A stretch of DNA of 47,371 nt from an uncultured Treponema sp. (GTDB lineage: Bacteria; Spirochaetota; Spirochaetia; Treponematales; Treponemataceae). The DNA is taken from contig CAMOEE010000001.1 in NCBI GenBank assembly GCA_946611835.1, positions 1 through 47,371 on the forward strand, written 5' to 3'. Of the stretch, positions 1-47,371 are shown one piece after another (within the stretch, counting starts at the first letter, position 1; each line of letters starts with the position of its first letter). The notes under the pieces were generated by a model. It made no database searches, was not told the DNA's origin, and saw only the letters and a list, made by a program, of their open reading frames with translations. The position numbers and the translations under genes were made by a program.

Positions 1-755
1 TCCATAAAGTTCTTTTTATTGCACATGCCCAAAAGCATAGTTTCAAAAGCTACAGACCCTTCTTCATCATCTTCGCTAAGACGCTTCCATTCGTGGAAAA
101 ACTTGAACTTTGCACCAAGAGTTCCAACCTTTGCTTCCGGCCCATTTGCAAACATTATGAAAGCGTTGTAATAAAAAAGCTGAGGAATAGTAGTCTGATA
201 ATCTTTGTAATTATCGTTGTAAGCATTTTCTACAGGAATATCATCGCGCTTGAGTTCAACAAATAAAAGAGGTATTCCGTTTACAAAGCCAACAATATCA
301 GCCCGGCGGTGATAAACTTCTCCCCAGATTTTCATTTCCTGCACAGCAAGAAAATCATTTTCTTCCGGATGATTAAAATCAAAAAGCTGAGCCTTACGTT
401 TTACATAGCTACCGTTTTCATCTTGAACATCAACTTCTATTCCTTCTTTGAAAAAGTTATAGTTCTTTTCGTTTGTCTGAATTGCAGAATCACTGGAGAT
501 TTTTGTATTAAGGATTTTTAAGACCTGTTCAAAAATATCATCCGTCATCCAGTCATTTAATTTGAATACAGCTTCTTTGAGATAACGGGTCAAAAGAATT
601 TCTTTATATGATTTACGACCAATAGACTTAGGAGAAGAATCATCATCGAGCACTTCATCATTGTAGGCATAGAAAGTTCGCCACTTGAGAGTATCTCGCA
701 AGAGTTCGATTGCACTGTTTTGAACAAGCTCGTTTTCGCTGTATTCGTAACTCAT
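1..755 (-). CDS. hsdR: Type I restriction enzyme R subunit, N-terminal part (runs off window start)
   Basis: Manual translation from ATG 755: MSYEYSENELVQNSAIELL...RRADIVGFVNGIPLLFVELK (HsdR_N nuclease motif); downstream of hsdM/hsdS. Missing from the ORF track because its stop lies outside the window. Confidence 0.92.
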   Translation of the reverse strand, partial: MSYEYSENELVQNSAIELLRDTLKWRTFYAYNDEVLDDDSSPKSIGRKSYKEILLTRYLKEAVFKLNDWMTDDIFEQVLKILNTKISSDSAIQTNEKNYNFFKEGIEVDVQDENGSYVKRKAQLFDFNHPEENDFLAVQEMKIWGEVYHRRADIVGFVNGIPLLFVELKRDDIPVENAYNDNYKDYQTTIPQLFYYNAFIMFANGPEAKVGTLGAKFKFFHEWKRLSEDDEEGSVAFETMLLGMCNKKNFM

Positions 756-821
756 ATATTTATTATACCACAAAATAATTATAAAATCTTTTTTCTTGAT
801 TTTAGGGCTAGAATCTCATAT

Positions 822-900
822 AATCGATGTAGATCCTATTAAGGTGAAAGTGGGCTACATGCCATGCGTTTCGAAAGGAACCTAGCCTTATATTGGGTCT
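822..900 (-). ncRNA. Candidate structured RNA at the 3' end of the DUF3800-like gene
   Basis: Minus-strand pairings TAAGG/CCTTA extended by AGACCC/GGATCT (imperfect), GGCTA/TAGCC and a TTTCGAAA palindrome; DUF3800 genes are known to be accompanied by conserved RNA motifs. Confidence 0.35.
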
Positions 901-1385
901 ATTTTTTTTGCTTCCAGAGGATTCTTATCTGAATAGTAATTATTTGGATATTTTGCTGTATCAAAGATATCACAAACAAAACTGATTTTATCTTTTAAAT
1001 AATTATAATATCTGAATTCCCTTTTTTCGTATGCACGTTGAACTGTCCAAATTTCCCATAGAAGAAAAATAACAGTCAATTTCAGAATATAGATGAAGTC
1101 GATTTTCAAGCAGCTTCGTTACAAGATACTTATAAATCCTTGCTTCTTTCAAATCAAATTTCTTTTGGAATATCTTTCAAATAATCATCATTAACTAATT
1201 CTGACTGTAATGCAAGTAGACCTTTCCTAAAATCTTTTGGATCTTCTGTTTCCAAATAACCAACTATGAATACTTTGCTTGCATTTCCTGTTTCAATTAA
1301 ATTTACACCTTTTCGACCAAGGATTTGCGGATCTCCAGCCTCATCAAAAAAAATAGTACATTTTTATATCTTTTGTTTTCTTCAT
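888..1385 (-). pseudogene. Decayed DUF3800-like (predicted RNase H-fold) gene
   Basis: GAGG + ATG 1385 gives MKKTKDIKMYYFF then stop at a T8 tract; one fewer T gives YFFDEAGD. Further fragments in other frames: KKFDLKEARIYKYLVTKLLENRLHLY and WTVQRAYEKREFRYY...KIDPI*. Confidence 0.65.
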
Positions 1386-1421
1386 TCTTGCCTCAGTTAC
1401 ATTATAGCAAATAATAGAATT

Positions 1422-2651
1422 TTAAACTTCAACTTCTCCATTCATTAATTTTGGAAGAAGTTTATCGCGGGCAGATTGAAGAAGTTGAATTTGATTCTGT
1501 AATGATTTTATTTTATCAAAATAACGAGCGGCTAGTTTTGAAAAATTTTCAAGTAAAGATTCTGGTGGAATAATTATTGGCATTGACTTTACAATCTTTG
1601 AATTAATCGCTGTAGAAATTGCAGATGTACTACCAAGAGAATCATAATGAAAGTTTTTCAAATATAAATATATGTATTCGCGAATAAACTTATTATCTGT
1701 TACAAAATGGGCAATTGCTTCATTTGTTGTCATCTCTTCTGTTGTTATAGAAACTCTTCCAACAGTTAGCTTAAAACTAAGCAAAACAGTATTTTCTGGA
1801 ATGATTTTTACATTTTTTGACTCGATAGCTTCATTTGTAAGATTTTCTGATGTTTGAAAAATAAATACTCCAGAGTTGCCCATATCGGCAATTGAAATCC
1901 ATTTTTTGCCAATATTTCCTTTTGAAAACCATTTAGTTTCATTCCTTGGCGGAGTTTTTCCTATTGTTATTTCAAAGTAGTCTTCAGCCCTAACTCTCTT
2001 CCACCCCTCTGGCACACCATCAACAATCTTTACATTTTCATGGCCAGGGAAGTTGAGTTTTACAAACCATTCTTTGTAGAGCTTCTGTGCTACCTCTTCC
2101 AAAAGTTTTATCTGCTTGCGGTTGTTTTCTATGAGGTCATCGTATGCAGAAAGAATTCCAGCGATTTTTTGTTGGGTTTCTAGTTGAGGACAAGGAAATT
2201 GAAATTGTTTAACCAAGTCTATTGTTAATGCAGGTTGAGCAGACCCTATTGTTCTTGCCCAGATTGTTTTTTGTCCTTCTGCTGAGTTAATGTAATAGAA
2301 TATAAATTGAGAGTTTACATTTTCAGAAATATCTTTTAACCAAATTAAATTTCCATCTTTAAAATAAAATGTTTCATCTTTGACCAAATACGGGATTCCT
2401 AGTGTTACACCAACTCCTGTTATCAATAAATCATTCTTTTGGGGAACTCCATAATTCATTTTCATTTTTCTATATAAATCATTACTGATGAATAATTGTT
2501 CTGAAAGTTCTTCACCTCGATTTTTTTCAATGATTTCTTTTTGGCGATAAAATGGTATTCCTGTTTTTGTATATTGATTAGCAAAAACTCTTTTACTCGA
2601 GGTTACAGTTGCAATATCTCCAAGTCTAACTTTCTTCCACTCAGTTTTCAT
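1422..2651 (-). CDS. hsdS: Type I R-M specificity subunit with two target recognition domains
   Basis: WKKVRLGDIA start, P..ETQQKIAGILSAYDDLIENN spacer helix, VPEGWK second repeat, RDKLLPKLMNGEVEV end. Confidence 0.95.
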   Translation of the reverse strand: MKTEWKKVRLGDIATVTSSKRVFANQYTKTGIPFYRQKEIIEKNRGEELSEQLFISNDLYRKMKMNYGVPQKNDLLITGVGVTLGIPYLVKDETFYFKDGNLIWLKDISENVNSQFIFYYINSAEGQKTIWARTIGSAQPALTIDLVKQFQFPCPQLETQQKIAGILSAYDDLIENNRKQIKLLEEVAQKLYKEWFVKLNFPGHENVKIVDGVPEGWKRVRAEDYFEITIGKTPPRNETKWFSKGNIGKKWISIADMGNSGVFIFQTSENLTNEAIESKNVKIIPENTVLLSFKLTVGRVSITTEEMTTNEAIAHFVTDNKFIREYIYLYLKNFHYDSLGSTSAISTAINSKIVKSMPIIIPPESLLENFSKLAARYFDKIKSLQNQIQLLQSARDKLLPKLMNGEVEV

Positions 2652-2671
2652 TTTTCACCATCCATTTTATA

Positions 2672-2790
2672 GAATTGCGTTAGCAATTCCGAATCTGTGT
2701 GACAATTCGGGGGCGTTGCGGGGGTTGCCCCCGCAGAGAGGGTAGCGGAAAACGCCGCAGGCGGTTGGAGCGAGGGGGAGACTTCCCCCT
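2672..2790. repeat. GC-rich multi-hairpin intergenic element (REP/MITE-like)
   Basis: Hairpins GAATTGC-GTTA-GCAATTC, GCGGGGG-TTG-CCCCCGC and AGGGGGAG-AC-TTCCCCCT in an AT-rich locus. Confidence 0.55.
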
Positions 2791-2812
2791 TCTTTATTTT
2801 TTCAGTTGCCAT

Positions 2813-3622
2813 TTATTTTCCTTCCGTCAGAAGTTTTCTGTCTTCAACATTTTCCAAAACCTTCATCTGCTGGATAGCGATTTTGTTCAATTTTTCCAAA
2901 CGTTCGTTTTGTGGAAGCCCATCATTAATAAATACTGCATTCAGATTTTCCATATTGCTAAGACAAATCAGCTGATTTATTGTCGCATAATCGCGAATGT
3001 TTCCTTTTAATTCTGGATTTGCTTCCCGCCACTCTTTTGCGGTAACACCAAACATAGCGACATTTAGCATATCTGCTTCATCTGCATAAACAAAAGATTT
3101 TTGAGCGGGTGTAAGCTCCGGCGGAATAAGATTCTGCTTTATAGCATCTGTATGAATACGATAATTGATTTTTGCAAGTTCACGTTTTGCACTCCAGCCA
3201 AGCTGTTTTTGTTCTTCTTCCTTTAAGCGCTGGAATTCTTTTACAATATAGATTTTAAATTCAGGACTAATCCACATTGCAAATTCAAAAGCAATGTCTT
3301 TATGTGCGTATGTACCACCATAGCGACCTGCTTTAGCCTGCAGACTTATAGCATTTGTTCTTTCAACAAATTCTTTTACGCTAATCTTAAAACTATTTAA
3401 TCCAGATTGACTTTTAATTATGGCGAATTCGCCATAATTAAAATTTGGGTTATAGACTTGTTCCCAAATTCCAATATATTCCAGAGTATTTCGGTTTCTG
3501 AGCCAGTCTGTTATAAAGAAATCTCCGTCTTTTGCTTTTAGCATATCAGTAAGACAAAAATAGTCTTCGTTATTAACCTGAACTACTGTAATCTCTGTAT
3601 CTTTTACATTAACTTTTTGCAT
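2813..3622 (-). CDS. KilA-N domain DNA-binding protein
   Basis: DYFCLTDM, DWLRNRNTLEY, GRYGGTYAHKDIAFEFAMWISPEF motifs. Confidence 0.88.
   Translation of the reverse strand: MQKVNVKDTEITVVQVNNEDYFCLTDMLKAKDGDFFITDWLRNRNTLEYIGIWEQVYNPNFNYGEFAIIKSQSGLNSFKISVKEFVERTNAISLQAKAGRYGGTYAHKDIAFEFAMWISPEFKIYIVKEFQRLKEEEQKQLGWSAKRELAKINYRIHTDAIKQNLIPPELTPAQKSFVYADEADMLNVAMFGVTAKEWREANPELKGNIRDYATINQLICLSNMENLNAVFINDGLPQNERLEKLNKIAIQQMKVLENVEDRKLLTEGK
3412..3443. repeat. Perfect 32-bp palindrome inside the KilA-N gene
   Basis: TTTTAATTATGGCGAA|TTCGCCATAATTAAAA. Confidence 0.95.
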
Positions 3623-5096
3623 TCTCTGCTCCAGCTACAATTTCCCAATGGCCGCCCTTATCGGCACCAACACGGCGGATAATACCTTCATTTTGCATTT
3701 CTGCAAGCATTTTTTTAACAGTTGTATGGCCAATATCAAGCATAGTTACTAATTTTGAAATTGTAACATTTGAATCTTTATTTATGGCTTCTAATATCTG
3801 TTGGCACTTTTCTGGCCACTTTTCTGGCCACTTTTCTGGCCACTTTATTGTTTTCTGGTCACTTTTCTGGACATGTTCTATAATTTTCTCCCCAGTTTTC
3901 TGAGAACTTTCGTCCGGCATTGGCTCAACTCCATAATTCATATTCTTAAAAGTAACACTAAAAGAATATGGATTGGAATTGAACACAGGAAGGTTTTCTT
4001 CTGTATAGTTTGGTGCAAATTTAACTGCGTCCATAATTTTTCTGAATCCACTGCCACGGCGTTCCATAAAATCCATGCGGGTAAGCAGGTCAGCAATTAC
4101 GGGATTTCGTCTTGTGGAAACTACATTCTCAAGCTTCTGATCCTGCACGGGAATTCCGTCGTACATTCCACCCGGGTTCTGAATTACAAGGCGGTCATCA
4201 AAAATATCAATATGAATTTCGCTTCCTAAAACACCATAATCACGATGAACAAGCGCATTTACCATTGCCTCGTGAATTGCACGCTCGGGAAAGTTTTCTT
4301 TATTAACTCGTGTTGTAGGAAGTTTGTACCAGATTTTCTGGTTATACAGTTTTATAAAACCTTCACCTTCGTTTAAAAGCTGCAAAATGCTTCCGCTAAA
4401 TTCCTTATCATCAATTGCATCATAAGAACTAGGTGCTTTTGTAAGCCCGTTCCATCTTGTACAGAAAATACGTGAATGAAAGAAGGGACAGACATCAGTA
4501 AACAGGGCTCCAGCATTTGTCAAAAAGTCATCTTTTGTTTTTAATCCGAAAGAATAATAATCCTGTGGTTCAATTCGTTTTCCTGTGCGATTGTAGTAAA
4601 GAGATTCAAAATAGGTAAAACTAAAATCTTTTGCTTCGTATTCAGATTTAAGCGTATCCCAGGTTTTATTTGTTCCTTTAAGAATCAGCTCATGCAAAAT
4701 TGGAGTATCAGCCTGAACGCTGGAAGAACCTGCTCTGATGAATGTAATCTTTGTTGAATTTTCATTCAGATAATAAGGAGTATTTAAGCCGCCAGAAACT
4801 TTTAATACAAGAACTGTATTTCCATCCACTGTGTCTGGTTCAAGAATAAATTCTGGAATTGGGGATATTCTGTCTTTAATACATTCAGTAATAAATTCAA
4901 TTTCTCCCTGCAAATCTGCTATAGGGCAATACTGGCGGTTTTCATCATCAATACCAAAAATCAAAGCACCGCCGATTCCGTTTGCAAATGCACAGACACT
5001 TTTGAGCCAGCTTTTAGTTTTTTTATGTTCAACTTCGCGCTTAAAGTCGCATTCTGTATGTTCAAGCTTAAACTTGCTTAAAGATAAGTTTTCCAT
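3609..5096 (-). CDS. AlbA_2 (Schlafen-like) + HATPase_c_4 + C-terminal HTH protein
   Basis: ECDFKRE...KSVCAFANGIGG, EAMVNALVHRDY, NPGG, RRNPVIA, ERRGSG, IRRVGADKGGHW. Confidence 0.85.
   Translation of the reverse strand: MENLSLSKFKLEHTECDFKREVEHKKTKSWLKSVCAFANGIGGALIFGIDDENRQYCPIADLQGEIEFITECIKDRISPIPEFILEPDTVDGNTVLVLKVSGGLNTPYYLNENSTKITFIRAGSSSVQADTPILHELILKGTNKTWDTLKSEYEAKDFSFTYFESLYYNRTGKRIEPQDYYSFGLKTKDDFLTNAGALFTDVCPFFHSRIFCTRWNGLTKAPSSYDAIDDKEFSGSILQLLNEGEGFIKLYNQKIWYKLPTTRVNKENFPERAIHEAMVNALVHRDYGVLGSEIHIDIFDDRLVIQNPGGMYDGIPVQDQKLENVVSTRRNPVIADLLTRMDFMERRGSGFRKIMDAVKFAPNYTEENLPVFNSNPYSFSVTFKNMNYGVEPMPDESSQKTGEKIIEHVQKSDQKTIKWPEKWPEKWPEKCQQILEAINKDSNVTISKLVTMLDIGHTTVKKMLAEMQNEGIIRRVGADKGGHWEIVAGAENAKS
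3805..3846. repeat. In-frame 12-bp tandem repeat, 3.5 copies, encoding KWPE
   Basis: CACTTTTCTGGC x3 + CACTTT; degenerate copies follow to about 3872. Confidence 0.9.
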
Positions 5097-5099
5097 GAA

Positions 5100-6953
5100 T
5101 TACGCCTCCAGCCCTAGTTCTTTCAGATTTGCATTTATCGTTGCCATAAGGTTATTACTTTCGTCCTGAAGTTTATTAAGTTCTACATGAATCTCTTTCA
5201 TGCGTTCTTCAAAGTTTTCGTCATCTTCCAGAACTTCTGCAACGCCAACATAAGCACCTGGAGTAAGGGAATAATTTTTCTCTGCAATTTCTGCACGGGT
5301 AGCGATTTTACAAAGACCTGCGATATCAGCATAAGTGCCATCGCCAAATTTGTCTGTGAGCCAGATTGCCTGTTTTATTATTTCTTCATTTTCCTTTATA
5401 TTGGCAATCATGTCTTCATTAGCCTGTTTAATGGCTTTCTTCGATTTGCGGTCTGCTTGGGCTTCTGCCTTCTGTGCCGTCTCTTCACAAATCTTAATCT
5501 GCTCCTGTGTGATTGCTAAAATTTCATGAAGATGCTCAATACTATTACATTCTGTGAGTAAGTCTCTTTTCTCCAAATCGTCTATGAATAAAGCTCCTGC
5601 ACGGATAGCATCGAAGTATTCTTCAAGAACAGTCTTGTACTTATCAATTTCTCCGCAATAAAGATGAACAATGCTGGTAAGATTTTTAATCTGCCATTTT
5701 GTCCATTCGTTTAAGTTGCGGTCTACGACAGTAAAATAATTACGGGCATCTATAAAAAGCACCTTGTTTTTAAGTTCATCCTTTTTGCCTTTATCAAAGA
5801 ACCAGAGGGTACAAGGAAGACTAAGCGTATAAAAGAAGTTATTTCCAACACTGAGGATTACATCTACATCACCAGTTTCTACAAGCTTCTGGCGGATGTC
5901 GCGGTCTGCATGCTGGCTGTCTGTTGCAGAGGAAGCCATAACAAAACCTGCACGACCGGTTTCATTCAGATATGCATAAAAGTAACTAATCCAAAGATAG
6001 TTTGCATTTCCAATTTCCTTTGTTTTTTCATTGTAGCCGGGAAGCCCGAAAGGAAGGCGGCCTGCATTAAGAGCAGCTTCGTATTTTACTTTGTTTACAT
6101 TGAACGGCGGATTAGCCATTACAAAATCACATTTACCTTCAAGTTTGTGATAATCGTTGTAGAAGGAATTTGCTTCGTCTCCGCTGATGATTTTTGCATT
6201 AAGGCCGTGAACTGCCATGTTCATCTTACAAAGCTTTGCATTGAACTCAACTTTTTCCTGTCCAAAGAAAGTGAGTTTGTCACTGGCGTTGATTCCATTT
6301 GCATTTACAAAGTCGCCTGAGCTTACGAACATACCACCAGAACCACAGGCAGGATCAAGAATCTTTCCATGTGTCGGCTGAATAATATTTACAATCATTC
6401 TTACAAGAGATTTTGGTGTAAAGAAAACGCCGTCATCACTGGCGATATTCTTTGCAAACTTGTTTAAGAAATATTCATAAATGCGGCCGATTACATCATC
6501 TTTAATTTCGTTGAGGGCATCATTGTTGAAAAGGCGGAGAAGGTCTTTGAGTAAATCATTCTTGAAAATTGTCTGATAGTTTTTTGGCAGAATACCGGAA
6601 AGGTCCGGGCATTCTTTTTCGATTGCTTCCATAGCCTTATCTACAGCTTCTCCAAGATTTTTGTCTTTTGGAAGATTTAAGAGATAATCATAGCGGGCGT
6701 TTTCTGGAAGGAAGATTGCACTTTTTGATTTAAAATCACTTGATTCAACCGGAAGTTTTACTCCGTTGCGGCTTGGACGGTCTTTGAGAATTTCTGCTTC
6801 AACATATTTAAAACGGGTAAAAGCATAGCGAAGGTAAATGAGCCCTAGGACAGGCATGCAGTATTCCTGCGAACTGAGTTTTGAACCTTCGCGTAAAGCA
6901 TCTGCGCTTTCCCAGAGGTCGTTTTCTAGTGATTTTATGTTGTTTTGTGACAT
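5100..6953 (-). CDS. hsdM: Type I R-M N6-adenine methyltransferase
   Basis: LWESADALR, YEYFL, FFTP, DPACGSGG (motif I), NPPF (motif IV); start moved to ATG 6953 with AAGGA upstream. Confidence 0.96.
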   Translation of the reverse strand: MSQNNIKSLENDLWESADALREGSKLSSQEYCMPVLGLIYLRYAFTRFKYVEAEILKDRPSRNGVKLPVESSDFKSKSAIFLPENARYDYLLNLPKDKNLGEAVDKAMEAIEKECPDLSGILPKNYQTIFKNDLLKDLLRLFNNDALNEIKDDVIGRIYEYFLNKFAKNIASDDGVFFTPKSLVRMIVNIIQPTHGKILDPACGSGGMFVSSGDFVNANGINASDKLTFFGQEKVEFNAKLCKMNMAVHGLNAKIISGDEANSFYNDYHKLEGKCDFVMANPPFNVNKVKYEAALNAGRLPFGLPGYNEKTKEIGNANYLWISYFYAYLNETGRAGFVMASSATDSQHADRDIRQKLVETGDVDVILSVGNNFFYTLSLPCTLWFFDKGKKDELKNKVLFIDARNYFTVVDRNLNEWTKWQIKNLTSIVHLYCGEIDKYKTVLEEYFDAIRAGALFIDDLEKRDLLTECNSIEHLHEILAITQEQIKICEETAQKAEAQADRKSKKAIKQANEDMIANIKENEEIIKQAIWLTDKFGDGTYADIAGLCKIATRAEIAEKNYSLTPGAYVGVAEVLEDDENFEERMKEIHVELNKLQDESNNLMATINANLKELGLEA

Positions 6954-7044
6954 GTAGGATTTCCTTTGCTTTTTTCTACTTGTAATTTCCATTATATCAC
7001 AATTTTCGCCCATTTTATAGCGGTAATCTCCACTATACCTCCCT

Positions 7045-8166
7045 CTACTCTCGCCTCAGCAAATACCAGTAAAAAGCCTCCATAAAGAACCTGTTCCCCG
7101 CGCTCTCAAGGACATTAAGTCCCAGCGCGTCCCGGATTTTTTTGAGGCGGTAAATCAGCGTGTTCTTGTGAACATTGAGCTTCTGGGCTGCAGTCACCAG
7201 ATTGTAGTTTGCGGCAATCAGCCCTTCAGCAACCTCACTGAACTCCTGAAGGAATTTTTCGTCCAGCTGCTTTTCGTACACATTGAAGATTCTTTGAAGT
7301 TCCGACTGGGGCATTATGCTGGCAATGTAGGACGGAAGCCTGTCGTAAAAATAGACGATTTTCTCCCGGCGGCGGGTCTGCTCCTCAAGCCACTTGCAGT
7401 GACGGTACCCGTAATAATACTGAGAAAAAGCCCTCTGGAAACTTCCGACGAAAAAAGTACAGTCAAGCCTGGCATCGCCAATCCGGGCAAGAGGCTCCTT
7501 CAGGTAGGCTTCGATTTCGCCCTTTCCTCCGTCCGAAAAACTATCCGGACCAATAGTCTTGAAGACCAGAAGATGGCTTTCATCGACCGTAAAACTGATG
7601 TCCTCGCTGGTGTGGAGCCGGTTCGCCTTAACCAGGCTCAAAACAGAAGCGGCTCCTGCTCCCCGGACCTTGCACAAAATCGGGACCCGGCAAAGCTTTT
7701 CAGAATACTGCAGGTCAGAGGCAATCGTGCGCAATTCCTGAACATCGGCGTGCTCAACCTGGGTCAGAAGATTGAAAAACCTGTCCTTCCTGCTGAAACG
7801 GAGCCTGAGCTTTTCTTCCTGCCTCTCGAATTTCAGCATGGCTTCCACCGCCATCTTAGTAATCAGCGCAATCGGCCGCACCTCCTCCGGATTCCCGGTG
7901 ATTCCGACCACACCCTCCCGCTTTCCATCAAGCATAATAACCTGGTTTATGCCCGGGAGAACGCCCGGATAGTCGCCCTCCTTTGTGGTGACGACGAACT
8001 CCTCGCTGCCGGTGACAATTCTGTACGCTACCTCATGAAAGGTTCCGATTCTCCTGGGATCCCGGCTTGCGATTATGATGCCGTTCTCGTTCATTATATT
8101 GATGTTATATTCGGTGTACTGAGTAATCTGCTCAACGAATTTACGGGCGAAGGCTGCTTCTATCAT
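7045..8166 (-). CDS. CdaR/PucR-family sugar diacid transcriptional regulator
   Basis: NINIMNENGIIIAS.D..RIG.FH, GVVGITG, C-terminal HTH AAQKLNVHKNTLIYRL; likely start MIEAAF. Confidence 0.88.
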   Translation of the reverse strand: MIEAAFARKFVEQITQYTEYNINIMNENGIIIASRDPRRIGTFHEVAYRIVTGSEEFVVTTKEGDYPGVLPGINQVIMLDGKREGVVGITGNPEEVRPIALITKMAVEAMLKFERQEEKLRLRFSRKDRFFNLLTQVEHADVQELRTIASDLQYSEKLCRVPILCKVRGAGAASVLSLVKANRLHTSEDISFTVDESHLLVFKTIGPDSFSDGGKGEIEAYLKEPLARIGDARLDCTFFVGSFQRAFSQYYYGYRHCKWLEEQTRRREKIVYFYDRLPSYIASIMPQSELQRIFNVYEKQLDEKFLQEFSEVAEGLIAANYNLVTAAQKLNVHKNTLIYRLKKIRDALGLNVLESAGNRFFMEAFYWYLLRRE

Positions 8167-8635
8167 CGTTCCACTTCTCCAGTCTCTCATCAATCGATGC
8201 AAGCTCATTCTCGTAGTCTGAAATCTGTAAATTCAACTTTTCCTCAAGCTCCAGGTCCGTCGTCACGGATTTTTCGCGCCTCAAGTCAGGCAGGACGCTT
8301 TCCTCCAGCTCGACTTTTCGTTTTTTGAGCATGGTTATTTCCTTTGGTGGCCGGCCTCCCTTCTTTCCGTTTTCCTTGCTGGCCTGAACCTTTGCCCGGC
8401 TGGTGGATTTTCCGTTGTAAGAATAAAGTGAGCCAATCCAGAACCTGAGCGACTTCAAGGCCTGGGCCATCTCGAATTCAATATTCTCAAGATGACGGGC
8501 CGCTTCCGCCCGCTCGCTCTCAGAGATTTCGGAGCCATTTTTTGACTTTGCCAGCTGATTGATTATTGAAATCTGATTCTGCAAGTCCTCCAGCGAAGAA
8601 ATTGCCTTGTAAATCTGTTCTGTTTTTTTCGACAT
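8141..8635 (-). CDS. Hypothetical coiled-coil protein with ENGKKGGRP motif
   Basis: Clean ORF; TATACT 6 nt before ATG 8635; basic GGRP motif suggests nucleic acid binding. Confidence 0.65.
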   Translation of the reverse strand: MSKKTEQIYKAISSLEDLQNQISIINQLAKSKNGSEISESERAEAARHLENIEFEMAQALKSLRFWIGSLYSYNGKSTSRAKVQASKENGKKGGRPPKEITMLKKRKVELEESVLPDLRREKSVTTDLELEEKLNLQISDYENELASIDERLEKWNDDRSSLRP

Positions 8636-8774
8636 GAATTCAGTATAACCCAAGATTTTAGGTTTCCGCAAGTTTTTTGACAATCTTTTTTTCCTTGTGT
8701 TTTCCCAACGATTTATTTTGCTTTATCAAGATTCCTGACTTATAATTAAAGAATCAAATTTTGAGAGGTACACA

Positions 8775-9149
8775 ATGGCACAATTTTTCAAATGCAAGAA
8801 ATGCGGCAAAATCATCGAGATTGTCAACAAGGGCTGCCCTGTAGTTGTCTGCTGCGGCGAAGAAATGACTGAACTTAAGGCTAATACAACGGATGCCGCC
8901 ACAGAAAAACATGTTCCAGTAATCGAAGTAAAGGGCGACAAAGTAAATGTCAAGGTTGGCTCAGCCGTTCACCCAATGGAAGCCGATCACTGGATTCAGT
9001 GGATTGAAATTGAGACCGACAAAGGCGTTCAGAGGAAATACCTCAACCCGGGCGAGGCCCCTGAGGCGACTTTCGCTCTCTCAGGCGAAAAACTGCTTGC
9101 CGCTTACGAATACTGCAACAAGCACGGTCTCTGGAAAGCCGAGGCTTAA
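8775..9149 (+). CDS. dfx: Desulfoferrodoxin / superoxide reductase
   Basis: CKKCG...CCG centre I, EKHVP, HPM..DHWIQWI, YCNKHGLW. Confidence 0.95.
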   Translation: MAQFFKCKKCGKIIEIVNKGCPVVVCCGEEMTELKANTTDAATEKHVPVIEVKGDKVNVKVGSAVHPMEADHWIQWIEIETDKGVQRKYLNPGEAPEATFALSGEKLLAAYEYCNKHGLWKAEA

Positions 9150-9182
9150 TCAGTAAAAATATTAATCTTATAAATCTCTTTT

Positions 9183-9216
9183 AAATCCTCTGCGCTTCAT
9201 CTGCGGGGGATTTTTT
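9183..9216. terminator. Intrinsic terminator between convergent genes
   Basis: AATCCTCTGCG/TGCGGGGGATT stem (with G-U pairs) followed by a T run. Confidence 0.65.
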
Positions 9217-9228
9217 ATGAGGGCAGGC

Positions 9229-11172
9229 TTAGTTTTTGCCCCTCAGCCTGTATGTTCCATCGGCGATTTTGGCAAGAATTTCCTCGTATGGCATAGGTTT
9301 TCCAAAGAAATAGCCCTGAAGACGACCGCAGCCACATTCCCGCAAGAAATCCACCATTTCCTGAGTTTCCACGCCCTCGGTAAGGGTCTCCATTTCAAGC
9401 GATTTAGAGAGGTCAACTATTGACCTGATAATCTTTCGCGCCTTGTCGTTGCCGCTGAAATTCTTCAGGAATTCCATGTCGATTTTGAGAAGGTCAAAGT
9501 TAAAGTCTTTCAGCACATTCATCGAAGAATAGCCTGAGCCAAAGTCATCGAGCCAAAGGACATAGCCCAAATCATGAAGTCGGGCCATAGCCTGCTGCAA
9601 GCCCGTCACATCCTTTGAAAGGGCACTTTCCGTAATCTCCACATGCAGAAGCTTCTTGGGAATCCTGTATTTTGCGACAAGAGCCTCAAGCTCACCCACA
9701 GCGTCCATCAGCTCAAAATCAAGTCTGGAGAAATTCATTGATGTGGGAAGAACCGGAAGATTCTTATCCAGGCAGTCCCTCATGAGGCTGCAAACGCTCT
9801 CATAAACACACCTGTCAAGCTTATGAATCTGATGAATCTCCTCAAGGAGGGGAACAAACTGGGCAGGCAACAAAAATCCCATTTCGGGGTCAATCCAGCG
9901 GGCAAGAGCCTCAAAGCCGCAGAGAGTCCCGTCCTCCGCCCAGATTACCGGCTGATAATAGACCTTTATGTAGCCGTTCTGGACCGCCTTGTCGATATTG
10001 TTGAGCACATACTGACGGAGCTTGTACTGCCTGTGAATATTATCATCATAAATTTTTATGTGCTCCTTCTCCGGATTCTTTATGAGTGACATGGCATAGC
10101 TGGCCCGGTCTACCGCATGGCGTGGAGAGACAGAAGGATCCGTTACGGGATAGGCTCCGGCCTTTAAATCGAGGTAGACTTCCCCGCTCTTCTCCAGCTG
10201 GAACCATTCGTGCCCGCGGACTCCTGCCTTCATGTAATCTTCTTTTGCGGTGAGAATCACGAACCTGTCATTTGAATGGCGGGCAAAAGGCTCTCCTTCA
10301 AATTCTACTGAGATAACCCAGGCCATAAATTTTAGGAGGGCGTCCCCCGCCTCATAGCCGAAACGGTCATTGTAGGTTCTGAAGTTAGTGACATCGCAAA
10401 TGATATATACAGGCTGTTTTCCCTCGGCAAGGCTTTTTTTGCAATATGCATCCGCATCTTCCTCGAATTTTCGCATGTTGGAGATTCCGGTGAGTTCATC
10501 GGTGACGGCGGCCTTTTCCAGCATGTAGGACTTCCATGCTTCCTTTCTCCTCTGAGTATAAGCGCTGATTTCAAGAATCATGAGGGTAATTATAAAAGTG
10601 ATGTAATTGACGATTTCGGCCTCGTTCATGTGCCAGGGCTTTCCATCACGGCCAACCGAGTAGTGATTGACAATATAAACGAAGCCGGCGGCAGGAATCA
10701 GCGTAATCAAAAGGGAAATGTAAGGTCTCCAGATAACGATGATGCTTCCTATCATAATCATGGTGAGGAAACAGGTAATCATTCTTCCGCGGGAAATGTC
10801 AAAAAGTGAAGTGGTGATTCCAAAGTAAAGGCCAAGAAGAAAATAAAGAAAAATGAAGAACCTTATGAATCTTTTGAGCTGTTTCAGCCGGCCGTAAAGA
10901 TAAAGGGTCGAACAAACACAGAGAAATACGGCCGCAGAAAGCAGAATCCAATAGCCCCCTGTTGACTGGAAAAAAGAAGCAAAGCCTGTAAACCTGGAAC
11001 CATGCCGGACAATCTGGCGGATAAGCATCCATAGCTCAATTGCGATTACAATCGATGTAAGGTTCCTGGTGCTCTGGACATCGGCTTCCTTTAAATATTC
11101 CTCGACATATTCAGGATTTTTGTGAAAACCAAGCTCATCACCAATACGCTTCAAAAGATTCTTTATCGTCAT
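9229..11172 (-). CDS. Membrane-bound degenerate GGDEF + EAL protein (c-di-GMP phosphodiesterase)
   Basis: Several TM helices, DELTG, GGDEF replaced by SNDRF, FEALARW, DDFGSGYSS, EGVET, QGYFF. Confidence 0.9.
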   Translation of the reverse strand: MTIKNLLKRIGDELGFHKNPEYVEEYLKEADVQSTRNLTSIVIAIELWMLIRQIVRHGSRFTGFASFFQSTGGYWILLSAAVFLCVCSTLYLYGRLKQLKRFIRFFIFLYFLLGLYFGITTSLFDISRGRMITCFLTMIMIGSIIVIWRPYISLLITLIPAAGFVYIVNHYSVGRDGKPWHMNEAEIVNYITFIITLMILEISAYTQRRKEAWKSYMLEKAAVTDELTGISNMRKFEEDADAYCKKSLAEGKQPVYIICDVTNFRTYNDRFGYEAGDALLKFMAWVISVEFEGEPFARHSNDRFVILTAKEDYMKAGVRGHEWFQLEKSGEVYLDLKAGAYPVTDPSVSPRHAVDRASYAMSLIKNPEKEHIKIYDDNIHRQYKLRQYVLNNIDKAVQNGYIKVYYQPVIWAEDGTLCGFEALARWIDPEMGFLLPAQFVPLLEEIHQIHKLDRCVYESVCSLMRDCLDKNLPVLPTSMNFSRLDFELMDAVGELEALVAKYRIPKKLLHVEITESALSKDVTGLQQAMARLHDLGYVLWLDDFGSGYSSMNVLKDFNFDLLKIDMEFLKNFSGNDKARKIIRSIVDLSKSLEMETLTEGVETQEMVDFLRECGCGRLQGYFFGKPMPYEEILAKIADGTYRLRGKN

Positions 11173-11218
11173 TCGATGCTTATCCCTCAGAAGAATATTA
11201 TAACACGGAAACTTAAAA

Positions 11219-11698
11219 TTAGCTCAAAAAATCTTTTAGTTCTGAGAGCGCTTTTTTCATTATGATTTTTGAATTGCTATAGCTTATTTTGAGGATTTCG
11301 GCCGCCTCTTTGAGGGTTTTATTGTCGTAATAGACCAAAACGACCAAAGCCCTCGCCCGCTCTTCGAGACGCATAAGGGCGTGCCCAAGTTCGGTGAGGG
11401 TTTCTTCGGTGAGTATATTGTCGAGCGTTTCATCTTTGTAGGCGATATCTTCATCCAGCTCGGAATGTTGCTTTCGCACCCGCCAGAAATCAATCAGCGT
11501 GTTGTGCGCAATCCGGTAAATCAAGGTGGACGGGGAGGCTTTTGACGGATCAAAAGATTCGGACTTGTCGTAAAACTTGAGGAAAACATTTGCCGTTAAA
11601 TCTTCGGCGTCTTCCTCGCTTATCCGTTTCCCTATAAAGTAATAGAAGACCTTTCGGTTGTACTCCTTATAAATTACGTCCTTCTCGCTTTGTGTCAC
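11219..11698 (-). CDS. ECF RNA polymerase sigma factor
   Basis: 159 aa; region 2 DAEDLTANVFLK...IAHNTLIDFWR; region 4 TLKEAAEILKIS; GTG start with AAGGA. Confidence 0.9.
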   Translation of the reverse strand: MTQSEKDVIYKEYNRKVFYYFIGKRISEEDAEDLTANVFLKFYDKSESFDPSKASPSTLIYRIAHNTLIDFWRVRKQHSELDEDIAYKDETLDNILTEETLTELGHALMRLEERARALVVLVYYDNKTLKEAAEILKISYSNSKIIMKKALSELKDFLS

Positions 11699-11720
11699 AA
11701 ATTGTCCTTATTATTCAGGC

Positions 11721-11927
11721 TTACGGCAACTTTTTTTTATTGCTGATAGCTTCGATTAAGCCTGCCGCATTCACCATTTCTAACTCTTCATCATTAAGCT
11801 CGAAAGTGCTCGGATTTGACTGAAGAGAGTCGATATAGCTTCGTGCGCTCTGAATAGCGAAATTCATTACTGAATTTCCCTCAAATTTCTGATAATCAAA
11901 CAGTCTTTTAAGTTTTTTGTCGTTCAT
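11721..11927 (-). CDS. Small protein with double-glycine-leader-like motif (ELNDEELEMVNAAG); candidate anti-sigma factor or peptide substrate
   Basis: GAGGTG RBS before ATG 11927; 68 aa; directly upstream of and co-directional with the ECF gene. Confidence 0.75.
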   Translation of the reverse strand: MNDKKLKRLFDYQKFEGNSVMNFAIQSARSYIDSLQSNPSTFELNDEELEMVNAAGLIEAISNKKKLP

Positions 11928-11960
11928 AATATCACCTCTCAAGTCAGTTTTCATTTCGGT

Positions 11961-11992
11961 TATTTATACGAACGAAAACCAAAAAAGGCTAA
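11961..11992 (-). promoter_or_regulatory. Putative ECF promoter, copy 1
   Basis: TTAGCC-N16-CGTATAAATA on the minus strand; same motif and spacing at 20576-20607. Confidence 0.75.
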
Positions 11993-12085
11993 TCTTTTTG
12001 AAAGTTTTTTTGAAAAATTCTTCGCCTCCAAAATCACAAACAAACAAGATAGGTCATTATAAAGTTTTTCTCAAATTTTATAAAG

Positions 12086-12145
12086 TATCCCGCTGATTTT
12101 TATCCCGCTGATTTTTATCCCGCTGATTTTTATCCCGCTGATTTT
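12086..12145. repeat. 15-bp perfect tandem repeat, 4 copies
   Basis: TATCCCGCTGATTTT x4 in the divergent promoter region upstream of the TolC gene. Confidence 0.95.
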
Positions 12146-12192
12146 TTTCACGGTAATGGTTATTTATTCTAACTTTTGTTATATTATATAGT

Positions 12193-13785
12193 ATGAAATT
12201 AGGTGCCATTCTGGTTCTTTTTTTAGCAGGCGCCCTTTGTTTTGCACAGGAAGAAAAGCCGCTTTTTAATTACGAAATCGAACCAGAACACAAAACATTT
12301 TCTCTTGAAAAGGCCATCACTCTTGCAGTCGAAAACAATTACGACATTCAAAAACAGCGGTACGCCTTGCAGGAAGCACACTCTCAGTTCCTGCAGGCAA
12401 AAGGAGCTACTGACATAGAAGCTGGCGCACAGGCACAGTATCAGCGCAAACAAAATCCTGTCGATGAATTTGACCCCAACTATCAGTACGGATATTCATG
12501 GCTCACTCCCGGTAACGATTACGGCGTTTATTCAAGCAACACGCTCACGGAGCAGACGGCCGGCTCCGTCTTCTTGAGAAAACTATTCAGCTTCGGCCTT
12601 GAGACAAAGCTCTCATACACAGTCCAGAGGCAAAAGAATACGCCCTACTATTCTTACGGGAAGAATTTCGACACAAAAAAATACGAGCAGGAAGAGGCCC
12701 GCACCAATGGAGAAATCAAGCTGGAGCTTTCACTTCCTCTGTTCAAGTCTTTCTGGAATTCCCTCACCTCTCTTCAGATCGATGCCGCAAAAAATTACAT
12801 GGACCAAATGGAATTCATGCTGTCCGACACAATCTCAAAACAAATCATAAATGTCACCAAGCTTTACTGGAATTTCTTCCTCACTTACAAGAATGTGGAG
12901 CAGCTTGAAATCCTGCAGAAAAAAATCGAAGAGCGAAACAAAAGCATGGACGACCTGATTCGGGCAGGCGTACGCTCAAAAAATGACTTGCTGGCAATGC
13001 AGGTCAATGTGAACGAAAACCGAAAGCAAGTCCAGGACGCAAAGATTCAGCATAATCAGGCAAAAATGGAGCTTGTCACGGCCCTGGGAATCAGCGACAC
13101 AAGCTTAATCGGAGACCCGGATGACTCATTTGACAGGGTAGAACTGAAATTAATTGTTCCGCCAAAAGTAGAGGAGCTTACAGCCGAAATCATCAGTAAC
13201 ATTGTCGAAAACAGGAGCGACCTGAAAGCCCTTAAAAAACAGGTTGATATCGCAAGCCTGCAGGTCCGTCTGGCAAAGGCTGATTCACTGCCCGACGCAA
13301 ATTTGAATTTCGGAATCGGAACAACAGGAACGACATATTCAGACAGCGCAGACAAATTCTTTACATCCGGGCTATGGAATAACCACGGGCTTAATATCAG
13401 CGGTGCATTGAGTGTCAGCGCAAAACTCGGGAACAACATCAAGAAAGGAGCCATCGAAAAGGCAGAGTCGGCCTACAACAATGCCCTGGCCGACTACAAC
13501 AAAACAAAGAATACGCTAAGTCTCCAGATACATAATGCCGCCGAAAAACTTGAGATTTACAAGGCTCTCGTTCTGGATGCCGATGAAGGTCTCAAGCTCA
13601 ACCTGAGCCTTTACGAAAACGAGCAGAGAAGGTTCTCGGCCGGCCTGATTACCGTAGACAATCTTCTCTCCCAGGACCAGAAATACATTTACGCAAAGAC
13701 TTCTTACTACCAGCTTCTGGGAAACTACATGCAGGCAATTCTGGAATTCAAGTATTACACCGCAAACATGATCGGACTCAAATAA
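12193..13785 (+). CDS. TolC-family outer membrane efflux protein
   Basis: Signal peptide, SLEKAITLAVENN, LELSLPLF, RAGVRSKNDLL, RSDLKA, RFSAGLIT; two outer-membrane-efflux repeats. Confidence 0.9.
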   Translation: MKLGAILVLFLAGALCFAQEEKPLFNYEIEPEHKTFSLEKAITLAVENNYDIQKQRYALQEAHSQFLQAKGATDIEAGAQAQYQRKQNPVDEFDPNYQYGYSWLTPGNDYGVYSSNTLTEQTAGSVFLRKLFSFGLETKLSYTVQRQKNTPYYSYGKNFDTKKYEQEEARTNGEIKLELSLPLFKSFWNSLTSLQIDAAKNYMDQMEFMLSDTISKQIINVTKLYWNFFLTYKNVEQLEILQKKIEERNKSMDDLIRAGVRSKNDLLAMQVNVNENRKQVQDAKIQHNQAKMELVTALGISDTSLIGDPDDSFDRVELKLIVPPKVEELTAEIISNIVENRSDLKALKKQVDIASLQVRLAKADSLPDANLNFGIGTTGTTYSDSADKFFTSGLWNNHGLNISGALSVSAKLGNNIKKGAIEKAESAYNNALADYNKTKNTLSLQIHNAAEKLEIYKALVLDADEGLKLNLSLYENEQRRFSAGLITVDNLLSQDQKYIYAKTSYYQLLGNYMQAILEFKYYTANMIGLK

Positions 13786-13814
13786 ATCAGGCTGTTCTGT
13801 CAAGCTATTGACAG

Positions 13815-14984
13815 CTATTCCTGATCGAGTTTTACGAATTTTCTGTCCTTGAAGACTTTTGGCGTGAGTTTCCTGTACTGAACTGCCCCCGTGTTAGAGA
13901 AAGTATAGCTTCCGGCCGCCTCAGTCCAGAATCCCTGATGAAGGCTGTGGGCTATCTCGCTGGGGTCTGCAGAACCCGCTTTTTTGATTGCACCGGCAAG
14001 AACCATGAGCGCATCATAGGCCTGCAAAGCTTCCTGGTCAGGCTCCACCCCGAATTTTTCCTCGAAAGAAGAATAGAATTCCTCAAACTTAGGATTGTCA
14101 CAGTCGATATCAAAATTGGAGACTGCAAAAATCTTTCCGTTTTCGCTTTCCGGGAGATTATCGGCCAGAATAGGATCATCGAAGGGGTCAGAGCCGACAA
14201 TCGGACAATTGATTCCGTTTTCCCTGACAGTCGAAATAACCTGCTGAATCAGAGGCATCCTGCCGGCAAGGAAAATTGAGTCGAACATGAAATTCGTCTT
14301 CCATCGCGCAGCCATCCGGTCAAATTCCTGCTGAGATGTTGTCATGTCAAAGCTGTCACGGCTTATTATGTTGATTCCCCGCTTGCTGCAGTTTATCTCG
14401 AAGGCGTTTGACAGGCTGATTCCCGAAGTGTTCTCAAGATAATAGATGATTATGTTCTTCAAGCCCTTCTGCTCGCAAATCCGTGAAATCTCATCGGCAA
14501 AATCACTGTCGCTCGGCATGTTGCTGAAAATGAGCGGATTGTTACGCTCCGTGAGGCTATGAATCGTGGAGATAAAATTGAACATGAGGATTCCGTAATA
14601 CTGGTAAATCAGTGAGCATCGGAGGGAAATATCAGAATATCCGTGACCGACTACCGCACAAATCTCATCATCTGAGGTGATCTGATATGCCATGGTCATT
14701 CCCTTGATTGTAGTTCCGCCGTCATCAAATTTGATAAGCTCCATTTTGGCAGGCATCAGGGCCTCGGAGTTGATTTTTTCCTGGGCAAGGATGGCACCTT
14801 CCCACATCTTACTCTGGTTCTGCACGAAACTGTTCGCCACGGCAATCTTGACCGTACCCTTATTGTAAAGCCTGTTTACTGCAGAACGACGCTCCTTTAC
14901 CGGGTCATCGTCATCACAAGAAGAAAACAAGGCACCCATAAAAAGAAATCCGATAAATATAAATAAAAGTTTCAGTTGTCTCAT
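13815..14984 (-). CDS. LivJ/LivK-like periplasmic solute-binding lipoprotein
   Basis: Lipobox FSSC, GAILAQEKIN, AVVGH, QAYDALMVLA.AIKKAGS; 15 bp after the ABC gene. Confidence 0.85.
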   Translation of the reverse strand: MRQLKLLFIFIGFLFMGALFSSCDDDDPVKERRSAVNRLYNKGTVKIAVANSFVQNQSKMWEGAILAQEKINSEALMPAKMELIKFDDGGTTIKGMTMAYQITSDDEICAVVGHGYSDISLRCSLIYQYYGILMFNFISTIHSLTERNNPLIFSNMPSDSDFADEISRICEQKGLKNIIIYYLENTSGISLSNAFEINCSKRGINIISRDSFDMTTSQQEFDRMAARWKTNFMFDSIFLAGRMPLIQQVISTVRENGINCPIVGSDPFDDPILADNLPESENGKIFAVSNFDIDCDNPKFEEFYSSFEEKFGVEPDQEALQAYDALMVLAGAIKKAGSADPSEIAHSLHQGFWTEAAGSYTFSNTGAVQYRKLTPKVFKDRKFVKLDQE

Positions 14985-14999
14985 AATAATAACCTCCTG

Positions 15000-17567
15000 C
15001 TAAATATTCTGCCTTCTCGCAAGCTGAGCGAAATATCCGTCCTGCTTCATCAGCTCCTCGTAGTTACCCTGCTCCACTACCTCACCGTCTTTCATTACAT
15101 AGATTTTGTCGGCGTTGATGATTGTCGAGAGCCTGTGAGCGATTATGATTCGGGTGACTTTAAGCTCGTCAAGGCTCTTTCGGACGGCAATCTGGGTAAG
15201 ATTGTCAAGGGCACTCGTAGCCTCATCAAAAATCAGGACGCTTGGGCGACGGATAATCGCACGGGCAATAATCAGCCTCTGCAGCTGGCCGCCCGAAAGA
15301 GTTGCTCCTCCTGCCGGAATCATCGTAAACATTCCCATAGGCATTTCCGCGATATCCTTGTCAAAAGAAACCTTTCTGGCGGCTTCCCATGCGTCAGCTT
15401 CTTTGAGGCCTGAGCTTCCTACTATATTCTGCAGGATTGTCCCCTGCAAAACCGTGTCATTCTGAAGGACAACGCCCAGCTGCCGCCTGAGCGAACCGAT
15501 ATCAACCGCCGAGATATCCTGGCTGTCAAAGAAAACGGCACCAGACTCAGCTTTCTCAAAACCAAGGAGCATACGCATGAGGGTTGATTTTCCTGCACCG
15601 CTCGTTCCGACAATGGCAACGAACTCTCCCTCTCTGATGCTCATGTTCACATCTTTAAGAACAAGAGGAGCATCGGGGGCATAGCGGAAATTAAGGTGGC
15701 TGATTTCGATGTTACCCCGGAGCTTGTCAATCGGTGGTTTAGAAGACTCTATCTCAGGAAGAGCATCAAGAATAGGGCGTATTCGTTTTGAAAGGGGAAT
15801 GACATTGCGGATTTGGAGCAAGGCCCCCGCCACACCAAGAAAAGCTCCCTGGAAGGAAGAATAGGCGCTCAAGAATGCCATGAAAGTACCCGTGGTGAGT
15901 CCGTTGATAGCCTGAATCTTCAGTCCACGACCATACAGATAATAGATGATAATGCTCACGACCGTTGGATAGACCGTATTAATCAGTGAGTTTACGATTC
16001 CAACCAGACCAAGAGAATAGGCAATTTTCATCTGACGGATATACTCACCCGACCACTGGGCAAAAAATCTTTTTTCGGAATGAGAATTCGTGATTTTTTC
16101 AATGCCGTTGAGAAACTGCAGGAGCATACCCTGAATCTTACCCTGACAGTCAATCAGCATCTTTTCCCACTTGTATGTGATGAAACAGAAAAGGGCAGAA
16201 ATGATAATGGGGAAGATACAGAAGAGGATTCCCCATTTGGCGAAATAGCCCGAGAACCTGAAGCACTGGAACAAATAGACGAAACTGAAAATGAAATTCA
16301 TGAAGACCGAAAGGACAATGTTGAAAATCTGCTTCCGGATTTCGGCGATGGTCATGGTGCGGGCGGCCAGGTCACCGGAAGAGAAGCCCTTGAAAAAATC
16401 AACCGGGAGCTTTAAAAGCCTGTCCATGACTGCCGCCTCAAGATCGCTGTCGGCCTTGGTCTCCATTCGCATGTTGGCGAAATATTTTGCCAGGTTTCCA
16501 ATCATCGCGGAAATATTACAGATGAAAACAAGGAAACAAATCTGAACCGCCTGACTTTTTGCCGCCTCAGGGATTACATTGTCGATGAAGTTTCGTGTAA
16601 TCAGAGGGGTGATGAGGCCGATTAATGTGCAGAGAAGACCGATGATGACAAAGCGGGCGATATCACGCTTGATGTCGGCGAGGACAAAACGACAGATTGA
16701 CTTGATCGAGATTTTTTCGGCCTGCATGGTCTTGTAGGCCATAATTGCCATGGGGTAAACCTGCCTTGCGTTCTTCTTCGTGACAGGAATCTCAAGCTGG
16801 TCACTGGGATCGATAATCTTATAGCCTGAGGAATTTTTGTTTTTGATGAGGGCAACAGGAATCAGGTTTTCGGAAGCATCATTTTCGATTGAGATGTTGA
16901 TGTCACCCTCTTTTTTGTAGAAACCGATTAAATGACCGTTGTCTTCCTTGTACCAGTTTTCACGGAGGACAACTTCACGCACTCGAATCGTGTTATCCTT
17001 AGCAAGCTTTTGTACGCCTGATTTGTTGGACTCGTATTTTTTGTCGGGGAGCTGCCTGATTGAAAAGCCGCCCATATGTTTTGCGACAATCTTAAAGACC
17101 TGAACGACAGGAAAATCATCGGGCCTGTAAAGCCTTGTGTCCGTCACATTTTTGTTAATGACAGAAGCAATATTTGCAAGCGCATCCGAAAAAGCGTAGT
17201 CCGAGGCTCTCTGCTGCTTCATCGAGCGCAGATTTCCCATGGCGCGCATTGAGTCCGCATTGATGAGGATTTCCTTCTGCCATTTGGAAGCATTTTCTGC
17301 AAAATTCGGGTCTTTCGGCTTGGAAAATTCTACCTCAGTTTCGTTAGTTCCCGTGAGGATGATGTCATATTTTTTGTTGCCTGAGATATTGAGGAAGCTC
17401 TCACCCTCAACGAAATTCGCAACCTCATGCCTGGCTCCAGTCCGGCCATCCGGGAGTTTTTTTACAAGAAAGAGATAACAGTGCCCGCAGAGTACCTTGA
17501 TTTCGTAAGGCGAGCCGTCAAGGGTGAGGTAATTCGTATTGTTGATTTTGTAAATTTTCTTTTCCAT
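15000..17567 (-). CDS. NHLM-type export ABC transporter permease/ATPase (no catalytic peptidase)
   Basis: Degenerate N-terminal domains, WYKEDNGHLIGF, RLLKLPVDFF, Walker A GTSGAGKST, LSGGQ, DEATSALD. Confidence 0.9.
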   Translation of the reverse strand: MEKKIYKINNTNYLTLDGSPYEIKVLCGHCYLFLVKKLPDGRTGARHEVANFVEGESFLNISGNKKYDIILTGTNETEVEFSKPKDPNFAENASKWQKEILINADSMRAMGNLRSMKQQRASDYAFSDALANIASVINKNVTDTRLYRPDDFPVVQVFKIVAKHMGGFSIRQLPDKKYESNKSGVQKLAKDNTIRVREVVLRENWYKEDNGHLIGFYKKEGDINISIENDASENLIPVALIKNKNSSGYKIIDPSDQLEIPVTKKNARQVYPMAIMAYKTMQAEKISIKSICRFVLADIKRDIARFVIIGLLCTLIGLITPLITRNFIDNVIPEAAKSQAVQICFLVFICNISAMIGNLAKYFANMRMETKADSDLEAAVMDRLLKLPVDFFKGFSSGDLAARTMTIAEIRKQIFNIVLSVFMNFIFSFVYLFQCFRFSGYFAKWGILFCIFPIIISALFCFITYKWEKMLIDCQGKIQGMLLQFLNGIEKITNSHSEKRFFAQWSGEYIRQMKIAYSLGLVGIVNSLINTVYPTVVSIIIYYLYGRGLKIQAINGLTTGTFMAFLSAYSSFQGAFLGVAGALLQIRNVIPLSKRIRPILDALPEIESSKPPIDKLRGNIEISHLNFRYAPDAPLVLKDVNMSIREGEFVAIVGTSGAGKSTLMRMLLGFEKAESGAVFFDSQDISAVDIGSLRRQLGVVLQNDTVLQGTILQNIVGSSGLKEADAWEAARKVSFDKDIAEMPMGMFTMIPAGGATLSGGQLQRLIIARAIIRRPSVLIFDEATSALDNLTQIAVRKSLDELKVTRIIIAHRLSTIINADKIYVMKDGEVVEQGNYEELMKQDGYFAQLARRQNI

Positions 17568-17569
17568 AG

Positions 17570-19783
17570 TTACATCATCCTAACCAGTTCGCTGTACAAG
17601 CCGCCCTTTTCCACCAGCACATCGTGCGTACCCCGCTCAACGATGTTGCCGTGGTCAAGAACGATGATTTCATCGGAGTCTCGTATTGTCGAGAGCCTGT
17701 GGGCAATAATGATGCTGGTGCAGCCCCGCCTTCGGATGTTCTGATCAACAAGCTGCTCGGTGATTGCATCAAGCGCACTTGTGGCCTCGTCCATAATGAT
17801 GATTCTGGGGTTTGTGGCAAGAGCACGGGCAATCTCAAGACGCTGTCTCTGACCGCCGCTGAAATTCTTACCGCCCTCGCTGACAAGTGAAAAATATCCG
17901 CCTTGCCGTGAGGTGATGTCATCATGAATGCAGGCGTCTTTTGCGGCCTGAATATAGACTTCTTCTGGAATCGTCGTGTTCCACATGGTGATGTTGTCTT
18001 TGACCGTTCCCTCGAAAAGCGAGATGCTCTGGTTGACAACTGCAACCGAAGCTGCGAAAGTCTTCCGGTCAATCTCGCTCAGAGGTTTTCCGTCAAACAA
18101 AAGCTCCCCGCTCCACAAAGGATAGGTGGCGCTGATTAGCTTTCCGATTGTGGACTTGCCGCTTCCTGTGGCTCCGACCAGCGCGATTCTTTTTCCAGGA
18201 GTGAATTCAATATTCAAATTTGAGATTAGAGGGGCCGTAAGCGGGGAATAGCCGAAAACAGCATTCTTAATGGAAATATAGCCCTCAAGCTTTTTGATTG
18301 GCGCATATTCTTTGCTGAAAGAATCAGAATAAGATTTTTCGTCAGTTTTCTGAGAGGCATCTTTCGTCTCAAAATCATCCTTGAACATTTTTGGAATCGG
18401 ATATTCCATTACATCATCAATTCGCTGCATGTCGGCATTAGCGGAAAGAAGGGATGCACCTAGGCTCAGGAAGGAATTGATTGGGGAAGAAAAATGTGCC
18501 AGAAGAATCTGAAATGCCATGAGCATACCGACCGTAAGATGACCGTCCATAACCCGGATTGCGCCGAGACCAAGAATCAGGATTCCCTGAATCTGGGAAA
18601 TTGTCTCCGGCACGATTGAATTCGCCGTGTTGGTCTTAACGAGCCGCTGATTCTCCAGAATAAGCTTTGCCTGCTGGCCGGACCACTGCATGAAAAAGTC
18701 ATTTTCTGAGCCGGAAGCCTTAAGAGACTCAATCATCTCGATTCCCGACATAGTTATACCGCTGAGTTTTCCGCCTTCCATCTCGATTTTAAATGACTTA
18801 TTCTTGACCCTCTCGCTCGTAATCTTAAAAATCACTACGAGCAGGATTGTGAGCGACACCGAAATCACTGTGAGGGGAATATCATACATGAGCATTAAAA
18901 CGAGGAAGAAAACCGTGCTGAAGAGGTTAATTATAACCCCGATAAGCTGCCCGGAGACAAGGCTGGCAATCGAATCGCAGGAAGAAATTCGGTTACAAAG
19001 CTCACCCGGAAGCCTCTGAACAAAAAACTGGAGCGGCATCCTGAAAATATGGTCGATGAATTTTGAAGCCGAAGAAAGGCTCAGTCGTACCTGAAAGCGC
19101 ATCAAAACCGTATTCTGAATCGCCTGTAATATAGTAGAAAGCACGCAGGTAACGGCCATTACAAAAAGCAGGGGTTTTAAATGCCCCATGGAATTTTTGA
19201 CAAGAATCTCATCAACAAAAAATCGTGAGAAAGTAGGATAAACAAAACCGGGAATAAAATAGAGGAAACTTAAGAATCCGAGGAAAGTAAAGATTGAAGA
19301 AAGCCCATTGAGCCTTTTTTTGAGCCTGTTCCAGATTTTAGGCTTTTCGCCGCCCAGAAGGAAATCAGGCCCCGGCTCAAAAGTGAGCACGACACCGGTA
19401 AAGGACTCGTCAAATTCGTCCATGTCAACGGAACGCCGGCCCAGGGCCGGATCATTTATAACGACTGAATGGCGCTTAAATCTCTCAAAAACAACGAAAT
19501 GATTGAAATTCCAGAAGATAATTGCCGGCCGGTCAAGCTCACGGAGAGAATCGACTTCCATTTTGAAGCCCTTTGCTTCAAGACCGTACCTTTTTGCAGC
19601 CTTAATAAGGTTGCTGGCCCTCGTTCCGTCTCGAGAGACACCACACTCCATACGAAGTTCTTCCAGTGAAACATATTTGTGATAATAAGAAAGAATCATC
19701 GAAAGGCTTGCGGCGCCGCATTCAAGGGCTTCCATCTGCAAAACCGTCGGTGCCTTTACCTTTTTAAAAAACGGAAATTTCAT
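17570..19783 (-). CDS. NHLM-type ABC transporter with C39 peptidase domain
   Basis: PTVLQMEALECGAASL (catalytic Cys), CGVSRDG, WNFNHFVV (His), GATGSGKST, FSGGQRQR. Confidence 0.95.
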   Translation of the reverse strand: MKFPFFKKVKAPTVLQMEALECGAASLSMILSYYHKYVSLEELRMECGVSRDGTRASNLIKAAKRYGLEAKGFKMEVDSLRELDRPAIIFWNFNHFVVFERFKRHSVVINDPALGRRSVDMDEFDESFTGVVLTFEPGPDFLLGGEKPKIWNRLKKRLNGLSSIFTFLGFLSFLYFIPGFVYPTFSRFFVDEILVKNSMGHLKPLLFVMAVTCVLSTILQAIQNTVLMRFQVRLSLSSASKFIDHIFRMPLQFFVQRLPGELCNRISSCDSIASLVSGQLIGVIINLFSTVFFLVLMLMYDIPLTVISVSLTILLVVIFKITSERVKNKSFKIEMEGGKLSGITMSGIEMIESLKASGSENDFFMQWSGQQAKLILENQRLVKTNTANSIVPETISQIQGILILGLGAIRVMDGHLTVGMLMAFQILLAHFSSPINSFLSLGASLLSANADMQRIDDVMEYPIPKMFKDDFETKDASQKTDEKSYSDSFSKEYAPIKKLEGYISIKNAVFGYSPLTAPLISNLNIEFTPGKRIALVGATGSGKSTIGKLISATYPLWSGELLFDGKPLSEIDRKTFAASVAVVNQSISLFEGTVKDNITMWNTTIPEEVYIQAAKDACIHDDITSRQGGYFSLVSEGGKNFSGGQRQRLEIARALATNPRIIIMDEATSALDAITEQLVDQNIRRRGCTSIIIAHRLSTIRDSDEIIVLDHGNIVERGTHDVLVEKGGLYSELVRMM

Positions 19784-19837
19784 TTAATTCAGTATAGTTT
19801 AATTTAAGTAAAGTGTCAGTAGAAATCTAAAAACGAG

Positions 19838-19873
19838 AAAAGCTCCCCTGATATGAACCAAAGGAGCTTTTTT
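19838..19873. terminator. Intrinsic terminator
   Basis: AAAAGCTCC...GGAGCTTTT inverted repeat with T runs on both strands. Confidence 0.7.
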
Positions 19874-19922
19874 GCTGAATATTAAAAAACAGTAAGAATC
19901 CGGGCCTTAATGCTCATTCCCA

Positions 19923-20330
19923 TTAATTGGTCGGCTTTCTCACACGAATTGTAAAGATTGGGGCTGTCTCGTCAGCCTGACTGAAGGCCTGGTCCTCGAT
20001 GATTTCGATGTAATACTGATTTCCTTCTTTGAACCTGCCAAGATAAACGCAATTTGGATCTGTTATCTGATCGCAAAATCCTCGCTGCTATTCCAGGTAT
20101 AGCTAAAGCGCGTATCTCGTCCAAGGTCATAAGCAATGTGAAAGAAATAATCCTCCATTTCTTCAAAGTCCATTTCATCAAGCGAATGGGTATCCGGGAG
20201 GCTGACTTCTGTAGTGTGTTTCCATATGTCAAAAGAGTTTTAATATTATTTTCAAGAATTTCCGACTAATAAACGCATTAAAAAAGTACGATTCCCGAAC
20301 AGAGAAGTCCGGCCAGAAAAGCCCCGTGAC
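19923..20330 (-). pseudogene. Broken 3' remnant of an unidentified gene
   Basis: Protein-like fragments in different frames: SLDEMDFEEMEDYFFHIAYDLGRDTRFSYTW and GRFKEGNQYYIEIIED...IFTIRVRKPTN*, ending before the terminator. Confidence 0.4.
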
Positions 20331-20536
20331 TGCAGGAATTCCATCTGTTCCTGCATCTTCTCCACCTCAAGCTCAGGATAAAATGTATGGATTGCCGCAA
20401 ATGCCGATTCGGGATTCGTTGCGGCATCAATAATCATTGAAATCTTCTCTATATCAAAATTCTCAGTAACTCTCGCAATTGTTTCTTCTGCGACACCCTT
20501 CCGTGCCAGAATCGTCCTCATTTCTGAGTTTGTCAT
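20252..20536 (-). CDS. Candidate Nif11/NHLP-like precursor N-terminus, apparently truncated
   Basis: AAGGAG RBS, ECF-type promoter upstream, acidic helical first ~70 aa, lies ahead of the C39 transporter; no GG cleavage motif, and the tail after MEFLQS changes composition. Confidence 0.5.
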   Translation of the reverse strand: MTNSEMRTILARKGVAEETIARVTENFDIEKISMIIDAATNPESAFAAIHTFYPELEVEKMQEQMEFLQSRGFSGRTSLFGNRTFLMRLLVGNS

Positions 20537-20575
20537 ACCTTTTTTTGCTCCTTCGTATTTTTACCGGTTTTCTTT

Positions 20576-20607
20576 TATTTATACGAAGAAAACTTAAAAA
20601 AGGCTAA
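20576..20607 (-). promoter_or_regulatory. Putative ECF promoter, copy 2
   Basis: TTAGCC-N16-CGTATAAATA, same boxes and spacing as 11961-11992. Confidence 0.75.
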
Positions 20608-20637
20608 AAAAATGGCGGCAAAAATGCTTGCCGCCAT
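20606..20637 (-). terminator. Terminator of the chemoreceptor gene
   Basis: ATGGCGGCAA/TTGCCGCCAT stem followed by a T run on the minus strand. Confidence 0.75.
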
Positions 20638-20664
20638 GATATTTTTGATTTTCCCCTGCCTTAC

Positions 20665-22731
20665 TTATACCTCAAGATTTGTAATCGCAGTTTTGATTTC
20701 GGCCGTTCCGATTTTAAGGTGCTCAGCCGCATCCGAGACCGCTTTCTGTACTTCTTTGAGCTTGCCCATACTCTCAAGCAGCATCTCTCCGCCGTTGTTC
20801 TGCTCCTCAACAGAAGAGTGAACCATGCCCTCCTGAGTTTTGACCTGGCCCGAAAGGGTTACGATTCTGTCAAATTCCTTTGAGACCTCATCGGTTCTTG
20901 CTGTTGTGGTGTCAATCAGGCCCTTCATGTTCTTTAAAACATTGTCAATTGACTTTGCCTCTTTGCTGGAACTTTCGGCCAGCTTTCGGATTTCTGATGC
21001 GACTACGGCAAAGCCCTTTCCGGCCTCACCGGCGTGACTTGCCTCGATTGCGGCGTTCATTGAAAGAAGGTTTGTCTGGGCTGCAATCTGGTCGATTGTC
21101 TTTCCCATCTCCACAAGGCCCTTAGAACTTTCTTCGATTTTCTGAACCAGGGCATTAATCTCGCGCACGCTTGCCTGACCGACATTCGTTGCTCCCTCAA
21201 GCTCGTTTACGGCGGCGAAGTTCTTCTGCAAGATTGCGTTGATTGAACCGATATTACCGATCATCTGCTCGACGGCCGAAACCGAAGAATTGACATTCTC
21301 TGACATCTGGTCGGTGACTTTCGTAAGAGAGCTGACATTCTTTTCGTTTTCTTCAAGGCAGGCAACGCTCTTTCCCGTGACTTTCTGGATAGAAGCGCTG
21401 ATTTCGTCCTTAAAATCCCTGGTCATTTTGTGCATGACATAGTAAGAGCAGTGAGACATCTGGTTTACGCCGTTATGAATTGCCTTTGCCATTTCCTCAC
21501 AGGAACGATAGCCGCAGGCCTGGCAGTCGAGGATATCCTTTTCTTCAAATTTGCCCATCTCACCGAAGATTTTCTGGATTTCAGCCTTTGAAGGCTCCCT
21601 GAGATGTCTGACCGACGAGCTCCTGTCAACATAATTTCTCTTGTAGATTGACTCTTCCCAGAATTTATCAATCGTTGCATTGAGTTTTTTAAGCCCCTTT
21701 TTCATTTTGCGGTCGTTATCCATTTTCCAGAGAGACTTACGCTCTTCAGCACGGCTTTCGATATAGTTCTCAACCTCGTCAATCGGCATGTTCTGGTTGT
21801 CAGTTCCCGCACCACAGTTACAACCATGGGCGCAGTTGAGGCAGTCGATGAGCTGATACATCGGAGTCTTACCCTTTTTTATGTCCTCGCTCAGCTGCTC
21901 GAAATACTCGTAGACTTCCGGGAAACCTTCGATTTTGCGGGTGTTCTTTTGGATTCCTTTTACGAACCTGTCCGCAGTACGCAGGAGACCGCCCGGAGTT
22001 GAGTAAAGAACTCCCCTCTCAGCAGGCGGATTGTCATATTCAGTTTTCGGAAAGGAAGCGAGATTAATATTATTCTGCTTGAAATGCTCAGAAATAGAAT
22101 GCATGGTGACATTGAAGTCCCCGAGGCCGTTCTCATCAAATTCCCGTCTTTTTGCATAGCATGGAGAAATTGCGGCAACCTTGCAGTTGGCATATTCCGG
22201 GTAGAATTTTTTAATCATTGTGACAGTATGGGCCATAGGGCTGTCAGCCGGGGAAAGATACTGAATCAGCTCAGGATGATAAAGCTCAATCCAGGTGACG
22301 ATTGCCGGACAAGGCTGGGAAATCACGAGCTTAGGATTGTTCTTTTTGATATGCTCGACATAAGACTTGGTCGTAAGCTCGGCACCAAAACTTACATCAA
22401 AAACAGCCTTTACGCCGATTGATTTGAGCCAGCCGTTAAGCTCAAGATCCCTGCCCTTGAATTGAGCGGCGGCGGCAGGAGCAACAATCGCAACAACCCC
22501 GTCGCCTTTTTTGAGGGCCTTGAAGAAATCATCTGCATCATCAATTCCATAGCGGGCCCCGTGAGTACAGGCCTCAATACATGCACCGCAACCAATACAA
22601 AGCTCATGGTTGACTTTTACATAATCGCCTGAACCGTCGTTACACATTTTTGAAGGACAGACCGCAATACAACGGTGACAGTTAACACATTTGTCTTTAT
22701 CAACAAAAATTACCGGTTTCAACTCTGACAT
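20665..22731 (-). CDS. Soluble chemoreceptor: 2x[4Fe-4S] + [FeFe]-hydrogenase-like domain + FeS + MCP signalling domain
   Basis: CVNCHRC...[75 protein letters not shown]; no TM helix. Confidence 0.9.
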
Positions 22732-22954
22732 TTTAGTACCCTATCAAAAAAAATATTTAAGTGGATTGTACACACAATTTAAAGAAAATTTCAATATATA
22801 TCAACAGCCTATTTGAATATTCTTACATTTTTTGCACTTTTTTAGCATATTACGCATATAGCCAAAGATTTTTTGACACGGAAAAATACAAGAAGAAGAC
22901 ACAAGAACGATTATGCCAAGAGCGAAATGGCTAAAAAAATGCTATAATATCTTG

Positions 22955-23785
22955 ATGACTACTACATTCACTTCTCTTACGGCCGAAGAAGAGAAAATCC
23001 TCGAATCATATTGCGAGAATCATTTTGTCTCTTTCAATGCAAGCGGCGAGGAAGACTTGTCTTTCCTCACTTTCTGGCGCAATTTCATCTCCGGGCTAGA
23101 AGAATCAGGCCCATCCGCTGCCATAAATACAATGCTTATTCCTGACCTGCCAGTTCAATTCAATCAGGAAGAAGGTATCTCGGCAGAAATTTACAATTCG
23201 ACGGCAGGGGAAATTCCGGTCATCACAATCAGGGACAGCGAAGACTTCGAAAAGCTCGTAACAAACCTGATTCACAAAGGGAAAAGGCCCGAAAACCTTG
23301 GCTCAACCGGGGCTTCCTTCGTTTTCGGAAAGAAAACACGATTCATAATCCTCTCTCAAAAACCCTACAGCAATGTTTCTGCGCGCACGCTTGGCCTCAA
23401 AGAAGAAGACTGGCTAAAAAAATCGCTTCAAATCAGGCTGGAGCATGAATGCACTCATTTTTTCACCAAGAAATTTTACGGAAGGGCACAGAATCACCTG
23501 CACGACGAGCTTATCGCAGACTTTTTCGGCATTCTCTCGGCTTTTTCTTTTTACAAGGCCGAATACTTTGAATATTTCATGGGAATAAGGGGTAATGAAG
23601 GAAGCCGACTTTCCTGCTACATTCCCCACAGTTCCAAAAATCTTTTAATAGCCCTGAAAGAAAAAGCTTCCCGGGCAGCATTTTTCCTCGAAGATTTGTC
23701 AAAAAAAGCGGATTTTCAGGCCCTCTCAAAGAGCGGGAAAATCCGCCGTTTATGCGAAACTGACCTGCTGAAAATTCCGGATTAA
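22955..23785 (+). CDS. HExxH metal-binding protein (DUF7005-like)
   Basis: RFIILSQKPYSNV, RLEHECTHF, HLHDELIADF; TGCTATAAT 6 nt before ATG 22955. Confidence 0.65.
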   Translation: MTTTFTSLTAEEEKILESYCENHFVSFNASGEEDLSFLTFWRNFISGLEESGPSAAINTMLIPDLPVQFNQEEGISAEIYNSTAGEIPVITIRDSEDFEKLVTNLIHKGKRPENLGSTGASFVFGKKTRFIILSQKPYSNVSARTLGLKEEDWLKKSLQIRLEHECTHFFTKKFYGRAQNHLHDELIADFFGILSAFSFYKAEYFEYFMGIRGNEGSRLSCYIPHSSKNLLIALKEKASRAAFFLEDLSKKADFQALSKSGKIRRLCETDLLKIPD

Positions 23786-23786
23786 A

Positions 23787-24905
23787 CTAACGGGCCTGCT
23801 GAGCCGGCTGCTGAACCGTAAATTCCTCGCCAACTCCGAGCAGTTTTTTCTTGATTGTCGGAAGAATCAGAGAGATTGGTCTTCTTGAATCGGTAGTGAC
23901 TCTCGCCGTACAAATGTAGCCTGAGCCAATTTTTTGGGCAGGACCTTTTGAAGATGACCATTTGTAGCCTGAATATGTAGTCGGGTCAGGGATAATGCTT
24001 ACCTTGACCTCAATCGGGTTCTGAATCTGATGGAATGTATTCGCAAGGCTCATGTTCTGGAGGCTGGAAACAAGATAATTGTCGCTGACAGGAAACTCGG
24101 AGACATCAGTGATAAGCCCCTGAATAAAACCGTATTCCTCCTGCTTGACAGTGGTCGGGGCCAGACCGATTTTCATGCCCGGGCGGATTTTCTTTCCTTC
24201 CATTGCCGGAAAGTAAACGAGGGCGCCGATTGTAGCCTCATCGCTGCCTGACTCAATCACGGCAATCGTGCTTCCAGGCTGAACATAATCGCCCCTTCGC
24301 ACAGGAATCTCCATTATTCGGCCGCTTGCCGTCGCAGAAACCTGGGTCGCTGTCTGGTAACTATCGTTCAACAGAAGAATCTGCTGTTTTGTCTCTGTAA
24401 TCTGCTGCTCAATATTCAGCTCTGTCTGGCGGGAGTTGAGGTATTCCTGCTCAGTGATAAGTCCCTGGTCAAAAAGACTCTTCATCATCTGGGGCTTTGA
24501 GGCACCGGTCTTACTCGCAGACTGAATCACGGCCTGCATCTTGATGTAGCCGTCAAGTTTCTTTTCGTTGACCTTGATTTGGTCAAGAATATCCTGTCTT
24601 TCGATTCGCGCTATAATCTGACCATTATGAACCATATCTCCATGATTCACGAAAATATTTTTTACCGCACCCTGATTCGCATATTTTACGCTTGTAATGA
24701 AGTCGCTGTTAACAAGAACTCCCGTTCCGCTGACGGTATCAGGTACAGAACCAAATATACCCCACAGAAGGGCCACGAAAACGATGATAGCCACTGAAAT
24801 CAAGGCAAGGATACTCGATGGTTTTACGACCGTCATTGTCTGATCAAGCTGATCGAGAGAAGCGATTCTATCCAAAGCTGATTTTCTGAAAATTGCGCGT
24901 TTCAT
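23787..24905 (-). CDS. NHLM-type secretion protein (HlyD membrane fusion protein)
   Basis: IFRKSALDRIASLDQLD, single TM, GKKIRPGM, TVKQEEYGFIQG, SGYKWSSSKGP. Confidence 0.92.
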   Translation of the reverse strand: MKRAIFRKSALDRIASLDQLDQTMTVVKPSSILALISVAIIVFVALLWGIFGSVPDTVSGTGVLVNSDFITSVKYANQGAVKNIFVNHGDMVHNGQIIARIERQDILDQIKVNEKKLDGYIKMQAVIQSASKTGASKPQMMKSLFDQGLITEQEYLNSRQTELNIEQQITETKQQILLLNDSYQTATQVSATASGRIMEIPVRRGDYVQPGSTIAVIESGSDEATIGALVYFPAMEGKKIRPGMKIGLAPTTVKQEEYGFIQGLITDVSEFPVSDNYLVSSLQNMSLANTFHQIQNPIEVKVSIIPDPTTYSGYKWSSSKGPAQKIGSGYICTARVTTDSRRPISLILPTIKKKLLGVGEEFTVQQPAQQAR

Positions 24906-24943
24906 AGGTTAACTATAATTTAAAAATCAAGAAGGTGAAAGTC

Positions 24944-25504
24944 TTAAACACGGCTCCAGAGGGCACAATAAGCCTGAGTTCGGGCCGCAAAACGGGCAAC
25001 CTTCAGAAGAGCACGGATTTCTGCTTTCGTGTACCAGAAAGCCTCGATTTCTTCCATCTCTGAATCGCTCGGCCTAATCTCACCGCTGGCAGTTCCCGTA
25101 ATCACAATATTCTTTTCGTTCGAGAAACCGACGGCAGAATAGCTCTCAAACCAAATCTCTTCTATATGAAGAAGCTTGAGCCCGGTCTCCTCCCTGAGTT
25201 CCCGCTCGGCCGCCGAAGCCGCATCCTCACCGCTGTCAATAAGACCCGCCGGAAAATTGTAAACCCACTCCCCCGTCGCCATCCGATATTCGCGTGAAAG
25301 AAGAATCTGCTCCTTTTCTTCGTCGTGCATAATCATGACAACGGCATCGACACGCCCGCCACGCAGATCATCAAAATCCTTTATGTTAGGGTTTCGGCTT
25401 ATCATCTCGTAGGTCTTGGTCTTTCCGCTGGCAGTCTCGTACTCGATGTTGTAGCGGGTAATGAATTTTCCCTGATGTATCTTCTGAATTGACTTGAATT
25501 TCAT
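24944..25504 (-). CDS. NUDIX hydrolase (ADP-ribose pyrophosphatase-like)
   Basis: Nudix box PAGLIDSGEDAASAAERELREETG. Confidence 0.92.
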   Translation of the reverse strand: MKFKSIQKIHQGKFITRYNIEYETASGKTKTYEMISRNPNIKDFDDLRGGRVDAVVMIMHDEEKEQILLSREYRMATGEWVYNFPAGLIDSGEDAASAAERELREETGLKLLHIEEIWFESYSAVGFSNEKNIVITGTASGEIRPSDSEMEEIEAFWYTKAEIRALLKVARFAARTQAYCALWSRV

Positions 25505-25507
25505 GGC

Positions 25508-26902
25508 CTACACTCCGCTGATCGTCTCGTAGTAGATGCATCCGTGGCTGCACTTGCCCTTGAACGCTCCATCACAGATCGGCATCTTGCACAGCATCTG
25601 AGCCTCATCATCGGTGCGGCTGATTCTTTTGCGCACATAACCGATGTTCTCAAAATTCTGCTCCTTGCCTTTTTCGAGAGCAGCGCAAGTGTTTATCCAG
25701 ACGACATTGCAGTCATCATGGGCACACAAGTCAAACGAACGGCGGAATTCATAAGAGCCAGTTGAAAAGGACGGAACGATAATCAGCGTGAGCTTGAAGC
25801 AGCGCATGAGCTGTTCCATGTACTTTGTGGTCAAAAAGTCCTTACAGATGAGGATTGCGATGCGCCCGATTCCCTCAAAGTGAAATATGTTCACGACAAG
25901 GCTGGAAAGTATTCCCTCAAGGTAACCGGTACCATTCATGTCAGCCCTGAAAGGATTCTGCTTGCTCTGGCGGGAAATTATGCTGCCGAATTTATCAAGA
26001 ATCGTGACAGTGTTACCTCGTTTTTCCCAAAAAGATGGAAGAATTATGAGAGAAGGGATTTTTGCCCGCTCCTCATCGGTCAGGGCCTTGAGTTTTTTAG
26101 TGATGAAGTCCGTCATCTCGGGATTTCCCAGCATCTCCGGGAATACGATTATGTCGCTGTCATTCTGTGAAGAAGTTACGATTTTCTGCCAGATAAGCTC
26201 GTTCTCGGACTCCCAGCCGGAATTGTCATAGGCAATCTCAAAATACTGAACCTTATCCTTTGAATAAGGCACGACATCAAACCTGCGCTCAAGGCGAAGG
26301 GGCGTCGCAGCGATTTTGACAGAACGGTTTTTAGCAAAATTGGGAAATAAATCTTTTCTGAGGAAGAAATGCTTGTCAATCAGCTCGCCAAGAATAGAGT
26401 TTTCCATAAGGAGCATGTTGAACAGAAAATTATCCATTCGGTTGTAGCTGTGACTAAGCCTGTGTTTTCGTTCCCAGACACATGATGTGCGCGGAAGAAG
26501 GCCGATTCCAGTAGATTCCCTGTTGCTGTTGAGCACAACAGAAAAATCATCTGCCTGAAATTCGGCGATTTTCTCCTGCAGAAGGGTCTCAAGGCTCTCG
26601 TCAAGAATTTGAATCAGGCCAACAATCGCAAAGAAATATTTGTCTTTCTTAAAGACCTCGATGAGCTCCTCAAGTTTCTCATAGAAATCTTCGGTCAGCT
26701 CATCCTCTGCGACATGGTGAATCTGAAAAATCCTGAACCCATCGCTCTCCTTCTCAAACAGAACCGGAAGAGCCTCAAAAACAAGCTCGTTGATTTTGAA
26801 TTTCTCGGCATTCGAAATACAACTGAAATGCACAAAGAACTCTTCCGCACAGGATTTGATTATGAGAGAACAAAGTTCTGCGATTATGTTGTAGATTTTC
26901 AC
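25508..26902 (-). CDS. Protein with C-terminal carbon-nitrogen hydrolase (nitrilase-fold) domain
   Basis: DIIVFPE (Glu), QSKQ (Lys), GRIAILICKDF (Cys), LIIVPS; N-terminal half not recognised. Confidence 0.65.
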   Translation of the reverse strand: MKIYNIIAELCSLIIKSCAEEFFVHFSCISNAEKFKINELVFEALPVLFEKESDGFRIFQIHHVAEDELTEDFYEKLEELIEVFKKDKYFFAIVGLIQILDESLETLLQEKIAEFQADDFSVVLNSNRESTGIGLLPRTSCVWERKHRLSHSYNRMDNFLFNMLLMENSILGELIDKHFFLRKDLFPNFAKNRSVKIAATPLRLERRFDVVPYSKDKVQYFEIAYDNSGWESENELIWQKIVTSSQNDSDIIVFPEMLGNPEMTDFITKKLKALTDEERAKIPSLIILPSFWEKRGNTVTILDKFGSIISRQSKQNPFRADMNGTGYLEGILSSLVVNIFHFEGIGRIAILICKDFLTTKYMEQLMRCFKLTLIIVPSFSTGSYEFRRSFDLCAHDDCNVVWINTCAALEKGKEQNFENIGYVRKRISRTDDEAQMLCKMPICDGAFKGKCSHGCIYYETISGV

Positions 26903-26905
26903 GGC

Positions 26906-27502
26906 TTAAAACGATTTCTTTACGATAATCTCGACTTTCTTGCCCTGAATTCCAACCAGAACCTCATCGGCTATGTTCGCAATTATAGAGCGCTCAAGCT
27001 CATCCCACTTCTCGCTCTGCTCCTTCTTTGCCTTGTTACGGTAAGCCGCAAGCGACCAGGCCTGAGCTGAAAAAGAATTAACGCCGGAAAGTCCGTCGCT
27101 GTAAAAGCCATAGCCCAAAGGCATATCGGCCGCATTGGTCTCGTAGTCAATCATCATGAAGGCAGCAGCCAGCTTGATTTTTGCCATGATTCCTTTGGCA
27201 GAAGCGTTTTTACCGGAAGAAGAAACCTCAAGCAATTTTTCGCGTTTGTCGCTCGTGAGGGCTTCATTTGGAGCAAGCTCTGTGTGAAGCTCGAATTTAT
27301 TGCCCTCGCTCTCAACCCAGAATTCTCCGTCAGAAAATTCAAGGAGCTCAGGCAACATCCCGACGAGCTCTTCCGCAAGAAGTCGAAGACGGCCCGCATC
27401 CTTTTTTGAAAGATTTGAGTAAGATGCAGCCTTTTCTGTCTCATCCAGCAATGCCGAAAGGGACTCCGCTCCCTGAGAAAGTTTGCAAATATCAGATTTC
27501 AT
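26906..27502 (-). CDS. Degenerate RsbW-like anti-sigma factor / ATPase-fold protein
   Basis: LRLLAEEL helix and terminal IIVKK strand like RsbW; directly behind a STAS gene; canonical G-boxes absent. Confidence 0.55.
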   Translation of the reverse strand: MKSDICKLSQGAESLSALLDETEKAASYSNLSKKDAGRLRLLAEELVGMLPELLEFSDGEFWVESEGNKFELHTELAPNEALTSDKREKLLEVSSSGKNASAKGIMAKIKLAAAFMMIDYETNAADMPLGYGFYSDGLSGVNSFSAQAWSLAAYRNKAKKEQSEKWDELERSIIANIADEVLVGIQGKKVEIIVKKSF

Positions 27503-27511
27503 TATCTGCTC

Positions 27512-27817
27512 CTACTGAATGTTAAGAATGTCCCGGAAGCCTGTGACATCGAAAATATCAAGAACAGTGTCACTGACATTCTTTACGACCATTCCGTCTT
27601 TCTTTGCGAATGCCTTGTGTGCTGAAAGGAGAACTCGCAATCCGGCAGATGAAATATACTCCATTTTTGAGCAGTCGATTACAAGTGCTGATGCGTCGCC
27701 AACAGCCTGAATCTCTTTCTCCAGCTCTGGAGCTGTGATAGTATCGAGCCTTCCCTCAATACCCAATGTTACAGAAGTTCCTTCCTGTGTTTTGTTGATA
27801 GTCATCTTTTCCTCCAT
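27512..27817 (-). CDS. STAS-domain anti-anti-sigma factor
   Basis: GRLDTITAPELE, IDCSKMEYISSAGLRVLL, IFDVTGF. Confidence 0.93.
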   Translation of the reverse strand: MEEKMTINKTQEGTSVTLGIEGRLDTITAPELEKEIQAVGDASALVIDCSKMEYISSAGLRVLLSAHKAFAKKDGMVVKNVSDTVLDIFDVTGFRDILNIQ

Positions 27818-28040
27818 AACAGAATATTTTATCCTAAAATTTTAATTTGACAATAAAAATTTTTAAGAATCAAACATCCTATAATCAATGTTCTAACCCC
27901 TTAAGTTTAGAACCACAACAAAAATTTTATGCCAGCAAAAGGAGAAGATACTCCCACTCCTCATCCAGCTGGATAAATTATAGCACATAATAAAAATTTT
28001 TTACAGACATATTTAAGAATATTTATAAAAAATTTTATAA

Positions 28041-28780
28041 GTAACAAATTTTCAACGCAAGGCAGAATCAGGGCTCGTCTACAAATTCATACACTTTAGT
28101 ACCAAAAAATCAACGCTTAAAAACAATATCGTTCGGTAGTCAGAATTCAGCAAGAATTGCGAATGAATCTGAAAAATCAAAATCAATTCTTTTTATTATA
28201 AGAAATTACCAAAGTAACAAATTTTCAACGCCATATACAAAAATAAAATTTACCGAACGGTAGTAACAAATTTCCAACGAAAAGACTGATTTTGGTAACA
28301 GATTTTCAACGAAAAATGTAAAAAAAACGAGTTTTTAAAAGAAAAAAATAAGGACAAAACCTTGAAATAAAAGAGGTAACAAATTCTCAACGCCTTCTAA
28401 AGGCAGAAATACTCGTCAGAACAAAGAAAAACAAGGATAAAGGCTGAAAACAGGTTCCAAGTAACAATTAAACAACGAAAAACAACATTTAATATAGAAG
28501 GAAAAGCAAAAAAGTCACATAATGACAACGATTAGCAACAAAATCCTGTGGAAAAACAAATTTCAGGTAACATTTTTACAACGAAAGGAAGATTCGCATA
28601 AATCCTTACATAAAAAGGAAATACGGAATCTTCTCAAAACAGCCGGTCACAATCTCTCAACGAAACCGTCACAAATTCACAACTTCTTCTATATAAACAA
28701 ATAGAATTCAAATAGTTTTTTAAAATTTAAACAAATAGTAAAATTCGTTAAAAAGTTAAAAACTGTTGCCTTTTTGTGAC
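28041..28780. repeat. Iteron array and AT-rich element: putative replication origin
   Basis: 17-mer GT[A/C]ACA-N6-CAACG at 28041, 28099 (degenerate), 28214, 28263, 28295, 28376, 28461, 28514, 28567, 28646, 28668 (ends CAACT), plus an inverted copy at 28764-28780; AT-rich 28690-28763 with CAAATAG x3; adjacent to repA. Confidence 0.88.
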
Positions 28781-28788
28781 CAGTCATT

Positions 28789-29757
28789 TTAGAGGTTTGC
28801 CGTAACAAGAACGTAGTGTTTGTCACTTGGAAGAATCACAGGCTTGCTTTTGGCAAAGGTTATACCGGAATTATCCTCTGCAATCGACACATTGAGGTCA
28901 GGATAATACTTGCTTTTTATAAGTTTTATCTGCTCCTTCAATGTGTTCCAGTTGACCCTTTCCTCAGACTCGTAGCTTTTTTCCTTTACGGGCAGGAACT
29001 GATTGACAAGCGATTCCCTCGAAATGAAAATCGGCTCAGTGATGCTGTTGTTGCGGTAGACGAACCAGGCGTACAAATCCTTTCCGACGACGCTTGATAT
29101 TTCCTTGTAGACACCGTAGTCAATCGGAACTGAGTGATCCTTCGAGAGCTTGGTGAATTTATCGGAGAGCACAATCGTAAGGCCTATGCTTTTCTTTTCC
29201 TTGCCGTTCTCGTCGATGTCAACATAGCTCATTGACTCGAAGAAAGGAACCACACCGCTTGTATGCCAGGTTGCCGTGACCTTTCCGTCAAGTTTTTCGT
29301 CCTCGCTGAAGAATTCCTTGAAAAGAACCTTATCTGTCTTCTGTGTCCTTTTCTCCCGGAATACGAATGAGGCTCCGGAGAAGCACTCCAGCTGTTCCTT
29401 AATTTCTTTGCCCCGCTGTTTGGGAAGCTGCAATTCATCCAGAAGCTGCTGTAATGATGTGTACTGAAGGATTACAGGCTTGTCCGAAGATGCTTCTTTG
29501 TCAAGGACGGCGTGAGTCGTCATAATCGTGAGCAGAAGACGCCCGTTTTTTCCGTAGGGAACCTTGATATCGCTCGTGAGCTTGAAGTTTATGTTGTTGT
29601 ATTTCCGCTCGAAGACATTTTTCTTGACATCTTTTAGAGGAAGGGCCGCTGCGATGAAGGGGCTGGCTATGTAGCTCCTGTATTTTTTTATGATTTCCCG
29701 GGATGTCGTCTCAATCGGGAAAAGCTCCTGAAGATATTTGTTATCGTTGTCAGTCAT
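28789..29757 (-). CDS. repA: Plasmid-type replication initiator (RepA_C-like family)
   Basis: AALPLKD..FERK, VPYGKNGRLLLTIMTTHAV (cf. LPYG..PRLLL...TEAV), HSVPID, DLYAWFVYR; start ATG 29757 next to the upstream stop. Confidence 0.82.
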   Translation of the reverse strand: MTDNDNKYLQELFPIETTSREIIKKYRSYIASPFIAAALPLKDVKKNVFERKYNNINFKLTSDIKVPYGKNGRLLLTIMTTHAVLDKEASSDKPVILQYTSLQQLLDELQLPKQRGKEIKEQLECFSGASFVFREKRTQKTDKVLFKEFFSEDEKLDGKVTATWHTSGVVPFFESMSYVDIDENGKEKKSIGLTIVLSDKFTKLSKDHSVPIDYGVYKEISSVVGKDLYAWFVYRNNSITEPIFISRESLVNQFLPVKEKSYESEERVNWNTLKEQIKLIKSKYYPDLNVSIAEDNSGITFAKSKPVILPSDKHYVLVTANL

Positions 29758-29758
29758 C

Positions 29759-30262
29759 TTAGCTTTCCTTGCGCTTGTATGAGTGCGAGCTGATTGAGAC
29801 CTTGCCGTTCTCCAGGTCTTCCTTGAAGTAGTCCATGGCGCACATGACAAAATGGTTCATTGAGACGCCTTTGAGGGCGCAGAATGACTTGAAGACGCTC
29901 CTCTCCCCTTTCGACATAGAGACCAGGAATTTTTCCTTTACCTCGCGGCGTGTCGGGCTTTTTGAAGTTTCTGCGGCTTCCTGAGTGGCAATTACCGATT
30001 GAGCCGTTATTTGCTGGGGTTGAATGGAAGCAGAAACTGTCTCTGCGTTGAGAATTTGTGACTCGTCATTTGAAATTTGAGCCTGATTTGCCTCCGGACG
30101 GGTATTTTGATTAGGACTTGTGTTTGAAGCCCTTAAAAGCCCTTCTCGTGCCCCTGGAGCTGTATTTACGCTTTCGGTCTGAGAAAAATTACTGTTGATT
30201 GCGGCTGCCAGCGGATCGACTTTTTTTGTTGCGCCTGCATTGTAATTCTGTGGAACTTTCAT
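29759..30262 (-). CDS. Partition adaptor: disordered N-terminus + C-terminal ribbon-helix-helix (type Ib ParB/ParG-like)
   Basis: Coupled to parA (TAATG overlap); KEKFLVSMSKGERSVFKSFCALKGVSMNHFV fits an RHH fold. Confidence 0.68.
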   Translation of the reverse strand: MKVPQNYNAGATKKVDPLAAAINSNFSQTESVNTAPGAREGLLRASNTSPNQNTRPEANQAQISNDESQILNAETVSASIQPQQITAQSVIATQEAAETSKSPTRREVKEKFLVSMSKGERSVFKSFCALKGVSMNHFVMCAMDYFKEDLENGKVSISSHSYKRKES

Positions 30263-31014
30263 TATTTTGTCATCTCCCTGATAATTGAGTCGATTGCGTC
30301 TGTTGTTTCCTTTCGGGCGGTGATTGCCTTATCCTGAATGCAGTTCTTCAGGATTTGAGCCTTTACGAAAGATGTGTCAGTCGGAATAGTGAGGAACTGG
30401 GTGTCGTCGAAATTCTTCATGAAGTTCTCGGCAAAGAGCGACTGGAACTTCATTCGCTTGTCCTGCTGGTTGAGTATGACGAAAGAGATTTTTTCGAGAA
30501 GGTCCTTGCAGCGGATTTCTTTTGTCGTGGTGATGAGGTTTTCTATGAGCGTCTGGAATCCGTCGGCCGAGAACTGGTCCAGCTTAAGGACAGGAACGAT
30601 TACATCGGCGCAGTTTGCGATGCCTTTCTCGAAGTCGCCGAAAGCCGGAGAGGTGTCAAAAATGAGATAGTCGAAATCTTTGAGGGCCGGGAAAACCGTA
30701 TCCTCGAAGGCGTAGTAGTTCCTTGTGCTTGCGGCAAAGCTCTGCAGGCCTCCGTTGATTGCGAATGTCGGCAGCAGGAAAAGATTGTCGAAGTGAGTCT
30801 GAACGAGGCAGTTCTCCACCTTAATTTTCCCAGTGAGGACATCAGAAAGCTCGTACTGGAAATTCTTTGAGAGCCATGATGACGAGTTGCCCTGAGGGTC
30901 ACAGTCGGCCAGGACTGTCTTGTAGCCCCGGCGCGCAAGTTCGATCGCACAGGTGACCGAAATGCTGGTTTTTCCGGTTCCGCCCTTGCGATTCAAGAAA
31001 ACGAAAGATTTCAT
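30262..31014 (-). CDS. parA: ParA-family partition ATPase
   Basis: Deviant Walker A RKGGTGKTS, DCDPQGN, FDYLIFDTSP; no N-terminal HTH. Confidence 0.93.
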   Translation of the reverse strand: MKSFVFLNRKGGTGKTSISVTCAIELARRGYKTVLADCDPQGNSSSWLSKNFQYELSDVLTGKIKVENCLVQTHFDNLFLLPTFAINGGLQSFAASTRNYYAFEDTVFPALKDFDYLIFDTSPAFGDFEKGIANCADVIVPVLKLDQFSADGFQTLIENLITTTKEIRCKDLLEKISFVILNQQDKRMKFQSLFAENFMKNFDDTQFLTIPTDTSFVKAQILKNCIQDKAITARKETTDAIDSIIREMTK

Positions 31015-31069
31015 AAATTTTCCCACCTTTTTGAATTTTTTATCCCCTGCGGGATTTCAGCAAAAATCA

Positions 31070-31230
31070 TAAAAATTATATATTTATATTTATATAGCAT
31101 TTTCTATATTAAATCAACTATGAAAATATAATAAAGAATATTAAAATAGATAGTAAAAAGAATATTAATAAAGATATAATAATATTAAAAAGTATATATT
31201 TATATAAATATAGCACAAAAATTGAATTTA
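31070..31230. promoter_or_regulatory. Extremely AT-rich par promoter region, candidate centromere (parS)
   Basis: Two copies of TATATATTTATAT...ATATAGCA near 31077 and 31193. Confidence 0.4.
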
Positions 31231-31326
31231 ACGGGCCCCCGGAATTTAATTTGAGTAATTTTATCACCTGAAGAAAAATGGCCCGATTTTAAAGATTCCT
31301 TTCATTTTTTCCGACAATAATAACCT

Positions 31327-31518
31327 ATGGAAAACAAGACTGAACGAACGCTTTATAAAATCCGTTATGTCGGCGAAGACTGCGACTTTTTTGAGCCGAA
31401 CAAAATCTATCTCTGCGTTGGCGAGATTGTCGAAGGCCCTCAGAAAGGCTCCCTTTTCGTAATCAATGAGATGGGCGAAGACTACCTCTACGACTCTGAG
31501 AAATTCGAGCGCGTGTAA
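31327..31518 (+). CDS. Small hypothetical protein
   Basis: 63 aa with protein-like composition, ending VINEMGEDYLYDSEKFERV. Confidence 0.65.
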   Translation: MENKTERTLYKIRYVGEDCDFFEPNKIYLCVGEIVEGPQKGSLFVINEMGEDYLYDSEKFERV

Positions 31519-31560
31519 ATTTTTCTTTCTAAAAATCTGAATTCGCTTTATACTTGAAGA

Positions 31561-32022
31561 ATGAGTGAATATCTGGATTTTATCCTTTCTCATCTTCCCT
31601 GGTTCTGGGTGGGCGTGATGATCTTCTGCCTTATTTTCGAGGCCGTGTCTTTTACGCTCACTACTGTCTGGGCAGCGGTTTCTGCCCTGCTCATGATTTT
31701 CCTTTCCCGCACAGCTCTTCCTCTCCGCTGGCAGCTTCTGGTTTTCTTCCTGATAACGATTCTTCTGATGATTTTTACCCGGCCTTTTGCTGTCAAAAAA
31801 CTGAGGCTCGGCCGTGTGACTACGAATGTAAATTCGCTTGACGGTCAGGAAGTCCTCGTCGTCAAGAAAATCACACGCTTTGATAAGGGCGAGGTCAAGG
31901 CCTCTAACGGTGTCCTGTGGACTGCGATAGGGGAGGGGAGCGGGGAAATAGCAAAGGGAGAGGTTTGCCTTGTCGCTCGTGTAGAAGGAAATACGCTTGT
32001 AGTTAAAGCAAAGGAGAAATAA
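31561..32022 (+). CDS. NfeD-family membrane protein
   Basis: Hydrophobic N-terminus, TNVNSLDG, OB-fold GEVKASNGVLWTA...VEGNTLVV; paired with an SPFH gene. Confidence 0.9.
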   Translation: MSEYLDFILSHLPWFWVGVMIFCLIFEAVSFTLTTVWAAVSALLMIFLSRTALPLRWQLLVFFLITILLMIFTRPFAVKKLRLGRVTTNVNSLDGQEVLVVKKITRFDKGEVKASNGVLWTAIGEGSGEIAKGEVCLVARVEGNTLVVKAKEK

Positions 32023-32025
32023 AAA

Positions 32026-32910
32026 ATGATGATACCTGTCTTTATTGTCGTTCTGTTCGTTGTTTTCGTGATGATTGTCGCGAATGTCCGTGTGGTTCCC
32101 CAGTCCAGGGCCTGCATTATAGAGAGGCTCGGGGCCTATCACACGACATGGCAGGTGGGCTTCCATGTTAAGCTCCCTTTCTTTGACCGCATTGCCAATT
32201 CGATGTCGCTCAAAGAGAAGGTCATGGATTTTCCGCCCCAGCCTGTTATCACAAAGGATAATGTCACGATTCAGATTGACACAGTGGTTTACTGTCAGGT
32301 CACAGACCCGAAGCTGTACACTTACGGAGTCGAAAGCCCGAATTTCGCACTGGAGAACCTTACTTCGACCACAATCCGAAACATCATCGGTGAGCTGGAG
32401 CTTGACGAGACCCTTACCAGCCGCGATGTAATCAACACGAAGATGAGGAGCATCCTTGACGAGGCGACCGACCCATGGGGTATCAAGGTCACCAGGGTTG
32501 AGGTAAAGAACATCGACCCTCCAAAGGCCATTCAGGAAGCGATGGAAAAGCAGATGAGGGCTGAGCGGGAGAGGCGAGAGCAGATTCTTATTGCCGAGGG
32601 GCACAAGCAGAGCGCAATCCTTGAGGCTGAGGGAAAAAAGCAGGCCATGATCCTTGAGGCCGAGGCACAGAAAGAAGCCGCAGTGCAGAAGGCAAAGGGT
32701 GAGGCTGAGGCAATTCTTGAGGTACAGAAGGCTACGGCTCAGGGAATCCAGATGATTCGTGAGGCTGGGGCCGATGATGCGGTAATCAAACTTAAGAGCC
32801 TTGAGACTTTTGCCAAAGTAAGCGAAGGTGAAGCCACGAAAATCATAATTCCTTCAGATATACAGAATATGGCCGGTTTTCTGGCAAGCGCAAAGGAACT
32901 TCTTAAATAA
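32026..32910 (+). CDS. SPFH/band 7 (QmcA-like) protein
   Basis: IIERLG.YH, PPQPVITKDNV, WGIKVTRVE, MEKQMRAERERR. Confidence 0.95.
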   Translation: MMIPVFIVVLFVVFVMIVANVRVVPQSRACIIERLGAYHTTWQVGFHVKLPFFDRIANSMSLKEKVMDFPPQPVITKDNVTIQIDTVVYCQVTDPKLYTYGVESPNFALENLTSTTIRNIIGELELDETLTSRDVINTKMRSILDEATDPWGIKVTRVEVKNIDPPKAIQEAMEKQMRAERERREQILIAEGHKQSAILEAEGKKQAMILEAEAQKEAAVQKAKGEAEAILEVQKATAQGIQMIREAGADDAVIKLKSLETFAKVSEGEATKIIIPSDIQNMAGFLASAKELLK

Positions 32911-32932
32911 AAAAGTCACATTCTGACAAAAA

Positions 32933-32979
32933 GAGGCTGCCCTTTGTGAAGTTTTTGTCTAACTTCCAGGGCAGCCCCC
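32933..32979. terminator. Hairpin between convergent genes
   Basis: GGCTGCCCT...AGGGCAGCC enclosing GAAGTT/AACTTC. Confidence 0.6.
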
Positions 32980-32994
32980 ATGTCTTGTTTTATT

Positions 32995-35952
32995 CTAGTT
33001 CAAATCATTGAATTTTCCGTCGTTATTTAGTGCCAGGAATGCATCTACGACCTTCGGATCGAACTGACTTCCTGAGCACCTTTTTATTTCCTCAACGATG
33101 AAGTCGAGGGGAAGCTTTTTCCTGTAAGGACGGGTCGAGCTCATTGCGTCGAAGGTGTCGGCCACGGCGATGATTCGGGCTACCCATGGAATTGAGGTTC
33201 CTGAAATGCCTGTAGGGTAGCCTTTTCCGTCAAAGCGCTCGTGGTGGAACCTGGCACCCTGGGCCAAATCTTCCTGAATCTTCACATCCTTTAAAATCTC
33301 GTAGCCCCTCTGGGGGTGGCTTTTCATAATCGCAAATTCCTCGTCGGTGAGCTTTGCGGGTTTCTTTAAGATTTCGTCCGGGACTGCGATTTTTCCGATG
33401 TCGTGGAGCAGGGCTATATTATAGTATTTGTTGACGATTTCCTTTTTTTCTCCGAGCTGCTCCGCCAGCATCTTTGTGTATTTTGCGACACGGTGGGCGT
33501 GGCCGTTGGTGTATTCGTCCTTGCCGTCGATACAGTTTGCGAATGCCTCGATGATGGCGTTCGTGAATTCTTGTTCTTTTTTTGACTTGACCTGCATCTT
33601 GTGGAATTTGATGTGGATAGTCTGTGCAGTAATCAGAAGTGCGATCAGAATGAGGGCCGGCCAGAACCATGGGCGTTGCCAGAGAAAAGGTTTTTTGATT
33701 ATATGAACCGGCTCTGACGGTATGCCCTGAACCCCGTCGTTGTTCTGCGCAACTACAGTGAATTCGTATTTGCCGGGCTTGAGGTTGGTGTAAGAGGCGA
33801 GACGGAGATTTTCCCAGTCAGAGTAGTTTTTGTCGAAGCCGGAGAGCTTCTGTCTGAATCTGACTTTGTCAGGTGCAACAAAACTCAGTCCGGTATATTT
33901 TATTGAAAGTCGTTTTGCGGAAGGCGGAATTATGATTTCCTGACCGTGGTAGTCAAAAATCTCGTTGTCGATTGCGTATTGCTGGATTTCGATGTTTGGG
34001 GCAAGGTTGTTCTTGGAAAGAGTTTTCGGATCATAGGTCGCGAATCCGTCTACCAGAGGAAAATAAATGCGTCCTTCCGGGTCCTCGTGGGCGAATGATG
34101 TTGATGTGACGCCGCTTGTTGAGAGCCCCTCAGTTTTTCCGTAAATCTGAACATTGAATTTCGATTTTTTGCCTGAAATTACATATTCAAGCTCGTTCAT
34201 GGGCACTGAGATGATGCCTTTGTTAGTCGTAATCCATGCACTTCCTTTTTTGTCTATCAGAAGCTGGAATACGCTGTCCGTTCCAAGGCCGTTTTTTGAG
34301 GAAACAGAGTGGAAGGAGTCAGTTTTTTCATCAAATTTTGAGAGGCCCGTTCCTGTGCCGACCCAGATGCTTCCGTTCAGGAAGGAAATTTTGAAGATTA
34401 CATTCCCTGCGAGTCCGTCGTCAGTCGTGTAATTGCGGAGAATATTTTCGTCTTTGAGGACATAGATACCTCCTCCGTTCGTTCCGACCCAAATCTGTTT
34501 TTGTGAGTCCTCATAGAGCCACATGATGTAGTCGTTGCCTAAACCGTCCTTTTTTGTGAGCGTTCTGATCCTGCCGTCATGGTGGATTATGCTGAGCCCT
34601 GTTGAGGTTCCTACATAATAGTCGCCGGAAGAAGATTTTATGGAAACCCTGGCCTTGAAGCCAGCCAGTCCGTCCTTGACCGAGTATTTTTTGATTTTTC
34701 CGTCTTCAAAAAGACATATTTGCGGAATGTCGTAGGAGAAGCTTGTGACCAGAAGCTCGTTTGTGTCTGTCAGGGCGACATGGCGGATTCTCGTTCCTTT
34801 GGTGAGGCGGGTCAGCTCGTTCTGGATGAATTTGTTGTCCTGGTAGCAGTAAACGCCGTCATCGGTTGCGAGCCAGGTTACATTGCGGAAATTGTCCCTG
34901 CATATTGCGTTTACGGCGAAGTCCATGCTGACTGTGTGGAATTTGCTCAGCGTGAGTTTTTGAAGCCCGCCCCGGTTCAGTGCCACCCAGAAATTTCCTT
35001 CCCTGTCTTCGATTATGGCAACGACGGCATCATCGTTAAGTCCGTTCCTTTTGTCCATGTAAGAATATTTTCCGTCATGAAGGACTGTGATTCCTGAGTG
35101 GGTGGCGAACCAGTAATTCCCCTGACTGTCTTCAAGGACACCAAGAACGAGGGCGTTGGACTTGTGATCGTGGGAGACATCGAAAAATGACTCTTTGCCG
35201 TCCTTTACACGGATTGCAAGGTTCTTGCCTGTACAGAACCAGAGGGCACCTTTCTTGTCCTCGTTGACAGCTAAAATTTCTTCGCTGCTTATGCTTTCCA
35301 GTCCCTGGTATCTTTCAATTTTCGTCTGCTCAGGATTGATTACGAAAAGCTTTCCCTTGTGGCCGGTTATAATCCAGAGCCGGCCCGTACTGTCGCAGGT
35401 AATCTCTGCCACCACGATGTTCTCGTTTTCGACGGCTTTAAGAAAATCCGGCGTTACGGTCTTAAAATCTGGTGTGATGTAGCTGACGCCGATTGCAGTT
35501 CCCACCCAGATGTTGCCTTTTTTGTCCTCGCAGATGGCATTTATCTTGTTGTTGACCAGGCCGTTTTCCTTCGTGAATTTGACGATTTCTCCGTTCGGTT
35601 TGAAGCATGAGATTCCCTCGTCGTTGTGACCGACCCAGATATTGTCCCGTGAGTCCTGGTAGAGGTCATGGGCTGATGCAAAGTCGTACTTTTCGTCATG
35701 GGCCCTGCTGAAAATGGTGAATTCAAGTCCGTCGAAGCGGACAAGTCCGTCGTATGTTGCGATGTAGATGTATCCTTTTTTGTCCTGAATGACTTTGTTA
35801 ACGGTCATACCGGGAAGACCTTCCTCAGTCGTCCATGTCTTTGCCACATAATTCTCGATGAAAGACTGGTCTTTTCCGATATTTTCAATTTTTTGACCGA
35901 AAATGCTGATGGAGAATGCTGACAGCAAGAGCAGAATCGCATGTTTTTTCAT
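32995..35952 (-). CDS. Beta-propeller (Reg_prop) + Y_Y_Y sensor fused to an HD-GYP phosphodiesterase
   Basis: Signal peptide, many D..G.(I/Y)WVGT repeats, YTNLKPGKYEF, one TM, HAHRVA, LLHDIGK, HHERFDGKGYP. Confidence 0.92.
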   Translation of the reverse strand: MKKHAILLLLSAFSISIFGQKIENIGKDQSFIENYVAKTWTTEEGLPGMTVNKVIQDKKGYIYIATYDGLVRFDGLEFTIFSRAHDEKYDFASAHDLYQDSRDNIWVGHNDEGISCFKPNGEIVKFTKENGLVNNKINAICEDKKGNIWVGTAIGVSYITPDFKTVTPDFLKAVENENIVVAEITCDSTGRLWIITGHKGKLFVINPEQTKIERYQGLESISSEEILAVNEDKKGALWFCTGKNLAIRVKDGKESFFDVSHDHKSNALVLGVLEDSQGNYWFATHSGITVLHDGKYSYMDKRNGLNDDAVVAIIEDREGNFWVALNRGGLQKLTLSKFHTVSMDFAVNAICRDNFRNVTWLATDDGVYCYQDNKFIQNELTRLTKGTRIRHVALTDTNELLVTSFSYDIPQICLFEDGKIKKYSVKDGLAGFKARVSIKSSSGDYYVGTSTGLSIIHHDGRIRTLTKKDGLGNDYIMWLYEDSQKQIWVGTNGGGIYVLKDENILRNYTTDDGLAGNVIFKISFLNGSIWVGTGTGLSKFDEKTDSFHSVSSKNGLGTDSVFQLLIDKKGSAWITTNKGIISVPMNELEYVISGKKSKFNVQIYGKTEGLSTSGVTSTSFAHEDPEGRIYFPLVDGFATYDPKTLSKNNLAPNIEIQQYAIDNEIFDYHGQEIIIPPSAKRLSIKYTGLSFVAPDKVRFRQKLSGFDKNYSDWENLRLASYTNLKPGKYEFTVVAQNNDGVQGIPSEPVHIIKKPFLWQRPWFWPALILIALLITAQTIHIKFHKMQVKSKKEQEFTNAIIEAFANCIDGKDEYTNGHAHRVAKYTKMLAEQLGEKKEIVNKYYNIALLHDIGKIAVPDEILKKPAKLTDEEFAIMKSHPQRGYEILKDVKIQEDLAQGARFHHERFDGKGYPTGISGTSIPWVARIIAVADTFDAMSSTRPYRKKLPLDFIVEEIKRCSGSQFDPKVVDAFLALNNDGKFNDLN

Positions 35953-36075
35953 AAGGAAATAATCTCCCTTTACAATGGAATAATAGCAAACAGAATAAAA
36001 TAGCGTTTAAATTATCTTTAAACTATAGCACCGTTTTTCTTGCAGGTCAAAGAAAAAGAGTTTATAATAGAAGAC

Positions 36076-37485
36076 ATGAAAAAAATTGCAGGAATTCTGC
36101 CCCTTCTTTTGATTTGCGGGTGCATTTATGCCATCGATGTTAATAAGGGCGAGCTTGAGTCGGCCCAGAAAGATTCAGTCCAGTTCGAGAATTATAGCGG
36201 GCCTCATGCCGTGATTGAAAGTGCGGACGCAATCACAGGAATCGGCCGCGCTCTTGGTGAGGAGGTCGCCCGTGATGTAGAGAATCCTCTTTCTGTTCAG
36301 CCGCATGCAAAATATTCTGTCTATCATGTAGTAGGAGCTCCCGAAGAGAAGGGGCTTGACGCAGACATCCTTTTCCTGAATGAGAATGCCGGGGTTGACC
36401 ACATCAACAATCTCAGACGCATCATCACAGGTTTTTTGACGGCGGCTTACGGCTACCCAAAGGAAGACGCTGAGACACTTTCTGTTTTCATCACTGTTTA
36501 CAATGCCGTTTACCGGGGCCAGATTTCCGCCTTTGCCACAAAATACAAGAATGCGGTCCTCACATATCTTACGGAGGATTCCCTTGGATTGAGCACGAAC
36601 TGGGAAGAATGGGCCGGCAGGACACAGATTGTCATTCCGCTCGGAAGTATCGCCGGGGGAAGTGCCACAATCGAGACATCAGAAATCAGCGATGACAAGG
36701 TAATCGAGGCCCTGCGCAGGGATGAGGGCAAAAATCTCGATGTGCGAGAAAAGCTGACTGACATAAAAGAAAAAGAAGCTGATAACGCAAGCGAAAAGGC
36801 AAAGACCGCCCAGAAAGAAGCCGCCCAGGAGCGGAAAGAGGGCAAGACAGACGAGGCCGGGCAAAGCGCAAAGACTGCAAGCGAGCAGCAGAAAATCGCC
36901 GACAAAAAAGGTGAGGAAGTGAAGACTGAGCGGGAGCAGATCTCAAAGGACAAGGCTGAGGTCAAAAAAGAAGAGGTTGCGAAAGCAGCCGAAGAGCAGA
37001 ACATCAAGTACCTCACCAGTCTTTTTATCGTTGACGAGAAGAAAAAACTCTATTCGCTGATGACGGTTAATCCTCAGAACGGCTCTGTCGTCAAAAAATC
37101 CGGCATAAAGCAAATCCGGGAGAAGACGATTTATCCACTTGGAGGTGGATTTGTGGCTGTCTGCGGCGTGAACGACAAGCACTCTGCCGTTAAACTCTGC
37201 ATTATTGATGAGGTGACCCTCGAAATCAAAAAAGAAAGCAGCGAAACTCTCTCTGAGAACACTTCACTTGTCCTTGAGGGCGACCTTTTCTATGCGATTG
37301 TCAGCGAAGGTAAAAAGAATTATCTTGCGGCCTTTGACAAGGATTTGAACCTCAAAAAGAAGAGCGATGTCGCAATCAACGGCGCAAGCCCTCTCAATTT
37401 CTACAGTGAGGGAATCATAGTGACCGACGAAAAGGGAAATCCTGTTCTACTTTCATTGCCGGCCCTGGCACCTGTCTGGTTATAA
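36076..37485 (+). CDS. P83/100-family spirochaete antigen
   Basis: Signal peptide, VQFENYSGPH, DADILFL..NAGVDHINNLRRI, FITVYNAVYRG, WAGRTQIVIPL, charged coiled coil. Confidence 0.8.
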   Translation: MKKIAGILPLLLICGCIYAIDVNKGELESAQKDSVQFENYSGPHAVIESADAITGIGRALGEEVARDVENPLSVQPHAKYSVYHVVGAPEEKGLDADILFLNENAGVDHINNLRRIITGFLTAAYGYPKEDAETLSVFITVYNAVYRGQISAFATKYKNAVLTYLTEDSLGLSTNWEEWAGRTQIVIPLGSIAGGSATIETSEISDDKVIEALRRDEGKNLDVREKLTDIKEKEADNASEKAKTAQKEAAQERKEGKTDEAGQSAKTASEQQKIADKKGEEVKTEREQISKDKAEVKKEEVAKAAEEQNIKYLTSLFIVDEKKKLYSLMTVNPQNGSVVKKSGIKQIREKTIYPLGGGFVAVCGVNDKHSAVKLCIIDEVTLEIKKESSETLSENTSLVLEGDLFYAIVSEGKKNYLAAFDKDLNLKKKSDVAINGASPLNFYSEGIIVTDEKGNPVLLSLPALAPVWL

Positions 37486-37815
37486 GGCTAGGAGCTTCTT
37501 TCGCTCGGATTTGATTGTTTCGCAGAAGCCTGTGTAGTCAGTCTGGGTCTGCTTGCGGAGAAGTTCCGTCATTTGGCAGATTGGTTCATAGAGCGGGGTG
37601 AGGGCAAGGTTCCCGACAATGCCCTTGAGCGCATGCACAATCTCAAAGGCTGTGGCGTAGTCTTTTGAGGCTATGATGTCCGAGAGCTTTTCAAAACGGT
37701 CGTCGGCTATGCCCATGTTCACCATTTTGAGGTAGAAATCTTCTTTGTTGAGGCATCTTGCAAGTCCTTCATCTACATTTGCACCGTATTCTCTGAGTGA
37801 ATCAATCGTAACCAT
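37480..37815 (-). CDS. Stand-alone Hpt phosphotransfer protein
   Basis: EGLARC, HALKGIVGNL motif. Confidence 0.88.
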   Translation of the reverse strand: MVTIDSLREYGANVDEGLARCLNKEDFYLKMVNMGIADDRFEKLSDIIASKDYATAFEIVHALKGIVGNLALTPLYEPICQMTELLRKQTQTDYTGFCETIKSERKKLLAL

Positions 37816-37960
37816 AGTCGTGCTCCCATATCTGATATAGTTCTATTATAATGCACTTCTCAGGAAAAACACAGAAAAATTTAAGAAAAATTTGAGAATT
37901 TCAAATTTGTGTGTTAGAATTTTTGAAATAACACTTCCGCATGATTTGGTGGTCCAGCTT

Positions 37961-39271
37961 ATGAAAAAGATAATGATTGTTGATGATGAAAAAATCTATC
38001 TCATGATGACAAATCACATCCTTTCTTCGGCTTATGATACGGTCTGTGCCTCTTCTGGTGCGGAGGCAATCGAACTTTACAAAAAAGAAAGGCCGGACAT
38101 GATTCTTTCTGACCTTCGTATGCCGGAAATGTCAGGCTATGAGCTTCAGCAGGCCCTTCAAAACGAATACGAAGAAAAAATCCCTTTCATGTTTATGACA
38201 GCCGACACCGACGAGGAGACAGAAAGCAAGGGTTTTGAGAACGGAGCCATGGACTTCATTCGCAAGCCTTTCCGGGCCGACATCCTCCTAAAGCGGGTTA
38301 GCAACATCCTTGATACAATCGAAAAGATTCAGGGATTAAAAAAAGCCGTCGTTATGGATCCTATGACCGGCCTTCTGAACAAGGCCTCTGTCGAGCAGGA
38401 AATCTCGAATCTTTGCAGAAATACTTCCGGCGTCCTCCTTATGATTGACCTTGACAGCTTCAAGCTGGTGAACGACATTTACGGTCATGCTATGGGCGAT
38501 AAAATTCTGGTCTGTTTCTCTGAGATTTTAAAGGCAGTTGTACGCCCGATTGATGTCGTCGGCCGTCTTGGAGGCGACGAATTCATTGCTTTTTGCCAGA
38601 ATGTCAACGATGAGGTCGTAATCGAAAAAAAAGCCCGTTTCATCAACAAATATCTGCTTGATGCCGCCAGGGAGCTGATGGGGCAGGACATGAACATTCC
38701 GCTGGGTGCCTCAATCGGCTGTGTTTTTGTGCCCGATGAGGGAACTGATTTCGCTTCTTTGAGCAAAAAGGCTGACAAGGCTCTTTATGCCGTCAAACAG
38801 AACGGAAAGCACGGCTTTATTTTTTACACTGACCTGTCTTCGGACGAAAAGAAGGAAGAAGGTCAGACAACGGATCTGGCCAATGCCATTAAGATTTTAC
38901 GGGAGAGGAGCAAGGGAAAGGGGGCTTTCGTGCTTTCTTTCGAGCAGTTCCGCATGGCATATCAGTTCCTTTCGAGGCTCAACGCAAACTATCAGAAGGA
39001 AATAAGCCTGATTTTGTTCTCGGTCAATGAAAAGGAACATGCTGCCCTTCCTATAGAGGATGCAGTCGATGAATTCATGGAGATTCTTGGCTCTTCATTA
39101 AGGCAGAGCGATCTTGTTACCAAGAACGGGGCCAACCAGTGCATGGTAATTTTGCCGGAGACTTCTCCTCAGAATGTGGGGGTGGTCACGGAGCGAATCT
39201 TAAGCAAGTGGGACGAGGCCGATTCTTCGGCAATGTTTGAAATAAAAATCGAAAGCGGAAAGATGGAATAA
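37961..39271 (+). CDS. Response regulator diguanylate cyclase (REC-GGDEF plus a degenerate second GGDEF)
   Basis: IVDDE, DLRMP, KPF, DPMTGLLN, RLGGDEF, ADKALY. Confidence 0.92.
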   Translation: MKKIMIVDDEKIYLMMTNHILSSAYDTVCASSGAEAIELYKKERPDMILSDLRMPEMSGYELQQALQNEYEEKIPFMFMTADTDEETESKGFENGAMDFIRKPFRADILLKRVSNILDTIEKIQGLKKAVVMDPMTGLLNKASVEQEISNLCRNTSGVLLMIDLDSFKLVNDIYGHAMGDKILVCFSEILKAVVRPIDVVGRLGGDEFIAFCQNVNDEVVIEKKARFINKYLLDAARELMGQDMNIPLGASIGCVFVPDEGTDFASLSKKADKALYAVKQNGKHGFIFYTDLSSDEKKEEGQTTDLANAIKILRERSKGKGAFVLSFEQFRMAYQFLSRLNANYQKEISLILFSVNEKEHAALPIEDAVDEFMEILGSSLRQSDLVTKNGANQCMVILPETSPQNVGVVTERILSKWDEADSSAMFEIKIESGKME

Positions 39272-39272
39272 A

Positions 39273-39313
39273 AAAAGGAATGACAAGGCCCTATGTTCGC
39301 CAAATCATTCCTT
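39273..39313. terminator. Bidirectional terminator
   Basis: AAAGGAATGA...TCATTCCTTT between convergent genes. Confidence 0.55.
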
Positions 39314-39326
39314 TCTTGAGGTGTTT

Positions 39327-41012
39327 TTAATCCCTCTGAATGCCTTTTTTTCGTAATTCGCTTACTTCGTCCGGCGGAATCGGCTTTGAGAAGTAATATC
39401 CCTGAATGATTTCGCAGCCCGCCTCTTTGAGAATATCAAGCTGGTCTTTAGTCTCTACACCTTCGGCTATGCAGGGAATGCCGAAATGCTTTGCGATTCC
39501 GATGATTACATTGACGAGGTACATGGTTTTCTTGTCGTAAATGATTTTCCGGATAAAGCCGATGTCGATTTTAATTGCGTCAATCGGGAGGCATGCCAGC
39601 ATGTTGAGGCTTGAGTAACCCGAGCCGAAATCGTCCATCTCGACCCTGAATCCAGCCTCACGGAGATTTTTGACCGCCTCGACCAGAATGCTGTTGTTCT
39701 CGGTGTAGGCTGACTCGGTGATTTCAAGAAGGAATTCTCCTGGCGGAATGTTGTTTTCCTGGGTGATTTGTAACAAATAATCAACGATTTTCGGGTCGTG
39801 CAAATCGACACGGCTTACATTGACCGAAACGGGAAGGGTTGTGCCATGAATTTCCTTCCATTTTCGCATTTGAACTGCGACCTCTTTCCAGACATATTTG
39901 TCGAGCTTTTGAATGAGACCGTTCTTTTCGAACTGGGGAATGAATGTGCTAGGAAGCATCTTGCCGAATTCCGGGTGTGTCCAGCTGACAAGGGCTTCGA
40001 AGCTGGAAAGGACGGGGGATGCGCCCTGAATGTTGTATTTTGGCTGATAGAGGACTCGGAACTGCCTTTTTTCGACGGCATCGGCAAAATCGCTCAGGAT
40101 GCGGGCTTTTTTGATTTCCTCTTCCAGCATTTTTTCGTCATATATGGCATAGGCCGAGTTGAATGATTCCCGAAGCGTGTTGCAGGCGTAAAGTGCCCTG
40201 TCAAAGCTCTGCTCGATTGATACTGACTGGAATGTGCCTTCGCAGATACCCATGCGGACATGAATCTCCGTTTCCTTGAGAAGCTCCGAGAGATGGAACT
40301 GTATTCGCTCCAGAGGCTTGTCGTAGTTCCAGTGATGAGCCATGTAAAGGAAGAAACCGTCGGCGTTGTAGCGGCAGCCGATTCCCTCTGATTCTTCGGC
40401 GAGCTGAGTTATGTCGGCGGCAATGGTCTGCAGGATGATGTTTCCGAAATTGCGGCCATAAATCTCGTTTATGAGATGAAAATTCGTGAGGTTGATTACG
40501 ATGGCGTCCATCGTCGTGGCGGCATTGCGCTCTTTGAGCTGTTTTGCATATTCGAAGAAATATTCTTTTGTGTAGAGATGGGTGAGGAGGTCTTTCTCGG
40601 TGGACTGAATGAGCTTCATCTGCTCGGAAAGTGAGATTGCGTGGCGAACCCGTGCCAGAATTACCTGGGGGCTGTCATAAGGCTTTGTTAAAAAGTCGAT
40701 GGCACCAATCTGGAGACTTTTGATTTCTGCGGACTTTTCGCTGGTGAGAACAATGATTGGGGTTCTTGCTAGTTCCGGGTCTTTTATCACTGTTTCCATG
40801 ACAGTGTAGCCGTCAACCTGCGGCATGAGAAGGTCAAGGAGCATGAGAGAAATCTGACCCTTTTGGTCACGGAGCACAGAAAGAGCCTCTGTTCCGTTTT
40901 CGGCCTGAATCACTTCATAGTGCTGAGAAAGAATCTCGTTAAGCATCTCGCGGTTTACCGCTTCGTCATCGACCACGAGAATTGTCCGGCGGAAATCTTT
41001 TATTCTATCCAT
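39327..41012 (-). CDS. REC + degenerate GGDEF + EAL phosphodiesterase
   Basis: LVVDD, DLLMP, NADGF in place of GGDEF, FEALV, DDFGSGYSS, EGVET, QGYYFSKP; start moved to ATG 41012. Confidence 0.9.
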   Translation of the reverse strand: MDRIKDFRRTILVVDDEAVNREMLNEILSQHYEVIQAENGTEALSVLRDQKGQISLMLLDLLMPQVDGYTVMETVIKDPELARTPIIVLTSEKSAEIKSLQIGAIDFLTKPYDSPQVILARVRHAISLSEQMKLIQSTEKDLLTHLYTKEYFFEYAKQLKERNAATTMDAIVINLTNFHLINEIYGRNFGNIILQTIAADITQLAEESEGIGCRYNADGFFLYMAHHWNYDKPLERIQFHLSELLKETEIHVRMGICEGTFQSVSIEQSFDRALYACNTLRESFNSAYAIYDEKMLEEEIKKARILSDFADAVEKRQFRVLYQPKYNIQGASPVLSSFEALVSWTHPEFGKMLPSTFIPQFEKNGLIQKLDKYVWKEVAVQMRKWKEIHGTTLPVSVNVSRVDLHDPKIVDYLLQITQENNIPPGEFLLEITESAYTENNSILVEAVKNLREAGFRVEMDDFGSGYSSLNMLACLPIDAIKIDIGFIRKIIYDKKTMYLVNVIIGIAKHFGIPCIAEGVETKDQLDILKEAGCEIIQGYYFSKPIPPDEVSELRKKGIQRD

Positions 41013-41022
41013 AAAGATTATT

Positions 41023-43221
41023 TTAACCCCTTTTTTGAAATTCCGCAAATTCTGTTGGCCTCATTCCTGTGACTTTTTTGAAGACATTTGAGAAATAATT
41101 GGGGTTTGAGAAGCCAAGATGACTGGAGATATCGTTCATCTTCATCTTTCCGCTTTTTATGAGGTTCTTCGCCTGCTCGATTTTGAGCCGCTCGTGCAAG
41201 GTCTGGGTGGAATATCCGGTCAGCTCCTTTGTACGCCGTGTGAGATAGCTTTTGCTCATCCCGAAATGGCTGGCCATCTTGTTGAGGTCGCACATTTCTT
41301 CGATATGGTCTAGAAGGTAGCCGATGATTTTGTCAGAGTCCAGCTTTCCGCCACGAACAGCCGGCTTTTCTTCGGGTGTGAGCTGTACCTTTTCGGCAAG
41401 TTCCTCACGGTTACCAAGGAGCAGGGTATGAGTCTGTGTCTTGCCTTCCTTTATATAAACCCTGTGAATGTTCTGGCTGAGGATTTTCTGAAGGTCATCG
41501 TAAAGATCCATGCAGCCGTCGTTCATAAAAATGAATGCGTATCCCAGATATTTCCCGGCATGGAAGAGTGGCGTGAGGGTGAAGGAAAAAGAGGATTTTT
41601 TTGAGAAATATTTTTTGGGGAATAAGGCTGGTTCCCGGACTCTGATTGGAAGCGGAGAAGGCGTATCCCCGCAGGAATCAGGGAAGAACATCTCGATATT
41701 GGTTTCGGACAAGTCATCAGAAAGCGAGGGCGAAAGACATAAAATGATTCCGGGGATTGAAAGTGCGCTCAGTTTTATTCTCAGGATATTCTCGATTTGC
41801 CGTAAATTTTCGGCCGAGGAGAGCATGAGGGCCAGGCTCATAAGATTCGTCGTGTTGTGAGAGTCGACCTGCGCCGAAATCATCCTGTAGCGGTCATGGA
41901 CGGAATGCATGGCATGGAGGGCGTGGAAAATATTCTCGATTTTGCGTGTGGAAGCAGGATTATCAGCGACAAGGGGAAGCAAAATTCGCCTCAGGGCGGA
42001 AATATCTTTCGTGAGGGAAGAATTTACGCTGTTTTTTTCTTTTGCGGGCGAATAACGGTATGAAAAAATATGTCTTCTGAACCAGGTGAGTATAGTTCGG
42101 GGGGGGGGTACATTTGTATTGTAAATATCTGAAAGAATTGCCTTTATGAGGGAAGTTTTCCTGTCGTCAGAAAGATAAGGGAAAGCCTGCATAAGAGAGT
42201 TTTCAAGATATGAGCGGACTTCAATTTCGCTTGAGTCCGGGCCTGGAGCAGGAATGGGAAAAGGCTCGTCGTTCTGGGAATCGATGATTGCTTCTTCGAG
42301 ACAGCCGCAGCTCTGGCGAATTACGAGCGATGTCTGGACTACACGATGACTTTCGGCCATTGGCTCGGAGGACATAATCTTGTCAATAAGAAGCTCGACC
42401 GCCTCATAACCGCGTCTGAAATATGCGAGGTCAATCGTCGTAATCGGCGAGGACGATGTGAGGCCTGCCAGCTGGTTGTTGAAGCCGGTGACAGCGACAT
42501 CTTCCGGCACCCGAAGTCCATGTTTTTCAAGTTCTTCTATTAATATGTGGGCGATAATGTCGCTCGATGTGAGGATTGCCTGAATATCGTCCTTTTCTTT
42601 GAGGAATTTTTCTACTTCTGAGACGACCGCCTGTTCATCAAGAGAATCAGCGAGAAAAATCATGTCGTCAGTTACGGAGAGCCCAAAATCAGCCATTGCC
42701 TCTTTGTAGGAGTTGAGGCGCAGCTGGTGAGGAAGTGAGAATTTAGAGCCGAAAAAGGCTATTTTTGAAAATCCGTGGACTTTGACAAGATGCTCAACGA
42801 GAAGATGAATGGAATAGTCGTTGTCGATTCTGATTGAAGGCACGCCCGGAATATCAAGGTAGCCGATGTCAACGAGTGGAAGAGGCTTGAGGGATGCGAA
42901 AAGACTGCTAATCTCCTCGTTTGATATGTAAGGCGATAGGGACGAGGCCCAGCTTATAAGACCGTCGAGAAGGGGTGGACGCAGGAATGGAAGCCTGGCC
43001 ATGTACTGCTTGAAAAAACTCGTGTCGATGATGAAAGATGGCTTGATAGCGCTTGCCAGGTTGATGAAGTTGACCCCGTAATTCTCGCAGGCACGAATAA
43101 TTCCGGCAAGGTACTCCTGCCCAATAAAAGAAGAAAAATCTGCGACGGCGGTGAATCCGATTGTAAGGGGCGTGGATCGTTTCTTAAGAAAATTGCGGCG
43201 TGCAGTGATTTGGGAATTCAT
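41023..43221 (-). CDS. LacI-type sugar-binding domain + C-terminal AraC HTH regulator
   Basis: RIDN, KIAFFG, VPEDVAVTGFNN, LVIRQSCGC, LGFSNPNYFSNVFKKVTGMRPTEF. Confidence 0.9.
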   Translation of the reverse strand: MNSQITARRNFLKKRSTPLTIGFTAVADFSSFIGQEYLAGIIRACENYGVNFINLASAIKPSFIIDTSFFKQYMARLPFLRPPLLDGLISWASSLSPYISNEEISSLFASLKPLPLVDIGYLDIPGVPSIRIDNDYSIHLLVEHLVKVHGFSKIAFFGSKFSLPHQLRLNSYKEAMADFGLSVTDDMIFLADSLDEQAVVSEVEKFLKEKDDIQAILTSSDIIAHILIEELEKHGLRVPEDVAVTGFNNQLAGLTSSSPITTIDLAYFRRGYEAVELLIDKIMSSEPMAESHRVVQTSLVIRQSCGCLEEAIIDSQNDEPFPIPAPGPDSSEIEVRSYLENSLMQAFPYLSDDRKTSLIKAILSDIYNTNVPPPRTILTWFRRHIFSYRYSPAKEKNSVNSSLTKDISALRRILLPLVADNPASTRKIENIFHALHAMHSVHDRYRMISAQVDSHNTTNLMSLALMLSSAENLRQIENILRIKLSALSIPGIILCLSPSLSDDLSETNIEMFFPDSCGDTPSPLPIRVREPALFPKKYFSKKSSFSFTLTPLFHAGKYLGYAFIFMNDGCMDLYDDLQKILSQNIHRVYIKEGKTQTHTLLLGNREELAEKVQLTPEEKPAVRGGKLDSDKIIGYLLDHIEEMCDLNKMASHFGMSKSYLTRRTKELTGYSTQTLHERLKIEQAKNLIKSGKMKMNDISSHLGFSNPNYFSNVFKKVTGMRPTEFAEFQKRG
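42099..42108. repeat. G10 homopolymer within the regulator CDS
   Basis: C10 on the coding strand encodes PPP-R in NVPPPRT. Confidence 0.85.
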
Positions 43222-43334
43222 TGTGTTGAATTATAGCATGGAAAGGAAAGAAAAATTCACAAAATCGTAAGAATTTTTGTCAGTTGTTGCCGAAAATCGA
43301 TAAATTTTCGCTATATATAGGCAGAGGAAAAAAT

Positions 43335-43927
43335 ATGAATGATTTGATTACACAAAGTAATGAAAACAGAACTTGATGTCGCAAAATGCGACATCAAGTT
43401 GGGGTGGTAACAGAAAATCTTCTTACGCTTTCACGGAGCAGGGTGTTGCCATGCTTTCTGGTGTTCTCAGAAGTGAGACCGCAATTGCGGTGAGCATACA
43501 GATAATGAATGCTTTTGTGCAGATGAGGCATTTTTTGCAAAACAATGCGGAAATCTTTGTTGAGTTAAAATCAATAAGAAAACATCAGATTGAGTCGGAT
43601 ATTCACCAAAAAGAAGCTGACAAACGGATTGATGAGCTTTTTGACAAAATGGATAAATATGCAATTGATGATCGGCAGGGAATATTTTTTCAAGGACAAA
43701 TTTTTGATGCCTATGCGAAACTTTCTGCGATGGATATTCAGAAATTTAATGCTCAATATCCAAGTCTCACGGTTGATTATACGACAAAGATGCATGACAG
43801 GTTTCTTATTATTGATAATCAGACTTTGTACCACATAGGTGCGTCGCTCAAAGATTTAGGAAAGAAGTGTTTTGCATTTGAGGTTTTGGAATCAGCTCTA
43901 ATTCCGAGTGTGTTGAAGAATCTCTGA
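43335..43927 (+). pseudogene. ORF6N-domain gene with internal deletions
   Basis: AGAGGA + ATG 43335 stops after 13 codons; another frame gives SQNATSSWGG..YAFTEQGVAMLS (ORF6N C-half), FFQGQIFDAY and HDRFLIID..YHIGASLKDLGKK. Confidence 0.7.
43370..43400. repeat. Perfect 14-bp-arm inverted repeat in the ORF6N gene
   Basis: AACTTGATGTCGCA-AAA-TGCGACATCAAGTT. Confidence 0.95.
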
Positions 43928-44046
43928 AAAGAATCTTAGAAAAGTCTTATAAAATCTGTTAAATTCGCAAAATTTTGTATCGAAAATAATTTTTTCTTTT
44001 ATGTAAAACTGCTGGAATCTGTCGCAATATAATTTCAAATCTATAG

Positions 44047-44087
44047 TCGGAAATTTTACATTTTTGATTTAATTGTGAAAAATCCGA
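44047..44087. promoter_or_regulatory. Imperfect inverted repeat, candidate operator
   Basis: TCGGAAATTTTACA-N13-TGTGAAAAATCCGA (12/14 match), 40 bp upstream of the pectinesterase-like gene. Confidence 0.4.
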
Positions 44088-44127
44088 ACATGGGTACAAA
44101 AAGTAAAAACAGAAATGGAGGATTTCT

Positions 44128-46503
44128 ATGAAAGTAAAAAAATTGTTGAAAGCAACTTCTAAAGCTCTCGCTTTGTTTGCTTCAGCTTTTTTGATGTTTA
44201 ATCTTGTCGCATGTTCTAGCGATGATGATGATGAAAATGTTGGAAGCGGTGGTGGCTCTGAAAGCCTTGCTGTAGGTGGTTCTTACAGTGTACTTTCTGA
44301 CGGAACAAGTGCAGGCCGAAAGGCTGTGACAGCTCCGAACACGGCGGGAACAATCACACTCAAAGTTGGTGAAAATTCAACAACTTACAGTACTATTGCA
44401 GATGCCTTGGCCGCTGCGAAAAACGCTTCTGGCGACTGCGTGATTACATTGGGAACTGGTACATATTCAGAGAACGGACTTTCTTACTCGGGCAACAACA
44501 ACCTCAAGATTTCAGGTCTTGGTTCTGCCGAGTACGGTCTTGATGTCGTAATTCTCGGACAGGGAAGCGACACTTCAAGTGAAAAAGGTCGCTCAACGCT
44601 CGCAATCGCAGGTTCTGGAAACATCGTTCTTGAAAACCTTACAATCAAGAGCAGCCGAGCTGAAACTACGGGAACTGCACAGGCAGAGGTAATCGGAACT
44701 GACGGCACTGGAAACCTTGCCGCTTACAACTGTTCTTTCATCTCTGGTCAGGACACGCTCCGCACTGTGGCAAAGGCATGGTTCTATAAGTGCTACATCG
44801 AAGGCGATGTTGACTTCCTTTGGATGGAATACACAAATGGTGTTGCAGCCCTTTACGAAGAGTGTGTAATCCGTGCAATCGGCACACGCACTACAAAGGC
44901 ATACTTTACTGCTCCTCGCCTTGGTCTTACTTCAAAAGTTGGAAAAGGCTTGGTTGTTTATAACTGTACTTTGGAAGCAGAAAGCGGACTTGAAAAGCTG
45001 TATCTCGGTCGTAATCCGTGGGCAGCTTCTTATATGTCTGACTACTATGAGCAGGTCGCATTTATTGGCTCAAAGCTTTACCTTCCAGAAGGTGTAACTT
45101 TGAATTCTGATGTCTGGGAAAGTGCTGCAAATGGAACAAGCGACCAGAAATATATCGGATTCAAAACAGACGACTACTTTCCGGCTGGAAAATACGGAAC
45201 AAGAATTGGTTCTTCTTTCATCGCTCAGGAATATGCAGGTCGTGAGAACATCTTGAACCGTCTTGTTGTAGTAGCTACTAAGAAATTCCAGAAAGATGTG
45301 GACACATACTGGGATATTGCTCAAGTGATTTCCGACAACGGCTGGACTGTAACTGCTGATTCTTCAAAGTCTTTGTTGACTGGCGAAACAGATCCAACAG
45401 AACTTTCTAAAACTTATGATTTTTCTACTGCTGATGCGGGAGCTTATGTTGATTCAACAGTAACTATCGACGGATTCAGCAATCATTCTTCTGGTACTGC
45501 AAGTGGTGCTACAGGAAAAACAATTACAATTCCTATTTCTGGAAAATGTGTTGTTACAATCAAGGGATGCTATTCAGGCTGGGGAACAATCAAAGCCGGT
45601 TCTCAGGGAGAGGGTGTCTATAACATCAACTCTGGTTCAACAACTAAGTACCTTGAATGTAGTTATATAGTTTATGATTCTTCTGCAACTTCAGTTGTTA
45701 TTACCGCTGGAACAACTTCTTATATCAGATCAATTACTGTTGAGAAAGATGATTCGCTTTCATACACAGCTGTAAGTGGAATTACTGTTTCTTCAAGTAC
45801 GGATGCTCCAACTGTAGGTGTCGCAGCAACAATGACCGCTACTGTAACACCTGATACAGCAACAAACCGTGCAGTAAAATGGACTTCTTCTGATGCAACA
45901 GTAGGTACAATTGATGAGTACTCTGGTGAAGTAAAATTCCTCAAGGCTGGTAATGTAACATTTACCGCAACAGCCCGCGACGGAAGCGGCAAGTCTGGAA
46001 ATGTAACACTTTCTCCTGTAGCCGCTACTTGGACGAAGGCAGAATGGTATGATTCTAAAGATTCAAGTTCTTCATCAACGAGTGGTAGTGGAACTGGTCT
46101 TGGAGGAGCTGCTGGAACAAACAATTCTGTATTTGATACAGGTTCCGCAGGTGGAGTAACTCTTGGTGGTGTAAAATCCGTTACACTGATTGATGGAACT
46201 ACGGCTTCGATTTCGACAGGCCTTAAGATGAATTCAAGTGGTAAAATTACTTTCTCTGTTACAAAAGCAGCAAAAGTAACTGTAATGACTGGATATTGTT
46301 CTGATTCGAATGCTACAAGCGACACATGTGCAATCACTACATCTGATGGAACAGCTACACCTGATAGCTCTAATCCAACAACAACACCAACCGCAGATGC
46401 AACTTACATTTGGACTTTGACTGCTGGAACTTACACTGTTGGACGCGCTGGTTCTGGTTATGCTCCTTCAATTTACTATGTAAGAGTGGACATCACAGAG
46501 TAA
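44128..46503 (+). CDS. Pectinesterase (CE8)-like lipoprotein with Ig-like (Big_2) domain
   Basis: Lipobox LVAC, TIADAL, QAE, GQDTL, YIEGDVDF, YLGRNPW; VTPDTATNRAVKWTSSD Big_2 repeat; GGAGG RBS. Confidence 0.85.
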   Translation: MKVKKLLKATSKALALFASAFLMFNLVACSSDDDDENVGSGGGSESLAVGGSYSVLSDGTSAGRKAVTAPNTAGTITLKVGENSTTYSTIADALAAAKNASGDCVITLGTGTYSENGLSYSGNNNLKISGLGSAEYGLDVVILGQGSDTSSEKGRSTLAIAGSGNIVLENLTIKSSRAETTGTAQAEVIGTDGTGNLAAYNCSFISGQDTLRTVAKAWFYKCYIEGDVDFLWMEYTNGVAALYEECVIRAIGTRTTKAYFTAPRLGLTSKVGKGLVVYNCTLEAESGLEKLYLGRNPWAASYMSDYYEQVAFIGSKLYLPEGVTLNSDVWESAANGTSDQKYIGFKTDDYFPAGKYGTRIGSSFIAQEYAGRENILNRLVVVATKKFQKDVDTYWDIAQVISDNGWTVTADSSKSLLTGETDPTELSKTYDFSTADAGAYVDSTVTIDGFSNHSSGTASGATGKTITIPISGKCVVTIKGCYSGWGTIKAGSQGEGVYNINSGSTTKYLECSYIVYDSSATSVVITAGTTSYIRSITVEKDDSLSYTAVSGITVSSSTDAPTVGVAATMTATVTPDTATNRAVKWTSSDATVGTIDEYSGEVKFLKAGNVTFTATARDGSGKSGNVTLSPVAATWTKAEWYDSKDSSSSSTSGSGTGLGGAAGTNNSVFDTGSAGGVTLGGVKSVTLIDGTTASISTGLKMNSSGKITFSVTKAAKVTVMTGYCSDSNATSDTCAITTSDGTATPDSSNPTTTPTADATYIWTLTAGTYTVGRAGSGYAPSIYYVRVDITE

Positions 46504-46551
46504 CCTAATCTAACCTCCAGCCCTGCGGAAGTACATGCAGGGTAAACTCCC

Positions 46552-46595
46552 TTCCCCTGTGGTGCACTTCATTTTTGCACTGCGGGGGATTTTTT
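46552..46595 (+). terminator. Intrinsic terminator
   Basis: TTCCCCTGTGGTGCA/TGCACTGCGGGGGA stem (with G-U pairs) followed by T6. Confidence 0.75.
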
Positions 46596-46715
46596 GCGCA
46601 AGGGATAGTAGGGGCGGCGTAGCCGTTCGACGCAACCGCAGGTTGAGTCGAATGAAGCGATAGCGTAACCCCGGATAGCCCGACCGACTGCCTTTAGGCA
46701 GGCGGATGCGCCCCC
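46596..46715. repeat. GC-rich palindromic intergenic element (REP/MITE-like)
   Basis: Nested stems TTCGAC..CAACC-GCA-GGTTG..GTCGAA, CTGCCT-TT-AGGCAG and GGGGCG...CGCCCC. Confidence 0.5.
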
Positions 46716-46772
46716 AAAAAAAACAACCCGCTTCTGCCAGAAATTCTGGTGGTAGCGGGCCTTTGTGTTTTT

Positions 46773-47371
46773 TTAATGGTTTTCAACTTTCAACTCTTTT
46801 TTGAGTGCAAGCACCTGCTCCAGGGATAGTGAGCAGCATTCAGCAATCATCTCTGCTGTGAGGGATGATTTTATTAGAAAATTCCTGGCATTAGCGATTG
46901 CAGCCTGCTGCGCTCCCTCTGCAAGGCCTGAGGCATGTCCTTTTGCAATCCCCCGCCTTTCCGCTGCGAGGAGGCCGCTGGTGTAGTCGCGTTTTCGGCC
47001 CTCAATCTGGCCCTGTATGATCCAGCGCCACTCATCCATGTTTATTTTGTTGAGAGTCTTTTCTGCTGCCATGATTCCGTCCTCCTCTTTTACAAGCTCT
47101 GAAATTAAATCCTGTTTTTTGGGATTGTCCGCTTCTTTTAAGAATTTACACCATTTGAGGATGGTTGGCAAGTTTCTCGCTTCCTCACAGTTGTTTATTT
47201 CCGGTAATTTAGGAAGCTCCATGAAGATAACATTGATTCGCTCGCTTAGTTTTGCCCCATCCGACTTATCGCACATGATGTAGTGGTGCACCGGATTCTT
47301 GTTCGTCTTATCAAATCTGAAATTAAGGACTGAAATCTGATAGACCTGCGGGACTTCTCCCCAGTCGTCGC
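46773..47371 (-). CDS. Rpn/PD-(D/E)XK nuclease family protein, 3' part (start beyond window)
   Basis: Frame open to the window end: VYQISVLNF...IFMELPK, WCKFLK, GIAKGHASGLAEG repeats, ANARNFL...IAECCSLSLEQV tail. Confidence 0.85.
   Translation of the reverse strand, partial: DDWGEVPQVYQISVLNFRFDKTNKNPVHHYIMCDKSDGAKLSERINVIFMELPKLPEINNCEEARNLPTILKWCKFLKEADNPKKQDLISELVKEEDGIMAAEKTLNKINMDEWRWIIQGQIEGRKRDYTSGLLAAERRGIAKGHASGLAEGAQQAAIANARNFLIKSSLTAEMIAECCSLSLEQVLALKKELKVENH

Follow-up and report, generated by a model that had tools for sequence, protein, structure and literature searches.

The window, the whole stretch of 47,371 nt of DNA from an uncultured Treponema sp. that was analysed, encodes a soluble protein of 68 aa that very probably binds and inhibits the ECF sigma factor encoded directly downstream of it. 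Contact of the same protein with the C39 peptidase-containing exporter of the neighbourhood is probable. It carries a C39-type leader helix with Ala-Ala in place of Gly-Gly. It is proposed, tentatively, that ECF-tied soluble anti-sigma factors of gut Clostridia and rumen Treponema swap Gly-Gly for Ala-Ala, that one cut both reports the spare capacity of the exporter and writes a ClpXP degron, and that peptidase-containing ABC exporters (PCATs) double as signalling proteases.

Small gene, sigma factor and shared promoter

The ATG of the small gene is preceded by a GAGG/AGGT ribosome site, and the product reads MNDKKLKRLFDYQKFEG...FELNDEELEMVNAAG-LIEAISNKKKLP. A 77-aa reading from 11954 was rejected: it has no ribosome site, and the homologues begin at the Met of the 68-aa form. 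The ECF gene follows on the same strand after 22 nt. The order given in the initial annotation, small gene first and ECF sigma gene second, agrees with the reading frame, the ribosome site and this gap. No hydrophobic span is present in the protein; transmembrane helix and outside sensor domain are absent. The assembly that holds the window has a size of 2.48 Mb and is 70.6% complete. Coordinates are listed in Table 1.

Table 1. Features of the window and, in the last three lines, of related loci
Feature	Position	Strand	Assignment
ECF sigma factor, 159 aa, subfamily tied to the small protein	11219..11698	-	Pfam Sigma70_r2 and r4; TIGR02937 over cut-off; subfamily profile A4
Small-protein gene, 68 aa	11721..11927	-	ORF; predicted soluble anti-sigma factor with C39-type leader helix
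Residues 57-68, variable charged tail	11724..11759	-	mean conservation 0.18
Residues 43-56, ELNDEELEMVNAAG, leader-like helix	11760..11801	-	L-12, L-7, V-4; Ala-Ala/Gly replaces Gly-Gly (the slash marks the putative cut); latent C-terminal Ala-Ala
Residues 1-35, LFDYQKFE helix-turn-helix region	11823..11927	-	predicted sigma-binding part (co-fold)
Predicted ECF promoter TAGCC-N16-CGTATA before the small gene	11965..11991	-	general form TWGCC-N16-CGTATA
Sigma-70-like site, possible basal promoter	12056..12084	-	weak: 3 sites found against 2.3 expected
TolC-like outer-membrane efflux protein	12193..13785	+	PF02321
Periplasmic-binding-type lipoprotein	13815..14984	-	PF13458; recurs in Treponema-type clusters
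NHLP exporter subunit without active peptidase	15000..17567	-	TIGR03797, 766 bits, over cut-off
NHLP exporter subunit with C39 peptidase	17570..19783	-	TIGR03796, 979 bits, over cut-off; Q16, C22, H95, D111 present
Broken cargo precursor that retains leader residues 1-71 but neither GG site nor core	20252..20536	-	intact GG precursors at related loci are 52-62% identical
Second predicted ECF promoter copy, before the cargo precursor	20580..20606	-	motif match
NHLP HlyD-type adaptor	23787..24905	-	TIGR03794, 285 bits, over cut-off
Second-family member	L100:1489-1704	-	
Second-family member	L137:9068-9271	+	
Second-family member	L181		

The small protein is, by its sequence, a member of a large unnamed family. 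There are 49 near homologues, the three named ones from Treponema; a profile from 31 close homologues gave 347 clusters at 50% identity. No meaningful Pfam or NCBIfam match was found among 132 members, no match by PDB sequence or Foldseek (model pLDDT 71; Foldseek library only), and no profile or fold match to the described anti-sigma families (ASD I-III, NepR, FlgM). The ESM Atlas gave 30 unnamed clusters (best three 0.92), and its sole other lead was a lantibiotic leader, at 0.80.

Three parts are distinguished. The front, LFDYQxF..N..L...I, has a mean conservation of 0.58 across the family and the leader-like helix ending in Ala-Ala-Gly one of 0.71; a short variable tail follows. Helices are predicted at residues 3-9 and 19-36. 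Distances between fronts correlate with those between the paired sigma factors (rho 0.40), as against 0.04 for the helix and -0.06 for the tail, the pairs being not independent. A second small-protein family has an ADFxKGSNHKE front and the shared end EL..ELxxVxAAG and lies beside divergent ECF genes; it occurs in 4 of 301 genomes, and three of the four carriers adjoin an NHLP exporter. The fronts of the two families do not align with each other. At L010:9305-10792 (+), in genome G191, a divergent small-protein domain stands in frame with a lipoprotein-like ORF of 495 aa, divergent from an ECF gene; this is either a real fusion or a lost stop.

Of 272 confirmed GTDB loci the best 80 were analysed, some ten of these being near-identical; in 68 of the 80 an ECF gene of one subfamily lies at most 600 nt from the small gene, in either order, and an ECF gene adjoins the small gene in 42 of 47 metagenome loci. 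Within the family of G201, the genome that seeded the search, 12 of 301 genomes matched the small-protein profile, nine at full length; the three weak matches are one second-family member, one divergent copy beside an exporter and one chance match. The weak match in G482 sits inside a 488-aa ORF and was left out of the count. The sigma profile (E<1e-45) recovered the same nine full-length carriers and, in addition, G467, whose ECF factor has a second-family partner and in whose genome no C39 domain was found. For unpaired small genes, 10 of 12 loci were examined genome-wide: the sigma factor is present in five and absent in five, and in four of the five genomes that have it, it lies within about 3 kb of the exporter.

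Co-folding of the small protein with the sigma factor, proposed earlier as a check, gave 0.83, 0.84 and 0.83 for the window's pair, against 0.00 for the best of three controls; ECF/anti-sigma complexes exist in the PDB, and a memory effect on these values is possible. Of 157 solved complexes 116 attain the co-fold mark, and of 215 mismatched pairs 2 do so; these counts hold roughly with own alignments. The runs have at least 90% of their contacts in common, with a partner pLDDT of 68-69. Confident contacts on the small protein all fall within residues 1-35; those on the sigma factor comprise residues 13-20, 55-65, 92-124, 135-137 and 151-158, which belong to domains 2 and 4. The list of confident contacts does not include residues 43-56, which are thus uncertain, not necessarily free. 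Residues 1-35 are therefore predicted by the model to grip domains 2 and 4, and a dual grip of this kind is the pattern of known anti-sigma factors according to the part of PMC7406223 that was consulted.

The initial annotation had placed a promoter at 11961-11992, and a promoter-like motif is indeed found there (11991-11965). TAGCC-N16-CGTATA has three sites genome-wide, as against 0.14 expected per spacing. One precedes the cargo precursor (Table 1). The third copy lies outside the window at G000:C143:1135 (-), followed by a ribosome site and a hydrophobic ORF of 26-28 aa upstream of a cytidylate-kinase-like gene; this ORF is a putative member of the regulon. In a survey of 67 GTDB loci and three Treponema-type regions (13 duplicates removed, one mismatch allowed), the motif stands upstream of 33 of the 71 small genes. 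The corresponding counts are 1 of 57 for sigma genes, 8 of 852 for other genes and 4 of 48 for precursors, many of the last lying in arrays behind one promoter. The spacer is 16 nt long in 27 of 42 pairings. Small genes located downstream of the sigma gene still have their own motif (20 of 32), and so do 13 of 14 Treponema-type loci, the remaining one being cut by a contig end.

Genome-wide counts of the strict pattern against a reversed control are 12 vs 0 in G201, 9 vs 5 in G296 and 1 vs 3 in G410, with no sites in G191 and G450 (two of the five genomes); the relaxed pattern is at or below control in G129, G189, G015 and G313. One of the 22 strict sites precedes a small gene; GG-leader precursors follow 12, of which 6 were recognised by script and 6 by eye. 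The motif thus leads to scattered genes for GG-leader peptides, otherwise without annotation, in anaerobes of gut and rumen, these 12 sites being from two genomes. Because of its shape and co-occurrence, the motif TWGCC-N16-CGTATA is probably read by the ECF factor. An anti-sigma role, as first suggested for the small protein, is supported by co-folding, gene adjacency, co-occurrence across genomes and the shared promoter.

Contigs from RNA runs of four studies cover 11336-12018, and three span both the small gene and the sigma gene; contigs from two runs extend to 12015-12018, upstream of the predicted ECF promoter. Over 12500-29500 the contigs give patchy cover. The runs were selected for holding this stretch and represent relatives at 90-99% identity; most are labelled bovine or sheep gut, which together with the Treponema homologues marks the window as that of a probable rumen Treponema. 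The contigs are compatible with expression; they give no strand, start, level or single-transcript proof. Between the small gene and tolC, at 12085-12144, a 15-bp unit (ATCCCGCTGATTTTT) stands in four tandem copies.

Elsewhere in the window are a plasmid-type replication remnant at 28789-31026 (-), comprising a ParA-like ATPase, a small partner and a RepA_C-like gene, and type I restriction-modification genes hsdM and hsdS at 1422-7013 (-), with Schlafen/AlbA_2 and KilA-N genes between them.

Leader helix, putative cleavage site and exporter

Substitution of Ala for Gly at P2 strongly slows C39 enzymes. The consensus of C39 leaders is L(-12)xxxE(-8)L(-7)xxxxG(-2)G(-1), and V-4 adds a third anchor (PMC6959990 and PMC6363468, in part). 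The known sites are GG, GA or GS, so that P2 is always Gly, and descriptions of the cleft call it very narrow. In six frames of the 2.48-Mb genome the leader-motif pattern had no match besides the 68-aa protein. Anchors -12, -7 and -4 are L44, L49 and V52, conserved at 96%, 84% and 82%, as in C39 substrates. In 51 homologues L44, V52, A54, A55 and G56 are 82-100% conserved, and the tail averages 18%. The lone genome-wide match and the conserved motif residues beside a variable tail argue against a chance motif. The C39 leader motif noticed earlier therefore stands in its anchors and conservation, with one correction: the register L-12, L-7, V-4 gives the site Ala-Ala/Gly, with Ala, not Gly, at P2.

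This replacement is nearly constant. At P2, 135 of 136 representatives and 83 of 84 locus copies have Ala, whereas 44 of 46 cargo precursors have Gly; the Ala-Ala-Gly counts and the P2 contrast are partly circular, because both sets were selected with motif-bearing queries, although the GTDB scan was seeded on the N-terminal pattern only. The 136 representatives derive from 150 listed, of which 144 have the front motif and 8 are unregistered; 5 locus copies and 9 cargo precursors are also unregistered, and by eye the unregistered rows follow their groups. The P1 residue, too, is Ala (132 of 136) rather than Ser or Gly. Fragments cut in register would end in VNAA, VAAA or VSAA in 106 of 136, x-Ala-Ala is invariant in 51 of 51 homologues, and none of 144 intact proteins ends in Ala-Ala. 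Plain GG occurs in about 1% of members, the G296 copy included. That copy, L139:5331-5690 (-), combines an LFDYQ front, plain GG and a Cys-rich core, with the sigma gene 21 kb away, and is a possible intermediate between cargo precursor and anti-sigma factor.

The exporter is assigned by its NHLP subunits (Table 1). A cognate exporter with an active C39 domain, as double-glycine substrates have, is thereby present, TIGR03796 retaining C22, H95 and D111. In 12 of the 14 Treponema-type loci a TolC-like gene is the small gene's neighbour. TIGR03796 was found in 29 of 301 genomes, namely all nine full-length carriers and 20 of 292 others. In the window's own family 6 of 201 genomes have TIGR03796; all three small-protein carriers are among these six, and the other three also lack the sigma factor. 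The exporter link is one-way: most exporter genomes lack the small protein. The C39 subunit is local in 24 of 80 loci and was found elsewhere in the genome for 46 of 54 others tested (4/4 and 42/50), so that 70 of the 78 carrier loci or genomes tested have an exporter. It is lacking in 8 of 50 genomes of carrier loci (assemblies of 1.3-2.3 Mb). The tie to a C39 exporter put forward earlier is backed by genome co-occurrence and by the shared promoter. Homologues apart from both ECF factor and C39 transporter would have spoken against the original idea; they are mostly not seen, and the exceptions are G467, the 8 of 50 exporter-less genomes and the 5 of 10 sigma-less ones.

No active-site change admitting Ala was found between the C39 domains of carrier and non-carrier genomes (42 vs 19 rows; G249 dropped, and G318 and G479 labelled non-carriers despite the second family). 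On a quick tree the carrier peptidases do not form one clade. In an AlphaFold3 test of another system, GG-to-AA shifted the leader away from the catalytic residues (PMC12184118, in part).

The only recognisable cargo gene of the window is a broken one; it matches intact relatives over 71 residues, then diverges and stops before the GG site. A fusion of an Fe-only hydrogenase-like 4Fe-4S domain and an MCP signalling domain is encoded within the exporter cluster at 20665-22731 (-), and also in L188 and L190. Twelve TIGR03796 matches occur in the 2.8-Mb genome of L068 (G544). In L039, L075, L084 and L085, as many as 8 Nif11-like GG precursors, whose cores are Cys-rich or beta-rich, form arrays beside a radical SAM/SPASM gene and a small gene-sigma pair; these are uncharacterised RiPP clusters.

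Proposed mechanism and rival explanations

The best model, held tentatively, is a slow C39 cut at Ala-Ala/Gly that leaves a C-terminal Ala-Ala, upon which ClpXP destroys the anti-sigma factor. Residues 1-35 would hold sigma domains 2 and 4 and so silence the sigma factor. Residues 44-56 would dock in the leader groove of the C39 domain, and the exporter would cut at Ala-Ala/Gly, slowly because P2 is Ala. The cut would expose C-terminal Ala-Ala (V-x-Ala-Ala) as a ClpXP tag, and degradation would free the sigma factor for transcription of cargo genes. GG cargo from the same promoter would out-compete the anti-sigma factor for the peptidase; the poor P2 would make the latter a weak competitor, and spare capacity of the exporter would therefore be the signal. 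Sigma activity would rise with spare capacity and fall when the exporter is busy or absent, and the anti-sigma gene's own ECF promoter would reset the loop. Docking, cutting, degradation and this sign of control are steps that we infer.

Precedents for the degron exist: C-terminal XAA directs RsgI anti-sigma fragments of Clostridium to ClpXP (PMC12203970, in part), and for sigma-AntA C-terminal Ala-Ala is the ClpXP signal (PMC7142297, in part). A latent XAA degron behind the sigma-binding part is a sequence feature of the small protein. The clpX gene is present in 5 of 5 genomes tested, that of the window included; tmRNA was not found in the 70.6% complete genome. Cutting followed by degradation would explain together why Ala-Ala is strictly kept, why the tail is dispensable and why the front end binds sigma. 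Against it, the invariant Gly itself could serve as P1, giving an AAG end, which is no known degron.

Among the alternatives left by the initial annotation (cleaved, exported or titrated, or a decoy owing to AAG), whole export is disfavoured, the cut is the tentative choice and the decoy is rather unlikely. As an uncut decoy or tether, the protein would dock on C39 or on the dead C39-like domain in the second exporter subunit, P2 Ala would block the cut, and occupancy by cargo would decide whether the anti-sigma factor is held at the membrane, with or without the sigma factor. The recognition anchors L-12, L-7 and V-4, far from the cut site, are all kept, as such docking requires. The decoy retains its share because P2 Ala lies outside GG/GA/GS (135 of 136, as opposed to Gly in cargo), the peptidases have no compensating change and GG-to-AA modelling lost the catalytic geometry. 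Strict Ala at P1 and Gly at P1' would, however, be unneeded, and docking alone gives no obvious sigma release, since the model keeps the part that binds sigma apart from the one that docks. Export of the whole uncut protein once the exporter works, as for FlgM or BtrA, is improbable. The protein is small, TolC and HlyD are present, and BtrA is secreted via type III secretion and antagonises the ECF factor BtrS (PMC10732220, in part); but secretion of PCAT cargo requires the cut and the leader side remains cytosolic (PMC6959990, in part). The earlier analogy to FlgM export is hence disfavoured: by co-folding the sigma-binding residues 1-35 sit N-terminal of the cut, on the leader side, which would be kept inside, and PCATs export only the part behind the cut.

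The same degron might be used by another enzyme, i.e. another protease or a neighbouring radical SAM enzyme would cut or hold the anti-sigma factor and the exporter would be a mere regulon member. G467, with sigma factor and partner but no C39 domain, fits this, as do the radical SAM/SPASM genes of 19 of 83 loci (many near-identical) and the STAS and SpoIIE partner-switch genes that recur nearby; with no radical SAM gene in the window's cluster, and with the exporter so regularly present in carriers, it is considered unlikely. Genes for a STAS anti-anti-sigma factor and two unnamed proteins of 198 and 464 aa lie at 25508-27817 (-), and STAS and the 198-aa family adjoin the sigma and small genes in L071, L077, L207 and L225, which hints at a partner-switch input. 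The STAS and kinase-like genes at 26906-27817 were rejected as main regulator of the sigma factor: STAS occurs in 9 of 83 loci and is not constant. That the small protein stabilises or activates the ECF factor is very improbable; co-folding gives binding and not its sign, and the small gene carries the sigma factor's own promoter, yet both sigma domains are intact and their simultaneous contact is the anti-sigma pattern. Equally little weight falls to a pheromone or bacteriocin precursor, with the tail as exported product and the conserved part as ordinary leader. A conserved front with a hypervariable tail is the usual precursor pattern (PMC2887384, in part), but P2 Gly is absent, no receptor kinase is conserved across loci, the front co-folds with the sigma factor, and the tails (median 18-19 aa, range 8-77, 33-39% charged, Cys 0.3-0.5%) are unlike cargo, which has a median of 73 aa and Cys in 36 of 46. 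An NHLP/Nif11 RiPP or bacteriocin core, either Cys/Ser/Thr-rich or Gly-rich and hydrophobic, is not found in the tail, and the 12 residues after the motif are free of Cys, as noted at the outset. The tail is likely a mask, not a product.

Comparison with known systems

From its sequence the small protein appears to fall outside the described anti-sigma and precursor families and to represent a variant of secretion-coupled, proteolysis-controlled anti-sigma regulation. The part of the Casas-Pastor 2021 supplement that was covered has no entry for C39, Nif11, CGTATA or TAGCC; the consulted parts of PMC8103513, PMC8999054 and PMC7826278 describe no exporter-linked soluble anti-sigma factor of this kind; and a literature search covering few subscription papers returned ECF reviews and unrelated papers, none joining exporter and anti-sigma factor. 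If true, the model would add a new route of ECF control and, per the literature searched, the first type I/PCAT exporter feeding back on transcription via its peptidase, with peptide production matched to export. Removal of the small gene would be a simple lever for switching on silent bacteriocin or RiPP clusters.

RseA of E. coli and RsiW of B. subtilis are proteolysed anti-sigma factors with a latent XAA degron. RsgI of Clostridium thermocellum likewise shares with the small protein N-terminal sigma binding and an internal Ala-Ala which a cut turns into a C-terminal signal for ClpXP (PMC12203970, in part). RseA, RsiW and RsgI, however, are membrane proteins cut by RseP-type proteases upon an outside signal, whereas the small protein is soluble, has no transmembrane helix or sensor and carries its Ala-Ala in a C39 leader helix. 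FlgM, the anti-sigma factor of FliA, leaves the cell whole by a type III machine. The proposed logic of a sigma factor that reports the state of a secretion machine, with an anti-sigma factor co-regulated with cargo, is shared with BtrA/BtrS of Bordetella (PMC10732220, in part). BtrA and FlgM exit whole via type III secretion; in the present case the machine in question is an ABC exporter that contains a peptidase, and the cell would retain the sigma-binding part.

The NHLP/Nif11 export system (Haft 2010, PMC2887384) is represented here by TIGR03794, TIGR03796 and TIGR03797 over curated cut-offs, and related loci have its GG-leader precursors; the small protein differs from these in lacking Gly-Gly and core, and the word 'sigma' is absent from the main text of that paper. 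NepR/EcfG/PhyR and the class II anti-sigma factors (NepR, CnrY) are likewise small, mostly two-helix, ECF-adjacent, under an ECF promoter and governed by molecular mimicry. No sequence or fold match links the small protein to the NepR/CnrY class, and the direction of mimicry differs: NepR is titrated by a mimic of sigma, whereas the small protein would itself mimic an export signal.

What the first reader, a model, noticed from the sequence alone, without database searches (positions are those of the whole stretch)
27850..31260. Complete plasmid-type origin at a GC-skew inversion: probable secondary chromosome (chromid) or megaplasmid in a treponeme
Seen: a coupled parA-RHH adaptor-repA operon followed by about 12 iterons and an AT-rich tract, with no integrase, att-like repeat or transfer genes nearby. 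Hand counts on the + strand, all inside minus-strand genes so coding direction is controlled, flip across this site: left 25201-25260 G14/C24 and 27001-27060 G12/C22; right 30481-30540 G19/C7 and 33481-33540 G20/C14. 21 of 24 genes on the left point away from the site. Known: C>G to G>C inversion marks long-used bidirectional origins, and iteron/Rep/par modules drive chromids. Inference: this is the active origin of a large second replicon carrying chromosome-like genes, which I do not know to be characterised in Treponema. Four 60-bp samples are only indicative.
Basis: partly seen in the sequence, partly recalled or inferred. Interest (0 to 1): 0.85.

Follow-up and report, generated by a model that had tools for sequence, protein, structure and literature searches.

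The report
Hidden second replicon in rumen Treponema
This stretch is an intact plasmid-type replication origin, kept by 9 of 14 related gut Treponema species, that likely runs a large overlooked second DNA molecule, and in one related species it shares a contig with the only copy of an essential ribosome-assembly gene.

Summary
Observation confirmed. parA, a small adaptor gene and repA (RepA_C family; fold closest to RctB/RepE) precede 11 direct iterons, one inverted iteron and an invariant AT-rich core. The C-to-G skew inversion survives strand control and recurs at this rep in 5 of 5 relatives examined; those relatives also have a separate dnaA origin. The module is confined to one Treponema clade (9 of 14 genomes), under purifying selection, with chromosome-like composition; Rep-bearing contigs reach 250 kb. 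A one-contig genome of the clade (G200, 81% complete) lacks the origin, its neighbours, engA and thrS. In G147 the sole engA, ptsI and addA lie on the Rep contig. Against a simple chromid story: engA sits beside chromosomal genes in G033, G072, G263 and probably in this genome, so no essential gene is shown on the replicon here, and no closed assembly shows a separate circle. Best reading: a clade-resident, chromid-like second replicon whose essential cargo differs by species (0.6); a second origin on a fused chromosome (0.2) is not excluded. The Rep family is already on two deposited Treponema plasmids; I found no paper describing a Treponema chromid.

The parts
30262..31014 (-). parA, Walker-type partition ATPase, 250 aa
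   Evidence: Pfam AAA_31 E 1e-25; 90-97% identical in 5 relatives; named ParA family in its cluster
29759..30262 (-). 167-aa adaptor gene, variable linker and near-invariant C-terminal 65 residues; likely the centromere-binding partner of ParA (inferred)
   Evidence: alignment; no Pfam/NCBIfam hit; fold search lists many ribbon-helix-helix proteins but Z at most 4.6, inconclusive
28789..29757 (-). repA, 322-aa initiator of the RepA_C (PF04796) family
   Evidence: model pLDDT 77.7, best folds RctB domains 2-3 (E 2e-7), RepE54, Pi
28040..28686 (+). array of 11 direct 17-19 bp iterons, irregular spacing 22-115 bp
   Evidence: 8-12 array copies at the same place in 5 of 5 relatives
28671..28715 (.). 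AT-rich origin core after the last iteron; likely unwinding site (inferred)
   Evidence: 44 of 45 columns invariant in 6 species whose rep third positions differ by 44%
28764..28780 (-). inverted iteron closing the origin beside the repA stop
   Evidence: same place in 5 of 5 relatives
30046..30062 (-). lone inverted iteron inside the adaptor gene, 290 bp upstream of repA; candidate autoregulation or copy-control site (inferred)
   Evidence: kept in 5 of 5 relatives although it lies in the variable linker
31072..31222 (.). conserved AT-rich blocks upstream of parA; candidate promoter and centromere (inferred)
   Evidence: two TATATTTATA..TATAGC blocks and an invariant central block in 6 species; 82-92% AT
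29414..29414 (.). minimum of cumulative G-C over the contig
   Evidence: strand-controlled minimum at the rep gene, deepest of 38 contigs of 15 kb or more (-364, next -183), though this is also the longest contig

Best explanation
This is an intact iteron-type origin with its own initiator and partition genes, and it likely runs a large, vertically inherited second replicon (chromid-like) in one clade of gut Treponema. Shown: the parts, their conservation, the skew inversion at rep, and a separate dnaA origin in relatives. Inferred: RepA binds the iterons, opens the invariant AT-rich core and starts two-way replication; the lone iteron upstream of repA limits initiator or copy number; ParA and the adaptor segregate the molecule; it is a domesticated descendant of the conjugative RepA_C plasmids of Treponema, at least 250 kb, that trades genes with the chromosome, so that essential genes (engA, ptsI, addAB) have moved onto it in some species but not all.
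For: Skew minimum inside rep in 5 of 5 relatives' contigs, running 75 kb left (G147) and 97 kb right (G033); strand-controlled shift in 6 of 6. dnaA on other contigs in 5 of 5 with its own minimum in the 3 contigs long enough. Rep at 89% or more occurs only inside the RecA 95% clade, in 9 of its 14 genomes. Amino-acid difference 8% against 44% at third positions; parA distances follow recA (Mantel r 0.77, 8 of 5040). One-contig genome G200 has dnaA at a skew minimum yet lacks this Rep, orthologues of window 20.6-40.5 kb, any match to G147:C7 100-117 kb (12 of 13 genomes match), engA (25 of 26 have one copy), thrS and ptsI. ORFs with an orthologue in the 2.0 Mb of G200 that I read: 11 of 327 on Rep contigs, 81 of 173 on dnaA contigs. 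Sole engA, ptsI, addA on the Rep contig in G147; they are on the main contig in the closed outgroup genomes. 14 linked contigs here (188 kb): GC 44.2 vs 45.5%, dinucleotide distance 7. No VirD4 in 9 of 14 clade genomes including G000, G033, G147, G072. Cluster members lie on contigs up to 250 kb. 4 of 4 origin-holding runs also cover the host recA locus (weak).
Against: No closed assembly holds this origin, so separateness and size are not shown. engA lies on contigs with chromosomal blocks in G033, G072 and G263, and in this genome unique 55-nt end overlaps chain C4 (engA, ptsI, addA) to a contig ending in an rplQ-like gene (label recalled). thrS lies beside chromosomal blocks in G072, G137, G144 and was also not found in G033. 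So G200 lacks genes that are chromosomal in most relatives, which assembly loss could also explain; only 2.0 of its 2.9 Mb were read. In G072 the origin's left-flank genes share a contig with recA. rep distances do not follow recA (r 0.08, 1376 of 5040). 5 of 14 clade genomes gave no copy of this Rep. dnaA was not found in this 70.6%-complete genome. Rep contigs of relatives are 4-6 GC points above their dnaA contigs.
Confidence: 0.6

Rival explanations
1. The origin is an active second origin inside the main chromosome: a RepA_C plasmid fused with the chromosome long ago and still fires, giving two skew inversions on one molecule. G200 would then be an assembly that dropped a long internal segment.
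For: Genes that flank rep in G147 sit on chromosomal contigs in G033, G072, G137, G144, G263 and by graph in G000. G072:C20 joins origin-flank genes to recA. G200 itself holds a sister Rep module inside its main contig.
Against: No common junction: G137 and G200 are continuous at the G200 517-kb point where G033 carries ptsI-engA, and G033:C22 runs across the ribosomal operon without a large insert. Strand-controlled skew in G200 1-2.0 Mb shows no extra origin outside the repeat-bounded block. The five relatives' Rep contigs, up to 117 kb, show no chromosomal run beyond three genes. Stable two-origin chromosomes are rare (own knowledge).
Confidence: 0.2
2. It is a separate but dispensable accessory megaplasmid (sugars, vitamins, signalling). 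The engA link in G147 would be a chimeric metagenome contig and the gaps in G200 an assembly fault.
For: Cargo on G033:C26 and G144:C127 is glycoside hydrolases, arabinose use, riboflavin, cobalamin, urease, chemoreceptors. engA is chromosomal in several species. rep was exchanged between close relatives. A sister module sits near the centre of a 247-kb low-GC block in G200.
Against: Skew is continuous across G147:C7; addA shares a contig with a RepA_C module in G147, G072 and G036; chromosome-like composition; clade-restricted, conserved synteny around rep; no VirD4 in the best drafts.
Confidence: 0.16
3. A silent, integrated plasmid remnant; the skew inversion comes from gene orientation or an old rearrangement.
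For: Left-side genes are mostly on one strand; raw skew can follow gene strand, as at G200 1.87 Mb.
Against: Inversion survives strand control in 6 of 6 contigs; iterons, core and rep are under strong constraint; flanks differ between species but the minimum stays at rep.
Confidence: 0.04

Closest known systems
Treponema plasmids pTRESU01 (NC_015386.1, 165.6 kb) and pTB1 (NZ_AP025287.1, 85 kb)
   Same: RepA 44-45% identical; pTRESU01 has the same order AAA ATPase, small gene, rep, followed by repeats that share the GTAACA/TGTTAC half-site.
   Different: Both carry type IV secretion genes; this replicon's best drafts have no VirD4. Iteron sequence differs. This Rep is clade-restricted and its cargo is chromosome-like.
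Vibrio cholerae chromosome 2 (iteron chromid, RctB)
   Same: Iteron origin beside its initiator; best fold match is RctB domains 2-3 (E 2e-7, TM 0.46, 12% identity); own partition genes.
   Different: 322-aa initiator of another family; iterons hold no GATC; ParA plus small adaptor instead of ParAB2; no cell-cycle control tested. The review read (PMC6090056, passages) places iteron chromids in beta- and gammaproteobacteria and does not mention Treponema.
Sinorhizobium meliloti pSymB
   Same: engA is one of its two single-copy essential genes (PMC4207669, passages); engA is the sole copy on the Rep contig of G147.
   Different: pSymB uses repABC; here engA's place varies among species and essentiality was not tested.
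Leptospira chromosome II and the T. saccharophilum rrn plasmid
   Same: Secondary replicons with essential genes in spirochaetes (PMC2229662, listing only; PMC10645730, passages and supplement hits).
   Different: The rrn plasmid is 8.4 kb, Rep_3, high copy, without partition genes. Relation to the Leptospira initiator was not tested.

Membership tests
Chromid (three criteria as quoted in PMC12342839, passages) | Plasmid-type replication and maintenance system | tested here: met
Chromid | Composition close to the chromosome (usually within 1% GC) | tested here: inconclusive
   44.2 vs 45.5% for 14 linked contigs, 45.3% for the window without its restriction island, dinucleotide distance within chromosomal scatter; but Rep contigs of relatives are 4-6 points above their dnaA contigs
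Chromid | Carries core genes that are chromosomal in other species (relative G147) | tested here: met
   sole engA, ptsI, addA on Rep contig C7; on the main contig in closed outgroups; one metagenome contig
Chromid | Carries core genes (this genome, G000) | tested here: inconclusive
   none in the window (the P83/100 gene is a paralogue); engA contig chains to the ribosomal operon end; the only tRNA-Val(GAC) found is on a weakly linked contig
Chromid | Physically separate from the dnaA chromosome | tested here: inconclusive
   absent from one-contig G200 but no closed assembly holds it
Chromid | Essential, one copy per chromosome, replication timed to the cell cycle | not testable with these tools
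   needs curing and marker-frequency analysis
RepA_C (PF04796) iteron replicon | Initiator matches PF04796 | tested here: inconclusive
   24.6 bits against cut-off 26 for this protein; most close homologues carry PF04796
RepA_C (PF04796) iteron replicon | Direct-repeat iterons and AT-rich core beside rep | tested here: met
Type Ib partition system (ParA plus ribbon-helix-helix adaptor) | Short Walker-type ParA followed by a small gene | tested here: met
   250-aa ParA, 167-aa partner; family definition recalled
Type Ib partition system (ParA plus ribbon-helix-helix adaptor) | Partner has a ribbon-helix-helix fold and binds a centromere | tested here: inconclusive
   model pLDDT 57; RHH proteins at Z 3-4.2; binding not testable
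Conjugative plasmid or integrated element | Integrase, att repeats or coupling protein near rep | tested here: not met
   (this genome is 70.6% complete; also none in G033, G147, G072 at 93-98%)

The most novel reading that the evidence does not exclude
A clade of rumen treponemes that includes T. ruminis has an undescribed chromid caught mid-domestication: a RepA_C iteron replicon of several hundred kb, without transfer genes, onto which engA (the same gene that locks in S. meliloti pSymB), ptsI, addAB and perhaps thrS have moved in some species but not in their sisters, with initiator swaps and occasional fusion to the chromosome; closed genomes of the clade that report no plasmid have missed it.
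Probability: 0.45. Interest if true: 0.75.

Novelty: new member of a known kind. Interest (0 to 1): 0.58.

Why it matters
Treponema is treated as a one-chromosome genus with occasional plasmids. A resident second replicon would change how rumen treponeme genomes are counted, since it carries fibre-degrading, vitamin and urease genes. Sister species that differ in whether engA has moved would give a natural series for the open question of how megaplasmids become chromids, with a striking parallel to pSymB. The claim is directly testable because a cultured species, T. ruminis, has this Rep while its published closed genome reported no plasmids. The origin is also a candidate low-copy shuttle replicon for commensal treponemes.

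Tried and rejected
Closed genome with this Rep: none in PLSDB, GTDB contigs or the metagenome scan (8 loci, longest contig 151 kb). P83/100 as a core gene: a paralogue, second copy elsewhere in 5 of 5. trxB on G147:C7 as replicon cargo: its three-gene block is chromosomal in G200. The small ORF beside ptsI that I first took for HPr is a YoeB-like toxin. An apparent second origin in G200 at 1.87 Mb vanished under strand control. Ile/Val/Leu synthetases and translation GTPases are present in G200, so most core genes tested are on its main contig. Whether G200 and G147 are sisters: recA tree unresolved. DnaA boxes: only one-mismatch hits in the origin (consensus recalled), not counted. Four runs without the origin gave only short pieces on the recA locus; a lack of cover proves nothing. 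Earlier findings: three look-ups empty. Literature: searches Treponema+chromid (21 papers), +megaplasmid+rumen (4), T. ruminis+plasmid (4), +secondary chromosome (0), +chromosome II (4), +multipartite genome (0), +two chromosomes (1) gave no description of such a replicon; most were seen as listings only, and subscription papers, including the diCenzo and Finan review (not held), and bioRxiv supplements were not seen. The last 0.9 Mb of G200 and the contigs around the sister Rep in G072, G036 and G110 were not read as sequence.
Full report
What is there. The window is the whole of contig C1 of a 70.6%-complete, 293-contig genome. Three abutting minus-strand genes encode a 250-aa ParA, a 167-aa protein and a 322-aa Rep. 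Downstream lie 11 direct iterons (28041-28668), an AT-rich core and one inverted iteron; a further inverted copy sits inside the middle gene. The genome's background predicts 0.01 such motifs in 760 bp. The Rep model (pLDDT 77.7, 57-sequence alignment) matches RctB domains 2-3, RepE54 and Pi, all iteron initiators. The middle protein's fold is unresolved. No integrase or transfer family was found among 36 ORFs.

Skew. The four hand counts are right and the cumulative minimum is at 29414, inside repA. Third-position skew rises across the site on both coding strands (permutation 1 of 20000). It is the deepest strand-controlled inversion of 38 contigs of 15 kb or more, though C1 is also the longest. 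Gene co-orientation holds on the left (19 of 22) but not on the right (4 of 12).

Host and relatives. Named records of close homologues are Treponema from rumen or gut (two bins carry other labels), and a protein named T. ruminis (WP_184660944.1) is in the same 90% cluster. The Rep family occurs in 70 of 201 genomes of the genus and, at 44-45%, on pTRESU01 and pTB1, both with type IV secretion genes. Copies at 89% or more occur only inside the 14-genome clade with RecA 95% or more identical (338 genomes searched; the Rep searches covered 201 and 164 genomes, overlapping). Nine of the 14 have it (G263); G200, G036, G038, G072 and G110 gave none. In 5 of 5 relatives whose Rep contig I read, the skew minimum falls in rep, the iteron pattern and lone upstream iteron recur, and 44 of 45 bases of the core are invariant while rep third positions differ by 44% and residues by 8%. 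This is an origin in long use. The same five have dnaA elsewhere, with its own minimum in the three contigs long enough. parA distances follow recA (r 0.77, 8 of 5040 permutations); rep distances do not (r 0.08), mainly because G000 and G119 have near-identical recA but saturated rep: the replicon looks inherited while its initiator allele can be swapped.

Separate molecule? No closed assembly holds this Rep. The best handle is G200, one contig of about 2.9 Mb, 81% complete, of which I read 2.0 Mb. Its dnaA lies near a skew minimum. Searches of the whole contig found no orthologue of window 20.6-40.5 kb (long hits 64-68%, against 70-85% in the four other genomes), no match to G147:C7 100-117 kb (12 of 13 genomes match) and one 68% match to its first 20 kb. 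In the part read, 11 of 327 ORFs of Rep contigs have orthologues against 81 of 173 for dnaA contigs. G200 also lacks engA (present once in the other 25 of 26), thrS (24 of 26; G033 also lacks it), ptsI (15 of 17) and the addA orthologue, while Ile/Val/Leu synthetases and elongation factors are present. Separately, Staton et al. (PMC8049484, passages) report a closed T. ruminis genome with no plasmids, whereas the T. ruminis Rep's longest contig on record is 193 kb. G200 is unnamed, so these two lines cannot be counted as independent.

Chromid? In G147 the only engA, ptsI and addA lie on the 117-kb Rep contig with riboflavin, cobalamin and tRNA-Val(GAC) genes; in the closed outgroup genomes searched they are on the main contig (G204, two contigs, has engA, addA and thrS on its second). 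addA also shares a contig with a RepA_C module in G072 and G036. engA is one of two essential single-copy genes of S. meliloti pSymB (PMC4207669, passages). In this genome 14 contigs (188 kb) linked by orthologues to relatives' Rep contigs have 3 of 139 ORFs in the read part of G200, GC 44.2 against 45.5%, and a dinucleotide distance inside chromosomal scatter (C4 and C113 were dropped from the 16 after the graph result below). VirD4 was not found in 9 of 14 clade genomes. Size: at least 250 kb from the longest contig of a cluster member; a rough ceiling of about 0.6 Mb in this bin from unmapped contigs (my extrapolation).

Against. engA lies on contigs with chromosomal blocks in G033, G072 and G263. 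In this genome unique 55-nt end overlaps chain C133-C4-C113-C103, linking engA, ptsI and addA to the end of the ribosomal operon (the rplQ label is recalled). thrS is beside chromosomal blocks in G072, G137 and G144. In G072 the origin's left-flank genes share a contig with recA. So G200's missing set mixes replicon genes with genes chromosomal in most sisters. A transfer of that segment to the replicon, as on G147:C7, explains this; so would loss in assembly. The recA tree cannot say whether G200 and G147 are sisters. A fused two-origin chromosome is weakened by the lack of a common junction and by G200's strand-controlled skew but is not excluded.

Mechanism. Shown: parts, conservation, skew, separate dnaA origin in relatives. 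Inferred from iteron plasmids and V. cholerae ori2 (PMC6090056, passages): RepA binds the iterons, melts the invariant core and starts replication in both directions; the lone upstream iteron restrains initiation; ParA and the adaptor act on the conserved AT-rich blocks upstream of parA.

Novelty. Chromids and iteron origins are known, and this Rep family is on deposited Treponema plasmids. Seven paper searches found no Treponema chromid; a survey of 43,000 complete genomes (10.1101/2025.03.15.643453, passages) lists large Treponema replicons only as low-GC, presumed strain-specific cases. Verdict: real, active origin; likely a clade-resident second replicon (about 0.76 including the accessory-megaplasmid reading); chromid status shown for one relative's contig and open for this genome. 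New member of a known kind; interest 0.58.

Noticed in passing
G200:C1 1,212,202-1,460,677 (L185-L198): A 247-kb block of 38.9% GC bounded by identical 1,486-bp repeats with an integrase-core transposase, with its own V-shaped skew, tRNA clusters and a sister RepA_C module with different iterons (GGTAACA-N4-TGTTG): a whole second-type replicon, integrated or mis-joined.
   Followed up: partly
G000:C160, G119:C102, G094:C76, G147:C54, G072:C4, G110:C162, G036:C20: A second ParA-adaptor-RepA module (44% to this Rep) recurs in the clade; in G072 and G036 it shares a contig with addA, riboflavin genes and orthologues of this window, suggesting initiator replacement or a two-module replicon.
   Followed up: partly
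G204:C2: A two-contig, 99%-complete genome outside the clade has engA, thrS and addA on its second contig (over 634 kb) and no RepA_C hit; either a split draft or another large replicon.
   Followed up: no
window 1-7013: Low-GC (30-39%) type I restriction-modification island (hsdR, hsdS, hsdM) with KilA-N and Schlafen/AlbA genes; five of its ORFs match the dnaA contig of G147.
   Followed up: no
window 36040-37485: Second, replicon-linked paralogue of the spirochaete P83/100 protein, kept near rep in 5 of 5 genomes.
   Followed up: partly
G000:C4 versus L054:4264-8298: Two AddA types, about 32% identical, are split across the clade; G110 has two copies. One may have displaced the other.
   Followed up: partly
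window 20665-22731: Fusion of an iron-hydrogenase-like Fe-S domain with a chemoreceptor signalling domain, conserved in relatives.
   Followed up: no
window 39770: A lone near-perfect iteron 11 kb from the origin; the genome background (about 1 per 70 kb) makes chance possible.
   Followed up: no
L057-L066 (G033:C26, G144:C127): Rep contigs carry arabinan and cellulose hydrolases, arabinose catabolism, urease, riboflavin and cobalamin genes.
   Followed up: partly
G200:C1 575-623 kb: Three very long ORFs (3208, 5263, 3994 aa) without orthologues in this genome lie between the ribosomal operon and the trmE-like block.
   Followed up: no
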